Shown: positions 1-60,065, numbered from the stretch's first letter. The stretch is DNA of 60,065 bases from a virus (IMGVR_UViG_3300033109_000118:1-60065); one strand, 5' to 3'. The notes: generated by a model not told the origin, from the sequence alone. Made by a program: numbers and translations.

Positions 1-300
1 ATGGTTCTACGCCTTGCCTTGGCACTCTGTATCATCCTCGTCGGCTGCAGCGATACGGTAGCCGAAAAACCCCACAAAACCCGCCAGGAACGCGCCCAGG
101 ATGCCGAGGCCGTGTTGAGCAAGACGCCGGTGCCGCGCACCTACCGCATCGATGGTAGCGAGCTCAAGGTGATCGACGTGCCCGTCAAGGATGCCTCGAA
201 CTTCGTGGATGTTCAGCGATGCTTTGTCTGGCGAGACGCTGAGTTCAAGACGGCCACACTGAGCTGCGGCCAACAGCCAGAGGCATTGCTGGCGAACTGA
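1..300 (+). CDS. Putative lipoprotein (moron)
   Basis: Hydrophobic signal with lipobox LVGC; opposite strand to the late operon. Confidence 0.7.
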   Translation: MVLRLALALCIILVGCSDTVAEKPHKTRQERAQDAEAVLSKTPVPRTYRIDGSELKVIDVPVKDASNFVDVQRCFVWRDAEFKTATLSCGQQPEALLAN

Positions 301-315
301 TATTGCCTTCTGTCC

Positions 316-343
316 TTGACATCTGGAGATGTGTCACTAGACT
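316..343 (+). promoter_or_regulatory. sigma70-like promoter containing an inverted repeat
   Basis: TTGACA (316-321), 16 nt, TAGACT (338-343). ACATCT-GG-AGATGT palindrome overlaps the -35 and spacer. Confidence 0.5.
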
Positions 344-424
344 GAGATTTTCGTTTGTTGAACTTGATCAACCATCAACACACTGGAGTCGATCATGAAG
401 TGATTCACTAACTCACCGAATCAG

Positions 425-456
425 AAGGCCCCGAGCAGAGATGCCGGGGCCTTTTT
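425..456 (+). terminator. Intrinsic terminator between convergent units
   Basis: AAGGCCCCG (425-433) / CGGGGCCTT (445-453) stem followed by a T run. Confidence 0.8.
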
Positions 457-3400
457 AATTCCGTGATTCACCGTCGACTGTCAGGCCTTCGCGCAGCCTC
501 TCCTTCTTGACCAGCGCCTTCTCCCATTCGGATTCCAGCACCCGGTCAGCAATGGCGCCCTTGGCGTTGAGGCGCTGCAGCTTCCTGATCTCGGCATCGA
601 TGTCGCGGATCATCTTGTTGCGCATGTTGTTGTCGATCTGTTCGCTGGTCTCCAGGTCGATCGGCCGCGCCTTGATGCCGAAGGTCTGCATGGCGGCGTA
701 CTTGGCCTGCACGGGGTTGCCGTCCTTGCCGATGCCGGTGGAATCACCGCCCAGGAAGTCAGGCACCCACTTCAATTCGCCGCCCGTAGCCTGCGCCAGC
801 GCATTCATGCCGCGCTCCCAGTGGTAGTTGTTGACGGCGATCGCCGGTGAAACCTGTTTCCAGATCCAGGCAGCGCGCTTCTCCGCGGCTTCGGCACGGG
901 TGTCGTTGCTGTCGATGATCTCCTTGCCGAAGAACAAGTCCTTGTTGCCGATCATGGCCACGGCCGTCGTGAACAGCGGGTGACTTGGCGTGACGGGCTG
1001 CGGGATCGGCAGGCCCATGGCATTCGGGCTGACATCGAAGAGGTCGCCGCCGGGGATGATGCGGCTGGTGTCGATGAAAACCGGCAGCTTGGTCAGCTCA
1101 TCCATGCCGAGCCGGATGGCCTTGGGCGTCATCAGTGCCGTGGTGCCCTTCATCCATGGCGGCAGGAACTCGCGCTCCAGCTTTTCGGCCTCGCGCGTCT
1201 TGGAACGGAACTCGGGATCAGTCAGGTACTTGGTCAGGCGTTCCATCCAGCTGTCGTCGTCATCGCCGGCCGCGATCGCGTAGGCGGCTGCATTGGCTGC
1301 CCACAGCACGGCCGCCGGCGCCAGAAAACGATCGGGCCGGGTCAGTGCGGTGTTCAGCAGTGCCGGTACCGCCTTGTAGGTGTAGGCGAAGAACGGGATG
1401 CCGAAGTCGCGTACCATGCGGGCGCCCTTGGGCAGATCGTCATAGGTGAAGATGTACTTCTGGGCGTAGTCCACGGCGTCCTGCGGATCCGTTCCACGCT
1501 GGCGGGCGTCGCGGTAGATCAGGTAGCGGAAGAACGTGTCCTCGGCCTGGTAGGCGGCTCCCATGGGCTTGCGCAGCCAGAACGTCATGGCGTTGTAGAC
1601 CGCCTCGGCGCCCTTCTTGGTCTTGCTGTCGGCCTTGACCGCCAGTTCCTTCAACTCGGGCGGCAGCGTGTTCATGAGCTCGGCATCGCTCATCGTGCCC
1701 AGGAACAGGCCGGCGTCGCGGGCTTCCTTCACCATGGGCGCGGCCTTCACGAAGTCCTGCATGGCGCCCAGGTACTTGTCGAAGCGGTGGTAGCCAATAC
1801 CGGCGAAGTGCGCCATCGTCAAATTTGATAGCACGTTGTTCACATGAGATACCGGATTGAGGGCGGTTTTTCCCTCTTTCCATACCGCCATGGCGCTGCG
1901 GTACATACGCCAGGCCGCGGACTGCGCTTCCTCGATGTTGGTCAACTGGCTCAGCGTCTCCATGGGCACGTAGCGCCCGGCCAGTTTGCCGTAGCGCTTG
2001 GCGCCGGTGCCCTCGACCGTCGTGTCTGGCACGCGCACCCAGCCGTCGCGCGGCAGGCGGGATGACGTCTCCGGGTTTGTGGCCATACCTTCGAACATGC
2101 GGCCCAGGGCGATGTCGCGCTGCGTCTGCATGTAGCCCATGACGAAGCGGAAGCCGGCGTCACGGATCTCGCCCATGGCGTCGCGTTCCTGGCGGGTGAA
2201 GTCGCGCCAGACCTGCACGGTGCCGTCCACGCTGGGCAGGCTGGGCGTGTAGTCGGGGTCTCGTACCTGCCAGCCCATGGCCTCGTAGTTGGCCAGCTGG
2301 TTCTCGGGGATGGTCTCGTAGAGGCCGCGGCCCTTGAGGTGCTTGCCGCCGATACCTTTCAGCGACTTCGGGCGCAGGCCAATCAGGCGAGCAGCATCTG
2401 CCCAGGCTTCACCGACCTGCTTGCGCAACTTGGACTCGTAGAACCGTGGCAGGTAGCGGCCATCCCATTGCGCCGCAGTTTCCGGCGTCAGCATGCCGAG
2501 ACGGATCAGTTCCTTGGACTGCTCACCCATGGCCGTATTCATGGCGGCAGCCAGCCGGACGGCATGCTCGGGCGGCACGGTGCCGGCGGCCAGTTCCTTC
2601 TCGATGATGTCGGAGACCATCAGGCGCTCGGCACTGGTGAGCTTCTGGCTTTCCTTGGCCACGGCCACGGCCACGTCCTGGGCCTTCTGCACGTCCAGCT
2701 TCATCTGGCGCAGCTGGCGGCGCAGTTCCGGGCTGGCAGCCTTGAGCTGCAGCTTGACCAACAGCGGGTTGGCAGCCTTGCCGATCAGGTTGTAAAGGGC
2801 TTGGCCGGGGGCGAAGACGGCGCGGCCGGTGGTGTCGCGCCACTGCGAAGACTTCGGAGGTGACTGGATGGCGCCGCCAGTGGCAGCAGTGCCGCGCGCC
2901 AGGGCGCCATTCAGGCCGCCAGCAGCTTGCGAATTTCGGCTTTGGCTTGCCCTGCGTCCTTCTTCAGCGATGCGATCTCGGAGTCGCTGAGCGGGTTCGT
3001 AGTTTGCCAAGTAGCGGGCTTCGGACTGGGTGAGCGCGTCGAAGCCGTAGCCGGTTGCGGCACGGAAGTCGGTTTCGAGGTCGCCATGTTTTTCACGAAG
3101 TTGCTGCAGGGATTTGTCGGATGGCTGGATTGTCGCGCTGTACTGCTTTCCGGTCAAGGCCACGGCCCCCACTACCCTGCCACCGGCCTGCTGAATGTGG
3201 CTGGCCAGCGCAGCAAAGGTGGCGCCCTGGGTCAGGGTGTCGTCCACCAGCAGGTAGTCGCGGCCGGCCTCGATCTCACCGGTGAAGTCTGGAACCGAAA
3301 ACAGGCGATCGAGGCCGTCCATACCGGTGCGGTGCGGACGATTCGCCTGCACGACGGCGGTCTCGGTATCGAGCCCAAGCCGGGCGGCCAGTACCTCAGC

Positions 3401-6400
3401 AGCTGCCAGTGGGATCTTGTTGCGCCCGGCCGCCTCTTCGGCTACTACGGGCACGATCACGGGCTTGGTGTCACCAATGGCGGCCCGCACCTGCTCGACC
3501 AGCTTGTCGCCGACCAGCGCGCGCGCGACCTTGACGGCTGCCGCGACATCGCCGGCCTTGGCCGCAGCGTAGTCCGGCAGGCCAGTAGCAGCACCGAGCG
3601 GATTGCCGACGATGACATCCGGCAGTTCCACGGGCTTGTCGGCACGCGCCGCCGCTACCAGTACCTCGGCGCCGCCGTCCAGGCGATGGCCGGCCTGCAG
3701 GCCCTTCATGCTGGCCACCAGTAGGCCATGCAACTCGGCCTTGGTGAACTTCACAGGGAGACCCAGCCCACGCAGGAAGTCGGCGATCTGGGCCCAGAAC
3801 TGCTTGAGCCAGGACATGCCAGTGGTGAATTCGCCGGTGACGGGATCAACGGCTTCCTCGACAGCAAAGGCCGCGATCTCGTTGGCCTCTTCCGCCGGGC
3901 TCAGGTTGAACTTTCCGGTGTCGTCGACGTAGAGCCGGCGCACCTTGTCGCGGATCTTGGTCAGCGGCTTGTTGCCGGTCTTGAGGGCCAGCTGAAGGTT
4001 GCGCTCGAACTTGGCCTTGCCGTCCTTGCCCAGAATCTTCCAGAGCCCGTAGTGGCCAATGGCTTCATGGGCCAGCGTCTGGGCGATGGCGTCTCGGCTG
4101 ACATGGTTGCTGGCCACGATGTAGGCCGTACCCTTCTCGCTGACCCAGCCACGGGTATCGCGCGGCGCCACGATCGGCAATTCCTTGGCGGAGGCCACGG
4201 CCTTGAACTTTGGGCCGTTTTCCCATGTCGCCGTCAGCTCGTCGATGATCTTTTGGGCACCGGCCACCGACATTGCCTGGGGCGGGCTGAAGGCTCGGCG
4301 GAAGGCGTCGGCATCCATGCCACGGGCAAGCGTGATGTCGGCGTTGCTGGCGTCGAACTGCCCGTTGTTGCCGGTGGCGCTCTTGATCTGCTCGGGTAGG
4401 AATACCTTGTATTCCACCGCATCCATTGACTCGCCGTTGCCAACATGGATAGCGCCATCAAAGCCTGCATCTTTCGCGGCTCCGACAAAAGCGAAGTCGT
4501 CCAGCAGCGGATATGCGTCCATGTAAAGCTCAGACACAGCGCTCGGGCTTGCGTCCAGCAGCGCATCGACCGATTCGTATTTGTCCGCGAAGTTTTCCTC
4601 CCAGTTGCCGGTGTTTTGAATCCAGTCAGCATGCTTTCGGGCGAACTTGATGGAGACATCACGCCCCAACTTTTTCACCAAGTCAGAAAACTCGACAAAC
4701 GGATCGTCGCGGTTTTCGATGACCGGATTCTGAATGGACAGGAAAGCAGGGATGACTTTCGGAGAATCTGCACTCAAAAAGTTGCGGGTGTCGTTAGGCG
4801 ACATAGCGTAGGTGCTGGCAACCTTCGGGTCATCCACAAAGGTGTAAGACGCTAGAGTGGTGCGTGGCTGCCCATCGCCTCCATGCTCACCGCGATACAC
4901 CACCAGCGGCTTGCCTTGGGCATCTACCACCTTGCTGTCGCCAAACCAGCGCTTGAACTCAGGCGTGTCGGTTTGATCCTGGCCGCCACGGGCGAACATC
5001 GGCAGACCCTGGGCCGCCTTCTCGCGCATGGCGGGGGTGATGGTGAATCCGGGTTGCTCCAGCGTCTTGAGTGGTTGATCTGGCCAGTTCTTGCGCCAGT
5101 TGTCGGCGGCTTCGCCAGTCTGGTCGATCGTCACCGCTTCCATCTGGCCACCGCCCACCTTCGGCAGCAGCTTCTTGACGGCAGACGGGACAATCTGGTC
5201 GTAGAAGGCCTTCATGCCTTCGCCGCCGACCTTGAGGTCGAGGCCGGACAGTTCCTTGGTGCGTGCGTAGGTACCGCCGTCCGTGCGCTCGTTGCTGGCC
5301 TTGCTGGTCAACAGCTTTTCCGCAGCATCCTTACCGATCAGGCCCGGCAGTTCTTTGGCCGGATCGCTGATGAATTTGCTGATGACCTCCTTGCCGTTCA
5401 GATTCCAGGCCGTCAGAGTTCCGCGTGACGGTTTTCCACTCATCTCGGCCCAGCCGGCGCCGCCGGAGTTATTGTCGGCGTAGCGGATCTTGCTGATCTG
5501 CTTGCTCAGGTCATACCGCTCTGCGCTTTGCGTCCCGTTGACGAAGGCCACGCGGTCGTAGCCATCTTGTGCGGCCATGGTGATGATGCGCTTGAGGGCG
5601 AGGTTGAGCCAGGCGTCTGTCTTTCCCACAAATGGGGCCTGCGGAATTCCACTCTCGACAAGTCGTGCGCCGGCTGCACGCGCACGATCCTGCAATTCCT
5701 TCGGAGCCTTATCAAACCCGCCAGCGGCATCTACCTCGCGCGTGATAGCGTCAATCTCTGCCTTTTCCTTGGCGCCCGGGGCAAAACCCTTTTTCTTCCC
5801 CTCCTGCCCCCAATCGCTCTGGATCTCCTCAACGAACAGTACGCGCTTGCCGTCAGCGCCTGTGCGGTCATTCAGGCGGATGTGGGCGAGGACGTTGAGT
5901 TGATCCCAGTGGTTAGATTTGTAGGTAGCCTTGTCCAAATCCTTGGCATAGCGTTCGGCCTCAGACTTGTCATCGGCATTGCTCACACTGAACTCTCGTA
6001 CAGTGCCATCGGAAAGTTCAACGCGCCACACATCTCCGTCAGACGTTGCTGATTTTGCAGTTCTATTGTCAGTAACCGGGAGCGTCAGCAGAACCTCGCG
6101 GTAGTTCTCGCCACCGGGCAGGGTGTAGCTTTCGTATTTTGTCGCCTTCTCTGTCGTCGGGAATTCCTCGCCGGTATCTGGATCGACATAAATACGTTCA
6201 CCGTCCTTTCCTCCAAGCGTGACCTCTTCCACCTGCACGCCATTGCCATCCAAATAGTCCAGCACCTGCTCTTTCGTCACCTTTCCGGTCTGCATCTGCA
6301 GCCAGTCGGTAACGCCTGACCATTCAACTTCATCGACTTTCACGGCGCCTTTGTTCACCAGACCCTGAATCTGGGCGCGCCATCCGTCGGCACCTTGGGT

Positions 6401-9400
6401 CTTGGCTGGAATGGTGGCTACGCCGTCGCGAAGAGCTGATCGCCACACCGGTGCGCCGCGTGCCATGGCAGATTGTTCATTTGTCTTTCTCGGCTGGTCA
6501 AACAGGCTGCCAGTCGTGTCCTGGCGTCCATCTTCCTGGGTCAAGCTGAATTGGCCGGAGCCGGCTTCGCTTTCCCGGCGGACTTGCTCGCGCTGGTCGA
6601 GTTCGGCTGCAGTATCGGCACGCTCCTGCTGGGCGATGACGTCCTCGCGCGTCGGCGCCGTCAGGCCTTCGCTGTCGGTCTTGGCAAGGCCAAAGACGCG
6701 TTGCCGGCGTGACAGTGCCCCGGCTTCTTTCAGGGCGTCCACGATCTGCTGGTCGCTGGCGCCGGCCGCCACGGTCACGGGTTCGCCGGAGTCGTAGCCG
6801 ATGGCTTCGTTGTCGCCGATGAACACGATGCCGTTTCGCACCGTCACGGCTTCCGCTGTGCTGGGCATGATGCCGATGCTCAGGCCGGCCGGGGCCGCCA
6901 TGAATTCGGCACGTGCGGCTTGCTGGCGGGCTTTCTTCTCGGCTTGGCGGGCGCGTTCACCGGCTTCGGCGGCTTCGCGTGCCGTGAGTTTTGGCTTTTC
7001 TCCGCGCAAGATGGCCTGGGCCTTCTCGGCTTGCGTGCGGCCCACCAGGATGCCGCCCTTCATGGTGACCAGCAACTTTGCGGGGATCGCGCTCAGGGCT
7101 TCGCGGATGGCCTTAGCGTCACCCTTGACAGCCAGTGTGCCGTCGGCGCGCGGCTCCATGGTAAAACCAGAAACAGAAACCCCCGCATCGGCGGGGGTCT
7201 GTTGAGGTTCCCGGCTTACTTGGCCTGGGTCTTGTTCTTGGCCAGGCGCTGGGCTTTCGCTGCCAGCAGGCGGGCGCTGATCTCCTGCGCTTCCCGGCTG
7301 GGCTGCGATGGCGGTTTCAAGGGCACGTTTTGCTGTTTCATAGTAGGCCTGCTGGGTTGCATTCTCGGTGGTTTTCGCCACATTTTCAAGGACTGTTTCG
7401 GCATCGATGCCTTGATCCTCGGCGGTGGCCAGCAGCGCACGCACCTCGGCCTGCACTTCCGGGCTGGCGTCGTCGTAGCCGGACTGCTCGAGTTCGGCAT
7501 CGGTGAAGCCTTCCGGCGCCAGCGGGTCGGCACCGGTGTCGGCTTCCTGCTGGGCGGCCAGGTGGTCCTCGTAGCGTGCCGCATGCTCGGCTTCTGCCAG
7601 GGCCTGCCAGCCCTCGGCGGTGTACTGAGGCTGCGTCATGCTGCGCCGGATCAGGTCGGCGGCATCGCTTTCGTTCTCTGTCGCCAGGTAGCCGGCCTGC
7701 GCCAGTTTCATGGCGGCCTGTTCCAGCGTCAGGCCCTTGCCCTGGGCAGCGAACAGCCATCGGTTGCCGACGCGCACGTTGGCGTCGAAGCCGGTGTCGG
7801 CCATGGCGGAGCGCGATAGGCCGCCTTCGGCCGCAATGAAGGCGTGGGCAGACAGTGGGCCACTGCCGGTGTGCGGCAGGCGCAGGCGCTTGGCGGCACG
7901 CTCCATGGCAGCGAGTTGCGCCGGCGTCTTGCCGGAGAGCTCTACTGCAGGGTGTTGGTCGGCACTGGGCTGAAGATCAGCAGCTGCAGCAGGCTGTACT
8001 GCTCCCGCGGTGTCTCTTTCAACGCCATTTCCAGCGATTGCCGCCGCGTCAGGCGCTTCGGGCGTGACGGTGCCGGCGGCGCCTTGGCCTTGGCCGCCTT
8101 CTTGGGTTTTGAATTGGATGGCACTGATCGGCTCCTTCTTCTTGCCGTCGCGCACCCAGGACTTGAATGCGGGCAGCGGTACCTCAGTGATGGCGCCGCG
8201 GCCAGTCCAGCCGGGCTCGTAGTTGGCGTGGTAGCCACGGTCGGCTTCCTCGAGCGAGTCGAAGCCCAGCATGACCTTGTGCTCGTCGAAGCTGCCGTCC
8301 TTGTTCAGCTGGTCAACGACGAACACCTTGGTGCTGTCGGGGTTCGGCCCGATGAAGGTGTCCACGTGGTCACCGTCGTTACCGTTGGTGCGCTTGAAGT
8401 AGCCGTAGTGGCTGGCCAGCGTGCTCGACCACTCTTTGCCGTCCGGGCTGACGCCACGGCGTTCGCTACCCTGCGGGTTCTCGATGGCGATGTCGAGACC
8501 GTGCAGGTTGATGTGGCCCTTCTGGTAGTTGCCGGCTTCCTTCTGGGCCTGGGTGGGCTCCGGCAGGTCGTTCAGCGGGCTGGTGGCGGCAGCATGGGCG
8601 GCTTGATCGATGTCGGGGCGGGTCGTCTGCTGGCCAAGGATGCGCTCGATGTTGTCGACGGCCTGCACGGACTCCGAAGGTGCTACGGAATTCATAGCTT
8701 GCGGCGCAGTGTTATCAACGGCTGGCGTCTGATTTTGTCCCGATTCCAGGGCCTGCGCGGCTTCTATGGTCTGGCGGGTGTCGCCGTACAGGCTTTGCGT
8801 GGCCGAATCCATGGCGTCGTCGCGCGCCGCCTCCAGCAGGGTGCCTAGTGCTGCGTCTGGCGCCTGGATGGCACCACGGTTGGCCAATCCCTGGGTGTAG
8901 CGCTGCAGGAAACCCGGCAACTTGTCCAGGCTGATCTTGCGGGAAGCCTCCAGGGCGGCGGCAATGGCTTTCTCCGACATGCCGGCAGCAGTAGCGGTCT
9001 GGCGGAACCCGGCGTTGAGCGCGGAACGGCCGGCGGCTTCCACCGGCTTGGTGCCGTCGGCACGCAGACCGATGTAGCCGGCCTGGAATTCAGGGCTGCG
9101 TGTCTGGTCAGACTGCATGCCCGACAGCTCAGAGATCACGCTGGCCTGCAGGTTCAGCTGGTCCTGACGCTTCTGCAGCAGGTCGGCGGCCTCGTTCTCG
9201 CCGGCATCGCGAAGGCGCTTGATGCGTGGGTCAACCTTGGCGACGGCTCCACCGGATCCGAAGGTGGCCCCCATCATGGCGGCTTGCACCGTGGTGTCGC
9301 GCAAGCCGTCGAGGAACTGGCCCATGGTCAGGTCCGGATTCAGGCCGATGCCGGGCAACAGGTCGGTCGCGGTCTGCCCCAGGTAGGTGATGATCTCGCC

Positions 9401-10681
9401 AGGCACTTCTCGGATGCCGGCGCGCACCAGGACGTCGGCGGCAGTGTGCTTGGCCTGTTCCGAGGCGCCGCGCGTCAGCAGCGTGCCCATGGCGCCGGCC
9501 ACCTTATCGAGTCCCGTGAATTTCTCGCCGATGGCTTCGAACGTGCCTTTGGGGATCGCGCCGGCCAGCGCCATGGCGGGGTCAAGGCCTGCATTCCTGG
9601 CGCGCTCGTATTCCTGGCCAGCCGTCATGACGGACAGCAACGGGATCACGGCCCGGGGCCCGAACGACGTCGCCATCATGGTGGACTGGCCAAGCGATGA
9701 CGCCGCGCCTTCGGCCATGTTGCCCAGGTAAGGCACCGGGCTCTTCGGGCCGAAGCCCGCCACGGGCCCGGCATCGCTCATTCCCTGCTCGAACTGATCG
9801 GCACCGGCGGACGTAGCCTGGCCGGCAGCCGTCAACTGCGGAATGCCGGTGAGGTCACCAGCCGATCGCAGCACGCCGCCCGCCCCTTTGGCGATACCGG
9901 ACACCGCCTTGAACGCGGCGCGCACCGGCATCGATGCGGCACGGATGGCGGCACCACGCTCGAACATCGGGTCGGCTGGCTTGTTTTCACCATCTGGGCG
10001 CATGACGGCGCCAGACCGGCCTTCGGTACCGGGAACCGGGTGGCTTTCGGCATAGTCGCGGCGCGACAGGCGCTGGGCTTCGGCGGGGTCGAACTTCGGC
10101 TCCGGCATCTGCACGCCTTCCAGCACCGATTCCCGGCGCGGATTGGCAACTGCCATGATTTGCTGGCCGAAGTCGGCGCCCGACGGATCAGTGACGCCAG
10201 CCGGTTGTTCAGTTGGTGTCTGAATTAGCTTGGCCTGATCGTTGTGCAACTGCTCGGCGTAGCGTGTCGCCGCCTCGGGTGTGGAAAACATGCCAAGGTG
10301 ACGACCAGTGCGCCGATAGGCTTGCACGGCTTCGTCATCGGTCATGATGCGGCCGTCTTCGCTCACCGTCGGAATCAGTACCTCTTTGCCGCCGATGTTG
10401 ACGCCCATGCTGCGCACGGTACTGATGCTGCCATCGCTATTTTTGACGCGAGGACGGTTGGTCAGGTCAATGTTTCCGGCTTCCAGCATGCCGTTATTGG
10501 ACGCACCCTTGGACGGACTTGATCCTGCTGCCTCTTCAAAGCTGAAGGTTTTCGCGGAAGTGGTCTTTGCCGCCGGTGCCGCGGCTTCCTCGAAGCTGAA
10601 CGTCACCGGTTTCGTGGCTGCAGCTGGTGCAGGTGCTGCAGGTGCTGCTGCCTCTTCAAAGCTGAAAGTCTCTTTTGCCAT
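455..10681 (-). CDS. Giant polyvalent virion/ejection protein (InPase, EEIQSDW domain, ADP-ribosyltransferase, zincin metallopeptidase, PRTase, LPD38-like C-terminus)
   Basis: 3408-aa ORF. Motifs: GNYQKGH..IAIENP..HYGY..DGDHVD..FDEHKVMLGF (InPase); FKRWFGDSKVVD..PLVVYRG (ART-PolyVal-like); HEAIGH (zincin); LLVDDTLTQGAT (PRPP-binding loop). Last gene of the late operon. Confidence 0.85.
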   Translation of the reverse strand: MAKETFSFEEAAAPAAPAPAAATKPVTFSFEEAAAPAAKTTSAKTFSFEEAAGSSPSKGASNNGMLEAGNIDLTNRPRVKNSDGSISTVRSMGVNIGGKEVLIPTVSEDGRIMTDDEAVQAYRRTGRHLGMFSTPEAATRYAEQLHNDQAKLIQTPTEQPAGVTDPSGADFGQQIMAVANPRRESVLEGVQMPEPKFDPAEAQRLSRRDYAESHPVPGTEGRSGAVMRPDGENKPADPMFERGAAIRAASMPVRAAFKAVSGIAKGAGGVLRSAGDLTGIPQLTAAGQATSAGADQFEQGMSDAGPVAGFGPKSPVPYLGNMAEGAASSLGQSTMMATSFGPRAVIPLLSVMTAGQEYERARNAGLDPAMALAGAIPKGTFEAIGEKFTGLDKVAGAMGTLLTRGASEQAKHTAADVLVRAGIREVPGEIITYLGQTATDLLPGIGLNPDLTMGQFLDGLRDTTVQAAMMGATFGSGGAVAKVDPRIKRLRDAGENEAADLLQKRQDQLNLQASVISELSGMQSDQTRSPEFQAGYIGLRADGTKPVEAAGRSALNAGFRQTATAAGMSEKAIAAALEASRKISLDKLPGFLQRYTQGLANRGAIQAPDAALGTLLEAARDDAMDSATQSLYGDTRQTIEAAQALESGQNQTPAVDNTAPQAMNSVAPSESVQAVDNIERILGQQTTRPDIDQAAHAAATSPLNDLPEPTQAQKEAGNYQKGHINLHGLDIAIENPQGSERRGVSPDGKEWSSTLASHYGYFKRTNGNDGDHVDTFIGPNPDSTKVFVVDQLNKDGSFDEHKVMLGFDSLEEADRGYHANYEPGWTGRGAITEVPLPAFKSWVRDGKKKEPISAIQFKTQEGGQGQGAAGTVTPEAPDAAAIAGNGVERDTAGAVQPAAAADLQPSADQHPAVELSGKTPAQLAAMERAAKRLRLPHTGSGPLSAHAFIAAEGGLSRSAMADTGFDANVRVGNRWLFAAQGKGLTLEQAAMKLAQAGYLATENESDAADLIRRSMTQPQYTAEGWQALAEAEHAARYEDHLAAQQEADTGADPLAPEGFTDAELEQSGYDDASPEVQAEVRALLATAEDQGIDAETVLENVAKTTENATQQAYYETAKRALETAIAAQPGSAGDQRPPAGSESPAPGQEQDPGQVSREPQQTPADAGVSVSGFTMEPRADGTLAVKGDAKAIREALSAIPAKLLVTMKGGILVGRTQAEKAQAILRGEKPKLTAREAAEAGERARQAEKKARQQAARAEFMAAPAGLSIGIMPSTAEAVTVRNGIVFIGDNEAIGYDSGEPVTVAAGASDQQIVDALKEAGALSRRQRVFGLAKTDSEGLTAPTREDVIAQQERADTAAELDQREQVRRESEAGSGQFSLTQEDGRQDTTGSLFDQPRKTNEQSAMARGAPVWRSALRDGVATIPAKTQGADGWRAQIQGLVNKGAVKVDEVEWSGVTDWLQMQTGKVTKEQVLDYLDGNGVQVEEVTLGGKDGERIYVDPDTGEEFPTTEKATKYESYTLPGGENYREVLLTLPVTDNRTAKSATSDGDVWRVELSDGTVREFSVSNADDKSEAERYAKDLDKATYKSNHWDQLNVLAHIRLNDRTGADGKRVLFVEEIQSDWGQEGKKKGFAPGAKEKAEIDAITREVDAAGGFDKAPKELQDRARAAGARLVESGIPQAPFVGKTDAWLNLALKRIITMAAQDGYDRVAFVNGTQSAERYDLSKQISKIRYADNNSGGAGWAEMSGKPSRGTLTAWNLNGKEVISKFISDPAKELPGLIGKDAAEKLLTSKASNERTDGGTYARTKELSGLDLKVGGEGMKAFYDQIVPSAVKKLLPKVGGGQMEAVTIDQTGEAADNWRKNWPDQPLKTLEQPGFTITPAMREKAAQGLPMFARGGQDQTDTPEFKRWFGDSKVVDAQGKPLVVYRGEHGGDGQPRTTLASYTFVDDPKVASTYAMSPNDTRNFLSADSPKVIPAFLSIQNPVIENRDDPFVEFSDLVKKLGRDVSIKFARKHADWIQNTGNWEENFADKYESVDALLDASPSAVSELYMDAYPLLDDFAFVGAAKDAGFDGAIHVGNGESMDAVEYKVFLPEQIKSATGNNGQFDASNADITLARGMDADAFRRAFSPPQAMSVAGAQKIIDELTATWENGPKFKAVASAKELPIVAPRDTRGWVSEKGTAYIVASNHVSRDAIAQTLAHEAIGHYGLWKILGKDGKAKFERNLQLALKTGNKPLTKIRDKVRRLYVDDTGKFNLSPAEEANEIAAFAVEEAVDPVTGEFTTGMSWLKQFWAQIADFLRGLGLPVKFTKAELHGLLVASMKGLQAGHRLDGGAEVLVAAARADKPVELPDVIVGNPLGAATGLPDYAAAKAGDVAAAVKVARALVGDKLVEQVRAAIGDTKPVIVPVVAEEAAGRNKIPLAAAEVLAARLGLDTETAVVQANRPHRTGMDGLDRLFSVPDFTGEIEAGRDYLLVDDTLTQGATFAALASHIQQAGGRVVGAVALTGKQYSATIQPSDKSLQQLREKHGDLETDFRAATGYGFDALTQSEARYLANYEPAQRLRDRIAEEGRRASQSRNSQAAGGLNGALARGTAATGGAIQSPPKSSQWRDTTGRAVFAPGQALYNLIGKAANPLLVKLQLKAASPELRRQLRQMKLDVQKAQDVAVAVAKESQKLTSAERLMVSDIIEKELAAGTVPPEHAVRLAAAMNTAMGEQSKELIRLGMLTPETAAQWDGRYLPRFYESKLRKQVGEAWADAARLIGLRPKSLKGIGGKHLKGRGLYETIPENQLANYEAMGWQVRDPDYTPSLPSVDGTVQVWRDFTRQERDAMGEIRDAGFRFVMGYMQTQRDIALGRMFEGMATNPETSSRLPRDGWVRVPDTTVEGTGAKRYGKLAGRYVPMETLSQLTNIEEAQSAAWRMYRSAMAVWKEGKTALNPVSHVNNVLSNLTMAHFAGIGYHRFDKYLGAMQDFVKAAPMVKEARDAGLFLGTMSDAELMNTLPPELKELAVKADSKTKKGAEAVYNAMTFWLRKPMGAAYQAEDTFFRYLIYRDARQRGTDPQDAVDYAQKYIFTYDDLPKGARMVRDFGIPFFAYTYKAVPALLNTALTRPDRFLAPAAVLWAANAAAYAIAAGDDDDSWMERLTKYLTDPEFRSKTREAEKLEREFLPPWMKGTTALMTPKAIRLGMDELTKLPVFIDTSRIIPGGDLFDVSPNAMGLPIPQPVTPSHPLFTTAVAMIGNKDLFFGKEIIDSNDTRAEAAEKRAAWIWKQVSPAIAVNNYHWERGMNALAQATGGELKWVPDFLGGDSTGIGKDGNPVQAKYAAMQTFGIKARPIDLETSEQIDNNMRNKMIRDIDAEIRKLQRLNAKGAIADRVLESEWEKALVKKERLREGLTVDGESRN
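10525..10666 (-). repeat. Triple FSFEEAA peptide repeat; 22-bp exact direct repeat
   Basis: CTGCTGCCTCTTCAAAGCTGAA at 10525-10546 and 10645-10666, with a degenerate third copy between them. Confidence 0.9.
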
Positions 10682-12015
10682 TACTGAGCCTCAAATGCAG
10701 TGCCGTTCCAGCGAGCTGGGCCGCGTGCCGTGTTGTAGACGGCGCCTTTTTTCAGTGCCGTCTTGCTGGTCGGCATGGCCTGTGGCTCTTCGGGTGTTGG
10801 TGCCGCGTCGGCTTTGGGTGGCTTTTTGCCGCCACCGGTCTGCGATCCCGACAACAGGCCCTGGTACATCGTGCGTTCTTCCTGGTAGCCCTTGATGCTG
10901 TCCTGCAGCTCCCGAAGTTGCTGCGCCTGCGGGCTCGTCGGGTCTTGTGCCTTCTTCGTGAACATGAAGTCACGCTGCAGCAGATTCAGGGCTTTCTGGG
11001 CTTCACCGAGTCGGCGGCCGGCATCAGTGAACAGGCTGGTGTAGCGGATCCGTTCTTCACGGTTCAGGTTGCCGCCGTTGGCAGCCTGTGCTGCCCCTTT
11101 GGCTTCAAGGGCTGCTGCCTTGGCGTCGAGCAGCAGGCCGCGGTTCTCGGTATCGGTGCCCTTGCGCAACAGTTCCAGGTTCTTTTCGTAGGGCATCAGC
11201 TGCATGCTGACATCGTGGCTGTTGTAGGTCTTCTCCACGACGTTGCCGTCGGGGCCCTGCAGCTTGACCTTGGCCGTGTAGGTCGGGATGGTGCCAATGC
11301 CCGGCAGTTCGCGGTCTTCGCGCGTCACCTCCGGCTGTCCGACCACCTTGTAGTCGCCGCCCTTGTTGAAGGCTTCCACCACGCCCTTGGCGTCGCCGGT
11401 ACGGAACTTGCGCACGGCCTCGAACACGCCTTCCTGATCCAGCTTGCGGGCATAGTCTCGCTGCTGCTGCGTGAAGGTGATTTCTTCGCGCTTGTTGCGC
11501 TGGGCTGCACTTTCCAAGGTCAGCGCCTTGGCGGGGTCCGTTGCCATGGTGGCGTCCACGACGCGCTGCAACTTGGCTTCACGGCTGTTCAGGCTGGCCA
11601 GGTCGGGCCTGTCGGTGCTGATCTGCGCTTTGCTGCCGGCGCTGACACCGAATCCTGGCTTGGCGTCTGCCAGGCTCACCGGCTTGGTGCCGGCCTGCTC
11701 TGCGCGCATTTCCGCCTCGATCTGGCGGTCCTGCTGCAGCTCCGGCGTTACCTTGGCCGGGTCGGCGTAGAACTCGCGCGTCTGGCCGCCGTCTACAACG
11801 GTACCTTCCTGGGCAGTGCGCGGCGCCACGGCGTCAGCCAGGGCGATACGTTCCTGCCGGCCGCGGTTGATGTCTTCCATGCGGGCATCGTGGAGATCCT
11901 GTTCCTGCTTGTCCTTTTTGTCCTGGCGCTTCTTGTTGTCGTCGTTGGCCTGGGCGGCCATATAGCCACCGCCAAGACCGGCGGCCAGTGCTAACAATGC
12001 ATTTCCGTTTGCCAT
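10681..12015 (-). CDS. Putative internal virion/ejection protein
   Basis: 444 aa with N-terminal ALAAGLGGGY segment and helical charged body; stop overlaps the start of the giant gene. Confidence 0.65.
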   Translation of the reverse strand: MANGNALLALAAGLGGGYMAAQANDDNKKRQDKKDKQEQDLHDARMEDINRGRQERIALADAVAPRTAQEGTVVDGGQTREFYADPAKVTPELQQDRQIEAEMRAEQAGTKPVSLADAKPGFGVSAGSKAQISTDRPDLASLNSREAKLQRVVDATMATDPAKALTLESAAQRNKREEITFTQQQRDYARKLDQEGVFEAVRKFRTGDAKGVVEAFNKGGDYKVVGQPEVTREDRELPGIGTIPTYTAKVKLQGPDGNVVEKTYNSHDVSMQLMPYEKNLELLRKGTDTENRGLLLDAKAAALEAKGAAQAANGGNLNREERIRYTSLFTDAGRRLGEAQKALNLLQRDFMFTKKAQDPTSPQAQQLRELQDSIKGYQEERTMYQGLLSGSQTGGGKKPPKADAAPTPEEPQAMPTSKTALKKGAVYNTARGPARWNGTAFEAQ

Positions 12016-12098
12016 GACTGCTCCTATCGGCCAAGATGCTGGCCGGTTTTCTGGGTTGCTTGCTTTATGATTTGGCCGTCACTTCACAGGAGGCCACT

Positions 12099-12320
12099 TT
12101 GAAACACTTGCTGGTGCTGATTTGCGTACTGATGACGGGTTGCGCTGCAAAGGTCGTCAGTTCAAGCCCGCGGACTGTGGTTGTCCGTGCTCCCGACACA
12201 TCCATTGCCGAATCTCAGAAACTGGCTGATGTCGAGTGCGCGAAGTATTCCCGCTATGCCAGGATGATCGCTAGACCAAGCCCGATGTCATCCGAATTTG
12301 TTTTCGACTGCGTGAACTGA
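12099..12320 (+). CDS. Small lipoprotein moron (possible superinfection exclusion)
   Basis: AGGAGG then TTG start at 12099; lipobox MTGC; antisense to the flanking ejection genes. Confidence 0.65.
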   Translation: MKHLLVLICVLMTGCAAKVVSSSPRTVVVRAPDTSIAESQKLADVECAKYSRYARMIARPSPMSSEFVFDCVN

Positions 12321-13535
12321 TCACGCGCGTTTTTTCGGCTTGGCGTCTTCCAGTCTCGCCAGGCGTTTCTCGATCTTTTGCTGTCCATCGGCCACTTGCT
12401 TGATGGCGGCCAGACCGACCTCGCTCATGCGTTCCATGTTCACCACTTTCCCTTGTGGCGCAACGTCCGGACCCATGACGCGCTTGACGTCCTGCGCCAT
12501 ATTGCCCTTGTGAGTCTTGCCGCCGTCGTCGGCTGGTGAACCCTTCTTGTAGCGCCACGATTCCGTGTCCGGCAGACGTTTAACCTGGTCAAGCGCCACC
12601 TTCCCACTGATCTTCTTGCGGTCGGTCTTCATCTTCTTGTCGGAGTACTTGAAGATGGCGGCACCACCTACTTGGCCGAGGCCGCCCATCAGCGCATTGG
12701 TCGTTGAATTGGCGGCATTGGTGGCGTCGGTCTGGGCGTTGTACTGGCCCAGCATGAGTTGGCCAGCCGAGTTGTTCCCCTGAATCGCCGTGTTGGCACC
12801 ACCCTGCACGATCTGATTGCCTTGTGCCGTGATGTTGCCGGTACTGGCCGCATTGCCCGTCGCCGAGTTGCCGGCGTTCAAGCCGAGTTGGGTCTGCGTG
12901 GCGTTTGTGGCGGCGATATTGCGGCCCAGGCTGGCGGCGTCGGCCAGTTTGGCGGCACCGATGGCCTCGACGTTCTTGCGCGCCTGGTTACCGGCGCCGG
13001 CTTTTACTGCGGCTTCCCGAACACTGGCATTGGCCAGGCTGGCAGCGACGTTGCCGGAGTTGATGTCGCCACCGCGTGACGCAATTTCCCGCAGCATGGT
13101 GGCGCGGCCGGCGTCTCCAGCTGTACCGACATCGGCTTGCGCCTGTGCGGCCTCGGCATCGCGGCGCGCCGTCGTGTCGTAGCCCAGCGCGTCGGCTGCC
13201 ATTTTCTGCTCGAGCGGCCGGAACGTGCCCTTGGTGTAGGCATAGGTCTCGTCGGCCATGTCGCTCTGCTTCTTGGCAGTGTCGGTCTGGGCGCGCGCCA
13301 TATCGAGCGCGATCTTCGTGGCCTCTGCCCGCTGTGGTGCCGTCTCGGCATAGAGCTGCTTCGTCCAGTCCAGATAGTCCTTGCTGATCTGGGCATTGGA
13401 CTGTGCGGCTTGGCCGATCAGCGGGTCCGGTGCTGGTGCACTGTTTCCGCCAAGGTCCAGGCAGCAGATACCGATGCCGGCCAGCCGGTCCTCGATGGCG
13501 GCCTCACGCTGCCGGATGGTCTTGTGTCGTGCCAT
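12321..13535 (-). CDS. Ejection/pilot protein with C-terminal peptidase S74 intramolecular chaperone domain
   Basis: GGNSAPAPDP N-terminal motif and Ala/Gly/Asn-rich body. C-terminal YSDKKMKTD..WRYK..HKGNMAQDV plus coiled coil. Confidence 0.75.
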   Translation of the reverse strand: MARHKTIRQREAAIEDRLAGIGICCLDLGGNSAPAPDPLIGQAAQSNAQISKDYLDWTKQLYAETAPQRAEATKIALDMARAQTDTAKKQSDMADETYAYTKGTFRPLEQKMAADALGYDTTARRDAEAAQAQADVGTAGDAGRATMLREIASRGGDINSGNVAASLANASVREAAVKAGAGNQARKNVEAIGAAKLADAASLGRNIAATNATQTQLGLNAGNSATGNAASTGNITAQGNQIVQGGANTAIQGNNSAGQLMLGQYNAQTDATNAANSTTNALMGGLGQVGGAAIFKYSDKKMKTDRKKISGKVALDQVKRLPDTESWRYKKGSPADDGGKTHKGNMAQDVKRVMGPDVAPQGKVVNMERMSEVGLAAIKQVADGQQKIEKRLARLEDAKPKKRA

Positions 13536-13980
13536 ATTTGGCCTCCATTTCGGTATCGAAGTGTTCGTAGGTGTCGGTCTGCAGCAGCAGTTTGAGAACT
13601 GGCGCCTGTTCCATGGCCCAGTCGATGCCGCCGATCAGTCTGGCCATGACCAAGGCAACGTCGCCGGCTTGATAGCGTGCCGTGTGCGCCAGTTGGCGCG
13701 GATGCCCTGCCGTCTTCTCCAGCTCGATCGACGCGATGTAGTTGAAAATTCCGGTCTCGAACACCGGAAGCAGCATGGACTCGTAGCGCTGGTAGAACGT
13801 ATTTGTCTTGAGCCCGACGAGAGCGAGCCAGAATGCCCGGTGGATCTGCTGCGGTGTGACCGGCTTGTCCTGGTCGATGAGGTCATCCCAGGTGTGCGAG
13901 ATTTCTCGGATCAGCAGCAACAGCTGGACGGCCTGCTCGTCGTTCTGGAAGCAGGCACGGAGTTTGTCGATGCCAGTCAT
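13504..13980 (-). CDS. Helical protein with DDxxD motif (isoprenoid synthase-like?)
   Basis: HTWDDLIDQD; overlaps both neighbouring genes. Confidence 0.6.
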   Translation of the reverse strand: MTGIDKLRACFQNDEQAVQLLLLIREISHTWDDLIDQDKPVTPQQIHRAFWLALVGLKTNTFYQRYESMLLPVFETGIFNYIASIELEKTAGHPRQLAHTARYQAGDVALVMARLIGGIDWAMEQAPVLKLLLQTDTYEHFDTEMEAKYGTTQDHPAA

Positions 13981-14171
13981 CCCTGAATCCTCGTCAGCAG
14001 TGCATTCAGTCGCGTGATGATTTCCGCCGTTGTCGCTGTCGACGGTAACGGAAGCAGCTTGGCGGCGTTTTTCTGCTGGCCCGTCATACTGTCCAGGTTC
14101 TGCTTGACGGCCTCGGCGAAGCCGTCGATCTGGGCATTGCCCGTGTTGAGAATCGGGATCGAAGCCTTCAT
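13977..14171 (-). CDS. Small putative virion protein
   Basis: 64 aa; ATGA overlaps with both neighbours. Confidence 0.65.
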   Translation of the reverse strand: MKASIPILNTGNAQIDGFAEAVKQNLDSMTGQQKNAAKLLPLPSTATTAEIITRLNALLTRIQG

Positions 14172-16192
14172 ACCATCGCCTGCTTGAGTTCGTCTACACC
14201 CTGGGCCATGGCCATGGAGTAGACCGGGATCGTGGTGGTGATCCGCATGGAAAACACGTCATGCTTGAAGCCGGCCGGCAACTTGAAGACATTGCTGTTC
14301 GTCAACTGCTTGGTGAAAACAGGCGTTCCGTTCTTGACCAGCGTGAACTGCACAGATCCTGGCGTCACCTGTGGTACCGGTGTCAGGGCTGAGCCGTTGA
14401 TACGGTACCGGCCGATGCGCGCCGAACCGATGGCACCGTTGATGTTGGCGGAATCCGCCAGCAACGCCACATTGGCATCGAGGATTGTGGTGTTCTCCGG
14501 CTTGATGTCCTCGTAGCGAGCCTGAACTTGGGCAACGCTGAAGTTCACGGGTCGGCCAAGCTGGTATTCGCGTGACTCCCAGTAAGCCATGTAGCGATTG
14601 TTGGCGTCGGCATCCCATTGGTAGATCTTGTTGCCTTTGCCAACGTACATCAGGCCATCCCATGGATTGGCGTAGATGGCATCGACCTGCTCGGTCACTT
14701 CGACGATGCTGTCTGGCTCACTGACGTCGAGCGACAGGATTCGGTCCTGCTCACCGGCGTCTGTCTGGTGCATGGCGTAGTAGCGTTTGTCAAAATACGC
14801 CGCCTTGAACGTGGCCGGGTACATCCGCTTCCACTCGTCGAACTTGAAGAGGTTCTCGGTGATGTTCCTGACACCGCTTGGCGTCGCCAGATAGAGCCCG
14901 TCATGGCTGGGATACAGGGCCCCGCCTCCGATGTCCACGACGCCGCGTTTCGCCAGGCACGGAGCCACGGTATCGCCGGGAATCTTGCCGACGCTGGCAG
15001 CCTCCGGCACCGTTGCCGTGGCCACGTAGGGGAAGCCGTCAGTCAGGATGAGAGCCGAATTTCCGGACGCACATAGCGCCACACCGGTGCCGGGGAAAGA
15101 ATAGCGATTGCTCAGCGGCCAAGAGTATGGCTTGCCCTGCTCGGATAGGCAGAGTTGATTTCCTGCCAGTCCCGCCATGGCGTTATTGGCCAGCAGGGTA
15201 AGGCTGTGCATGTTCTTCGGCGGCGGCAAGGTGTCCAGCGTCGTGATCGAAGCGTTGAGCGAAACCGTTGCAGCCGGAATCGTGTCGCTGTAGGACGTCG
15301 TTGCCGCCGCGATCTCGGCGACAAACTTGTAATCTGTATTCGTGCCCACCGAGCGGTAGATGCACTTCTTCATGTTCGTAGTGTTGTGTGGCGCCACGCG
15401 CGCCCAGGTATCGGCTCCGGCACTGTAGGTCTGCGTCGTCGTCAATGTCACCACGACCTTGTTGGTGGCGGCATCCACGCTGACCAGGGCAAAGGTGCCG
15501 TTGAGATCGGTCATGCCGCCGACACCGGCGAACGTGATTTCCTCGTAGGCGGCAAGTCCGAAGACAGTATCGAGAGTCACCTGCACCTGGCCTGCGGCTG
15601 GCGTGTCCTTGACGGCCGCCGATATCGTGCCGCTGTTCGGTGGCGCCGCATCCATGCCGGTGATGTCCCAGCTGCCGTCTACCTTTCCCGTCTTCAAGGT
15701 TGCCGGGCTTGGCCCGGACTCTTCGCCAAATCTGGTCTTGAAGGTGTAGACGTAGGCGCGGTCCTCATTGGTGCCGACGCCACCGGTGACCGCGATCGAC
15801 ATGGCCGTGACTGGTGGCGTCACGCCCAGCACGTACCAGGCCATTGGATACGGTCCACCGCCTGAAATGGCGTCGGCATAGGTGCTCATTCGGGGTTCAC
15901 CATCCCCGGTGTAATAGAAGCGCCCCAGGGAATCCTGTGCCACCGGAGAGCGTGACACGTCGATGGTCTTGCCTGACACCAGCCAGTTGTAGGTGTCGTT
16001 GTACCGGTAGCGGTACATGGTGGCAATTGCCGACGCCAGAGACGTGTGGACAAGCCCCAGGCCGTTTATGGGGTCAATGCGCCCCGACGTGATCTTGCAG
16101 TTCTGGGCGCGCTGAGCCTGGTTGTCCTGCAGCAGGCGTTCCGACGCGCGCGGCACCTCGCCGCGGAAAGCGCGGATGGCGATGCCGGTCAT
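14168..16192 (-). CDS. Tail tubular/nozzle (stabilisation) protein
   Basis: 674 aa, beta-rich, N-terminal FRGEVPR motif; position between tail fibre and ejection genes. Confidence 0.7.
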   Translation of the reverse strand: MTGIAIRAFRGEVPRASERLLQDNQAQRAQNCKITSGRIDPINGLGLVHTSLASAIATMYRYRYNDTYNWLVSGKTIDVSRSPVAQDSLGRFYYTGDGEPRMSTYADAISGGGPYPMAWYVLGVTPPVTAMSIAVTGGVGTNEDRAYVYTFKTRFGEESGPSPATLKTGKVDGSWDITGMDAAPPNSGTISAAVKDTPAAGQVQVTLDTVFGLAAYEEITFAGVGGMTDLNGTFALVSVDAATNKVVVTLTTTQTYSAGADTWARVAPHNTTNMKKCIYRSVGTNTDYKFVAEIAAATTSYSDTIPAATVSLNASITTLDTLPPPKNMHSLTLLANNAMAGLAGNQLCLSEQGKPYSWPLSNRYSFPGTGVALCASGNSALILTDGFPYVATATVPEAASVGKIPGDTVAPCLAKRGVVDIGGGALYPSHDGLYLATPSGVRNITENLFKFDEWKRMYPATFKAAYFDKRYYAMHQTDAGEQDRILSLDVSEPDSIVEVTEQVDAIYANPWDGLMYVGKGNKIYQWDADANNRYMAYWESREYQLGRPVNFSVAQVQARYEDIKPENTTILDANVALLADSANINGAIGSARIGRYRINGSALTPVPQVTPGSVQFTLVKNGTPVFTKQLTNSNVFKLPAGFKHDVFSMRITTTIPVYSMAMAQGVDELKQAMV

Positions 16193-17061
16193 GAAACCCT
16201 CTTGATGTAGTAGAGCGCGTAGAACGGCGGCAGATTCGCGTTGGTAGCCGACGTGCCTGCCGATGATGTTGTTCCGTCGTAGCCGTGTCGGTGGTACGCA
16301 CTCTCAGACCCAACTGAAACTGTAATTCCAGTTGTAGCGCTCGAAGTGTTGTCCGTTGTGTTTCTTCGCAGCCCGCCGCTGATGCTGACGTCACCGCCGT
16401 CTCCGCTCACAATGTTGTAGCTATGCAAATGTCCTGGGTCGTTTACCGTGGCGGCGTGGTTATGCAACGCATCTTCAATGCCTGTCGTTCCAGAAAAGCC
16501 GTGGTTATGGGTTGGCAGGGTGGCATCAGCCGATCCACCAGTAGTTCCCAATGGTCTTGTTGCACTGACGCCGGGAACGAACTTGTCTCGCAGATCAGGC
16601 GTGCCGTTCGTGCCATCGCAGACCTTGAAGTTGGATGGCAAGTCGGCCAGTAGACCGTCATACATGATGACGCCGCCGACGGGGACCATGAACTTCAGGT
16701 AGCTGGCTACGATAGCCGGCGTAGCAAGGGCAGCCTCGATGTCGGCGGCAGTGATGCGCAGCTCCATCACGGAACCGGCAGCAAATGCGATGGCAGTTGT
16801 CCCTTCTTGAGCCCGAATCACATTGCTGAGAACGCCGCTTGCCAATGCACGGGTTCTGACATAGACGACTTCGATCTCGCCGGCCGTGTTCTCAATCGAG
16901 GCTTTGAACCAGTCTTTGCCAGCCGTGTTGACGGCATCGGTTCCGGTATTCGCCACCGGAAACTTGTCGGCATTCGAGGACTCGATTGTGATCGTCGTGT
17001 CGGACGTCAGAATCGGTGACGTCAGCAAGGCTCTGGCGTCGTCTTTGAAGAGTTGTGTCAT
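16189..17061 (-). CDS. Tail fibre protein with collar domain
   Basis: VPVGGVIMY..VCDGTNGTPDLRDKF collar, HxH repeats, NLPPFYALYYIKR C-terminus. Confidence 0.85.
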   Translation of the reverse strand: MTQLFKDDARALLTSPILTSDTTITIESSNADKFPVANTGTDAVNTAGKDWFKASIENTAGEIEVVYVRTRALASGVLSNVIRAQEGTTAIAFAAGSVMELRITAADIEAALATPAIVASYLKFMVPVGGVIMYDGLLADLPSNFKVCDGTNGTPDLRDKFVPGVSATRPLGTTGGSADATLPTHNHGFSGTTGIEDALHNHAATVNDPGHLHSYNIVSGDGGDVSISGGLRRNTTDNTSSATTGITVSVGSESAYHRHGYDGTTSSAGTSATNANLPPFYALYYIKRVS

Positions 17062-17076
17062 TGTCGTTACCCCATG

Positions 17077-17100
17077 AAAAAACCCGCGCGAGGCGGGTTT
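17077..17100 (-). terminator. Intrinsic terminator
   Basis: Minus strand AAACCCGC-CTCGC-GCGGGTTTTTT. Confidence 0.75.
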
Positions 17101-17124
17101 CTTGGTGATCGATTCAGTTGGCTG

Positions 17125-17475
17125 TCAGTGGCTCAGCACTGACTTGATATGACGCCCGGTAGGGCTGGCGCGATTGATCTTCTCGGCGAGTTGGAAGTAC
17201 AAGAGGTAGTCTGGGTGCCTTGAATTGCTGGGGTGTGCCAGGTATTCCAGCGTCTGGCTGATCGTCCATGCGTTGCGCCGTGGCCAACCCGCTACCAAGG
17301 CCCACGTCGTATGTGCGGCCACGACGTCAATGATCCAGGCGATGACGGTCAGCCAAAGCCATTTCCATGTCTTGCCGTCTTCGAATGCCAGCGCCGGCTT
17401 GAGAATCAGCAGAAGGACATCAACACGACAGATCAGCATTGCCGTCAGTACTACCAAGGCAATGCAGGTGTCCAT
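17125..17475 (-). CDS. Hypothetical membrane protein
   Basis: 116 aa with two hydrophobic segments; coupled to the upstream gene. Confidence 0.6.
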   Translation of the reverse strand: MDTCIALVVLTAMLICRVDVLLLILKPALAFEDGKTWKWLWLTVIAWIIDVVAAHTTWALVAGWPRRNAWTISQTLEYLAHPSNSRHPDYLLYFQLAEKINRASPTGRHIKSVLSH

Positions 17476-17975
17476 CAGATGACTCCGTTGAATGCGGTTC
17501 TGACGTTTTCAGGCGTGATCTGAACGATGGCGCTCCACGCATTGAGGAAGCAGCCTTCGACATCGGCTTTGGTCTGGCATCCCGACAGGTCGATATCAGT
17601 CAGATTGCGCAATGCCAACTGCACAGGAATGATGCCGGAAGCCGTGCTGCAGTAGGAATCCGCTTCGGCCTTGGCCGCATCGCGTTCGCCTTGGGTGAGC
17701 GCCGGGTCTGTCGATCGCCTCAAGGCATCCAGTCCTTTGGCGCTTGCCTCAGATTGCAATCCGGCCAGCGCCGCGAATACGATGCGGCGTAGCTGCTTCA
17801 CCTTTTCGATCGATTTGCACTTTATTGGCTCGATGTCGGGCAAATCGGCTGGCTGTGGTATCCCACCACCGGCTACAAAAGCCAGATAGTCCTGATATTC
17901 AGGCGTATCGACACCGATGACGGAACCATCCGACAAGCGAATGACGGGTTCCTTTTCGAAAATCAGTTTGTACAT
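17475..17975 (-). CDS. Putative tail fibre assembly protein
   Basis: VIRLSDG..YQDYLAFV..GG.P.PA pattern, directly after a fibre gene. Confidence 0.6.
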   Translation of the reverse strand: MYKLIFEKEPVIRLSDGSVIGVDTPEYQDYLAFVAGGGIPQPADLPDIEPIKCKSIEKVKQLRRIVFAALAGLQSEASAKGLDALRRSTDPALTQGERDAAKAEADSYCSTASGIIPVQLALRNLTDIDLSGCQTKADVEGCFLNAWSAIVQITPENVRTAFNGVI

Positions 17976-17983
17976 TTCACACC

Positions 17984-19042
17984 CTACGAATTGGCGTTGA
18001 GTCTGCCGATCTGGTACCAGTAGGCGGAGGTAATCTTCAGCAGAATGATGGCATCGTGCATGCCAAGTGCCTGGTCTGCGCCGCCGTCGAGATAGGCATT
18101 ACTGCGGTTGACGGTCAATGTGCCTGTGCCCTGCTGCACGACGACAACGATTTGTCCCGTCTTGGCCCCGGTGAAGTTCGTGATCGTGAAGCTGCCGTTG
18201 TTGGTATTCGTGTAGACGCCGATCGGGAAGGCATTGAGTCCGGCAACGGATGGCGTCGTGCTACCCGAACTGTCTGAAATGATATTGATGCCGTCGACAC
18301 CAGCCAGGGCAATGGAGGCAGATAACGCCGCAAGTGAGTTACCCCGCAAGCTAGTGACGTTGGCAATACTGGTCAGGTCAGTATTGGCTCCAGAGGTTGC
18401 GAATATCGACGCCAACGCCGTCTTGATGTTGGCCCAGGTAGTCTTTTTAAGTGCAAACGACGCCTCGCTGTCGACAAGAGGGAATTCATCGGCATCGACG
18501 GGCGTGGTCTTGGCGGTAGCGGCGTGGGTGTCCGGCGCCACATTGCCGGCGGATGCCTTGCCGGCCAGTGCAGTGGCCGTAGCCGAGCTGACTGGCTTAT
18601 CGGCATCGCTGGTGTTGTCGACGTTCCCAAGTCCTACCTGCGCCTTGGTGACGCCATGCGGATTGCTGCTGTTGCCGATATGACCGCTTAGTGTCGTCAG
18701 GTTGTCGCTGATCTGCTTCTGCAGCTTGCCGAAGGCCGAGAGAACGCTGTCAGCAGCCGTGATGACGGCATTGGTAGCCGTGGACAATCCCGCCAGGACA
18801 GCGCCCAACACGGCACCGGCTGCTGCCGCCGCTGATGCCGCGGCACTGGTGGCGGCGAGCTGGGCTTCATCCCTGAGCACCACCATTTCGGGGTTGACGT
18901 CTCCTACCGGTCCCTGTGGGCCCTGGGCTTCAACGACAACGACAGGGTGGCTTGGGTCTACGACAACAACAACGTCGGCCGGCGCGGTTTCCTGGACGAC
19001 GACGATGCCGTCTGCGCTGACGACGACGACTTCATCGCTCAC
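17984..19042 (-). CDS. Second tail fibre/spike-like protein
   Basis: GPQGPVG, DSVLSAFGKLQKQI and NPHGVTKAQVGLGNVDNTSDADKPVS fibre motifs. Confidence 0.75.
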   Translation of the reverse strand: MSDEVVVVSADGIVVVQETAPADVVVVVDPSHPVVVVEAQGPQGPVGDVNPEMVVLRDEAQLAATSAAASAAAAAGAVLGAVLAGLSTATNAVITAADSVLSAFGKLQKQISDNLTTLSGHIGNSSNPHGVTKAQVGLGNVDNTSDADKPVSSATATALAGKASAGNVAPDTHAATAKTTPVDADEFPLVDSEASFALKKTTWANIKTALASIFATSGANTDLTSIANVTSLRGNSLAALSASIALAGVDGINIISDSSGSTTPSVAGLNAFPIGVYTNTNNGSFTITNFTGAKTGQIVVVVQQGTGTLTVNRSNAYLDGGADQALGMHDAIILLKITSAYWYQIGRLNANS

Positions 19043-19401
19043 CGCGTTACCTCGGGTACGAGTTCGACGTCACCAGAGAGCAGGCGCGTCACGGTACCGT
19101 CTGCGCTGATCAGCTCGATGTCGTAGACACCACGCTTCCACGTCATGGCGGCCATGGCGGCGGCTGTGGCCTTGATGTCGACGGTTCCCGCGCTGCCACC
19201 GAGCACGATGCCACCGTTCTCGGTGGTCAGGTCCATCAGCTTCACGGCTGACGATACGCTTTGTCGGACCTGCATGCGGGCCGTGTAGCCGGTCAGGTTG
19301 ATGACGACACCGTTGGAGTCCTTCCAGATCAGGCGACGGTTTAATGTTGCGCCCTGTTCGAAGGCGTAGTCACCGGTGAAGTCGTGGATTGGTGCTGTCA
19401 T
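19039..19401 (-). CDS. Beta-sandwich virion protein (fibre adaptor-like)
   Basis: QGAT..NLTGYTARMQVR..GVYDIEL..RLLSG pattern. Confidence 0.7.
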   Translation of the reverse strand: MTAPIHDFTGDYAFEQGATLNRRLIWKDSNGVVINLTGYTARMQVRQSVSSAVKLMDLTTENGGIVLGGSAGTVDIKATAAAMAAMTWKRGVYDIELISADGTVTRLLSGDVELVPEVTR

Positions 19402-19440
19402 GCAAGGCCTCTATTCAGTTTGTGGCGGCCAGATGGCGAC

Positions 19441-20085
19441 TCAGCCCCAGCTCTTCACGCGCAGGATCTGGCGGGTGTTGCCGCGCTGGGTCTGGCATGC
19501 CCAGAAATTCAGTTCTTGATTCCACTTGCCCTGATAGAACACGGCGAGCTCACGATCCGTCCACGGCTTTTTGGACATCAGCATGAGGCGTGACAGCACG
19601 CCGGCGCGGATGGCCTCAATGGCTTCGCTCAGCAGGAAATCGGGTAGCCGGCGTGCTGATGCCGATGGCTTCAAGGCACCGACGACTTTCAGGCCGGCTG
19701 CCACAGCGGCCGACGGAATCTCGTCGGCGGCCAGCATGATCTGCAGGTTGTCTACTGATACCGAAAACGGTGGTGACTCGCGCTTGTAGGCAGGCGTCGT
19801 CGTATCCTCGCCTGGCCGGTTTTCGTCGGCGTCACGCCACAACAGTGTGCCGTTGACCGTCAGCTTGGTCAGACGCACGACATCGCTTTCGGACTCCGAA
19901 GGGATCAGGTCATAGGTGGCCACGCCAGCCGCGGTGTCGACGTCATCAAAAGGCAGGCGCCAGGCCGATGTCCGGTGACAGAACTCCCGGGCCACGCTGC
20001 GCAGGTGGTGATCCAGCAGCTCCGTGGTGCAGCCTGGAAGCTCCGGCAGCAGGTGGTCGTAGAAGTCGGCGAGTGGCTTGCTCAT
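19441..20085 (-). CDS. Head-tail adaptor / tail tubular protein A-like
   Basis: 214 aa, LPGC..AREFC..W motif, position after the capsid genes. Confidence 0.65.
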   Translation of the reverse strand: MSKPLADFYDHLLPELPGCTTELLDHHLRSVAREFCHRTSAWRLPFDDVDTAAGVATYDLIPSESESDVVRLTKLTVNGTLLWRDADENRPGEDTTTPAYKRESPPFSVSVDNLQIMLAADEIPSAAVAAGLKVVGALKPSASARRLPDFLLSEAIEAIRAGVLSRLMLMSKKPWTDRELAVFYQGKWNQELNFWACQTQRGNTRQILRVKSWG

Positions 20086-20408
20086 GTCAGGTATCCGATG
20101 GACAGCTTGGCCATGAATTCAGCCCGGGCGCTGACGACGTGTTCGTCATCCTTGGTCTCACAGCGCGCAATGACGTAATCCACGATTGGCCGGAAGAACT
20201 GATCGTTGACGGGCAGCACGGAAGTCGGTGCCAGCGTTCCTATGGCTGTCGAGAACTTGCCAATGAACAGGTCGGGACGCACGTTCCTGATCATGTTCAG
20301 GGCGTCCACCACGAAGCCGATCTTCTCGGCCTCGGGGTAGCGCGTCTGATCGGCGTCGTTGAGCGTCGGGATGGCCGACGTCATGACCTCTGCGACTGTC
20401 CGTGCCAT
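20082..20408 (-). CDS. Putative head completion protein
   Basis: 108 aa, LND..RY..IRNVRPDLF pattern, operon position. Confidence 0.6.
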   Translation of the reverse strand: MARTVAEVMTSAIPTLNDADQTRYPEAEKIGFVVDALNMIRNVRPDLFIGKFSTAIGTLAPTSVLPVNDQFFRPIVDYVIARCETKDDEHVVSARAEFMAKLSIGYLT

Positions 20409-20411
20409 GGC

Positions 20412-20777
20412 TTATTTCGGCAAGGCGGCCATGACCTTGGCGCGCAGGTTCTTTCCCTTGAGCACGCCGATGCCGATGATCTTCAGTCCCTTGGCCTTGG
20501 CGAAGGCGCGCACGGCGGCGTCATCCATGCCGGTCAGCGGGTCGGTCTTGCTGGCCCCAACTTCGGCACCTGGCGTCAGCGTGACGACGGCGTCTGTGGT
20601 CCGGCCTTTGGCGGCAGTCTTCTCGGCCACGGCTTCGAAGGCGTCGGGGTGACGCAGCAGCACCTTGGCGTGCTCATCCTTGACTTCGTTTTCATCGCCG
20701 GGAAACCATACGATTCCAGTCAGCTTGGTGAACGTGGTATGACCTTGTTCTTTCTTGCCGATGTACTTGAGTTTCAT
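20412..20777 (-). CDS. Hypothetical virion-associated protein
   Basis: Start MKLKYIG at 20777 preceded by GGAG; 121 aa. Confidence 0.65.
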   Translation of the reverse strand: MKLKYIGKKEQGHTTFTKLTGIVWFPGDENEVKDEHAKVLLRHPDAFEAVAEKTAAKGRTTDAVVTLTPGAEVGASKTDPLTGMDDAAVRAFAKAKGLKIIGIGVLKGKNLRAKVMAALPK

Positions 20778-20854
20778 GGGTAACTCCGAAAGACAGGGGC
20801 CGATCCAACATGCAGACCGGCCCCTTTCAATAGCCGCGAACAGCGCGGCAGCTG

Positions 20855-21298
20855 TTACTTGACGCCTTCGGCAGCCCCAACGGCGATCATGCCAATGTCG
20901 CCAGCCGCAAAGGTGGCGGAATCGGTCCCGATCGTCAGGGTCACATAGACATCCTCTTCGAACTTGATAGGCTTGAACGAGCAATGCAGCGTGCCGCCAG
21001 TCTGTCCGATAGTCTGGCCAGCAGCAGCGAAGTACGTTGCATTTGCAGCCAGTGACGAGCCGGAATCCACTGGGCGATAGCCGACACTGAACACAAGCTC
21101 CGGGGAGACGTTCGTGTCGAGGTCATCACTGCGGATATCCAGCATGCCCAGGCGCAGGCCACCGGGCAAGCGGAAGTTGATGACATCAGCAGCTGCCGGA
21201 TTGGCGGCCAGCGAGATACTGTCATCGATGATGACGGCGCAGCCGTCGACGGGCATGATTTGAGGCGCTTTTGCCTTCTTGCCATAGAGATTTGCCAT
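20855..21298 (-). CDS. Capsid decoration/cement protein
   Basis: 147 aa, beta-rich, directly after the major capsid gene; AGGAG RBS. Confidence 0.7.
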   Translation of the reverse strand: MANLYGKKAKAPQIMPVDGCAVIIDDSISLAANPAAADVINFRLPGGLRLGMLDIRSDDLDTNVSPELVFSVGYRPVDSGSSLAANATYFAAAGQTIGQTGGTLHCSFKPIKFEEDVYVTLTIGTDSATFAAGDIGMIAVGAAEGVK

Positions 21299-21348
21299 GT
21301 TTGGCTCCTTGAAAGTTGAACACGAAGAGCGACACGGGTGCCGCTGGG

Positions 21349-21370
21349 TGACGGGGCCGAAGCCCCGTCA
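21349..21370 (-). other. Stable C(UUCG)G hairpin after the capsid gene
   Basis: TGACGGGGC-TTCG-GCCCCGTCA, 9-bp perfect stem, no U tail. Confidence 0.75.
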
Positions 21371-21378
21371 GGCATCAC

Positions 21379-22680
21379 TTAGACGCTGCGTTTCTTGACC
21401 ACGCTGTCGATCACGGCCACGCCGAAGTCGGTGACTTCGTTGTCGCCGTCCGCATTGGGCAGGGCCCAGCGCAGCTTTTCCTCGACACCCATGATTTCGC
21501 CGGCCAGTTCGAGGTTGCGATCGAAGTTGGTTTTGGCTTCCAGCAGCGAGTAGGTTTCCTCGCTGGTCTGGTTGCCACCGGACACCAGGGCCAGGGCCTG
21601 CGCGCTCAGGAAAATCGAGCGTGCAACCTGGTGAGTCGTCGACAGGCCAGCGGCCACGGTCACGTTGGTTTCCGTTGCAGCCAGGCGGTTGGCGGCCGTC
21701 ACGTGTGCCACGGCGTCGCTGGCGTCGAAGCGGATGGCGTAGTTCATCTTGCGCACCAGCACACCGTTCCAGAGGATCGGCGAGCCGCTGAACAGAGGGT
21801 GGCGGTTCAGATCACCGTAGCGGGCGCGCTGAATCGCGTTCTGCTCGAACGTGCGGATGTTGTTGCCAGCCGTCGTGTCGGTCACGATGGAGTCCCACAC
21901 CAGCGGATCTACCAGCAGGATGCCTTTGATGGGGTCATCGCCAGCTGCCGGGTCGCCCGGGATCTGGATCGGAGCCATCTTGATGGTCATCTCGTCCCAG
22001 ATCGCGGCGAGCTCGTCGATGTGCGACAGCTTCATGCCGTCTGCGGTGTCGACGCTGGCCAGCTGAGCGCCGCCCTGTACCAGGCCGGTACCGTCAACGA
22101 CCCAGTGCCGGTTGTAGGTCGGCGCTTTGATCGCGTTGACCATCATGTCGGCGAACTCGGGATCGGTTGCCAGAGGCAAAACCCAATCGGTGCCGTCCTG
22201 CTTGCCGCGCGCACCAGCCAGCAGGGTCAAGGCACGCTGCCAGCGAAACGCCGGGATGGCGCGCTTCAACTGCGCCAGGGCATTCAGACGCATGCTGTGG
22301 GGCGTGCGCTGCTGGGTCATCTTGCCGCCGGCAGAAACCGGAAGCGTGGCCATGTCCAGCGTGATGTCCTTGGAGCTGTACTTGAGCGCAGCACCCAGGC
22401 CCTCGGCGTTCTTGTCGCCCATGACGGGACGCAGCTTGACGACGTGTGCGCAGTCGACCTGCACGATGTCGCCGGGACCCTTGGCGAGTTCATCGACACG
22501 GACCACCGGCATTTCGGTCGTGGTTTGCTGCTTGAGCTTGCGCATCGCGGCGTCATGCGTGGGCATGGGACCGGTCAGCGCCTGGATCGGCGTGGGCTGG
22601 CGCACGGCCATTGCCGAGAGCGCGCGGGAGAATTGTTTGTTTGCCAGGGCAGCGCCCTTGGGCACGGAAGTTTGAGACAT
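21379..22680 (-). CDS. Major capsid protein (N4-gp56/DUF4043-like)
   Basis: 433 aa; ELAKGPGD..GGKMTQQRT..HPLFSG..DFGVAVID motifs; follows the scaffold gene. Confidence 0.85.
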   Translation of the reverse strand: MSQTSVPKGAALANKQFSRALSAMAVRQPTPIQALTGPMPTHDAAMRKLKQQTTTEMPVVRVDELAKGPGDIVQVDCAHVVKLRPVMGDKNAEGLGAALKYSSKDITLDMATLPVSAGGKMTQQRTPHSMRLNALAQLKRAIPAFRWQRALTLLAGARGKQDGTDWVLPLATDPEFADMMVNAIKAPTYNRHWVVDGTGLVQGGAQLASVDTADGMKLSHIDELAAIWDEMTIKMAPIQIPGDPAAGDDPIKGILLVDPLVWDSIVTDTTAGNNIRTFEQNAIQRARYGDLNRHPLFSGSPILWNGVLVRKMNYAIRFDASDAVAHVTAANRLAATETNVTVAAGLSTTHQVARSIFLSAQALALVSGGNQTSEETYSLLEAKTNFDRNLELAGEIMGVEEKLRWALPNADGDNEVTDFGVAVIDSVVKKRSV

Positions 22681-22709
22681 TGAGAACTCCTATAAAAGAA
22701 GTACCGCGC

Positions 22710-23666
22710 TCAATCACCCATAGGCAACGAAGCCATGACGGCCTCGTCACTCATGTTTTCGTAGTTGAGCGACGGCGAACTTGCGGGAGCCCCACCACGG
22801 AAGTCGCTGATGCCTTTGGGGCCAGAGGCCTGGGCTTCGGCGAGCGCCACGTTGGGGTCGACGGGTGTTTTGGCTGCAGGCGCTTGGCCTGCGGAAGGAG
22901 TGGGCACAGCGGCCGACATGCCAAACTTCTCGCGCGTGCGACGCGCGGCTTCTGCGAAGCGTTCGACAGCGGGTTTGTCTTTCCAGTCGGGGTCGACGGT
23001 GAGCGCCTTGTCGTACTCGATGGCGCGCTGAAACTTGTCCTGCGCGTTGCGGTCGTGTTGCCACGCCAGCAGATCGGGCACGTCGTCAATCACCATCTGT
23101 ACGGCTGGCGCGTACTCCAGAGGCTGGAATTCGTCTTGCTCAGTCGTCGACTTGGATTGCGCCGTGAGTTCTTGAAGTCTGCGTTCCAGAGCCTGCTGAT
23201 TGCGGATTGCCTTGGCCATGGCCGGGAAGTCGGCTTCGAGCTGAGCCAGTTCTTCCTCGCTGACACTGGTGTCAGTTGGGAGATCACCGGACTTGAGTTG
23301 CTCGATCGTCCTGTTGGCTTCTGCCAGTTCATCACGCAGCCGCTTTTCTGACTGGCGCGCGGCGCGCAACGCTGCACGGGTGTCGCCTTGCGGCTTTTCC
23401 TGCACAGGTGCTGCCGTCTGCGCCGGTTTATCGGCTTCCGTGCCAGGTTTGGCATCCGCTGCGCCTTCGCCGGGTTTGGCTTCGGTGTTCGCTGCGGCAG
23501 GCGCGGCTGGTTCGGATCCAACTGGGGCGGCTTCCGGTTTGGCTTCACCCGGCTGCCCGTCATGGGCGTCATTCACGGGATCGCCGTCTTCCGGCTTGAG
23601 AACAGACAGGATCTGCTGCTCTTCGGCATCGAATGCCGGATGGCTGGATTGCTCAGACTTGCTCAC
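22710..23666 (-). CDS. Scaffolding protein
   Basis: Acidic, Pro/Ala-rich with coiled coil; between portal and capsid; AAGGAG RBS. Confidence 0.75.
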   Translation of the reverse strand: MSKSEQSSHPAFDAEEQQILSVLKPEDGDPVNDAHDGQPGEAKPEAAPVGSEPAAPAAANTEAKPGEGAADAKPGTEADKPAQTAAPVQEKPQGDTRAALRAARQSEKRLRDELAEANRTIEQLKSGDLPTDTSVSEEELAQLEADFPAMAKAIRNQQALERRLQELTAQSKSTTEQDEFQPLEYAPAVQMVIDDVPDLLAWQHDRNAQDKFQRAIEYDKALTVDPDWKDKPAVERFAEAARRTREKFGMSAAVPTPSAGQAPAAKTPVDPNVALAEAQASGPKGISDFRGGAPASSPSLNYENMSDEAVMASLPMGD

Positions 23667-23813
23667 GTTTCACTCCTTGCTGTTTACGGTCAGTCACCGC
23701 GGCCAAAGGCCTCCGTCCTGGGGTTCACACCGGCGTCGTGGACGACTCGCTGCCAGTGGCTGCCACTGCGTACACACCCGCGTGCGTGGCTCACGCGCGG
23801 GCGGCTCGGAAAC

Positions 23814-23837
23814 AAAAAACCCGCCTGGTGGCGGGTT
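23814..23837 (-). terminator. Intrinsic terminator after portal
   Basis: Minus strand AACCCGCC-ACCA-GGCGGGTTTTTT. Confidence 0.75.
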
Positions 23838-23859
23838 CTTGAAGTTGGTTTTGCTTCGG

Positions 23860-26001
23860 TCAGATGGCTGGAGATGGATCTGCTTCGGCGAGCGCTTCGG
23901 CAATCACGTCGTCTTCGTTGACACCGTTATCGGCTCGCGCAAACTTCTCGGCGGCCTCGGCTTGCGGGACTCCGGCCTGGATCCGACTCTCGATCAGTTG
24001 TGCTGCCGCCGTGGATTGGCGAGCGCTGGCACGGTTGCGTTCAGCCGTCGAGACGTGCACATCGCGCTGGGCATCTGCCAACGCCTGCTCGTTTTGCATC
24101 TTCTGGGTGACCAACTGTTCCTGCATGGCGTCGGCCTTGGCTTGGCCGGCTTTGTCGCCCGGAATGGGAAGACCCTCGGCCTTGCGCAGGCTGTCGGCAA
24201 CCTCTTGGCGGTTGTTGAGGTTGGTGCTTTCGATGTAGGCCGGCGCCAGGATGGCGGTCGCCTTCGGATTGGCGCCAAGTGACTGGATGATGGTGGCGAG
24301 TTGCTGCTGGAGTTGCTGGCGGTAGGCCGGCGTGTTCGGTGTTTCTGCCAGTGCGGTCTTGATGCTGGCGTCCTTGACCTGGTTGACTGGCATTCCGGTC
24401 TCAGCATTCCAGTCGTTGAGGACCACGATGCGCCGGGTTTTCCCGGTACCGATTGGCACGCGCATGCGCTCTTCTCTGAGGTCTTCTACGATCTCGTCGA
24501 CCAGGCACTCGAAAGCACCCCGGCGTGCGTAGACGTAGTTGTCGTTCATTTCGCCCATTGCCTGTTCACCCTGCTCGATCAGCAGGCTGTTGGCGACGCC
24601 ACTTGTGACGCCGGCTGGGCGGTTTCCGAGCTGGCTGGCGTAACGGCCGGCGGTGTCCTGGATCAGCTGCTTGCTGTCGGCGAGCACGTTGAATTGCTCT
24701 GGCTGCATCTGCAGATCGCTGCTGATCTTGATGGCTGCCTGATTCTTGTTTGCACGTTGCGGGTTGGTGATTGCCACCATGTCGGGCCGCATCACGGTGT
24801 CGGCGATGTCGGCGATGGTGTTGTAGTCCGTGTCCAGTGCGTCACTGTCCATCTGCAACTGGCGGGCCTTGAGCATCCACTGGATCCGGTGGCGGCGCTC
24901 GTTGTATTCATCCTGCGGGGCGATCATGCCGTCGATCAAGCCGTAGGGGCTGCCATCCTCGTCGTCGCGGAAGGCGAAGAACGGGATGTAGGGGAAGCGG
25001 CGCTTGGTAGTGGCCTCGTCCAGCAGGCGATGCGGTCCAGCGTACAGCGCGCGGCGGACCTGGGACGTGATTCCTTTGCTGATCTTGACCAGGCCGCGGC
25101 TGACAGCCTGCACGTGGCGCGGGTCACGTTCGTCGTATGCCACCCTCTTTGTCGGGCCAAGGTGCAGCACGGCAACAGTGGCAGGCACGCGATACCAGAC
25201 CTCGTAGAGCCTGATCATCTTGCGGGCGCTGTCAACCCATTCGTATTTGCTCACCGTCAGATTGAATCGGCGTTCGTTGTAGAAAGCCTCTCTGATCTCG
25301 ATCTGTTCAGGTTGGCCGACGTGGGCACCATCGATGTCAATGGCGTTCTCCCATCCGTTGACGCTGCGGCGCAGGATCTCCTTGAACTGCGGCATGGCGG
25401 CTTCGACCTCATCCAGGTCGACCATACGCATGCGGACCAGCCAGCGGCAGCCGTCCAGCATCGTCGGGCCACGCTGACCGCGCCAGTCCCACCAGATTTC
25501 GTCGATCGGAACGGCCTCGAAGCGATAGGGATATGCCAGCGGGTCGCTGTTGCGGCCGACGTGCACCCAGCCAAGGCCTTTCTTGACCATGGACGCATAG
25601 CCTTCGCTGACGGCCATATGGGCGCAAGTCTCACGTTCGGCTTCCTTGAGCTTGGCGCTAGCCACTTCTGCTACATCGGCGTGGTCATCGTCATCGGCTT
25701 CCACGCGCACATCGGTGCGGCTCTTAGCCTCCTGACCCAGGACGGAATTGATGACAGGCCGGATCAGGTTGATGGCGCGCTCTTCCAGATCCTCTTGGCG
25801 CAGCCTCCACCGCTGCAGTTCGGTCAGCTGCTTGCCGTCGTAGTAGGCGGCGCACAGCTTGGCGCGTAGCCTCCACTCAGGCTGTTCTGCGCAGTCGCGC
25901 AGCATGCGCTCAAGGGCGTAGAGACTGAACGCGCCAGCACCGGCGAAGTCGCGGCCAGCACCAGCCTCTCGATCGTCATATTGCGGGGTTGGTTTGTTCA
26001 T
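23860..26001 (-). CDS. Portal protein (P22-like)
   Basis: 713 aa; YYDGKQ, NLIRPVINSVLG, FPYIPF, PYGLI..PQDEYN motifs; Gln-rich barrel. Confidence 0.9.
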   Translation of the reverse strand: MNKPTPQYDDREAGAGRDFAGAGAFSLYALERMLRDCAEQPEWRLRAKLCAAYYDGKQLTELQRWRLRQEDLEERAINLIRPVINSVLGQEAKSRTDVRVEADDDDHADVAEVASAKLKEAERETCAHMAVSEGYASMVKKGLGWVHVGRNSDPLAYPYRFEAVPIDEIWWDWRGQRGPTMLDGCRWLVRMRMVDLDEVEAAMPQFKEILRRSVNGWENAIDIDGAHVGQPEQIEIREAFYNERRFNLTVSKYEWVDSARKMIRLYEVWYRVPATVAVLHLGPTKRVAYDERDPRHVQAVSRGLVKISKGITSQVRRALYAGPHRLLDEATTKRRFPYIPFFAFRDDEDGSPYGLIDGMIAPQDEYNERRHRIQWMLKARQLQMDSDALDTDYNTIADIADTVMRPDMVAITNPQRANKNQAAIKISSDLQMQPEQFNVLADSKQLIQDTAGRYASQLGNRPAGVTSGVANSLLIEQGEQAMGEMNDNYVYARRGAFECLVDEIVEDLREERMRVPIGTGKTRRIVVLNDWNAETGMPVNQVKDASIKTALAETPNTPAYRQQLQQQLATIIQSLGANPKATAILAPAYIESTNLNNRQEVADSLRKAEGLPIPGDKAGQAKADAMQEQLVTQKMQNEQALADAQRDVHVSTAERNRASARQSTAAAQLIESRIQAGVPQAEAAEKFARADNGVNEDDVIAEALAEADPSPAI

Positions 26002-27452
26002 CGAAGACCTCGTTTGGCACGGTAAGCCGCGGCGTCCTTGGACTTCTCCGCACTGTTTCCGCGAATCACCATCTCGCCTTCCCCTGCGCCCAGCAGCATG
26101 TACTGCAGCGCTTCACAGGGATGGCTGTAAGCGTTTTTCACCGGGTGTTCCTCATAGCGCTCGTCACCTGCCACCTTGAGGCGGCGGAACTTATAGGCGC
26201 CTTGCATGCCCTTGCGCGTCACCTTGCAGTCGGGGTGCAGCAGGAAGCCAGGCTCTCCGTCGATCATGGTGCGCAGCGGCTTGGCCACAGCTTCCGTGCG
26301 GATTGTGAAATCGTTGTTGAACGGTGCCGGCTGGGCCTGTATCCCGTTGGCCGCCAGCAGTTGAAAGACTGTTCGCTCTTCGTTGTCGCCGGCTTGGCGC
26401 TGGTCGCCAGCAGGATCGCCTGTGATACTGCCGATCTTGAATCCGTGACACTTCTCGGACAAGAATGTCTTGAGGATTCCGGCGAATCTGGCGACTCCGG
26501 TATCCGTGGTCACAACCTCGTAGCGAGAGCGCCACTGCCCATTGGCCATTCGTTGCCCGATCTTTGCCGCTGGCGTTAAGCCGAAGTCCAGGCCGATATG
26601 CAGCGGTAGACCGGGGATCAGCTCAAATGGCTTGCAGTGCACGCTGTCCACGTAGTCCGGCCAGATCGGCATGCCATCGGTGACAAAGCCGTATTCGTTG
26701 GCCAGGTTGACAGAGATCCATGCATCGGCTTTGCCCTGGGCGCCCTTGACGTAGTAGTCCTTTGGCAGGTTCTGGATGTTCTCGGCCTGCGGGTTCAACT
26801 GCCACGGTGAATCCGGGCTCTTGCGAATCAATCCGCCAGGCTGTCGCAGAAAACGCCATCCTTCAGGCCGTACCTCTTCGGCCATGCGGTAGTACCAGTG
26901 GTCTGTATCCGGTGCATTGGTGTCGCCGAAGATGCCGTACCACGTGGGTCGCACGTCCTTGGGATAGCGCCCCATGCGCAGGTCCAGCATTTCGACCACG
27001 CTGAACGGGATTTCCTTGACCTCGTTAAGCCATCCCCAAGTGGCCTGAATGCCGCGCAGCTTCTTGACGTGATCCTCGCGGTCCAGGGCCAGAAACATGA
27101 CCTCGGCCGCGACGGTCGTGCCGTCTTCAAGCCGGTACTTCATGTAGTGCGTCGGAGGCTCCAGACCGCCCTTGCTGAACTTCCCCAGGTGCTCGAAACA
27201 GTCCAGCCAATCCTTGATCGTGGTTCCGAAAAGGTCGGGATAGGTGTTTCTCACCGCAACGCCGCGCACGCGCCGCACGCCGTTACTGTCAGGCTGCTGG
27301 CCGTTGTTGATGCGAAAGCCCTTCCAGCAGCTGGCATTCGTCTTCCCGGAACCCAGCGGCCCCATCAGCATCGTGCGCTGGGCATCGCTCAGGATGTAGT
27401 CCTCCAGCACGGGGCCCTGTGGCTTGTACAGGAACTCGACTTCGGCAGCCAT
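25998..27452 (-). CDS. terL: Terminase large subunit
   Basis: Walker A GPLGSGKT, Walker B WLNE, DTN coupling motif, nuclease GLDFG and HPCEALQY. Confidence 0.93.
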   Translation of the reverse strand: MAAEVEFLYKPQGPVLEDYILSDAQRTMLMGPLGSGKTNASCWKGFRINNGQQPDSNGVRRVRGVAVRNTYPDLFGTTIKDWLDCFEHLGKFSKGGLEPPTHYMKYRLEDGTTVAAEVMFLALDREDHVKKLRGIQATWGWLNEVKEIPFSVVEMLDLRMGRYPKDVRPTWYGIFGDTNAPDTDHWYYRMAEEVRPEGWRFLRQPGGLIRKSPDSPWQLNPQAENIQNLPKDYYVKGAQGKADAWISVNLANEYGFVTDGMPIWPDYVDSVHCKPFELIPGLPLHIGLDFGLTPAAKIGQRMANGQWRSRYEVVTTDTGVARFAGILKTFLSEKCHGFKIGSITGDPAGDQRQAGDNEERTVFQLLAANGIQAQPAPFNNDFTIRTEAVAKPLRTMIDGEPGFLLHPDCKVTRKGMQGAYKFRRLKVAGDERYEEHPVKNAYSHPCEALQYMLLGAGEGEMVIRGNSAEKSKDAAAYRAKRGLR

Positions 27453-28282
27453 CAGCCTTTGCGCCCCGTCATGTCCTTGACCACAGCCGTCGGCATGGTG
27501 AGCTCAACCTTGTCGTTATAGAGCCCGAAGTGACGGAACAGGTCTTTCATGGCCGAGTCGACCGAGTGGGTCTTGATCTCGATGCCTTCCTTGCTCTGCT
27601 TGATGCCGGCCAGCAGCCGGGCAGCGGCCGGGCTCAGTTTGGCGGTGTCCTTGATGACGACGCGGCTTTCGCCTTCGCCAAAGCACTCCGGACAGTCCTT
27701 ATTCGGGTCGCGGCGCTTGTCGTAGCCGATGCCGCCCTGGGGATCGAATGTCTTGACACCAGGCTTGCCGGCCGCCACCAGTTCCTCGTTCAGTCTGGTC
27801 ACCATTTCCTCGGCGCGCTCGAACTCGGCAGCCGTGCGCTGGTACCGGTAGCCTTCGCCCCAGCAGTAGCGGCAGCAGCTGACGCGGATCTCGACCAGTT
27901 CACGGACGTCAGCCTGCACGATCGCCATGGTTTGGCGCACCACGTCGTCGGCGGTCATGCCGATGCGTTGGGATTGTTCGATCTTTGCCTGATCCAGCGC
28001 CGCCCTGACATTAGGTTTTGCAAGAAGTTTGCTTGCTTCTGTCCTGGCAGTTGTTTCCTTGGCGTTTGGCTTCACACGAAGGTATGACCTGGTGCCGTTC
28101 TTGTCGATCAGGTACTGCTCAACGAAGGCGGCTTCCAACTCCGTCAGCTTTGGTGCCGACTCTTCTGGTTCGGTTTCGACCGGCTTGGCGGTCTTGGACT
28201 TCCCCGGCTTTACTGCGCTCTGGGCTTTGGCAGCCGGTCGACAGGGTTTATTGGCGACTGGCTTCTTCTTGGCGGTGGCCAT
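27452..28282 (-). CDS. terS: Terminase small subunit with Cys-rich insertion
   Basis: FVEQYLIDKNGTRSY..ASKLL HTH pattern; CCRYC..CPEC. Confidence 0.85.
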   Translation of the reverse strand: MATAKKKPVANKPCRPAAKAQSAVKPGKSKTAKPVETEPEESAPKLTELEAAFVEQYLIDKNGTRSYLRVKPNAKETTARTEASKLLAKPNVRAALDQAKIEQSQRIGMTADDVVRQTMAIVQADVRELVEIRVSCCRYCWGEGYRYQRTAAEFERAEEMVTRLNEELVAAGKPGVKTFDPQGGIGYDKRRDPNKDCPECFGEGESRVVIKDTAKLSPAAARLLAGIKQSKEGIEIKTHSVDSAMKDLFRHFGLYNDKVELTMPTAVVKDMTGRKG

Positions 28283-28295
28283 ATCGACTCCGACG

Positions 28296-28583
28296 TCACA
28301 CCACCTTGGCGATCAGTTCCTCTTCCCGCATGACGACGACTTCTTCGCCGCCTACCGTGACGGTCTGGCCGCTGTACTTGCCGAACAGGACGCGGTCGCC
28401 TGCCTTCACGGACATCGGGATGACTTCGCCGCGTTCATTCGTACGGCCGGGGCCGGCGGCCAAGACTTCGCCCTGGGTTGGCTTCTCTTCGGCGCCGGGT
28501 GACAGCACGATGCCGGATGGCGTCTTGGTTTCGGCTTCGATCACCTTGATGATTACGCGGTCGTGCAGGGGTTGCAGGCTCAT
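28296..28583 (-). CDS. groES: Co-chaperonin GroES
   Basis: [48 protein letters not shown]; 95 aa. Confidence 0.95.
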
Positions 28584-28864
28584 GGGGTCTCCGGTTGGTT
28601 CGTGAGTTTGATGGGGGCCGTGCAGGCTTCCAGGGCGGTGCGCAGCTTGATCTCGTAGCCTTCGCGGCGCTCGATCTCGGCACGGGCGGCGCGCTGATAT
28701 ACGTCCAGGGCCGGCTTCTCGGTGAACTGCTCGGTCGGCATGACGGGGCGGTCGGGCACCGTCTCCCGGCATTCCACGGGGACAGGCACATTCACGGTGG
28801 CAATGCCCGGCGTTGTGGCGCAGCCGGCCAGAGCCAAGGCGGCGGCGATCAGGATCAACTTCAT
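28580..28864 (-). CDS. o-spanin (Rz1-like lipoprotein)
   Basis: Lipobox LAGC, Pro-rich, follows the i-spanin. Confidence 0.8.
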
Positions 28865-29205
28865 GGCTTCGCCCTCCCCGTCCACCAGACATCGAGATCC
28901 GTCTGGGCGCTGGCGCAGGCATCGCCGGGTACGGCTGGCGGCGTTGTCAGGATCCGGTCGGCGGCGCGGTTGTGCTCGTCGGACTTCTTGGCGGCGGCGG
29001 CGCGCTTCGGAGCGGCATCGGCTTCTCGCTGTTTGCCCTGCTGCTGCAGCTGCTCGGTGCCTTGGCTGCATTCCTGGGCTGCGGCTTCGACGTGCTTGGC
29101 GTCTGTCTTGGCTTCCACGGCGGTGTCGCGCTGGCCCAGGTAGGCATAGCCCAGAAAGGCGTTGGCGATCAGGCTGATGGCCAGGATGATGCCCAGCGGG
29201 TTCAT
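28861..29205 (-). CDS. i-spanin (Rz-like)
   Basis: N-terminal transmembrane helix plus coiled coil, after the endolysin. Confidence 0.8.
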
Positions 29206-29651
29206 GTCTGCTCCGTGTGGTTGCAGATCGTCAGCCAGACTTCCTCGCCGCGCTTGATGGCGTCACTCACAACGAACTGCACCAGCTTCACGGCGGGCCG
29301 GCTGGTTCCACCCACGATTCCGTGGGGGTCGATCTCCATGCCAAGCAGCGGGCAGCCCTCGGTGTCCTTCTCGGTGTTGCCGGCGTGCATGCGGATGTAC
29401 TGGAAGCCAGGCACGTCATTGATGGTCAGCGTGTCGGCACCGAAGCGCCCGCTGAACTCCAGCGTCACCCGGTAGCGTCCAGCCGGGATCGCCGTGGCGC
29501 CTTTGATCTTCCAGTCGGCCACTGGCACGCCAGGTACTTCGCGCACCTCGTCTTCCAGCGTGTAGCAGAGTTGGTGTTCGTCGGCAGCAAGCAACTTGCC
29601 GAACGTCCTGGGCTGGCCAGGCGGCGTGATGCGCTGCAACAGCAGTTCCAT
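29202..29651 (-). CDS. Putative endolysin (DUF5675-like)
   Basis: YTLED..TAIPAGRY..IRMHAGNT..DTEGCPLLG; between holin and spanins. Confidence 0.75.
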   Translation of the reverse strand: MELLLQRITPPGQPRTFGKLLAADEHQLCYTLEDEVREVPGVPVADWKIKGATAIPAGRYRVTLEFSGRFGADTLTINDVPGFQYIRMHAGNTEKDTEGCPLLGMEIDPHGIVGGTSRPAVKLVQFVVSDAIKRGEEVWLTICNHTEQT

Positions 29652-29652
29652 G

Positions 29653-29889
29653 TCAGATATCCTTACGGCACGTCTTGCCGGCGGCCTGGGCCTGTTTCCG
29701 GCCTTCCTCGACGCCGCCCTGGAAGACGTCACGCATGACGGTGGTCATGCGGGCACGGCTGATCAGCATGCAGCCGCCTTCGGCTTCACACTTGGCCGCC
29801 ACTTCAGGGCTGACCTGGACTTCGGATTTCTCTTGCGCTGTGGCTACGGTAGCCAGCGAGAGGACGGCAGCGGCGAGAATCAGCTTCAT
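29653..29889 (-). CDS. Small secreted protein within the lysis cassette
   Basis: Signal peptide ending ATA-Q; CEAEGGC; AGGAG RBS. Confidence 0.6.
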   Translation of the reverse strand: MKLILAAAVLSLATVATAQEKSEVQVSPEVAAKCEAEGGCMLISRARMTTVMRDVFQGGVEEGRKQAQAAGKTCRKDI

Positions 29890-29910
29890 GGCGATCTCCT
29901 TGGACGGGAA

Positions 29911-30309
29911 TCAATCGATCCGTTTTCCTACGCCGGGGAACTTGGCCTTTCCCCACTCTTCGAACATGGTCAGGGCCCTGGCGCCCATGTGGCCTGAAAT
30001 GCCTGTCAGCGCTGCCGTCAACAGCGGTGGTGCCGACGAGAGCTCACATAGCCAGAAACAGAGCAGGCCGGCAAAGGCACTGGTCACGAGCTCGCCGATC
30101 AGGTGATGAATGCTCCATGCCGGCAACTCACCTTTGCGAACCTTTCCCCACCAGCCCACGATGCCGCCCAGCAAGGCAACACCGAGCATCAGGCCGTACT
30201 GGCTCAAGCTGTAGTCCAGCGGGTTCTTGGCCTTGGCGGATTCCTGCGCCCACACTGCCATCGGCAGCAGCAGGTGGAGGCACAAAAGCAGGGATAGGAT
30301 GATTCGCAT
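29911..30309 (-). CDS. Holin (LydA-like)
   Basis: Multiple transmembrane segments, GELVTSAFAG..GISGHMG, basic C-terminus; AGGAG RBS. Confidence 0.8.
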   Translation of the reverse strand: MRIILSLLLCLHLLLPMAVWAQESAKAKNPLDYSLSQYGLMLGVALLGGIVGWWGKVRKGELPAWSIHHLIGELVTSAFAGLLCFWLCELSSAPPLLTAALTGISGHMGARALTMFEEWGKAKFPGVGKRID

Positions 30310-30321
30310 CGTGCACTCCTG

Positions 30322-30360
30322 AATAAAAAGGCCCGTCCGGTTGGAGTCACGGACGGGCAA
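30322..30360 (-). terminator. Intrinsic terminator upstream of holin
   Basis: Minus strand GCCCGTCCG-N10-CGGACGGGC-CTTTTT. Confidence 0.7.
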
Positions 30361-30405
30361 TCTGGGCGTGGCAACTGCTTGCCTAACCAGAGGAGACAAC
30401 TGGGT
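30322..30405 (-). ncRNA. Candidate anti-Shine-Dalgarno sRNA (Betaproteobacteria toxic-sRNA-like)
   Basis: TTGTCTCCTC (30399-30390) upstream of a terminator. Confidence 0.4.
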
Positions 30406-30577
30406 GTGTGCAGCCCCATGCCTGGCGGGCCGGGAGACTCAGGGCGCGGCAGGCTTCCTTGTGCTGGACTGCGGATGTAACGATGCCACTGAGATCCGCT
30501 CTGGCTTCGCAGGGCGCCCCTCGTGGCCAGGCCCTGACGGGCGCGTGACGGCCGGGTGTGGGGTGTTGCCTGACGAA

Positions 30578-30654
30578 TGGTTGCGCAAGGTGGCTTCGAT
30601 CCACCGACATCCTGGCTATGAACCAGGTGCTCTACCGGGCTGAGCTATTGCGCG
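30578..30654 (-). tRNA. tRNA-Met(CAT), initiator-like acceptor stem
   Basis: Cloverleaf: CGCGCAA/TTGCGCA, GCTC/GAGC, CCTGG-TTCATAG-CCAGG, GGTGG-ATCGAAG-CCACC, encoded ACCA; 77 nt. Confidence 0.92.
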
Positions 30655-30883
30655 GAAATGATGCCGGTTACTCGATCCGGCGGTATTGCACCAGCGTTTC
30701 TGCCCGATGTATGCCGCAGGCGCCAGCCACCGAGCCGCAATGCTGGTGGATCGCTTAACCCTGCTCGTTGGCTCCGATCTGAGGCCGTTCCAGTTTTGAA
30801 GTCGTGGGCGATGGTTGGTCCGCCGGCGATCGGCCATCGACCCCACTATTTGAGCCGGCCACGCACCCTAATCGGATACGCGG

Positions 30884-30913
30884 AAAAGAAAAAGCCACCG
30901 CAGTGGGTGGCTT
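30884..30913 (-). terminator. tR'-like terminator of the late leader
   Basis: Minus strand AAGCCACC-CACTGC-GGTGGCTTTTTCTTTT. Confidence 0.8.
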
Positions 30914-31180
30914 GGAAATTCTCTAACCCTTCCAGCGAATTACCCAGTATTTCAGGGCGGCGTAGGGATTTCGGTCTGTACCCCCAACCTCCAGCGACTA
31001 TTTCATCGCTGGCATTCTTGGCTTTGAACTAACGCTGTAGCTCGCTGGCGCTTGAGAAATCAAGAGGCACCTGTCCCTATAGCTTCCATCGATGCCGCTA
31101 CGGGCAGGTCATCGAAGTGGTCCTAGGCGTTATGCCATTGTGCGAGGGTGACACCTTGAGCAAGGTGTACTTGACTCGGT
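30884..31180 (-). ncRNA. Candidate ~300-nt structured late-leader RNA
   Basis: Bounded by a promoter and a terminator, several stems, no credible ORF. Confidence 0.5.
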
Positions 31181-31186
31181 GCTGGA

Positions 31187-31214
31187 ATTATCGTAGCCAC
31201 ATCGGCCTTGTCAA
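31187..31214 (-). promoter_or_regulatory. pR'-like late promoter
   Basis: TTGACA (31214-31209), 16 nt, GATAAT (31192-31187); overlaps the stop of the Q-like gene. Confidence 0.7.
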
Positions 31215-31930
31215 GAGGGTGCCGTGGTTTTTTGTTTGCCGACTTGGTGCAGCCGTTGTTTCAGCGCATTGCGTGCCGTGGCAATGCAGTCGTCGATGTG
31301 GCGCAGCATGGTCCTGCTGTCCAGCTGGTACTGGGGATCGTTCTGCCGCCATGGAATCCTCGACTCACCGGTGCCACGGCATTCCTTGCAGTCACGGTGC
31401 GACTTCACCGGCGTGCCCGGGATCAGTTCTTTGCCTCGGCCTTCGCATGCCGGGCAGGTATGGTCCAGCCACCATGACAGCACTTCGCCGACGTGGTTGT
31501 CGGGATCGTCGATCTGATGCTGTTGTGCCCAGAGCAGCAGCTGCTGGCGCACGGCCGGCATGGTCTTGAGCTTCTGGAACAGGATCTTGAGCTCGTGCAT
31601 GTACCAGTCGTGGGCCTGGCGTCGGGCGGCGTCGATTGGCGATAACCGGAGTTCATCGCTGACACGTACCATGCCGTCCTTGTCGCGCGCAAGGCTGGCG
31701 GAAATCAGGTTGACGGCTTCCCGGGTAGGCCGTCGCGGTTTCTCGGCGCCATCCCATTCGCTGTGCAGGCGCATCAGGGCGGCGCCGAGCCGTGACGGGC
31801 TCCAGCCCATGGCAATCAACATGTCGGCCGGCAGCCGGCGCTCGGGGTCAACCTTGAGGTTGCTGGTGTTGGTGGCGTTGTTGTAACGCTCTTCAACGTC
31901 TGGCGGCGTGTTGCTGGGGTCGATGGTCAT
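31211..31930 (-). CDS. Late antiterminator Q-like protein
   Basis: CPACEGRG..CKECRGTG zinc finger; immediately upstream of the late promoter. Confidence 0.7.
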   Translation of the reverse strand: MTIDPSNTPPDVEERYNNATNTSNLKVDPERRLPADMLIAMGWSPSRLGAALMRLHSEWDGAEKPRRPTREAVNLISASLARDKDGMVRVSDELRLSPIDAARRQAHDWYMHELKILFQKLKTMPAVRQQLLLWAQQHQIDDPDNHVGEVLSWWLDHTCPACEGRGKELIPGTPVKSHRDCKECRGTGESRIPWRQNDPQYQLDSRTMLRHIDDCIATARNALKQRLHQVGKQKTTAPS

Positions 31931-31965
31931 GGTGTACTTTCACTATTAAATTGATAGCTGCTGGC

Positions 31966-32232
31966 TCAATATCTGCTTTGGCTTCGGCCTGATTTGTCTG
32001 CCAAAACTCGGATTCTGTTCACCTCTGCCGTGACGCGGCGCCGGACTTCCTGGGCGGCGTGCCGTCCGCACTGACTTTCGATCTGCTCGATACGCTCCTG
32101 GCGCAGTTCTGGCGGGCAGTTGGCAATGGCGCGGACGTCACAGTCCGGGCAGTGGGCGTTGTAGCCCGGCCAGGTGGCGTCGGCCAGGGCGTGGGTGCAG
32201 TCGGGGCAGGACTTGAGAGAGGCGATGGTCAT
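31966..32232 (-). CDS. Hypothetical zinc-binding protein
   Basis: CPDC..CPDC; ATGA overlap; 88 aa. Confidence 0.6.
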   Translation of the reverse strand: MTIASLKSCPDCTHALADATWPGYNAHCPDCDVRAIANCPPELRQERIEQIESQCGRHAAQEVRRRVTAEVNRIRVLADKSGRSQSRY

Positions 32233-32771
32233 TCGGCGATCTCCTGAGCTGGAATCTCCACATGGTCCGGTACCGTCAAGCGGATCTCTGCTGTCGTGCC
32301 AAGCAGCTGCAGGGCCCATTGCACGGCGTCTCGGTCGCGCAGCGCGCGCCCCGGATCGGCGGCTATCTTTCGCCACTGCAACACCTGGCGCGCGTGTGCC
32401 GTCAGGAACGTTTCCGCCTTTTCCTCGTAACTTGGCCGCTTGTCCTGGTCCAGCCAGTGGTGGCAAGCCATGCAGCCCCAGACGCTGTAGTGATCGTCCG
32501 CCTTGCGCGCGCCGGCCTTGCCGTGCACACCGAGATTCGAGTGGCATGCCACCGTGGTTTCGGTGTTCCCCATGCAGACATCAGGCACCCGCAACAGGCA
32601 GGGCATGTTCCTGGCTAGCGTGAGCAGATGCGGATTGCGGTATTCCACGGTCTTGGGCACCGTGCGGAAGACAGCTGATACCCGGGCAACGTTCGCCGGG
32701 CGCAGCAGCGCGCACAGCGGAGCGGCCGGCGGCGGCTCGTACACCTTTGGCTTGAATCCGCTGCGCTTCAT
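32229..32771 (-). CDS. DUF1364/YbcO-like HNH-fold nuclease
   Basis: CLLRVPDVC..TTVACH..KADD..GCMACH. Confidence 0.8.
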   Translation of the reverse strand: MKRSGFKPKVYEPPPAAPLCALLRPANVARVSAVFRTVPKTVEYRNPHLLTLARNMPCLLRVPDVCMGNTETTVACHSNLGVHGKAGARKADDHYSVWGCMACHHWLDQDKRPSYEEKAETFLTAHARQVLQWRKIAADPGRALRDRDAVQWALQLLGTTAEIRLTVPDHVEIPAQEIAE

Positions 32772-33229
32772 TCCTCGTCCCACCAGTTGGCTTTGCGCAT
32801 GCGTTTCGTCATGCCGTTCTCGAACATCAGGTGAGTGCCGTAGTCGTGGCACACCAGAAAGTCGGCTTTGCCCGTGCGTGTCGGGCCGGGCGGCAGCATC
32901 CCATAGTTCGTGCGCTTGAAGTCGCACAGGAAGGCCGGCATCAGGTCTGGGAACTCGCTGGGCGCCGGCTGGCGCGTTCGCTCCATGATCAGAATGGTCC
33001 CGTTCGGGCTGATCCAGCGGCAAGCTGCAAACCAGGCGGAAAACGGTGTGTCCTTCACGCGCTGCCAGGTCTCCCACTCCACGATGTTTTGAAAGCGGCC
33101 CGGTGTTTCCTCGATCTTGATCACGCAGTCCGGCAGCAGCTTGCTGGAGAAGACCTGACGACTCATGCCGAGGCCGATCTCTCGGTCGCAAAGAAGGTCG
33201 AAGGCTTGGCGATGGGCGTTTTCGCTCAT
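32768..33229 (-). CDS. Minimal protein-kinase-like protein
   Basis: IGLGMSRQVF, VIK, NIVEW, LIMER, DFKRTNYG and HDYG in kinase motif order. Confidence 0.6.
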   Translation of the reverse strand: MSENAHRQAFDLLCDREIGLGMSRQVFSSKLLPDCVIKIEETPGRFQNIVEWETWQRVKDTPFSAWFAACRWISPNGTILIMERTRQPAPSEFPDLMPAFLCDFKRTNYGMLPPGPTRTGKADFLVCHDYGTHLMFENGMTKRMRKANWWDEE

Positions 33230-33402
33230 ACGGCCTCCATAACGACTGCCAGCAACCCCATGACGATCGACGATCCAAGCCAGTAATACACGTCACCAAG
33301 AACTGGCGGGTACTGGAACAGCTTGGCGTGATCTACAGCCTTGCGGTGGGTGTTGATGCCCGCGACAAGAAACGCAATGGCGAATAAGAGGAAGGTATTC
33401 AT
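33226..33402 (-). CDS. Small membrane protein (58 aa, absent from the ORF track)
   Basis: MNTFLLFAIAFLVAG...; ATGA overlaps at both ends. Confidence 0.6.
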   Translation of the reverse strand: MNTFLLFAIAFLVAGINTHRKAVDHAKLFQYPPVLGDVYYWLGSSIVMGLLAVVMEAV

Positions 33403-33725
33403 GGCTTCGGCACCCTGAGCTGGGCAAACGCCAGCGTTCGCATGTCCTGCAAGTGGGCGTTGACGGCCGCTAGCTGGCCAACCGACATTTCTCCGGCCTC
33501 GGGACGGAAGCCCAGGTACCAGAGCTGGTCCATCAGGTGCTGGCAGGTATCGCGCCTTAGCGTGGTGGTCGCGGGGACCGCCTGCGCAAAGGCCTCTTGC
33601 GTCGGCTCGAATTCAAGCTGTTTGGCGAATGCCACTACATCGCCCTCGCCGTCCACTTGTGCAATGCGCAACTCGATGTTTTTGGAAAAACTGCCATAGC
33701 AGAGATCAACAATCGTTTTCTTCAT
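33399..33725 (-). CDS. Hypothetical protein
   Basis: Coupled ORF in the nin-like region. Confidence 0.65.
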   Translation of the reverse strand: MKKTIVDLCYGSFSKNIELRIAQVDGEGDVVAFAKQLEFEPTQEAFAQAVPATTTLRRDTCQHLMDQLWYLGFRPEAGEMSVGQLAAVNAHLQDMRTLAFAQLRVPKP

Positions 33726-34261
33726 GCCTCATGCTCCTGTTGGTTGGGAAGAATCGTTTCCACCATCTCCTCGCGCGCAGCCGGTGACAACTGCGGCCAG
33801 AGTCGACGCTGGGCGTGATCGGTGTGCAAGAACTCAACCATGGCCTCGTGGATCTCGCGCATTTCGTCGTCGCTGCAGTTCTCGTAGGCTGTGCTGGCCG
33901 GTATGAACTTCATTCGCTCACCCACCATCTGGTAAGCGCCCCACCCTGCCCCGGTCTTGAGCCAGTTGCGAAAGTGGTCTTGGTTGACGTAGCGGTCCTG
34001 GCGTTCGAAAAGGTTTTGCTCCCACTTCATGTGTCGGCGGTGGAATGGTCCGCTTCGGTCCACCACGGTGAGCAGGTGCAGAACTTCACCGGCATCGGCG
34101 CCCCACAGGCGCGCCCACAGCCTGCGCCAGCGCTTGTCGTGCCGGGCGTCCAGACCTCGGATGTTCTGGAACAGAAAACGGCTGACGATCTCGCGCTCGG
34201 CCGGCGGCAGCTGGCGAAGGGCTACGACTGGGCAAATGAGGATGCTGGAGGGCTTGGTCAT
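33722..34261 (-). CDS. DUF1367/NinB-like protein
   Basis: RS..FHRR..FRNWLK.GAG..IPAS.AY...DDE pattern. Confidence 0.6.
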   Translation of the reverse strand: MTKPSSILICPVVALRQLPPAEREIVSRFLFQNIRGLDARHDKRWRRLWARLWGADAGEVLHLLTVVDRSGPFHRRHMKWEQNLFERQDRYVNQDHFRNWLKTGAGWGAYQMVGERMKFIPASTAYENCSDDEMREIHEAMVEFLHTDHAQRRLWPQLSPAAREEMVETILPNQQEHEA

Positions 34262-34521
34262 GGCAGCATGACCTCCATCGGTGGGATGCGCTTCAACCAG
34301 CTATATCGGTATTTCCCGGTTGATGTCATACCGGATCGGCGCACGTCCTCACCGCGGCGGCGCAGTTTCATGGCTCGGCGCGCGCAAACTGTGCGGCCGA
34401 TTGCGGTGTGCATTCCGTAGATAAAGACGTCCTTCATCTCGATTTCGAGACGGCGCGAAATGCGTGCGAGTACCTTGTCGCAGCCTGCCATCTTCAGCTG
34501 GATTTCCAGAGCCGTGCTCAT
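34258..34521 (-). CDS. Hypothetical basic protein
   Basis: Start MSTALEIQ with ATGA overlaps. Confidence 0.55.
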   Translation of the reverse strand: MSTALEIQLKMAGCDKVLARISRRLEIEMKDVFIYGMHTAIGRTVCARRAMKLRRRGEDVRRSGMTSTGKYRYSWLKRIPPMEVMLP

Positions 34522-34742
34522 GACTGGCGCCTCCACTGCATGAAGATGCCCTTGATGTAGACCAGCGTGTAGGCTGCTACCAGCACGCCAAGGCCCCAGC
34601 CCTCGGACTGCCAGGCGAAGATGGCCCAGAACGGCTGTCCAGCCAGCCCGATGACAGGCGCCCAGCGGCGTAGGATCGTGTTGTGGCCCAGGGCGAAATA
34701 GAGGCTGGTCAGACCAAAGGCGGCCAAGAAGAACTGGATCAT
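34518..34742 (-). CDS. Small membrane protein
   Basis: 74 aa, three hydrophobic segments. Confidence 0.65.
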   Translation of the reverse strand: MIQFFLAAFGLTSLYFALGHNTILRRWAPVIGLAGQPFWAIFAWQSEGWGLGVLVAAYTLVYIKGIFMQWRRQS

Positions 34743-35146
34743 GTGGCCGGCTCCAACTGATTGCCGCGTGCGGCGTCACTTTGGGGCATCTTCTCGAAGT
34801 GGAAGACGATGCGCATGCCAGTCTCTTGCACCAGGCCATAGCGGACGGCATGTCGGTAAGTTGGCTGGTGAGCGCTCAGAACCTCGCATGCGCGCTGCAG
34901 TTTCTTGCGCCATTCCTCAAGGCTCATGCTGTGCTTGTCGATGTTGCATGGCGGGCAAGCCGGCATCAGGTTATCGATGCAGTCGTTCTCCGGCCGCTCC
35001 ATGCTGCCGTCCTTCTTCCAAAAATTACGCCGCACGCTCTCGAAGTGGTCGGCATGCCAGCGATCGCCCAACGGTTGACCGCAGTAGGCGCACAGGCCAT
35101 CGAACCTGCTTCGCAAGGTCTCGCGCTGGGCCTTAGTTAGTTTCAT
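34739..35146 (-). CDS. HNH endonuclease
   Basis: CAYCG..ADH..NLMPACPPCNIDK. Confidence 0.88.
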   Translation of the reverse strand: MKLTKAQRETLRSRFDGLCAYCGQPLGDRWHADHFESVRRNFWKKDGSMERPENDCIDNLMPACPPCNIDKHSMSLEEWRKKLQRACEVLSAHQPTYRHAVRYGLVQETGMRIVFHFEKMPQSDAARGNQLEPAT

Positions 35147-35397
35147 GCCCGTGCCTCCCACCGTGCCCATGCCGTCTTGAACTCGGCATCCACCTCGCGC
35201 TGTACCTGCGCTGCCTTGGCGTCAATAAACAGGTCTTGGCGTGCCGTGGCAGCCAGCGAAGCGGCTTGCACGTCATACCCGAACAGGTCGCGCTCGACTT
35301 CCGGCACCGGCTTGACTGCTTTGGCGCATACCGGGCCGAAGCCACCCCAGCGGATTGGGTCTTTGATTGGCCTGTGACACTTGAGGCAGGTGCTCAT
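35143..35397 (-). CDS. Small zinc-finger protein (DUF6011-like)
   Basis: CLKCHRPI..GFGPVC. Confidence 0.65.
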   Translation of the reverse strand: MSTCLKCHRPIKDPIRWGGFGPVCAKAVKPVPEVERDLFGYDVQAASLAATARQDLFIDAKAAQVQREVDAEFKTAWARWEARA

Positions 35398-36515
35398 GCG
35401 GCCATCCTTTCCGGCTGCTCACACAGTCCATAGGACGATGAGCAACCATCCGACTCATCCAGATCGTTCAGCAGGCTGTACTGCTGCCCTCCCCTGGTGG
35501 TCTTGGACCACTCGATGCGGGACCAGATGTTGAGGTCAGCGAAGATCTCGCGGCGGTCTTTGGCATCGTTGCCGTCCGCAAAGAAGGTGGGAAACCCGCG
35601 CTTGCTGGCCATGCCAACCAGAATTTCCCAATCGCTGATGCGCTGCATGTGTGCCGGGAATCGGCGTGCCATCTCGCGCAGTTCATCCTTGCCGGCGTTG
35701 ATGCACGGGAAGCAGCCCACCCGGCCCATGCCCATGGAATACAGCGGGTTGGACATGATCTCGTTTAACGTGGCGTGGTCGACCGCCTGCTGAGCAGTCC
35801 ACTCCACGATGGGTCGGTAGATAAACAGATTGGGTGCTACGCGCTCAAACCGCTTGGCATTGCGACGGTTCTCCGACTCATCGCGCCGAACGCCCTGCCA
35901 GCTGACAACGGTGTGGCCCTGGTCCATGAGCTCCATCTGGAACTCGACTGCCATGTTGCGCTTGAGTTCTTCAGTGCAAAACTGCGCCTTGCGGCTTGGG
36001 AATCGGCCTTTCCAGAGGCACAGGTCCAGGAAGACATTGCCGCTTGGATGCAGCACGGACAGGGCCCGGCGCTTGGCCTTGTTGGACCAGCGTACTTTCT
36101 GGCCGCTGCACTTGACCATCTTGGGAACACCCTCCAGGTCAAGCACGTCCTTGCCGCCCTTGCGCTTCCAGACCATACGCAGCTGGATGTCGCCATCGTT
36201 GGTCTTGCGGTAGACGATGTTGCCGGCCTGGTCAGTCTTCGGGCGCAGTTTGTATTTCCGCTTCGTGCGCTGGTCGTTCGCCACAAACACCCGCTTGCTG
36301 GCGATCTGCTCCGTGAAGTCTGCCTTGAGGCGATGTATTTTGATGTCCAGCCGTTCCTCCAAATAGTCGAGGTACTGGTGGGTCAGTTCGTGCTCGTTCC
36401 CGGTGTCGCAGAAGATGGCGATGATCCGATCCAGGCCGAACCTGGCAATGGCGATCAGCAGCGTGGCCAAGCTGTCCTTGCCGCCACTGACGGAGACGAC
36501 ATGCTTGATGCTCAT
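35394..36515 (-). CDS. PAPS-reductase family protein
   Basis: SGGKDS PP-loop, DTGNE, FCT, GVRRDES, RVGCFPC, C-terminal CSSSYGLCE. Confidence 0.9.
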   Translation of the reverse strand: MSIKHVVSVSGGKDSLATLLIAIARFGLDRIIAIFCDTGNEHELTHQYLDYLEERLDIKIHRLKADFTEQIASKRVFVANDQRTKRKYKLRPKTDQAGNIVYRKTNDGDIQLRMVWKRKGGKDVLDLEGVPKMVKCSGQKVRWSNKAKRRALSVLHPSGNVFLDLCLWKGRFPSRKAQFCTEELKRNMAVEFQMELMDQGHTVVSWQGVRRDESENRRNAKRFERVAPNLFIYRPIVEWTAQQAVDHATLNEIMSNPLYSMGMGRVGCFPCINAGKDELREMARRFPAHMQRISDWEILVGMASKRGFPTFFADGNDAKDRREIFADLNIWSRIEWSKTTRGGQQYSLLNDLDESDGCSSSYGLCEQPERMAA

Positions 36516-36748
36516 GCCGCCTCTCCCGGTATCGGCTCATCGTTGGCGGCCGGAAAGCCTGCAGTCAATATGGATTTGCACCGGGCCAGTTCGCTTTCAT
36601 GAATCACCCGGGCATGGCGCAGGCCTTCCACCATGCCAGGCAGTGTCTTGAAGCGACCGGCGAGTCTGGCTCGATCGAAACCGAACAGGCGCTGCAGCTG
36701 TTCTTGGCTGTTCAGCATGTCGGCGCAGGTTTGCTGGAGGTGCGTCAT
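36512..36748 (-). CDS. Hypothetical protein
   Basis: Start MTHLQQ after AGGAG; ATGA overlaps. Confidence 0.55.
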   Translation of the reverse strand: MTHLQQTCADMLNSQEQLQRLFGFDRARLAGRFKTLPGMVEGLRHARVIHESELARCKSILTAGFPAANDEPIPGEAA

Positions 36749-37245
36749 GCAATCTCCTTGAGCAGCCAGTGCCCTATCAGCACGGCCTCGGCGCGGTTGT
36801 GGTCCTTGACCCTGGTGACGGGTGCGTTCGGGTACAGGCGAAGGCAGCAGGCCCGGCTGGCGTCCTTCTCGCTGGCCAGCCCAAACAACTTTTTCCACTC
36901 GCGCGGATTGACCATGTGCATGCCGCCCGGACCCAACTTGGCGGCGATCAGCGCGCGCAGCACGCCGAAGGTGTCGAACTGGCTGGCCACGGTCTGCGCC
37001 GGCAGCTTGGGCATAGGGATCGGGCGCTCGATGGCGGCGCGCACGCTGTGTTGGGCGAACTCGTAGCGGCTGGACCAGTTGGCCAGGATGCGCTGCAGGG
37101 CCTCGGCGTCAACCCAGTTGCGCATGCTGCCGCTGGCCGTGCCGTTGCCGCAGGTCGGGATGTCTTCGCACTCCAGCAGGCCGCGCTGGCCACACAGCAG
37201 GGAAATTGCACCGGTCAAGCCGGGATCGACGCCAATGATCAGCAT
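36745..37245 (-). CDS. RuvC-like Holliday junction resolvase
   Basis: IIGVDPGLTGA, IE, P.EWKK, RAEAVLI. Confidence 0.85.
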   Translation of the reverse strand: MLIIGVDPGLTGAISLLCGQRGLLECEDIPTCGNGTASGSMRNWVDAEALQRILANWSSRYEFAQHSVRAAIERPIPMPKLPAQTVASQFDTFGVLRALIAAKLGPGGMHMVNPREWKKLFGLASEKDASRACCLRLYPNAPVTRVKDHNRAEAVLIGHWLLKEIA

Positions 37246-37445
37246 GTGACCTCCCAGTGTTTTGCCGTGCGACGGATGATTTCGTCGGCGGGATAGAAGT
37301 CGACGACTTGCACAATGGCTGTTTGACGCACTGGCGCGTGTGGCGCATGTCCAGCCTTTGTGAACACCAACACCTCGGCCACCTTGGGCATGTTGGGAAC
37401 AGTGCAGGGCTGGTCCTGCACGGGTTGGGTTGTGTTGGTGGTCAT
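37239..37445 (-). CDS. Hypothetical protein
   Basis: 68-aa coupled ORF. Confidence 0.5.
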   Translation of the reverse strand: MTTNTTQPVQDQPCTVPNMPKVAEVLVFTKAGHAPHAPVRQTAIVQVVDFYPADEIIRRTAKHWEVTC

Positions 37446-38284
37446 GCCGTCATCCTTTCAGGGATGGCATAGCGGGCATGTCCAATGCGTGTAAAACGGC
37501 TGGGATGCTGCAACACCTGCCGGACCTTGGCTTTCCAGTGTGGGTTGTCGCTTGGCCGCTTGGGCTGAATGGCGCTGTAGACGTGCTCCAGATCAGCTTC
37601 GCCTCCCAGCGCCACGATGATTTCGTGCACCACGCCATACCATGTGCCGCGCGTGTCGCGTGCGCCGGCTACGGCCTGCTGCCAGCGCTGCTCGATGGCG
37701 CGGATTTCCTGAGCCTCGCGGTACAGCAGGAAGCCGTCCAGCCGGCGCGCGCGATCCTTCGTGAAGGTGGCGAAGACCAGTTGCAGCTTGAGACGCGGAA
37801 ACAGGTTGCGCGGCAGCATCTTCTGACTGATGCTGAACTTGGCAGCCATGCGCTCTACCTTGCTGCTGGTCTGCATTACATAGGCCGGCAGAATCAGGCC
37901 GGCCCGGCCACCTTCGGCAAGAAGCTGGGCGCTGCGATCCAGGAAGCCCGCGATCAGATCGGCCTGGAATGGCGGGTTGCCGATGATGGCCTGCACCTGC
38001 CCGAGGTGGGTCAGGTCCACACCAAGGAAGTCGCCGACAATCACGGGCCGGCCGCTGGCGGCTTGGGCGCGTGCGGCGACCACGGGGTCGATCTCCACAC
38101 CGGTTGCGTTCCAGGCCTCGGGCATGGTGCACAGGAAGGCGCCGTCACCGCAGGACGGTTCCACCACGTTGGCGCCGGCCGGCAACCATGCAAATTCCTG
38201 TTCCACGATCTGCTCTGCCGCCCAGCTGGGCGTGAACCACTGGCCGAGGTCGGCTGGTGTAGGTAGGTTAAAAAGGTCAGTCAC
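37442..38284 (-). CDS. Amino (N6-adenine) DNA methyltransferase, gamma-type order
   Basis: GQWFTP, VEPSCGDGAF, IGNPPF. Confidence 0.88.
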   Translation of the reverse strand: MTDLFNLPTPADLGQWFTPSWAAEQIVEQEFAWLPAGANVVEPSCGDGAFLCTMPEAWNATGVEIDPVVAARAQAASGRPVIVGDFLGVDLTHLGQVQAIIGNPPFQADLIAGFLDRSAQLLAEGGRAGLILPAYVMQTSSKVERMAAKFSISQKMLPRNLFPRLKLQLVFATFTKDRARRLDGFLLYREAQEIRAIEQRWQQAVAGARDTRGTWYGVVHEIIVALGGEADLEHVYSAIQPKRPSDNPHWKAKVRQVLQHPSRFTRIGHARYAIPERMTA

Positions 38285-39726
38285 AGCGCTTTCCCCCCAC
38301 CCTTGACGATGACCTTGCTGGACGGGATTTCGACCTCTGCCGGCCAGTCAGAAAACTGCGTGCGTTCGCCGATGTACTGGGCGATGACGTCCGCTGTCTC
38401 GCCGTCGCGCTGCTTGGCGATGATGATTTCGGCGTAGTACTTCCATTCCGGCATTAGGTCCGGCTTGGCCACGATGGGTCGGTGCACGAAAAGGATGACG
38501 TCGGCGTCCTGTTCGATGTCGCCGCATTCCCGCAGGTCGGCCAGGATCGGCCTGTTGTTCGTGCGTTTCTCGACTTCGCGGTTCAACTGGGCCAGCAGCA
38601 GCACGGTGATACCTAGTTCCTTGGCCAGTGCCTTGATGCCGCGGCTAACCTCGCCCAGTTGGGTCGCGCGGTTGGCTTTGCGGTCGGTGCCGTCCATGAG
38701 GCCGATGTAGTCGATCACCAGCACGCGCAGGCCACTCTTGCGCTTGAGCGCGCGCGCCTTGGCCCTGACCTGGTTGATGTTCATCGCCGACTGATCGGTG
38801 ACGTGGACCGGCAGGCGGCGCATGCGTTCAATGGCGGCCGTGAACTGGGACCAGTCGTTGTCGCTCATGCGTTCCGGGCGCCGGATCTTGTGCAGCGGCA
38901 CCTTGCTGTGCATCGAGGCACGGCGGTTGTTGACCTGCAGCTTCGGCATTTCCATGGACATCACGCCCACCGGCGCGTCGTGCTTGTCGGCAACATGCTC
39001 GCCAATGCTCAGCGCCAGACTGGTCTTGCCCATGCCGGGCCGGCCGGCAATGACGATGACCTCGCCTTCGCGCATGCCTCCATCCAGCTTGTTGTCGAGC
39101 GCCGTGATGCCAGTGGGCAGAAAGTCCTCATGGCCGTCGCTGCGCTTTTGGATGTGATCGAGGACTTCAGTGATCCCGTCGTCTGCGCTCTGCCACTCGT
39201 CGACGGCGCGCGTCTTGGCCGATTGCCCGATCTGGAAAATCTTCTGCTCGGCCTCGTCCAGAATGTTGACCACAGGCTTGCCGTCCGGGTTGAAGGCGGC
39301 GGCGGCGATCTCGTCGCTGGCGGCCACCAGCTTGCGCAGGACGGAGCGCTCGCGCACGATCTCGGCGTAGCGGCGGATATTGCCGGCGCTGGGCATGTAC
39401 TGCGCCAGCGAGTTCAGGTAGCCGAGACCGCCGATTTCGGCAGCGTTTCCGGTTCCCTGCAGGTGGCTGTAGACCGTCACCACGTCGGCCGCCTTGTTGG
39501 CGTTGATCAGCTGCGCCATGCTGGTGAAGATCAGCCTGTGCTCGCGGCGGTAGAAGTCGGCTTCGGTCAGGATGTCGCCGATGCGGTCCCAGGCGCCGTT
39601 GTCCAGCAACAGGCCGCCCAGCACGCTGGATTCGGCTTCGATGCTGTGTGGCGGCACGCGCAGCTGGGCGATTTCGCTGTCCGCGGCTTCCATCACTTCG
39701 GGTTCGGTCAGGGTACGGGCGGTCAT
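38281..39726 (-). CDS. dnaB: Replicative DNA helicase
   Basis: PPHSIEAE, GRPGMGKT, IDYIGLM, QLNR, DLRECGDIEQDAD, IIAKQRDG. Confidence 0.96.
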   Translation of the reverse strand: MTARTLTEPEVMEAADSEIAQLRVPPHSIEAESSVLGGLLLDNGAWDRIGDILTEADFYRREHRLIFTSMAQLINANKAADVVTVYSHLQGTGNAAEIGGLGYLNSLAQYMPSAGNIRRYAEIVRERSVLRKLVAASDEIAAAAFNPDGKPVVNILDEAEQKIFQIGQSAKTRAVDEWQSADDGITEVLDHIQKRSDGHEDFLPTGITALDNKLDGGMREGEVIVIAGRPGMGKTSLALSIGEHVADKHDAPVGVMSMEMPKLQVNNRRASMHSKVPLHKIRRPERMSDNDWSQFTAAIERMRRLPVHVTDQSAMNINQVRAKARALKRKSGLRVLVIDYIGLMDGTDRKANRATQLGEVSRGIKALAKELGITVLLLAQLNREVEKRTNNRPILADLRECGDIEQDADVILFVHRPIVAKPDLMPEWKYYAEIIIAKQRDGETADVIAQYIGERTQFSDWPAEVEIPSSKVIVKGGGKAL

Positions 39727-40520
39727 GCTGTTTGTTCCTCGGCGGTGGTCTGCTCGATGACCTTCTGCATGCCATTGGCCGACAGTAGGTATTCAAAGGT
39801 GCAGCGCCAGTTCTGGTGATCTGGTGAGCGCGGACCTCGGCCCATCAGGAAATCGCTAGCACGTGCCCGGGTAAAGAAGTCACGTGCCCAGTTCAGGAAT
39901 TCGGCATCATTGGTTGCGCGTCGCGTTCCGTCTCTGCGAGTAGTTGTCAGAACCCAGTCGCGGAAATCTTTGGCAGCCTGCTGGCGGTTGGCGTTCATTA
40001 CCTCCACGCCAGGCAATTCCGGCAATACCTCGTGCCACAGATCGATCAGGGCCCGCATCCAGGTCGGCAGTTCAGCCGACAAGGGAGCTTTAGCTCCCCT
40101 TCTCTTGGGTTTGGAGACTGGTGTCTGGTTACTGGGAGCATTGCCATCGCTTTGCGTTCGCATTGCGTTTGTAGATGCGTTTGCATTGCCATCGGATTGC
40201 GTTCGTTGTGCGCTCCAACGTGCGTCTGCACTGGCTTTTGCCTTCGCTTGCTTGTCCAGATAACGTGCGATTTCACGGTCACAGCGATCCTGGGACCAGC
40301 CTGATTCAGTGCGCTGGAAGAACTCTTGCAGCACAGCCAGCAGGGCCTCTTTTTCTTCCTTTGACCGTGCACCAATCAGTCGCGCCACCTGGTCATCGGG
40401 CAAAGCGGATTCACGCGTGTAATACACATCCAGCAGGCGGGTATAGATGCCATGCTCGAGAAGGGACAGGTGCGCCGTGTCCTTGAGGTAATCCCCAATG
40501 TGGCGCTCGTAGTAGTTCAC
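39723..40520 (-). CDS. Replication initiator (DUF1376/YdaU-like)
   Basis: MNYYERHIGDY..HLSLLEHGIY.RLLD.YY; upstream of dnaB. Confidence 0.85.
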   Translation of the reverse strand: MNYYERHIGDYLKDTAHLSLLEHGIYTRLLDVYYTRESALPDDQVARLIGARSKEEKEALLAVLQEFFQRTESGWSQDRCDREIARYLDKQAKAKASADARWSAQRTQSDGNANASTNAMRTQSDGNAPSNQTPVSKPKRRGAKAPLSAELPTWMRALIDLWHEVLPELPGVEVMNANRQQAAKDFRDWVLTTTRRDGTRRATNDAEFLNWARDFFTRARASDFLMGRGPRSPDHQNWRCTFEYLLSANGMQKVIEQTTAEEQTA

Positions 40521-40783
40521 GCCGCCTGCCTTTCCAGCAACCAGATCCGGTCCTTGTCACCCTGATCGGCAAAGAAGCAAGGCGACAGGCCGGCGGCCTG
40601 CTCCATCTTGGCTACCTGTGCCGCGCTACGGGCTGCAATGGCTAGGTTCTGGGCCTGTAGCCATCCTTCGGCTTCCTCACGGTTGCCGTTGGCCATTGCC
40701 TCCAGCATCAGACGGCCGCAGTCTTGGATGTGCTGTTCGCGCTCGTCGTCGCTCATTTCGGCTGGGGTTGTCAGCATGATCAA
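40517..40783 (-). CDS. Hypothetical protein
   Basis: Coupled 88-aa ORF. Confidence 0.6.
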   Translation of the reverse strand: MIMLTTPAEMSDDEREQHIQDCGRLMLEAMANGNREEAEGWLQAQNLAIAARSAAQVAKMEQAAGLSPCFFADQGDKDRIWLLERQAA

Positions 40784-40938
40784 TCCCTTGCAGAGAGTGA
40801 TGAAAGCGTGCAGCTGATCTCAATCAGCGTCCAGGCACATGCTTGTGGCCAATCCTTGTTCAGCATCGCCACGCAGGCCATGACGATTGCCCCAATCGAG
40901 GCGACCAGAAGAATGACCCGGAAAATGGTTTTCAGCAT
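40780..40938 (-). CDS. Small membrane protein (52 aa, absent from the ORF track)
   Basis: MLKTIFRVILLVASIGAIV..., AGGAG RBS, fills the gap in the operon. Confidence 0.5.
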   Translation of the reverse strand: MLKTIFRVILLVASIGAIVMACVAMLNKDWPQACAWTLIEISCTLSSLSARD

Positions 40939-41186
40939 GATTCGTCTCCTGCCCGGCAAGCGGCCTCAAGGGTCGAAAATCCATGGATGGCTTCGCCCAG
41001 ACGCACGTTGGGTACGTCCCAAGGCTTCAAGCACTCAGGCACCGGGCCAGTGGCGCGGTAGGCCTGGAAATAGCGGTCAAAGATGCCGATGCGGCTGTAC
41101 TCGGCAACCCATACCGGCTTGCTGTTGTGCAGCCATACGGGCTTGCCGTAGGCACGCTTGGTCAGGGTGAAGTTGGAGGTGCTCAT
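40932..41186 (-). CDS. Hypothetical protein
   Basis: Start MSTSNF with ATGA overlap. Confidence 0.55.
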   Translation of the reverse strand: MSTSNFTLTKRAYGKPVWLHNSKPVWVAEYSRIGIFDRYFQAYRATGPVPECLKPWDVPNVRLGEAIHGFSTLEAACRAGDESC

Positions 41187-42094
41187 GACGGCACTCCGTC
41201 CCAGGTGCGGCCGTCGAGCAGGCGGCCGGCAACAGCTTTGCCAAAGCGCTGTAACGGTTCGTCCAGGGCATTCGGAGTGGCCAGTGCTGCACCATCGTTC
41301 CTGCTTCGGTCGTAGGGCGCCCACTCTCCCCACTGCTTGAACAGGAACGGAACGCCAGCAGCCTGGCACTGGTCGCGCAGGCTGCGGGCCCAGTCCGGGT
41401 GCATAGGGCGCGCACCGTGGCCGCTCTCGCCGCCGACGATCACCCAGTCAATGCGCTCAGCCCTGCATCCATCGCCATGGCCATCACTTACCCAGCCGAG
41501 CAGCGGATGCAGATATGGTTGTCCTTCGCCGAGGCCCGTGCTGTTGTAGATGGTTTCCAGATCCACCGCCCCCAGCAACGGCTCCATGCTCAGAAAGTGC
41601 TTGGCCGCCGGCACGGCCAGCAGCTTGGGAATGTCGCGGTCGGCCTCTTCCTGGTTGACGATGGTGGCGCCGATCCAGACGTTGCTGGGCAGGCCTGAAA
41701 GGCCCTGCTCTTCGAGCATCCTGGCGACGTTTCCAATGCGCTTGGTGAGCAGTAGCCAGCAGAGGTGGGGCGTCCGTTCGATAAGCTCGAAGAACCGCGT
41801 GCGCACGCCGGCCGGCCAGTTCTTGTCAAACGGGTCGCACATCGATGGGAACACACGCGGGGTTGTCCCGGCATCAGCGGCGCGGCGATTCCAGCGCATC
41901 GGCTCATTCCAGTGGTGATCGCCGAACTCGCGCATCGGAGCGCCGTTCCAGCCGGTGCCGAAGCGATGGGCCAGCACCCTGGCATAACAGTTATCACAGC
42001 CTCCCCCGCCGGTCTCGGCTTTCGATACCTCAGTGCATCCCCAAACAGGGGACCAAGTGTGGTCGCACCACTCGATCTTGGTATTTGCGCTCAT
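41183..42094 (-). CDS. DUF5131 (phage Gp37/Gp68) three-Cys radical-SAM-like protein
   Basis: TKIEWCDHTW.P..GC..CDNCYA, LLLTKR, FLSMEPLLG, DWVIVGGESG, PFLFKQWG. Confidence 0.9.
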   Translation of the reverse strand: MSANTKIEWCDHTWSPVWGCTEVSKAETGGGGCDNCYARVLAHRFGTGWNGAPMREFGDHHWNEPMRWNRRAADAGTTPRVFPSMCDPFDKNWPAGVRTRFFELIERTPHLCWLLLTKRIGNVARMLEEQGLSGLPSNVWIGATIVNQEEADRDIPKLLAVPAAKHFLSMEPLLGAVDLETIYNSTGLGEGQPYLHPLLGWVSDGHGDGCRAERIDWVIVGGESGHGARPMHPDWARSLRDQCQAAGVPFLFKQWGEWAPYDRSRNDGAALATPNALDEPLQRFGKAVAGRLLDGRTWDGVPS

Positions 42095-42348
42095 GCCAGT
42101 CCCCGATTCAGAATCGCCATCGTCCGGTCACCCTCTTCCCGCGTCGGGATCGGCGTGTTGAAGCGATCTGCCTTGTTGTCCCGGAGGCTGGCCAGCACCT
42201 TCTCGCGTTGTGTACGCTTGGGCTTCGGGCCGCGCTTATTCGGCTGTGCGCACATGGCTGGTATGGCCTTCGGCCGGCTCAAGATGTCGAAGGGTGAATG
42301 GTCGGGCAGGCCCAGGGCTGCGAAGTCGGTATCGAAGGCGTCTTTCAT
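42091..42348 (-). CDS. Hypothetical protein
   Basis: Start MKDAFD; coupled at both ends. Confidence 0.55.
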   Translation of the reverse strand: MKDAFDTDFAALGLPDHSPFDILSRPKAIPAMCAQPNKRGPKPKRTQREKVLASLRDNKADRFNTPIPTREEGDRTMAILNRGLA

Positions 42349-42644
42349 GCCGGCACCTTCTGACCAAGACTTGACCAATGACCGGCCAACCTTTTCAGCT
42401 GCTCTTGCTCGACACTCATGACATGATCAAAACCAAGCAAGGCAATCGCCACGGACTTCTCGACGAACTCGCTCTCGGAGACATTGCGCCCCGTTTCCCG
42501 ACGGATGGCGGCAAGGTGGCGTTCCAGGAGCTCTTTCAACTCGTCACTACAGGCGGCCTTGAGAAAGGCGGTCTTCTTGCCGCCAAGCGAAGCCCTGGCC
42601 AGGGCATGCAGCTCGTTGTCTGGTGTCGCGTGAATGTCGGGCAT
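42345..42644 (-). CDS. Putative CII-position regulator
   Basis: 99 aa, ribbon-helix-helix-like pattern, downstream of cro. Confidence 0.45.
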   Translation of the reverse strand: MPDIHATPDNELHALARASLGGKKTAFLKAACSDELKELLERHLAAIRRETGRNVSESEFVEKSVAIALLGFDHVMSVEQEQLKRLAGHWSSLGQKVPA

Positions 42645-42689
42645 GGTGTTGTCTCGGTGTGGTTGGTAGGTATCTGGTGGGGATCGGCG

Positions 42690-42887
42690 TCACGCCGAGT
42701 CTTCGCCGCTGAGCCAGCGCTGGCGCTCCCAGTAGCAGTGCTGAAAGCAGAAGTGCGCGCGTGTGCCACCTGGATATGGGTTGCTGTCATGGATGGACAG
42801 CTGCTTGTCTGCGGCTTCAAAGGCGCGGCGCCTGATTTCGTCTTTACCGACGATGGGCTCGACCTGCATTTCCATTTCCAGATCCAT
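42690..42887 (-). CDS. Hypothetical protein
   Basis: AGGAG RBS; 65 aa. Confidence 0.55.
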   Translation of the reverse strand: MDLEMEMQVEPIVGKDEIRRRAFEAADKQLSIHDSNPYPGGTRAHFCFQHCYWERQRWLSGEDSA

Positions 42888-42902
42888 GGCGCTTTCTCCT
42901 GC

Positions 42903-43109
42903 TCACTGGGTTGGCTGTTCCTGTGCTTTGTCCTCGCCGATAAGTTCGGGGGGCAGGTGTTTGCGCGCTACCGCAGCCACCACGCGATCGGAGATCCGAG
43001 GTGGCAACTCGTCAGGCCATTGGTTCACGGCCTGGTAAGAAGTACCGATGGCATCAGCTGCAGCTGCGATCGATCCTCCGAGTAGTTCGAGGGCTTTGGC
43101 TTTGAGCAT
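42903..43109 (-). CDS. cro: Cro-like repressor
   Basis: AAADAIGTSYQAVNQW HTH; divergent from cI. Confidence 0.85.
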   Translation of the reverse strand: MLKAKALELLGGSIAAAADAIGTSYQAVNQWPDELPPRISDRVVAAVARKHLPPELIGEDKAQEQPTQ

Positions 43110-43114
43110 TGGCA

Positions 43115-43154
43115 CATTGAATCATGATTCAATGCCAATGTCAAGCATGATTCA
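43115..43154 (-). promoter_or_regulatory. pR/OR: two operators with promoter
   Basis: Perfect palindrome CATTGAATCATGATTCAATG (43115-43134), variant TCAAGCATGATTCA (43141-43154), TTGACA on the minus strand (43144-43139). Confidence 0.85.
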
Positions 43155-43179
43155 GCGCTCAGGGACTACAGTTTCAACC

Positions 43180-44208
43180 ATGGTTGATTACAAAGACAGG
43201 CTCGCCAAGGCAATGAAGCTGGGCAACGTGCCGGTCCAACAGCTTGCGGATGCCATGGGCATCTCATATCAGGCGGTGAAACGCACGCTTGAAGGCAAGA
43301 GCTCTGCATTTACGGCCGCCAACAACACAAAGGCCGCCAGATTTTTGGGGGTACGCAGCGACTGGCTGGCCACCGGCGAAGGATTCATGTTTGACAGCAG
43401 GCTCAATGATGAGTTTGCGGAAGTTCTGGCCGAACGTGGGGTTCGCTTCAAAAAACTTGAGCCACACACCCCTGTGACGGTACCGGATGCCATCCTCAGA
43501 GTTCGAGGACAAGAATCGAAGTACTTTCCTGATTTTGTGGTCACGCGGCCTGACAACAGCCAGATCTTCATCGAAGTGAAGCCCCAGGCGCTGATGCAAG
43601 AAGATGGGTTCAGACCGATGCTGGAATTGGCTCAAACGCGTCCTGATCTCTACCGCATTTTTGGGCCGGGATTAAGATGGTCAAAAGCCGATATCGAACG
43701 GTTCGTCTCAGATGTGGTTGACGATGGAACCGGCGTATACCATGTTTCAGAGCCAATCCCTAGCTATATAAAAGATAGCGAATCGGATCTCGTAATACAG
43801 CAGTTTGATGCCGGCGGCGCGATGGGGCACGGCTTGGTGATGCGTGATCAGCCCGGCATTATTCAGAGCTGGAAAGTGACGCCGGAATGGGTTCAGAAGA
43901 ATGTTCCGTACTGCACGGCAACCAACAATCTCGCCATCGTTACAGGCTTCGGCGACTCCATGCTTGGCATGTTCAATCCCGGTGATCCCCTGCTGATCGA
44001 TCGCGGCATCATCAAGGCAGATGTTGATGGCGTCTACTTCTTCCGGGTCGGTGACGAGGGTTTCATAAAGCGCTTGCAGCGCATACCAGGTCAAGGAATC
44101 CTGGTGATCTCCGAAAACCCAAAGTATCGAGACTGGACGATTCAACCGGACATGGATTTCCAAGTGCTTGGCAAAGTCCTCAAGGCATGGCATGGGGTTA
44201 ACCTCTAG
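43180..44208 (+). CDS. cI: CI-like repressor: HTH + PD-(D/E)XK-like insert + S24 peptidase
   Basis: LADAMGISYQAVK HTH; PDFVV..FIEVK; AG, GDSM and FIKRL S24 motifs. Confidence 0.9.
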   Translation: MVDYKDRLAKAMKLGNVPVQQLADAMGISYQAVKRTLEGKSSAFTAANNTKAARFLGVRSDWLATGEGFMFDSRLNDEFAEVLAERGVRFKKLEPHTPVTVPDAILRVRGQESKYFPDFVVTRPDNSQIFIEVKPQALMQEDGFRPMLELAQTRPDLYRIFGPGLRWSKADIERFVSDVVDDGTGVYHVSEPIPSYIKDSESDLVIQQFDAGGAMGHGLVMRDQPGIIQSWKVTPEWVQKNVPYCTATNNLAIVTGFGDSMLGMFNPGDPLLIDRGIIKADVDGVYFFRVGDEGFIKRLQRIPGQGILVISENPKYRDWTIQPDMDFQVLGKVLKAWHGVNL

Positions 44209-44313
44209 TTCACCCTCCCCGGCATTTCCGGATCCCATCAAGGCTGCGCTGACAACGACAAATCGACTGCTGGCCGATCATTTCGTGACATAGACCACTT
44301 TCCCCGGGGAAAC

Positions 44314-44341
44314 AAACCGCGCTCATTGCGCGGTTTTTTTT
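44314..44341 (+). terminator. Intrinsic terminator after cI
   Basis: AAACCGCGC-TCATT-GCGCGGTTTTTTTT. Confidence 0.85.
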
Positions 44342-44370
44342 CGCCTTTCGCATTTCGATGTCGGACCGGA

Positions 44371-44411
44371 TTGAATCATACTTGACACTATTCTTGAATT
44401 ATGATTCAATG
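44371..44411 (+). promoter_or_regulatory. pL/OL: two operators with promoter
   Basis: TGAATCATACTTGACACTATTCTTGAATTATGATTCAATG, same architecture as OR. Confidence 0.85.
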
Positions 44412-44526
44412 GAGCCAATCGAACAGCAAAGCGAAACGACCTGGCAAGCGATACGGAGCCAGTAAGCCCGAAAGGATGCAGAGGGCGGTCCAGAGGTGAA
44501 TCCTCGAAGCCGAGCGGTGCGAGTGG

Positions 44527-44687
44527 AGAGCGGTTAGGGCGGGTGCCTGCGCGCCGTGTGACAGCAGTTGCGCAATGCAGAGCCGCCAAAGGGGTGCCGT
44601 TGGTATTGCGGCGCAGCTGGTGGGCGTAAGTCCACTGAAAAGCCTCTAGGGTTTCCGGCGTCACCGGACTCCCGCCCTAACCGCTCT
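44527..44687 (+). ncRNA. Structured pL leader RNA closed by a 17-bp perfect inverted repeat
   Basis: AGAGCGGTTAGGGCGGG (44527-44543) / CCCGCCCTAACCGCTCT (44671-44687) enclosing several hairpins. Confidence 0.6.
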
Positions 44688-44712
44688 GTTCTGGAACCGG
44701 ATGGAGACGCGA

Positions 44713-44937
44713 GTGAACGACAACCTGCACCCAGTCATGCGGCTGGCGCTGGCGCCCTTTGCGCCGCCGGCCCGCACGCCCGAGGAAGAAGCCCGCTGGC
44801 TCAGCGCCGACGTAGCCGAATCCGCCGAGAAGCTGAGTCCGGACTACGAGCAGATGCGTGCCAATCGCATTCAGCGGCGTGACGGCGATTTCGTGCGGGT
44901 CAGCACCGGTGCCTGCTTGCCGGGAGACAAGTTGTGA
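44713..44937 (+). CDS. Hypothetical early protein
   Basis: GGAG then GTG at 44713. Confidence 0.55.
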   Translation: MNDNLHPVMRLALAPFAPPARTPEEEARWLSADVAESAEKLSPDYEQMRANRIQRRDGDFVRVSTGACLPGDKL

Positions 44938-45371
44938 GCCGCCTCAACGACTTCACTGATGCCCTGCGCAACCCGCATGCCTGGGTCGGCGCCATCTTCA
45001 TTGCCACGCTGGCCACCGTTCCCACCGGTCTGTTGGACAAGCTGGGCGAAACGCCGCGCAACACCGAGGCGCAGCAGGCCGACGAGATAGAGCAGGCCCA
45101 TCGCCGCGATGACCAGGCCGCCGCCGCCATGCGTGAGCGTGCACGGCAGTGCGGTGGCGAGAACGCTGTCGGCATCCCTGTCCCCAAGGGTGTGCAGTGC
45201 TACGACCACCGCGGGAACAAGACCAAGTTGATTACCGGGCTGGCGCGCCCGGATAGCCAAGGCCAAGAGTCTGCTGCGCGCATTTTCGGTGTGCGTCTGC
45301 AGCTGAACTCTGAATGCGCCAATTCAATCGAGTCCGCCGGTCTGGTGCTGGCGGGCTTTCTCAAGGGGTAG
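44934..45371 (+). CDS. Hypothetical membrane-anchored protein
   Basis: GTGA overlap; one hydrophobic segment. Confidence 0.55.
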   Translation: MSRLNDFTDALRNPHAWVGAIFIATLATVPTGLLDKLGETPRNTEAQQADEIEQAHRRDDQAAAAMRERARQCGGENAVGIPVPKGVQCYDHRGNKTKLITGLARPDSQGQESAARIFGVRLQLNSECANSIESAGLVLAGFLKG

Positions 45372-45374
45372 GAC

Positions 45375-45593
45375 ATGGAAATGATCAATCGCGCCATTGA
45401 CGGCGCAGCCGCCTTTACCGACATGCTCAAGAAGCTGGAAGAAGTTCCCCAGCGCCAACTTGGACCGAGCACAGATCATCGCGCAGCCGAGATGGCCGTC
45501 GCAGCAGGCTACGAGACCCGAACACAACGCCGTGCCCGCGAACGCCGTGAGGCCAAGGAAGCACGCCGTCAAGCGAAGCAGGAAGCCAAATGA
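45375..45593 (+). CDS. Hypothetical protein
   Basis: 72 aa with basic C-terminus. Confidence 0.55.
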   Translation: MEMINRAIDGAAAFTDMLKKLEEVPQRQLGPSTDHRAAEMAVAAGYETRTQRRARERREAKEARRQAKQEAK

Positions 45594-45832
45594 ACACCAC
45601 CGCCGAGCGCGTCAAGGCGCTGATCGCCAACACCGCCGATTGCGGTATCGAGCATGTTGCCGACGACAAGAGCCTGTCCGACCTCGGCCTGGACAGCATG
45701 GACCGCTACGAGCTCACGCTGCACATCGAGGAAGCGTTTGACATCGAGATCCCCGATGAGGATGCGGCGCCGCTTAACACCGTGGGTGAAGTTGTTGCCC
45801 TGGTGGAGCGCATGGTGGGAGCAAAGGCATGA
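45590..45832 (+). CDS. acpP: Acyl carrier protein
   Basis: DLGLDSMD phosphopantetheine site; IEEAFDIEIPDEDA..LNTVGE. Confidence 0.92.
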   Translation: MNTTAERVKALIANTADCGIEHVADDKSLSDLGLDSMDRYELTLHIEEAFDIEIPDEDAAPLNTVGEVVALVERMVGAKA

Positions 45833-46110
45833 GCGCGCAGCATACACCCGGTAAGTGGTCGAAAGCGGTAGATGCTGCAATTCAGTACGCGCCCAAACGA
45901 CTGCACGCTGACCGTGAGGCATTCGGCAAAGTGCGTGAAATCGCAGCCAAAGCTGACGCAGAGTGCGATGGGCTGCTGACGGCGCTGGAACGAGCCGAGC
46001 GAAAGCTGTCTGCCTATGTTGGCGTCTGCACTGGCGACAAGGAATTGACCGATGCCGTGCTCCCGATGACCCGCGTCGCCATCGCCAAGGTGAAAGGCGG
46101 TGCCACATGA
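45829..46110 (+). CDS. Hypothetical protein
   Basis: HTPGKW start motif common in phage early ORFs. Confidence 0.6.
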   Translation: MSAQHTPGKWSKAVDAAIQYAPKRLHADREAFGKVREIAAKADAECDGLLTALERAERKLSAYVGVCTGDKELTDAVLPMTRVAIAKVKGGAT

Positions 46111-46322
46111 CCGCCTACATCCCCCACATCTGCGCCTTCATCCTGATCTGCCTGATTGCAGGTGGCATTTGGGCCGCTCACCGCCTCATTGAATCCGCCC
46201 TTCCTCCGAGCGCCGAGGAAATCGAACGGCGGATAACCACAAAGGCTGTCGTTCGCGCTAACAAGGAATTCAAGCAACGCCAGCGCCTGCGTGTCGTCAG
46301 GTTCTGGAACATTTTTAACTGA
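46107..46322 (+). CDS. Small membrane protein
   Basis: Start MTAYIPH; N-terminal transmembrane helix. Confidence 0.55.
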   Translation: MTAYIPHICAFILICLIAGGIWAAHRLIESALPPSAEEIERRITTKAVVRANKEFKQRQRLRVVRFWNIFN

Positions 46323-46334
46323 CTGGAGAAAGCT

Positions 46335-47387
46335 GTGAATGCAGTAGTCGAAATGAAAAAAGGCGCCCTCGCGGTGGCCGAGAACCAGGGCCGCATGGCC
46401 GTGGCCGACATCATCAGCCACGTCGCCATGGTGCAGGAGGTCATGCGTGCCGTGATGATCGGCCCGTCCAAGGAAAACCCGAACGGCGTGCACTACGGGA
46501 TCATCCCCGGCACTGACAAGCCCACACTGCTCAAGTCCGGCGCCGAGGTGCTTTGCATGGCCTTCCGCATCGCCGACAGCTATGCGGTGGAAGACCTTTC
46601 CACCGACGGTGTGGTCCGCTACCGCGTCACCTGCACCGGCACGCATCAGGTCACTGGTCTCGTGCTGGGCACCGGCATGGGCGAGGCCTCCAGCGGAGAG
46701 GAAAAGTACAAGTGGCGCAAGGCCAGTTCCAGGCAGGAATTCGAAGACACGCCGCCTAACATGCGGCGCACGAAGCACGGCTACAACAAGTTCGAGAAAA
46801 AGGCCTTCGAGATCCAGCAGGTCCGCACCGAGCCCGCCGACCTGGCCAACACCATCCTCAAGATGGCGAACAAACGCGCCAAGATGGCCATGGTGCTCAA
46901 CGTCACAGCCGCCAGCGACTGCTTCTCGCAGGATCTGGACGACATGGATGAAGCCCTGCGCGATCACCTCACGCGCCGCGGCGAAGAAAGCCAGCCTGAA
47001 GGTCAACCGAGTGCCGAGGCCGAGGGTGGCAAGCCCGCTCTGGCCCCCTACCCCGAAGACAAGTTCAAGGAAAACCTGGCGAAGTGGCTGGACGTGATCG
47101 CCCAGGGCCGCAAGACCGCCGACCAGATCATCGGCCACATCAAGACCATGAACACGCTGACGGCCGAGCAGGAGAAGCAAATCCGGGCCGGCAAGCAGGC
47201 AGCCGCTCCCGCCAGCGATGCGCCCGCCGTCTCAGCCGCCGAGGTTCTGGAAAAGCTGAACGCTTCCGCTACCAGCGAAGACCTCGACGCCGCAGCAGGC
47301 CTCATTGCCGCCGTGCCAGAAGCCGAGCGCGCCGCTCTCAACGCGCGCTACGACGAACTGCACGCCAAGTTCAACCCCCAGGAGTAA
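46335..47387 (+). CDS. Putative recombination / ssDNA-annealing protein
   Basis: HYGIIPG..KPTLLKSGAE..NTILKMA.KRA..FSQD; adjacent to the exonuclease. Function inferred from context. Confidence 0.55.
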   Translation: MNAVVEMKKGALAVAENQGRMAVADIISHVAMVQEVMRAVMIGPSKENPNGVHYGIIPGTDKPTLLKSGAEVLCMAFRIADSYAVEDLSTDGVVRYRVTCTGTHQVTGLVLGTGMGEASSGEEKYKWRKASSRQEFEDTPPNMRRTKHGYNKFEKKAFEIQQVRTEPADLANTILKMANKRAKMAMVLNVTAASDCFSQDLDDMDEALRDHLTRRGEESQPEGQPSAEAEGGKPALAPYPEDKFKENLAKWLDVIAQGRKTADQIIGHIKTMNTLTAEQEKQIRAGKQAAAPASDAPAVSAAEVLEKLNASATSEDLDAAAGLIAAVPEAERAALNARYDELHAKFNPQE

Positions 47388-47391
47388 GACC

Positions 47392-49143
47392 ATGCAGACC
47401 CATGACGTCATTCAGGGCAGTCCGGAGTGGCTGGCCCAACGCCTCAACACCTACAACGCCAGCGATGCACCAGCCATGCTGGGCTGTTCGCCCTACGAAA
47501 CCCGCAGCCAGCTGATCGCACGCCTGGCCACTGGCATCGTGCCCGAGGTCGATGCCGCCACCCAGCGCCGTTTCGATGACGGCCACCGTTTCGAGGCGCT
47601 GGCCCGCCCGCTGGCGGTGGAAATCATTGGCGAAGACCTCTACCCGGTCAGCGGCAGCGAAGACTTCGGTCTGGACAAGCCCTTGGCTGCCTCCCTGGAC
47701 GGCTCCACGATCACCGACGAGATCGTCTGGGAGCACAAGAGTCTGAACGACGAGCTGCGCGCCGTGTTGCCCGAGCAGATCGTCGGCGAGGTATTCGTCG
47801 GGAGTGTTGGTCTCGGCGCCAAGCTGCCCAAGCTGTACCGCGTCCAAATGGAACAGCAGCTGATGGTCTCCGGCGCCGGCAAGGTGCTCTTCACAGCCTC
47901 CAAGTGGAACGCCGATGACACGCTGGTGGAAGCCCGCCACTGCTGGTATCAATCTGACCTCGCGCTGCGTGCCGAGATCCTGGGCGGCTGGAAGCAACTG
48001 GCCGAGGACGTCAAGGCCTACGTGCCACCGGCTGCCAGCGCCTTGGAGAAGATTGTCGCCGAGCCCGTTGAAGCACTGCCAGCTCCCGTGGTGCGGGTCG
48101 CCGGCCAGATCACACTGGAGGACAACTTCAAGGCATTCGAGGAACGCCTGCGCGAATTCCTGGCCACCAAGCTGATCCGCGAGCCCAAGACTGACGAGGA
48201 TTTCGTCAACCTGGACAGCCAGATCAAGGCCATGAAGTCGGCGCGCGAAGCACTCAAGGCGGCCGAGTCTCAGATGCTGGCTCAGGTCCAGCCCGTTGAC
48301 CAGGCCAAGAAGACCAAGGACATGCTGGACACGTTGCTGCAGCAGAACGTCAGCATGGCCGAAAAGATCATGACCGCCGAAAAAGAGCGCCGCAAGGGTG
48401 AAATCGTGGCGGTGGGCGTGAAAGGTCTGGCCGACCACATTGCAGCCTTGAACGAGCGCCTTGGCAAGCCCTACATGCCCGCCATCCCGGCTGACTTCGG
48501 TGGCGCGGTGAAAGGCCTGAAATCCATGTCCAGCATGGAAGACAAGGTGACCACCGAACTGGCCCGCGCCAAGATCGCCGCCAGCGAGATCGCCGACAAG
48601 ATCGAGCTCAATCTGAAATGGTTGCGCGAGAACGCCACCGAATACGTGCACCTCTTCGCCGATACCGCCCAGCTGGTGCTCAAGGCGCCCGACGACTTCA
48701 AGGCCGCGGCCCAGCTGAGGATCACCACCGAGAAGCAGCGTGTGCAGGCCGAGCACGACCGCATCCGGGAGGAAGCAGCGGCGGCGGCCCGCAAGAAGCT
48801 GGAAGACGACGCCGCGGCGCGCAAGGCCCTGGAGGCAGTTTCAGCCACGCCTGCATCTGCACCGGCCGCCCCGGCTCCGGCGCCCTTCACGCCTGTGGCC
48901 GCGGCGCCCGTCAAGGTCAACCCGGTACCGCCGGCCGCCAATGACGATGCCGTCATCAACGTCGGCGAGATCAACGAGCGGATCAAGCCGCTGCAGATCA
49001 GCGCCGCCGGCTTGCAGGAGCTGGGTTTCCAGCCGGTGCCGCGCAAAGGCGCTGGTGTCTTCTTCCGCGAGTCCGACTATCCCCGCATGTGTGAGGCGCT
49101 GATTCAGCATCTGACCCAGGTGGCGGACCTGCAGGCAGCGTGA
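47392..49143 (+). CDS. YqaJ/lambda-exonuclease family recombinase with long helical C-terminus
   Basis: QGSPEWL..R..ASD..GHRFE..ASLDG..EHK..Y..QM.QQL. Confidence 0.88.
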   Translation: MQTHDVIQGSPEWLAQRLNTYNASDAPAMLGCSPYETRSQLIARLATGIVPEVDAATQRRFDDGHRFEALARPLAVEIIGEDLYPVSGSEDFGLDKPLAASLDGSTITDEIVWEHKSLNDELRAVLPEQIVGEVFVGSVGLGAKLPKLYRVQMEQQLMVSGAGKVLFTASKWNADDTLVEARHCWYQSDLALRAEILGGWKQLAEDVKAYVPPAASALEKIVAEPVEALPAPVVRVAGQITLEDNFKAFEERLREFLATKLIREPKTDEDFVNLDSQIKAMKSAREALKAAESQMLAQVQPVDQAKKTKDMLDTLLQQNVSMAEKIMTAEKERRKGEIVAVGVKGLADHIAALNERLGKPYMPAIPADFGGAVKGLKSMSSMEDKVTTELARAKIAASEIADKIELNLKWLRENATEYVHLFADTAQLVLKAPDDFKAAAQLRITTEKQRVQAEHDRIREEAAAAARKKLEDDAAARKALEAVSATPASAPAAPAPAPFTPVAAAPVKVNPVPPAANDDAVINVGEINERIKPLQISAAGLQELGFQPVPRKGAGVFFRESDYPRMCEALIQHLTQVADLQAA

Positions 49144-49258
49144 CCAAGTTACGGGGGTAAAGCACCGTCGAACTTGGGGGATGTCGCCCGCGTGCCATTC
49201 CCCTGCCGGTAACTACGTAGTCCGACTACCTCCACCACATCAACCACAGGAGAACAAA

Positions 49259-49825
49259 ATGAACCTCGCAGCTATGAATGCCGCACTCAATGGCGACCTC
49301 GCCAATGCCATCGTCGCCAGCACGCCGGGCGGCATCGAGCGCCAAGAGGCGCAGGGCCAGCAGGATCTGGTTAAGGCCGCTGACAGGCTCCCATCCAACA
49401 TGAGTGTCGAGGACCAGGCGGCGCTGGTCCAGCTCGGATTCATCTTCGGTGACACGATAGATGACATCTTCCGCTCCGTCCAGATGCCGGCCGGGTGGAC
49501 CATCAAGCCCTCCGACCACAGCATGCACTCGGACCTTATTGATCCGCAAGGCAACAAGCGTGGCGGCATTTTCTACAAGGCCGCGTTCTATGACCGCAAG
49601 GCCCACTTCAACCTGAACTGCCGCTACTACGTCAGCCAGGACTATGCGCAGCCGACCAGCACGCACTTCATTGAAGACGCAAAAACAGGCCAGCGTGCGC
49701 ACGTTGTCGGCACTGCACCTTATGCCGATTGGAATGCCGGTGATGCCATGAGCAAACAGGCATGCAAGTGGCTGGAATCGAACTTCCCGGACTACCGCGA
49801 CCCACTCGCCTACTGGGACAACTGA
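49259..49825 (+). CDS. Conserved-looking hypothetical phage protein
   Basis: AGGAG RBS; IFYKAAFYDR motif. Confidence 0.7.
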   Translation: MNLAAMNAALNGDLANAIVASTPGGIERQEAQGQQDLVKAADRLPSNMSVEDQAALVQLGFIFGDTIDDIFRSVQMPAGWTIKPSDHSMHSDLIDPQGNKRGGIFYKAAFYDRKAHFNLNCRYYVSQDYAQPTSTHFIEDAKTGQRAHVVGTAPYADWNAGDAMSKQACKWLESNFPDYRDPLAYWDN

Positions 49826-49867
49826 ACCACTGCTTTTCTTTACCCACCCACCACCCAGGAGATTTCC

Positions 49868-50218
49868 ATGAGCACCGAAGCCCGCAAGTTCCCCGAACCC
49901 CAGCCCTTCACCGACAAGGCCCGCCCGCCGATCGAGCTCAAGCCCGTCGAGTCTGGCCAGATCAAGGCCGTCGGCTACGACGAGGCCACGAACACCCTGG
50001 CCGTTCAGTTCCGCCATGGCAAGCAGGCGATCTACCACTACCCGGGCGTGAAGCCGGAGACGCACGCCGAATTCATCGGCGCCGAGTCGCTGGGCGCGTT
50101 CTTCCGCGACAACCTCAAGACGCTGCCGTTCGAGAAGTTTCCGGCCGAGCCGGAGCCCGAGCAGGGCGACGTGCAGGCCGCCGCCGGCGCCGTCACGCAG
50201 ACGCCCGTCGAAGCCTGA
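49868..50218 (+). CDS. KTSC domain protein
   Basis: VESGQIKAVGYD..L.VQF..YHYPGV..AESLGAFF. Confidence 0.85.
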   Translation: MSTEARKFPEPQPFTDKARPPIELKPVESGQIKAVGYDEATNTLAVQFRHGKQAIYHYPGVKPETHAEFIGAESLGAFFRDNLKTLPFEKFPAEPEPEQGDVQAAAGAVTQTPVEA

Positions 50219-50243
50219 TCCAACAACTGCCGGAGCCAATCCC

Positions 50244-50927
50244 ATGACCTTCGAACTCAAAGCCGTCACCGCCGTCAAGCTCACGCACGTCAACGTCCGC
50301 CGTGAACTGCATGGCGAAGACCATGTACCAGCCATGGACCTCAGCATGCGCCTGGAAGGCAGCAACGAGCTGCTGGACCTGCTGGATCCGGCGCTGCGCA
50401 CCAGCCTGTACTTCAACGCCGCTGCCAAGGCCGGCCAGGAAAGCCTGCCAGAAGTCCTGGCCCATCTGCCCAACTTGCGGCTTGCCAAGCTCAATGCGCA
50501 GAAATTCAACTGGGCCAAAGGCGAGCGCCACAAGGGCTACCGCATGGTGCTGGACTACGGTCTCGGCGACGACATCAGCAACGAAGACCTCGACAACTGC
50601 ACCGTCACCGGCTGGCGCTTCGAGACGAAGGAAGGCGGCACCGTGGTGCTGGAATGGGTGGTGCAGTACGCCGGCGAGAAGCTGACCGCCGAAACCCGCG
50701 GCAAGCTCACCGGCCTGACCGACGAGCCCATCCACATCCAGCTGTTTGCGCCGGAGACGCCGCAGGTCGTCAAGGGCAAGGACAAGCCGACTGCCGCGCC
50801 TGGTGACGACGACGATGTCACCCAAGGCGACGGCGGCACCGGATCGCTGCTCGGTGATGGAGCCGACGAAGACACGCCGGAGGCGGCCATGCGGCGTGCC
50901 CATGGCGTAGAGCCTGCCGAAGCCTGA
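50244..50927 (+). CDS. Hypothetical protein
   Basis: 227 aa, GGAG RBS, acidic tail. Confidence 0.7.
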   Translation: MTFELKAVTAVKLTHVNVRRELHGEDHVPAMDLSMRLEGSNELLDLLDPALRTSLYFNAAAKAGQESLPEVLAHLPNLRLAKLNAQKFNWAKGERHKGYRMVLDYGLGDDISNEDLDNCTVTGWRFETKEGGTVVLEWVVQYAGEKLTAETRGKLTGLTDEPIHIQLFAPETPQVVKGKDKPTAAPGDDDDVTQGDGGTGSLLGDGADEDTPEAAMRRAHGVEPAEA

Positions 50928-50932
50928 TCACG

Positions 50933-51334
50933 GTGGCCGCTGTGAAGACTTGCCGTTACTGCCAGCAATCCGCGGTGCTCCTACGCTGTGGTGACGCTGG
51001 CTACCCATACCAGCGCGACTACGGGCCAGTCTGGACCTGTACGCCGTGTCAGGCATGGGTCGGCTGTCATCCCGGCACCGAGAAGGCCCTGGGCGGCTTG
51101 GCCAATGCCGAACTGCGCGCCGCCAAGATGGAAGCGCATGCCGCCTTCGATCCCCTGTGGAAGCGAAAGATAACCCGCGAGAACTGTTCCAAGAGTCAGG
51201 CACGCCGGGCCGGCTACCGCTGGCTGTCTGAGCAGCTTGGCATCCCATATGAGAAGACGCACATCGGCTACATGAACCTGGACGAATGCCGCAAGGTGGT
51301 CGAGGTGTGCACGAATCTCAGGAAGGCGACATGA
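50933..51334 (+). CDS. DUF3268-like zinc-finger protein
   Basis: CRYC..CTPCQAWVGCH..AHAAFDPLW..HIG. Confidence 0.8.
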   Translation: MAAVKTCRYCQQSAVLLRCGDAGYPYQRDYGPVWTCTPCQAWVGCHPGTEKALGGLANAELRAAKMEAHAAFDPLWKRKITRENCSKSQARRAGYRWLSEQLGIPYEKTHIGYMNLDECRKVVEVCTNLRKAT

Positions 51335-51654
51335 CCATGAGCCAGACCGCCGTCCAGGTGCAGAAGCTGTGGAAGGGCACCCTGCCCGTCCACGGCGTCA
51401 TCACAGCCGGCCCGCTCAAAGGCTGGCGCTACGCCTTCCTCCAGTTCATCTGCATCGACTACCAGCTCTTCATGGACATGCGCTGTGCTGAGCCCTGCTG
51501 GCCATTCCCGACGACCGTGCGCTTTCTGTTCGGTCGAGACCTGATCGAGGTCGAGGCCGTGCCCGGCGAGCGCGCCAAGCGCCTCGATGCGAATGCGCTG
51601 ATCGAGCGCTGCCTTGTGGACGGCGTTGCCTTGTCCCCTTTTGAAACCATCTGA
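51331..51654 (+). CDS. Hypothetical protein
   Basis: ATGA overlap with the upstream gene. Confidence 0.55.
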   Translation: MTMSQTAVQVQKLWKGTLPVHGVITAGPLKGWRYAFLQFICIDYQLFMDMRCAEPCWPFPTTVRFLFGRDLIEVEAVPGERAKRLDANALIERCLVDGVALSPFETI

Positions 51655-51663
51655 AAGAAATCC

Positions 51664-52524
51664 ATGACTACTACCGCCATCAAGCCCCGCCGCATCTACC
51701 TCGCCTCTTCCTGGCGCAATCCCAACCAGCCGGAAGTCCTGGCCGCCCTGCGTGCCGCCGGCCACGAGGTCTACGACTTCCGTAACCCGGCGCCGGGCAA
51801 GAACGGCTTTTCGTGGCGCGACTGCGGCACCCAGGCCGCCCTCGACCACGCCAAGACGATCCCGTCCTACCTCGAGGCCATCGAGTCGGACCGCGCGGCC
51901 GAAGGTTTCAGCTTCGACAAGGCTGCATTGGACTGGTGCGACACCTGCGTGCTGGCCCTGCCCTGCGGGCGCAGCGCGCACCTGGAACTGGGTTACGCCT
52001 GCGGCCAGGGCAAGGACACCTACGTGCTGCTGCACGAAGACAAGTTCGAGCCCGAGCTGATGTACCTGCTGAACACCAATATCTGCACCGATGTTGGGGA
52101 GATCATTGATTTCATGGCTGCGCGCCATCCCTATGACATCGCACGCTGGCACCAGGAAAGCGGTGGCAACTTCACGTATCCCGGTGGTCATGCCGTGCGC
52201 CTGCTACGGGAGGTCGTCGAGCTCTGCGTCGCTGCTGGCGCCGACATCAATGAGATCACGCGCGCCGTCCAGGCCGAGATCCGCAAGGCGCAGGACCGCG
52301 GCGAACGCGCGGACCCCAGGGCCGTGCCCAGCGAGTGGGCCGACTGCGCGATCCTGCTCAAGGTCTTCGCGCATTACGCCGGCATCAGGGAGCATGTCGA
52401 GATTCGCAACAAGCTCGACATCCTCTGGGAACGTCAGTGGGGTGCCGCCAACAGTGGCGCGCTGTATCGGCCCGATCAGATCGTGCACAGCTTGACCCAA
52501 TCGGCCGATCAGGTGTCGGCATGA
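51664..52524 (+). CDS. Nucleoside 2-deoxyribosyltransferase-like domain fused to a MazG-like NTP pyrophosphatase
   Basis: IYLASSWRN..CD.CVL..GRSAHLELGY; then REVVEL..EWAD..KL....RQW. Confidence 0.7.
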   Translation: MTTTAIKPRRIYLASSWRNPNQPEVLAALRAAGHEVYDFRNPAPGKNGFSWRDCGTQAALDHAKTIPSYLEAIESDRAAEGFSFDKAALDWCDTCVLALPCGRSAHLELGYACGQGKDTYVLLHEDKFEPELMYLLNTNICTDVGEIIDFMAARHPYDIARWHQESGGNFTYPGGHAVRLLREVVELCVAAGADINEITRAVQAEIRKAQDRGERADPRAVPSEWADCAILLKVFAHYAGIREHVEIRNKLDILWERQWGAANSGALYRPDQIVHSLTQSADQVSA

Positions 52525-54332
52525 TCGAAACCGAAATCCGCCACGGCCACCTGTTCTGCGGCATCGGCGCCGGCGCCAAGGGCTTCAACGCCGCCCGGCC
52601 CCGGGTTGGCAACATGGTGGGCCGCTTCCGCTGCCTGGGTGGCATCGACGTCGACCGCCAGGCGATCGAGGACTTCGGCCGCCTCACCGGCGTGCCGGGC
52701 ACGGTGCTCGACCTGTTCGACCGCAGCCAGTACATCGCCTTCCACGGCCATGAGCCTGGCGCCGACTGGCGCGAGGCCGGCACCGCCGAGATCCACCGTG
52801 CCTTTGGCTACGAGCGGCCGCACATCGTCTTCCTGTCCGCCCCCTGCAAGGGCTTCAGCGGTCTGCTGTCCGAGGGCAAGAGCAAGACCGACAAATACCA
52901 GGCGCTCAACCGCCTGACGCTGCGCGGTGTCTGGCTGATGCTGGAAGCCTACAAGGACGATCCGGTGGAGCTGATCCTGTTCGAGAACGTGCCGCGCATC
53001 GCCACCCGTGGCCGGCACCTGCTGGACCAGATCACCGGCTTGCTGCGAAGCTACGGCTACGCCGTGGCCGAGACCACACACGACTGCGGCGAGATCGGCG
53101 GCCTGGCGCAGAGCCGCAAGCGCTTCCTGCTGGTGGCCCGCCACCAGGAGAAGGTGCCGCCGTTCCTGTACCAGCCCGACAAGAAGCCCCTGCGCGCCGT
53201 GGGCGACGTGCTGGGCCGCATGCCCATGCCCGGCGCCGAGCTGGGCGGCCCCATGCACCGCATTCCGGCGCTGCAGTGGAAGACCTGGGTGCGGCTGGCC
53301 TTTGTGGAGGCCGGCAGCGACTGGCGCAGCCTGAACAAGCTGGCGGTGGAGGATGGCCACCTGCGGGACTTCCTGATCGTGCCGGACATGCACAGGGGCA
53401 TGCTGGGCGTGCAGGACTGGCAGCAGCCCAGCAGCACCGTCACCGGCAAGGGAAGGCCCAGCAATGGCAATTTCGCCATTGCAGATCCGCGTCAGCCTGA
53501 TGGTTCCGCCCAGTACCAGCAATACGGCGTGCTCGACTGGGATCGACCCACCGGCACCGTGATCGGCGTCAAGTCACCTGGCCAAGGTGCATACAGCGTG
53601 GCCGATCCGCGTCATGATGGTCCGGCCAAGCACTCCAACGAGTTCCGCATCGTCACCTGGGACCGCAGTGCGCAAGCCGTGACCAGCGCCCACGGTACCG
53701 GACAAGCCGTGGCGGATCCGCGCGGCGGTCCTGATGCGGCAGCTCTGCATGGCAAATACCCGGTGCATTCCTGGGTTGATACGTCGCGTGCTGTGATTTC
53801 AGGTAACGCCAATGGCGCCTTTGCCGTGGCCGATCCCCGGCCCAACATGAGCCGTGCCAAGGGCGACAACTACCTCACCGGCGGCCACTACGGCGTGGTG
53901 CCGTGGGCGCAGCCCAGTTATGCCGTATCGGCTTCGGCCTGCCTGGACAACGGCCACTGGAGCGTGGCAGATCCGCGCCCCATGCCGGCGCCAGACGACA
54001 AGCTGGTGTGCCGCATCCAGTCGCTCGACGGCACCTGGCACCGGCCCTTCACCACGCTGGAACTGGCGGCCCTGCAGTCGCTCTTCGACCCCGAGGAATG
54101 GTTCAGTCCGGAGGGCGGCTATTTCACCCTGGCCGGCAACAGCGACCAGCGCTGGCGCGAAGGCATCGGCAACGCCGTGCCGTCGGCCGCCGCCACGGGC
54201 ATCGCCGAGGTCATGGGCGAGACGCTGCTGCTGGCCATGTCTGGCGAGACGTTCCAGCTGTCCATGAAGCCGATCTGGGTGCAGCCGCTGGCCATTGCGC
54301 TGACCGTGCAACCCTGGGGAGCAACACCATGA
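52521..54332 (+). CDS. C5-cytosine DNA methyltransferase
   Basis: LFCGIGAG, APCKGFS, FENV, QSRKR, IGNAV. Confidence 0.92.
   Translation: MIETEIRHGHLFCGIGAGAKGFNAARPRVGNMVGRFRCLGGIDVDRQAIEDFGRLTGVPGTVLDLFDRSQYIAFHGHEPGADWREAGTAEIHRAFGYERPHIVFLSAPCKGFSGLLSEGKSKTDKYQALNRLTLRGVWLMLEAYKDDPVELILFENVPRIATRGRHLLDQITGLLRSYGYAVAETTHDCGEIGGLAQSRKRFLLVARHQEKVPPFLYQPDKKPLRAVGDVLGRMPMPGAELGGPMHRIPALQWKTWVRLAFVEAGSDWRSLNKLAVEDGHLRDFLIVPDMHRGMLGVQDWQQPSSTVTGKGRPSNGNFAIADPRQPDGSAQYQQYGVLDWDRPTGTVIGVKSPGQGAYSVADPRHDGPAKHSNEFRIVTWDRSAQAVTSAHGTGQAVADPRGGPDAAALHGKYPVHSWVDTSRAVISGNANGAFAVADPRPNMSRAKGDNYLTGGHYGVVPWAQPSYAVSASACLDNGHWSVADPRPMPAPDDKLVCRIQSLDGTWHRPFTTLELAALQSLFDPEEWFSPEGGYFTLAGNSDQRWREGIGNAVPSAAATGIAEVMGETLLLAMSGETFQLSMKPIWVQPLAIALTVQPWGATP
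53400..53982 (+). repeat. Five ~40-aa ADPR-ending repeats in the MTase variable region
   Basis: FAIADPR, YSVADPR, QAVADPR, FAVADPR and WSVADPR, each preceded by V..W. Confidence 0.85.
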
Positions 54333-54817
54333 AAACCCAATACCGTGAAGCCTCGCGCGCCAAGCACGCCGGCTACCTGCCCATCCACATCGCCATGATG
54401 CAGGTATCAACGCTGACGCCAGAAGAACGCCGGCAGCGCGTGAAGCCATACCAGACTGCGATCCAGCACCTGCAGTTTGGTGGCTTTACCGTCGAAGACT
54501 GGCGCCACCTGGCCGATGCCTTCAACTTCGGCGAAGTCTTCGCCCAGCCACCGTTCAATCTGTGCAACGACCATGCCGAGAAATTCGACGCCGCCCAGCA
54601 GGTTCTGGGTGAACTGGTCGACCAGCACCGGCGCATCAACAGCTGGACGGCGCGCGCCTACCAGCTGCAGGCCATCAAGGCCGCCGTGGAGATCCACGAG
54701 ATACAGCTGAGTTTTGCCGGCCTGGGCGAGATCATGCAGGCCGAGCGGACTATCTGCAATCGCATCCGGGGTGCCATGGCCAATGGGTCGGCCATCCTGG
54801 TGGAGCCGCTGCAATGA
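54329..54817 (+). CDS. Hypothetical protein
   Basis: Start MKTQYR with ATGA overlaps. Confidence 0.65.
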   Translation: MKTQYREASRAKHAGYLPIHIAMMQVSTLTPEERRQRVKPYQTAIQHLQFGGFTVEDWRHLADAFNFGEVFAQPPFNLCNDHAEKFDAAQQVLGELVDQHRRINSWTARAYQLQAIKAAVEIHEIQLSFAGLGEIMQAERTICNRIRGAMANGSAILVEPLQ

Positions 54818-54999
54818 TTACCGTCGCCGAATTGATTGCCGAGTTACAGCGCCAGCCGCAGGGCCGGCCAGTGCGCGTCGTCATGCGCGAAGTCTTCTTT
54901 CGAGACGAGGCTGGCGAGACGATGATCCGCGTCAGCGAAGAAGAAGCCACCGAGGCCGTGAGCAACGAAGGCCCATACGTCTTGATCCGGGGGAAGTGA
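54814..54999 (+). CDS. Hypothetical protein
   Basis: TVAELIAELQ..P motif; coupled. Confidence 0.6.
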   Translation: MITVAELIAELQRQPQGRPVRVVMREVFFRDEAGETMIRVSEEEATEAVSNEGPYVLIRGK

Positions 55000-55553
55000 T
55001 GCGTATGACAGGCATCCAGCGCAAGGCGCACATCGACGGCAGCTACCGGTGGACCCTGCACAGGACTTGGGACGAGCGCCAGGCCCTGATGGTGGTCATG
55101 TTCAACCCCAGCACGGCAGATGCCGAGCAGGATGATCCCACCATTCGACTGCTGTGCCAAATCGCGGTACACAACGGCTACGGCGGCATCGTCGTGGTCA
55201 ACGGTATCCCACTTCGCAGCACCCCGCCGGCACCGGCCTTCGCCATGCTGGAGTGGGACAAGTCCAGCGACTGGAGTTCGCGCGACGCCCTGCAGCTGAA
55301 CCTGAGTCATATCCAGACCCATGCCGCGCAGGCCGGCGCCATCCTGTTGGCATGGGGCGCGCTTGCCTTCAAGACCAACTCCAGCGCCGATTGGTTCGAT
55401 AACGTCCGCGAGGAAATCGAGGCCGCCGTCAAGGAAGGTACGCCGATCTACTGCCTCGGTAAGACCAAGGCTGGCTGCCCTATTCACCCCATGGCCCGGG
55501 GCCGCATGAAGGTGCGGCCAGATGCCAGGCTCATTCCATGGAGTTCGAAGTGA
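54999..55553 (+). CDS. DUF1643 family protein
   Basis: YRW.L.R.W..MFNPSTAD..DDPTI..AWG..HP. Confidence 0.85.
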   Translation: MRMTGIQRKAHIDGSYRWTLHRTWDERQALMVVMFNPSTADAEQDDPTIRLLCQIAVHNGYGGIVVVNGIPLRSTPPAPAFAMLEWDKSSDWSSRDALQLNLSHIQTHAAQAGAILLAWGALAFKTNSSADWFDNVREEIEAAVKEGTPIYCLGKTKAGCPIHPMARGRMKVRPDARLIPWSSK

Positions 55554-55555
55554 AT

Positions 55556-55765
55556 TCAGTCCTTCGCATTCTCCACGCAGGCCAGGAAGTTCGTGGCCAG
55601 CGTCTGCATCACCAGCGACATCAGGTACTCACGCTGCGGATGCGTGCCGCCTACGCCCATCTGCAACAGGATCTGCTCAGCCTTGCTGACTTGCTCGATC
55701 GTTATCAGCGTCGATTTTTCAATCAGCGCGTGCATGTGGGGGTTCAGTTCGCCTCTTGTCGCCAT
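55556..55765 (-). CDS. Small antisense-oriented hypothetical protein
   Basis: GGAGG RBS; exactly fills the gap between two plus-strand genes. Confidence 0.55.
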   Translation of the reverse strand: MATRGELNPHMHALIEKSTLITIEQVSKAEQILLQMGVGGTHPQREYLMSLVMQTLATNFLACVENAKD

Positions 55766-55793
55766 TTTTGCCTCCTTTGATTGGAGCTTCAGT

Positions 55794-56453
55794 ATGAACG
55801 AAAAAATCTCCCGCTATCCCCTGCAATGGCCTGTGGGCTGGAAGCGCACCGAGCCGGCTGAGCGCAGTTATGGCCGCTTCGGCGTTTCTCGCCAGGGACC
55901 TGGCCAGAACTACAGGCACAAGCAAGACGTGACGGTGCACGAGTCAGTGGGCCGCCTGCTGACGGAGCTGGGCCGCATGGGCATTGGCCTGGATGACATC
56001 GTGGTGAGCACCAATGTGCCCACCCGGCTGGACGGCATGCCCCGCAGCGACGCCAAGCGGCCGGAAGACCCGGGCGCAGCTGTGTACTGGGTGGACAAGG
56101 CAGGCAACCGCCGCTGCATGGCCATCGACCAGTACACCAAGGTGGAGATGAACATCGCCGCCCTGGCCGCCACGCTGGAGGCCATGCGCGCGATCGAGCG
56201 GCACGGCGGCGGCGAGATCCTGGACCGGGCATTCACGGGCTTTGCAGCGCTGCCGGCGCCGGCCGAGGCTTGTGCAAAGCGCCATTGGCGCGAGGTGCTG
56301 GAGTTCGGCAACGGGCCGGCCAACGAGGCCGAGATCAAGCGCAATTACCGCATCCTGTCCAAGGCCTACCACCCTGACCTCAAAGGTGGTGACGCGGCCA
56401 AGATGGCCGAGCTCAACGTGGCGCGGGATGAGGCTTTGGGAGAGTTGAAATGA
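55794..56453 (+). CDS. Phage protein with C-terminal J-domain
   Basis: YPLQWP.GW.RT N-terminus; IKRNYR.L...YHPD..GG..MAELN.A. Confidence 0.85.
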   Translation: MNEKISRYPLQWPVGWKRTEPAERSYGRFGVSRQGPGQNYRHKQDVTVHESVGRLLTELGRMGIGLDDIVVSTNVPTRLDGMPRSDAKRPEDPGAAVYWVDKAGNRRCMAIDQYTKVEMNIAALAATLEAMRAIERHGGGEILDRAFTGFAALPAPAEACAKRHWREVLEFGNGPANEAEIKRNYRILSKAYHPDLKGGDAAKMAELNVARDEALGELK

Positions 56454-57028
56454 ACCAAGCCCAACAACTGCGCGAGGCTGCACAACAGTGCATCAACTTC
56501 CGCATCGGGAACATGGGCAACTACTCCGAGCAGGTCGTGAAGCTGATGAATATTCGCCAAGCATTCCAGTCGCTCTCGTCGCCAGAGCGCGTGCTGGGGT
56601 TGCTCAATGAGATTGACAGCCTGCGCGCCGCCCTACTGGAAGCATCCGCGCAGCGAGAGCAGCCAGCCGCAAGCGATGTGGATTGGAAAGCTGAGTGTCA
56701 ACGTGTCCAAGCGCTGTTTGAGAAGGAAACACTTCGCGCATCTGAACTGCATGAGCAATTGCGCCAAGTAACCGAACATCGGGATCATTGCCTGCGTGTC
56801 GTTGATAAGCTCAAGGCAGCAGAGCAGCCAGCAAGCAAACCTAATTGCAAAGAGTGCGAAGATCACCGCCGTACTCAGCAGGCCAATAAAGAATGGCGCG
56901 AAGATGTTGCGCGTGGACGCGAGATCATCAACGGACTAGCCGCCAGCAATCCAGATCCGCAAGCACAGGCAGGAGAGCCTGACTATCGGCGCATCACTTC
57001 GACCAACCAGCCGGGGGAACCATCGTGA
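56450..57028 (+). CDS. Hypothetical (Ead/Ea22-like) coiled-coil protein
   Basis: SPERVLGLLNEI pattern. Confidence 0.55.
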   Translation: MNQAQQLREAAQQCINFRIGNMGNYSEQVVKLMNIRQAFQSLSSPERVLGLLNEIDSLRAALLEASAQREQPAASDVDWKAECQRVQALFEKETLRASELHEQLRQVTEHRDHCLRVVDKLKAAEQPASKPNCKECEDHRRTQQANKEWREDVARGREIINGLAASNPDPQAQAGEPDYRRITSTNQPGEPS

Positions 57029-57573
57029 CAACCCAACACAACGAGCCGGTGAGCGTGGAGCTGCCGCCACTGCCGAAGCCGTTTATCAATCTCGATATGA
57101 CGCCCGGTGCAAAGCTGTCATGGGGAGCGCAGATGCGTCAGTACGCACTGGACGCCATTGCCCTGCTATCCGCGAAGCCTGAGCCTGCCGGGGAGCGGGG
57201 GGAGGCGCATCCAATCGAAACTTCCGTTGCGCATGATCTTGAGCGCAGCGACTGGACGCCTGAGGACGCGCTGCGGTTTTACGCCGCCGGGCGACATTAC
57301 GACACCGTCCCGAATGGTGACGGAACTAGCAGCACAAGAATCTTGGACACCGGGGCGATTGCCAGCAATGCGCTTAAAGAACTTTCTCGGAGCTATGCAG
57401 AAAGCAAGGGTGATGTGGCCCTGCTGGCCGCAGACGCACAGCGACAGGCGTTGAAGCCACTGACGGAAGAACAGCGCGAGAAAATCGCGCAAGGCTGGAG
57501 AAAGCGTAACTGGACTTTGGGCGACATCATCGACGCGGTAGAGGCCGCCCACGGCATCAAGGAGCAAGCATGA
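57025..57573 (+). CDS. Hypothetical mosaic protein
   Basis: LPPLP..QMRQYA and EAAHGI motifs typical of phage early ORFs. Confidence 0.6.
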   Translation: MTTQHNEPVSVELPPLPKPFINLDMTPGAKLSWGAQMRQYALDAIALLSAKPEPAGERGEAHPIETSVAHDLERSDWTPEDALRFYAAGRHYDTVPNGDGTSSTRILDTGAIASNALKELSRSYAESKGDVALLAADAQRQALKPLTEEQREKIAQGWRKRNWTLGDIIDAVEAAHGIKEQA

Positions 57574-58412
57574 ATCAACCGAATGACGACATCATCAAGG
57601 CCGCCATTGCAAGCACCTTGACGGCGGAGGAAAAGGCTCTCGGCGCATTCCTTGGCGCTATGCACGAATGCAAACTAGACGGAGCGAAGATGCGCGAAGC
57701 AATGCTTCGGGTTCTCGGCATAACTGGCGAAGCGCAGCCTGCCGAGCAGGCGAAGGGGCAGGAGGCGGTAGGGAGCGTTTATATAAGCCACCACAAAGGC
57801 ATGGAGAACCGGGACTTTGACTACTGGGGAAACCTGCCTGATGGATCGCACATGCTCTACCCCACCCCACCCGCCCAGCCTGCGCGGGAATGGGTTGGGC
57901 TGACGGATTCAGACCGAAGAACTGTGTGGGATGAAGTGCAGCGTTCCAAAGAGCCGGACGATTTTACTTATGCAGCCGCCATCGAATCCAAGCTGCGCGA
58001 GAAGAACGCCGGACTGCCTGCCGCCGACGCCAAGGCTGGCGGAGAATTTATTTTTGCGCGTGCGCGGCGTAGATTGTCTGATGTGGCGGATGCACGGAAA
58101 GAGTGGCCCGACCAAGACCCCGTGTGGCTTTGGCAATTCAGCTTCGATGACCGCGAATTCCCAAATGCTGATGAACTTGAGCAGGTCACGCTCTACGCCC
58201 GCCCCCAGCCGCAAGCCGAGGCGCTGCGAGTGCCTGATGGCTATGTGCTGGTGCCGGTGGAGCCTACCGATGAAATGCGTGATGCAGGAAATGAAGTAAT
58301 TCTCGATCGCGGAAAACTGTTTCGAGCATGGAAGGCCATGCTCTCCGCCGCCCCGCAGACAGCAGCGCAGACGCAAGAGGCGCTAAATCCTGAACAGCGA
58401 GGCCCCCAATGA
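57570..58412 (+). CDS. Hypothetical mosaic protein
   Basis: WVGLTD and VPDGYVLVPVEPTDEM..AMLSAAP motifs. Confidence 0.6.
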   Translation: MNQPNDDIIKAAIASTLTAEEKALGAFLGAMHECKLDGAKMREAMLRVLGITGEAQPAEQAKGQEAVGSVYISHHKGMENRDFDYWGNLPDGSHMLYPTPPAQPAREWVGLTDSDRRTVWDEVQRSKEPDDFTYAAAIESKLREKNAGLPAADAKAGGEFIFARARRRLSDVADARKEWPDQDPVWLWQFSFDDREFPNADELEQVTLYARPQPQAEALRVPDGYVLVPVEPTDEMRDAGNEVILDRGKLFRAWKAMLSAAPQTAAQTQEALNPEQRGPQ

Positions 58413-58417
58413 CCCGC

Positions 58418-58669
58418 CTACAACGCGTCCAGGTCCAGCGTCTCCACCTCGGCCGCCAGCGCCTGGCCAGCGGCGTCGGCCAGCATGCCGTCTTGCGGCA
58501 CCGGCAGAAGCCCGCCCTTGAGCGTGTGCCGGCGGCCATCAGCCAGCTGCAGCTCGCCAAACCACACCAGGTAGCCGGCCTTCACCCGGTAGCCCAGCTC
58601 GTAGGCCACCTCGCGCCTGGTGCGGCGCTGGCGGTACGTGCCGCCGCCCTTCGAAACTCCTATTGCCAT
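58418..58669 (-). CDS. Small antisense-oriented hypothetical protein
   Basis: 83 aa; fills the gap before xis. Confidence 0.45.
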   Translation of the reverse strand: MAIGVSKGGGTYRQRRTRREVAYELGYRVKAGYLVWFGELQLADGRRHTLKGGLLPVPQDGMLADAAGQALAAEVETLDLDAL

Positions 58670-58686
58670 CGCCGGAGCGTATCACC

Positions 58687-58908
58687 ATGAGCGAAGCTGT
58701 TGCCGAAATCCAGGTGGCGCCGGCGCCATACGTCACCATTTCACTGGCGGCGACGATCACCGGTTTCACTGAAAAAGCCATCAGGCGTAAGATTCAGGAA
58801 GGCGTTTGGCTGGAGGGCCGCGAATATACACGCAGCCCGGACGGACGCATTCTCATCAGCATCAAAGGTTTCACATCATGGGTAGAACGGGGACGGGAGT
58901 CAACGTAA
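58687..58908 (+). CDS. xis: Excisionase
   Basis: TGFTEKAIRRKIQEGVWLEG..PDGRILI; overlaps the start of int. Confidence 0.85.
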   Translation: MSEAVAEIQVAPAPYVTISLAATITGFTEKAIRRKIQEGVWLEGREYTRSPDGRILISIKGFTSWVERGREST

Positions 58909-60065
58909 GGCCGAATTCCATTCGTGTCACGTTTACCTTTGAAGGCGAGCAGCAACATAAGACCCTTACTCTCAATGGCAAACCGATGGCGCCGACACCG
59001 GCGAATATCAAGTATGCCGAGCGGCTGGCCGCCGAGATCCGTGAAAAGGTCCGGCTTGGAAGTTTCAGCATGGCCGAATACTTCCCTGCCAGTGGGGATA
59101 CCAAGAGCGGCAACACAGTCGCCATCCAGCTTGATGCTTGGTTGTCAGCCCAGCGGATCGAGTCGAGCACCAAGGCCGGCTACTCCAGCGCAATCAAGTT
59201 CTGGAAAAACGTGGTGTGTGACGCCCGCGGAACTCTGTTGGGAGATCTGGCCCTGCGCGCACTCAAGCACAGCCACATCCTGACCGCATTGGCGAGCCGT
59301 CCCGATCTCACCGGGAAGACCGTCAACAACTACGTGTCGGTATTGCGCGAATCCATGGCGATGGCCCTCAAAGATAAGCTGATCAGTGAAAACCCTGTAG
59401 CTGAAATACCACGCGCGAAGCACCAGAAACCGCCTCCGGATCCGTTCACGCGGGAAGAGTCAGAAAACATCATTGCTTCATTTCATGAGCGCCATGCCGG
59501 TCAAGCCACCAATCTCATCGAATTCTGGTTCTGGACTGGCATGCGTACATCGGAGATCTTCGGTCTGCAGTGGGCCAATGTCGACCTGGCCAGCGGCACC
59601 GTCCTTGTAGCCGAGGCTATGGTGCGCGGCGAGCGCAAGGACAGCACGAAGACCGATACCGTGCGAACGGTCAAACTCAACAGCCGGGCATTGGCAGCGC
59701 TGCAACGCCAGCGCAAACACACTCAGGTGGCAGGTGCCGAGGTTTTCCAGGATCCGCGCTACGACAGTGCCTGGGTGGAAGAACGGGCTTTTCGGCGCAG
59801 CTACTGGACGCCTACTCTTAAGTTGCTTGGGATTCGCTACCGCCGGCCGTACAACATGCGCCACAGCTACGCGACTGCCATGCTGATGGCCGGGATGACG
59901 CCAGCATTTTGTGCCAAGCAGCTGGGGCACTCGGTTGAAATGTTCCTGCGCACCTATTCGAAGTGGCTGGACGGCGATCAAAACGACTTGGAAATGCAGC
60001 GTCTGGAGTCAACACTTTCCGGGAATTTATGCCCGGAGTATGCCCAGAAAGGCAAGGGAAAGTAG
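58878..60065 (+). CDS. int: Tyrosine integrase with arm-binding N-domain
   Basis: TGMRTSE, YNMRHSYA, QLGHS..Y catalytic motifs. Confidence 0.95.
   Translation: MGRTGTGVNVRPNSIRVTFTFEGEQQHKTLTLNGKPMAPTPANIKYAERLAAEIREKVRLGSFSMAEYFPASGDTKSGNTVAIQLDAWLSAQRIESSTKAGYSSAIKFWKNVVCDARGTLLGDLALRALKHSHILTALASRPDLTGKTVNNYVSVLRESMAMALKDKLISENPVAEIPRAKHQKPPPDPFTREESENIIASFHERHAGQATNLIEFWFWTGMRTSEIFGLQWANVDLASGTVLVAEAMVRGERKDSTKTDTVRTVKLNSRALAALQRQRKHTQVAGAEVFQDPRYDSAWVEERAFRRSYWTPTLKLLGIRYRRPYNMRHSYATAMLMAGMTPAFCAKQLGHSVEMFLRTYSKWLDGDQNDLEMQRLESTLSGNLCPEYAQKGKGK

Follow-up and report, generated by a model that had tools for sequence, protein, structure and literature searches.

A conserved hydrophobic-[A/S]-R-[G/S/A] peptide at module junctions of a giant prophage protein and its association with a putative zincin-like module

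The giant protein P0001 is encoded in a provirus record that takes up the whole window (the entire stretch of 60,065 nucleotides analysed here; completeness 93%). Here, we show by sequence comparison that the xARG sites between its modules represent, in this prophage, a conserved peptide that joins the modules of giant polyvalent virion proteins in phages. Judged across homologues, the real junction signal is [F/L/M/Y/W]-[A/S]-R-[G/S/A], wider than ARG, a definition that was refined after seeing the data. The motif is found mainly in proteins that also carry one zinc-protease-like module, referred to as the HExxxH module, and is a specific candidate cutting signal. We give about even chances to the junction peptides being processing sites that are cut by this module. 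In the proposed mechanism, the HExxxH module would be a zincin-like metallopeptidase that recognises the junction peptides and cuts the 3408-aa chain at them, either in the capsid or in the infected cell. This would yield pieces of approximately aa 1-1405 (N-terminus and InPase), 1410-1895, 1900-2117 (ART), 2122-2343 (peptidase, which may stay attached to the PRTase), 2348-2593 (PRTase) and 2598-3408.

The genes upstream of the giant ORF encode an internal virion protein, a tail fibre, a major head protein, a portal and a terminase. Gene order and the provirus record thus place P0001 in the delivery context of polyvalent proteins, its packaging being putative. Pfam identifies an InPase domain (PF18823, aa 711-843, E 1.7e-57) and an ART-PolyVal domain (PF18760, aa 1920-2109, E 4.7e-11), and 'DarB-like antirestriction' and 'minor head protein' are among the PHROG families that match the former. 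The PRTase module, which has high pLDDT at model residues 468-704, matches APRT and ComF in a Foldseek search of the PDB (E 2e-5 to 1e-3). With InPase, ART-PolyVal and, by fold, an APRT-like PRTase, P0001 carries the two or more unrelated effector-type domains of a polyvalent protein sensu Iyer et al. 2017. The tail cassette of the ART module, QIKSATGNNGQFDASNADIT, is absent from standalone-size ART homologues. The EEIQSDW module has no Pfam match and no assigned family, and is common to 91 of the 120 giant homologues; 'GLP(L/M)FS(R/K)' is partly intrinsic to its tail, also in proteins that lack the HExxxH module. The C-terminal region, present in 15/120 giant homologues and without a match in the Pfam search, is probably a structural or anchoring part.

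Table 1. Features of the giant ORF, with positions counted from the first letter of the window
Feature	Position	Strand	Residues	Description
Giant ORF P0001	455..10681	(-)	3408 aa	polyvalent virion or ejection-type protein, end of podovirus-like structural module
Junction motif 1, MARG	6455..6466	(-)	aa 1406-1409	after low-complexity linker, before EEIQSDW head 'APVWRSALRDG'
EEIQSDW module	4997..6454	(-)	aa 1410-1895	tail '...ITPAMREKAAQGLPM'; head 'APVWRSALRDG'
Junction motif 2, FARG	4985..4996	(-)	aa 1896-1899	between EEIQSDW and ART modules
ART-PolyVal module	4331..4984	(-)	aa 1900-2117	includes tail cassette QIKSATGNNGQFDASNADIT
Junction motif 3, LARG	4319..4330	(-)	aa 2118-2121	between ART and HExxxH modules
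HExxxH module	3653..4318	(-)	aa 2122-2343	putative zincin-like peptidase; unannotated family
HEAIGH	4052..4069	(-)	aa 2205-2210	candidate metal-binding and catalytic motif
Junction motif 4, AARA	3641..3652	(-)	aa 2344-2347	within 'VLVAAARADKP'; between HExxxH and PRTase modules
Phosphoribosyltransferase (PRTase) module	2903..3640	(-)	aa 2348-2593	APRT-like
Junction motif 5, LARG	2891..2902	(-)	aa 2594-2597	between PRTase module and C-terminal region
C-terminal region	458..2890	(-)	aa 2598-3408	

The initial annotation had claimed that P0001 contains only four ARG tripeptides and that all sit at domain boundaries. Both statements are borne out: a full count gave exactly four (aa 1407, 1897, 2119 and 2595), each of them within ±10 aa of a peak of homology breakpoints. 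Because these windows make up 5.5% of P0001, the chance of finding all four inside them is 9.5e-6. ARG tripeptides are no more numerous than chance would allow (4 vs 2.7 expected, P=0.29 by shuffling), while hydrophobic-ARG, a pattern picked after looking, is enriched (4 vs 0.70, P=0.006). The 'xARG' code of the initial annotation therefore survives as a recurring hydrophobic-Arg junction peptide, but not as ARG, which alone is unenriched.

Breakpoints in P0001 cluster at aa 1391-1420, 1891-1910, 2111-2130, 2341-2360 and 2571-2600. The peaks lie at aa 1405 for MARG (72 HSP ends), aa 1901 for FARG (122), aa 2125 for the first LARG (88), aa 2346 for AARA (25) and aa 2592 for the second LARG (32). 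In relatives, the EEIQSDW head comes after FARG, LARG, YARG or FSRA, the tail upstream of FARG is fused to other heads in P0002 and P0056, and P0008 and P0029 have an additional motif, YARG, 17 aa upstream of junction motif 5. AARA, initially named as the motif that opens the PRTase, does lie at a peak, but it is a variant and the only one of four ARA tripeptides near a peak. At the equivalent position relatives have VAAAR, PVWARG, PAFSRT or PAFARD, and [AFLMYWV][AS]R[GSAED] fits 85 of 156 module copies; AARA is a degenerate member of the junction motif. That every module junction would be marked was too broad a claim, as the motif is found at 5/9 breakpoint peaks: those at aa 849, 909, 1504 and 1989 are without it, and no peak in the N-terminal 1400 aa carries it. 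A conserved short site at junctions, as a self-processing polyprotein would have, is present at these five peaks and in both homologue sets described below.

Structure prediction had been suggested as a check on the boundaries. Our AlphaFold model spans aa 1880-2620, so that MARG is judged from homology breakpoints alone, and the four sites modelled all fall in segments with pLDDT<50, consistent with exposed linkers. The first LARG (model residues 239-242) is within segment 202-250, AARA (465-468) is inside or bordering segment 442-467, and the second LARG (715-718) is within segment 705-741. FARG (17-20) is a weak case, as its segment 1-103 also contains the N-terminal half of the ART, which is poorly modelled. 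High confidence is reached in the C-terminal half of the ART, in the HEAIGH module and in the PRTase, and folded blocks flank LARG, AARA and LARG. The two sites flanking the ART do share GCCCGTGGC, from which their use as module-swap points had been argued; the argument is weak, since what is shared is just 9 nt of identical codons (GCC-CGT-GGC) at two of the four ARG sites, the other two, MARG and the second LARG, having GCA-CGC-GGC and GCG-CGC-GGC.

Enrichment of the motif at boundaries across homologues, another check proposed at the outset, was found in two sets of proteins. In the 120 giant homologues, [FLMYW][AS]R[GSA] occurs in 165/965 junction windows vs 21/965 controls, and F[AS]R[GSA] in 91/965 vs 2/965, while reversed or permuted motifs gave 25 vs 21, 25 vs 26 and 39 vs 32. 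In the second set, of 91 giants, the counts were 56/381 vs 8/381 for the wider pattern and 29/381 vs 1/381 for the narrower. Altogether F[AS]R[GSA] occurs 132 times in the 120 giants, vs 28-57 for permutations of the same composition, and 94 of the 132 are at breakpoints, as are 22% of 6000 random positions. The consensus of the junction peptide is (P/A/I)-(A/L/M/R)-[F>L>Y>M>W]-[A/S]-R-[G/A/S]. The motif is found at junctions in hundreds of diverged homologues, a 209-kb cyanophage record also has it, and relatives swap modules exactly at it, so that a given tail may precede several heads and a given head may follow several tails. No fewer than six unrelated types of tail have the motif at their end, with A/S and G/S/A alternating inside it. 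Together with the differing codons at the four sites of P0001, this would suggest that the motif is under selection at the protein level. In 120 standalone-size ART homologues the motif follows 2 of 46 anchors, vs 30 of 183 (plus 50 of another dialect) in giants, which suggests that it is specific to fused proteins. Some proteins have the motif 16-24 aa ahead of the stop codon, and a cut there would release a short peptide only.

Among the 120 giants, the junction motif is present in 57/61 proteins with the HExxxH module vs 17/59 without it (OR 35, p=5e-14). Other modules are poorer predictors (PRTase, OR 1.7, not significant; InPase, OR 4.1), and after accounting for the HExxxH module none of PRTase, InPase, ART and EEIQSDW module predicts the motif. 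In 34/48 cases with the HExxxH module, vs 9/126 without, a homologous QIKSA cassette has x[SA]R at its end, and all nine HExxxH-module proteins that were missed by BLAST and found by profile carry the motif, vs the same 17/59 of module-negative proteins. On a tree of the ART domain, 7 independent pairs, the only contrasts available for this association, gave 5.8 in the same direction and 0.0 in the opposite one (median p=0.031). Site and module therefore co-vary as a candidate pair, within the limits of 7 contrasts and a motif defined after looking, and their co-occurrence is what a protease-and-site pair would predict. Other junction dialects appear to accompany other zincins: cassettes of the form DI[RT][KR]S..R are found in proteins without a zincin in the same chain in 56 of 90 cases, and in two of three records holding such a zincin-less protein a neighbouring giant ORF has an HExxH zincin. 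Against cleavage by the HExxxH module we count the motif in module-negative proteins, the 4/61 module-positive proteins without it, the four bare peaks of P0001, the motifs close to a stop codon, the partly intrinsic EEIQSDW tail and the lack of family matches for the module. The record encoding P0073 (97% complete, 2 junction motifs) has no HExxxH module anywhere, in a search whose positive control worked, and the same holds for a 100%-complete relative. Our literature search found neither an account of such junction peptides nor proteomic data for relatives on cutting at the sites.

HEAIGH had been read as an HExxH signature. This label is incorrect: the sequence is HExxxH, of six residues, and no HExxH is found anywhere in P0001. 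In the family of the module, 59 of 63 motif occurrences are HExxxH and 4 are HExxH. H2205, E2206 and H2210 are invariant across 26 to 51 homologues; E151 of the module is invariant in an alignment with 35 short homologues and E158 nearly so, both being on model helix 145-159, downstream of HEAIGH, where a zincin would have its third metal ligand. The AlphaFold model of the module (pLDDT 82.3) has a three-strand sheet (strands 41-45, 61-63 and 68-72) followed by a long helix (79-117) bearing HEAIGH, a predicted layout that is zincin-like. 'Phage MuF C-terminal domain' is among the BFVD matches of E 3.6e-6 to 3e-4, and a SprT-like match has E 0.084. Searches of Pfam, NCBIfam and, by sequence, the PDB gave no match to the module, and a fold search of the PDB gave nothing significant (best, anthrax lethal factor, E=0.49). 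In sum, the initial reading of a protease together with its site code keeps its junction marking, the module swaps at the motif and the specific co-occurrence with the HEAIGH-type module, and loses its 'xARG' definition and its HExxH label.

It is conceivable, though we regard it as unlikely, that the motif is never cut and serves as an adapter, for recombination or as a linker, kept because only swaps at a shared joint work, or for linker flexibility; common ancestry, or a pool of adapters used in common, would then explain why it goes with the HExxxH module. That exchanges occur exactly at the motif agrees with such a role, as do its presence in phage records without the module and near C-termini, where cutting would be purposeless, and the tendency of the dialect to be uniform within one protein (P0021, P0004), as from tandem duplication. 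However, the DNA shared is at most 9 nt, the four sites differ in codons, and the same residues are reached by unrelated tails. Moreover, an adapter pool predicts that every module tracks the motif, which the other four modules do not once the HExxxH module is accounted for; among PRTase-negative proteins, the motif is present in 29/29 with the HExxxH module vs 12/43 without, and the association holds in the independent contrasts.

Cleavage at the motif by another protease, of the host or encoded elsewhere in the phage, is a decidedly less probable explanation, in which the HExxxH module acts on host targets or the cell wall. The 17 module-negative proteins with the motif are in its favour, and the conserved Arg with the small residue after it would make a fitting P1/P1' pair for a trypsin-like enzyme. 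Host targeting is listed as an option for such peptidases in the accessible part of Iyer et al. (PMC5512222), and the accessible part of a study of phage phi24B (bioRxiv 10.64898/2026.04.10.717836) proposes that the metallopeptidase of gp47 degrades the cell wall. Yet in the 10 structural-region ORFs of the window we found no head-maturation or other protease family, the sole peptidase-type match being a Peptidase_S74 tail-fibre chaperone domain. A host protease would also leave unexplained that the dialect changes with the zincin type of the phage protein.

The reading of cleavage by the HExxxH module can be extended to the bond that would be cut. Zincin specificity usually lies in the residue that follows the cut; F, L, Y, W and M, like K and R, count as bacterial N-degrons, which ClpS reads or Aat extends. 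The module could cut directly before the hydrophobic residue, so that all freed effectors start with F, L, Y, W or M (K or R in the other dialect) and carry N-degrons, the dialects being paired with different zincin families as separate protease-site systems. We consider this extension quite improbable. If true, the junction code would both free the injected enzymes and set a built-in short lifetime for each.

Improbable to a slightly greater degree is that the motif is an uncut docking peptide for the capsid interior, the portal, DNA (via the Arg) or the HExxxH module that organises the packed chain: a short linear motif with an invariant Arg, in disordered linkers and co-occurring with one module, would fit, but nothing specific favours it, no partner was identified, and the motif is found in phage backgrounds as different as the cyanophage record. 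That four ARG merely fell at junctions by chance in an Ala-, Arg- and Gly-rich protein is a reading that we reject as next to impossible, as the ordinary ARG count agrees with it but the placement of all four at breakpoints and the enrichment repeated in two homologue sets with permuted-motif controls do not.

The preferred reading, cleavage of the chain by its own HExxxH module, can be compared with several known systems. Built-in metallopeptidases have been proposed to process the polyvalent chain (Iyer, Burroughs, Anand, de Souza, Aravind 2017, PMC5512222), and P0001 resembles the polyvalent proteins with zincin-like MPTase domains described there in being a giant multi-enzyme chain with InPase and ART-PolyVal, encoded in a phage structural module. 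Unlike the peptidases in the available text of that paper, its peptidase-like module carries HExxxH and is recognised by none of the Pfam models; the same text names no junction peptide ('linker', 'interdomain' and 'boundar' have 0 occurrences each). Gp47 of the Stx phage phi24B is likewise giant, with 2811 aa, and combines LPD domains with a MuF-C metallopeptidase. Mass spectrometry detected it in virions, and it has been proposed as an ejection protein; in the part of the preprint available, its authors assign the peptidase to peptidoglycan degradation and report no gp47 processing (bioRxiv 10.64898/2026.04.10.717836). P0001 is similar to gp47 in that its HExxxH module has a structural match in BFVD to a MuF C-terminal protein from a related phage, phi191 (E 1.4e-4).

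Prohead proteases such as T4 gp21 and phiKZ gp175 process packaged head proteins at short motifs. P0001 would share with them a (putative) capsid cargo with short motifs as cut sites, while the motif differs and the 10 structural-region ORFs hold no prohead protease family. In viral polyproteins, e.g. those cut by picornavirus 3C, a dedicated protease acts on a short site at every junction. Here too a (putative) protease and a site code would lie in one chain, with the site recurring at domain boundaries; those polyproteins are replication and capsid proteins, whereas P0001 belongs, putatively, to the accessory cargo of a DNA phage. In MARTX toxins, which are secreted by bacteria, a cysteine protease domain activated by a host cofactor cuts between effector modules. 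P0001 is likewise one chain, putatively delivered, of swappable effector modules with an in-chain candidate protease and short sites in the inter-module linkers, but there is no sequence relation, and the resemblance is one of working principle, not of family membership. Lastly, the demarcation motifs of polymorphic toxins (VENN in CdiA, PxxxxDPxGL in Rhs), which may also be processing points, are like the junction motif short conserved peptides at the exchange point of variable modules. Polymorphic toxins have one junction per protein and different mechanisms, whereas P0001 has several junctions per chain together with a putative metalloprotease.

The module junctions of the giant protein P0001 are marked by a short linear motif, hydrophobic-[A/S]-R-[G/S/A], which is specific to junctions, lies in disordered linkers, is under selection at the protein level and is coupled to one module, the HExxxH module. 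We give an even chance to the reading that this module is a metallopeptidase which, from within the chain, would cut the 3408 residues at the junction motifs and free the ART, the PRTase, the EEIQSDW module and the terminal parts as separate products.

The window is a provirus record of 60,065 bases with an estimated completeness of 93%. The P0001 gene lies downstream of a podovirus-like structural block with small and large terminase, portal, a Phage_capsid_3 major head protein, tail fibres and an internal virion protein. The Pfam match of the PRTase is sub-threshold, and its APRT-like nature was confirmed by fold. Since P0001 combines InPase, ART-PolyVal and PRTase in the context of a structural block, it is a phage polyvalent protein as described in the available text of Iyer et al. 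2017 (PMC5512222). Three TFSFEEAA repeats, spaced by about 20 residues with Ala/Pro-rich sequence between them, are found at its N-terminus. Two to three copies of such an N-terminal (T/I)FSFEEA repeat occur in 7 of the 120 listed homologues, and an eighth, P0066, fits a loose pattern only; the repeat may serve as a signal for packaging or for anchoring, and it is similar to a junction variant, DIRFSFAEE, of the homologue P0031. Elsewhere in the window, the C-terminal part of an ORF adjoining the small terminase gene is a Cpn10 (GroES-like) domain (E 2.4e-29). Residues 298-354 of a virion structural protein form a Peptidase_S74 domain, which in endosialidase-type fibres acts as intramolecular chaperone, suggesting a fibre or spike protein that cleaves itself. 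The junction motif is matched once each, which could be chance, in the major head protein (KQFSRALS, near the N-terminus at residue 17) and in the portal (EKFARADN, near the C-terminus at residue 687).

Positions of P0001, its modules and motif sites, and other features of the window
Feature	Window position	Strand	P0001 residues	Length or basis
Giant ORF, P0001	455-10681	-		3408 aa
TFSFEEAA repeats	10526-10672	-	4-52	
InPase			711-843	Pfam
MARG	6455-6466	-		
ART-PolyVal			1920-2109	Pfam
FARG	4985-4996	-		
LARG	4319-4330	-		
HExxxH module	3653-4318	-	2122-2343	
AARA	3641-3652	-		
LARG	2891-2902	-		
Virion structural protein, Peptidase_S74	12321-13535	-		404 aa
Major head protein	21379-22680	-		
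Portal	23860-26001	-		
ORF with Cpn10 domain	28296-28922	-		208 aa

As the initial annotation had counted by eye, P0001 contains four ARG tripeptides only, and AARA likewise lies where it had been placed. ARG alone was rejected as a signal, its count being ordinary (4 against 2.7 expected, P=0.29); hydrophobic-ARG, a pattern picked after looking, is enriched (4 against 0.7 expected, P=0.006). We set the module boundaries independently, from the points at which BLAST matches to the other 119 giants begin or end, and obtained breakpoint peaks at residues 849, 909, 1405, 1504, 1901, 1989, 2125, 2346 and 2592. All four ARG tripeptides are at most 10 residues from a peak, which bears out their proposed location at module boundaries; because the windows around the peaks make up 5.5% of the chain, the chance of this placement is 9.5e-6. 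Among the four ARA tripeptides of P0001, one is near a peak, and it is the AARA singled out earlier. Boundaries without the motif are present in the N-terminal 1400 residues. We also modelled residues 1880-2620 with AlphaFold, from an alignment that included 26 homologues. The C-terminal half of the ART, the HEAIGH (HExxxH) module and the PRTase form confident blocks, and FARG, LARG, AARA and LARG are all inside segments with pLDDT<50. The predicted structure supports linker positions for LARG, AARA and LARG; that of FARG rests mainly on the breakpoints, because modelling was poor over the ~100 residues at the N-terminus, the first half of the ART among them.

Enrichment of the motif at boundaries extends to the homologues. 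A search with residues 1400-2620 of P0001 yielded 819 proteins that reached E<=0.001; the 120 listed among them, all giants, were analysed as a first set. F[AS]R[GSA] occurs 132 times in these 120 proteins, compared with 28-57 times for permutations of the same residues, and 94 of the 132 are at breakpoints, compared with 22% of 6000 random positions. Across their 965 breakpoint peaks it was found in 91 junction versus 2 control windows, and the wider [FLMYW][AS]R[GSA] in 165 versus 21. A second set of 91 giants, drawn from the 611 hits of an exhaustive search in which the HExxxH module was the sole query (median best-HSP identity to the first set 57%), replicates the enrichment, with F[AS]R[GSA] in 29 of 381 junction versus 1 of 381 control windows and the wider motif in 56 versus 8. 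In a tblastn search against cultured phages, homology blocks begin or end right at the motifs. Comparable positions in the giant protein of Dolichospermum phage Dfl-JY45, a cultured relative with both the module and the motif, read ITFSRS, IRFSRA, PLFARS and IAFARS.

We derived a junction profile from the 318 sites left once near-identical contexts were removed, with R at position +2 fixed by the search pattern. Position 0 is F (52%), L (22%), Y (15%), M (8%) or W (4%), position +1 is A (56%) or S (44%), and position +3 is G (27%), A (15%) or S (10%); position -2 is P/A/I and position -1 A/L/M/R, and Gly, Ala, Pro and Asp are frequent in the flanks. AARA is homologous to the junction motif: relatives have VAAAR, PVWARG, PAFSRT or PAFARD at the C-terminal boundary of the module, and a relaxed pattern is found there in 85 of 156 copies. 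Tandem motifs, YARG followed by LARG 17 residues on, occur after the PRTase in the homologues P0008 (residues 2573-2597) and P0029 (residues 2822-2842); they correspond to positions 2891-2970 of the window, where P0001 has the second motif only. GLPLFS(R/K) belongs in part to one tail type itself, and some motifs lie 16-24 residues from a stop codon.

The motif also recurs in changing company. What comes after the tail ...AMREKAAQGLPM-FARG differs, being the ART head in P0001, the head of the HExxxH module in P0002 and neither of these in P0056; the head APVWRSALRDG is preceded by MARG, FARG, LARG, YARG or FSRA; and the motif ends at least six unrelated tail types. It had been suggested that the sites flanking the ART, which share GCCCGTGGC, may serve as module-swap points; this stretch proved to be just the use of identical codons at two sites. 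A swap point made by a DNA repeat was rejected, as the codons of the four ARG sites differ (ATG-GCA-CGC-GGC, TTC-GCC-CGT-GGC, CTT-GCC-CGT-GGC and CTG-GCG-CGC-GGC) and 9 nt are common to only two of them. Selection is, as judged from these sequences, on the protein and not on the DNA. The commonest tail is a cassette, QIKSA-x-GN-x-G-x-FD-xx-N-x-DI, that ends ART-like modules and occurs 174 times in the 120 listed giants. The strict motif follows 2 of 46 cassette anchors in 120 standalone-size ART homologues versus 30 of 183 in the giants, which have a further 50 in the other dialect, or alternative ending. As the cassette is almost absent from the standalone-size homologues, it belongs to the fused state. 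One homologue, P0021 (3825 residues), has 13 cassettes, most of them 160-235 residues apart and then followed by an ART head, and looks like a chain of about 10 tandem ART-like modules, all with a DITRRA ending.

The module that travels with the motif had been called a HEAIGH peptidase. Its signature is HExxxH, HExxH being absent from P0001, and its H2205, E2206 and H2210 are invariant in all alignments made. Modelled by itself (pLDDT 82.3, pTM 0.73), the module has a zincin-like layout in which a sheet of three strands precedes a long helix bearing the signature, with further helices behind it. P52, H88, E89, H93, Y134, L143 and E151 (module numbering) do not vary when 35 short homologues are aligned. 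The module has no match in Pfam or NCBIfam, nor did searches by PDB sequence profile, PDB Foldseek or ESM Atlas help to identify it, the best PDB Foldseek hit being anthrax lethal factor at a non-significant E=0.49. BFVD was the sole database with significant matches; at E 3.6e-6 to 3e-4 these are segments of other polyvalent proteins, among them a phage phi191 protein named 'Phage MuF C-terminal domain', while a SprT-like protein was at E=0.084. By jackhmmer the module is present in 61 of the 120 listed giants (52 by BLAST), and the copies read HExxxH 59 times and HExxH 4 times. It is probably a metallopeptidase of a new family. Standalone relatives numbered one by word-index search and about 40 by exhaustive search (among P0317-P0380); they are of 220-300 residues, read HExxxH[HY]G[LM]R and in many cases have a hydrophobic, membrane-segment-like C-terminal tail. 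None of these ~40 proteins has a Pfam family, one has a KfrB (plasmid) domain, and they look like an undescribed family.

The HExxxH module is the special predictor of the junction motif. Among the 120 listed giants, 57 of the 61 that have the module also have the motif, leaving four without it, versus 17 of the 59 that lack the module. Nine proteins that were negative by BLAST proved to hold a diverged copy, and all nine have the motif, versus 17 of the remaining 59 (p=6e-5). The odds ratio is 35 for HExxxH, 10.6 for the HEWxH zincin, which mostly co-occurs with it, 4.1 for InPase and 1.7 (not significant) for PRTase. No other module predicts the motif among the module-negative proteins of the 120, and among PRTase-negative proteins it is found in 29 of 29 with HExxxH versus 12 of 43 without. 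At the QIKSA cassette, x[SA]R is the ending in 34 of 48 cases with the module versus 9 of 126 without (p=6.5e-17, uncorrected for relatedness), and a second ending, [KRH][SA]..R (DIRKSADR, DITRSPAR), in 0 of 48 versus 61 of 126. To take relatedness into account, we built a FastTree tree of 174 ART-like domains, tails left out, on which module presence changes at least 29 times. The tree offered seven independent supported pairs, which are few; the x[SA]R ending changed along with the module in 5.8 of them, against it in 0.0 and not at all in 1.2 (median sign-test p 0.031).

The cassette endings follow the zincins. In proteins with the HExxxH module, x[SA]R ends 34 of 47 cassettes; in those with the HExxH zincin family, hydrophobic-[SA] without R ends 16 of 36; and in those with neither, [KRH][SA]..R ends 56 of 90. 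This three-way split in the sequences supports the view that the endings are dialects. DI[RT][KR]S[AP][DA]R is found at the same cassette position in P0018, P0057, P0062, P0070, P0076, P0095 and others, which have no in-chain zincin. An in-chain link between the HExxH zincin and the DIRKS..R dialect was not seen (4 of 25 versus 23 of 95). We examined three IMG/VR records, each with a relative of P0018: two, one of them 99% complete, have an HExxH zincin in a neighbouring giant ORF (G005:C1:58097-58654), the third is 33% complete, and the HExxxH module is absent from all three.

Against the cleavage reading stand the four module-positive proteins that lack junction motifs, the boundaries without a motif in the N-terminal 1400 residues, the motifs close to a stop codon, the partly inherent GLPLFS(R/K), the small number of independent pairs and the retention of the motif where no module copy is found. 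A search of the records of P0073, which is motif-positive and module-negative, and of three relatives found no HExxxH module, with a working positive control; the P0073 record is 97% complete and that of one relative 100%. The motif might be an uncut adapter for recombination or for linkers, to which we give a minor though appreciable share of probability. That the sites are cut by another protease is improbable, and as regards a head protease, no such family was found in 10 structural-region ORFs of the window. A docking peptide, which would also fit a motif coupled to one module, seems to us very improbable. Chance is practically negligible, reversed or permuted motifs being unenriched at the 965 breakpoint peaks (25 vs 21, 25 vs 26 and 39 vs 32). 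Of the initial proposal that xARG is a cleavage code marking junctions, the marking of junctions stands, and cleavage, here by the HExxxH module, is a reading from comparative evidence that we hold to be evenly poised.

That polyvalent proteins are processed by zincins within them has been proposed in print, and the available text of that paper does not contain 'linker', 'interdomain' or 'boundar' (PMC5512222). The polyvalent-type protein gp47 of phi24B is present in virions, with no processing reported in the available part of the preprint (bioRxiv 10.64898/2026.04.10.717836), and the paper on Bcep22-like JC1 is, in its available part, silent on cleavage of the large protein. In the main texts searched on polyvalent proteins, PLxRFG, ART-PolyVal and Dfl-JY45, no description of a junction motif or of mapped cleavage was found; the proteomic tables of phi24B may bear on the intactness of gp47.

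With 819 relatives of residues 1400-2620 of P0001, giant polyvalent proteins are common in phages, and the idea that they are cut to give separate effectors dates from 2017, with no sites named. What is new here is a defined junction peptide, an unannotated HExxxH module that travels with it and the exact candidate residues. If the module does cleave at these sites, the resulting protease-and-site pair could allow the mature cargo to be predicted for many phages that have not been cultured, and it would explain how modules are swapped without loss of function. The closest analogues by function are the MARTX toxins and viral polyproteins.
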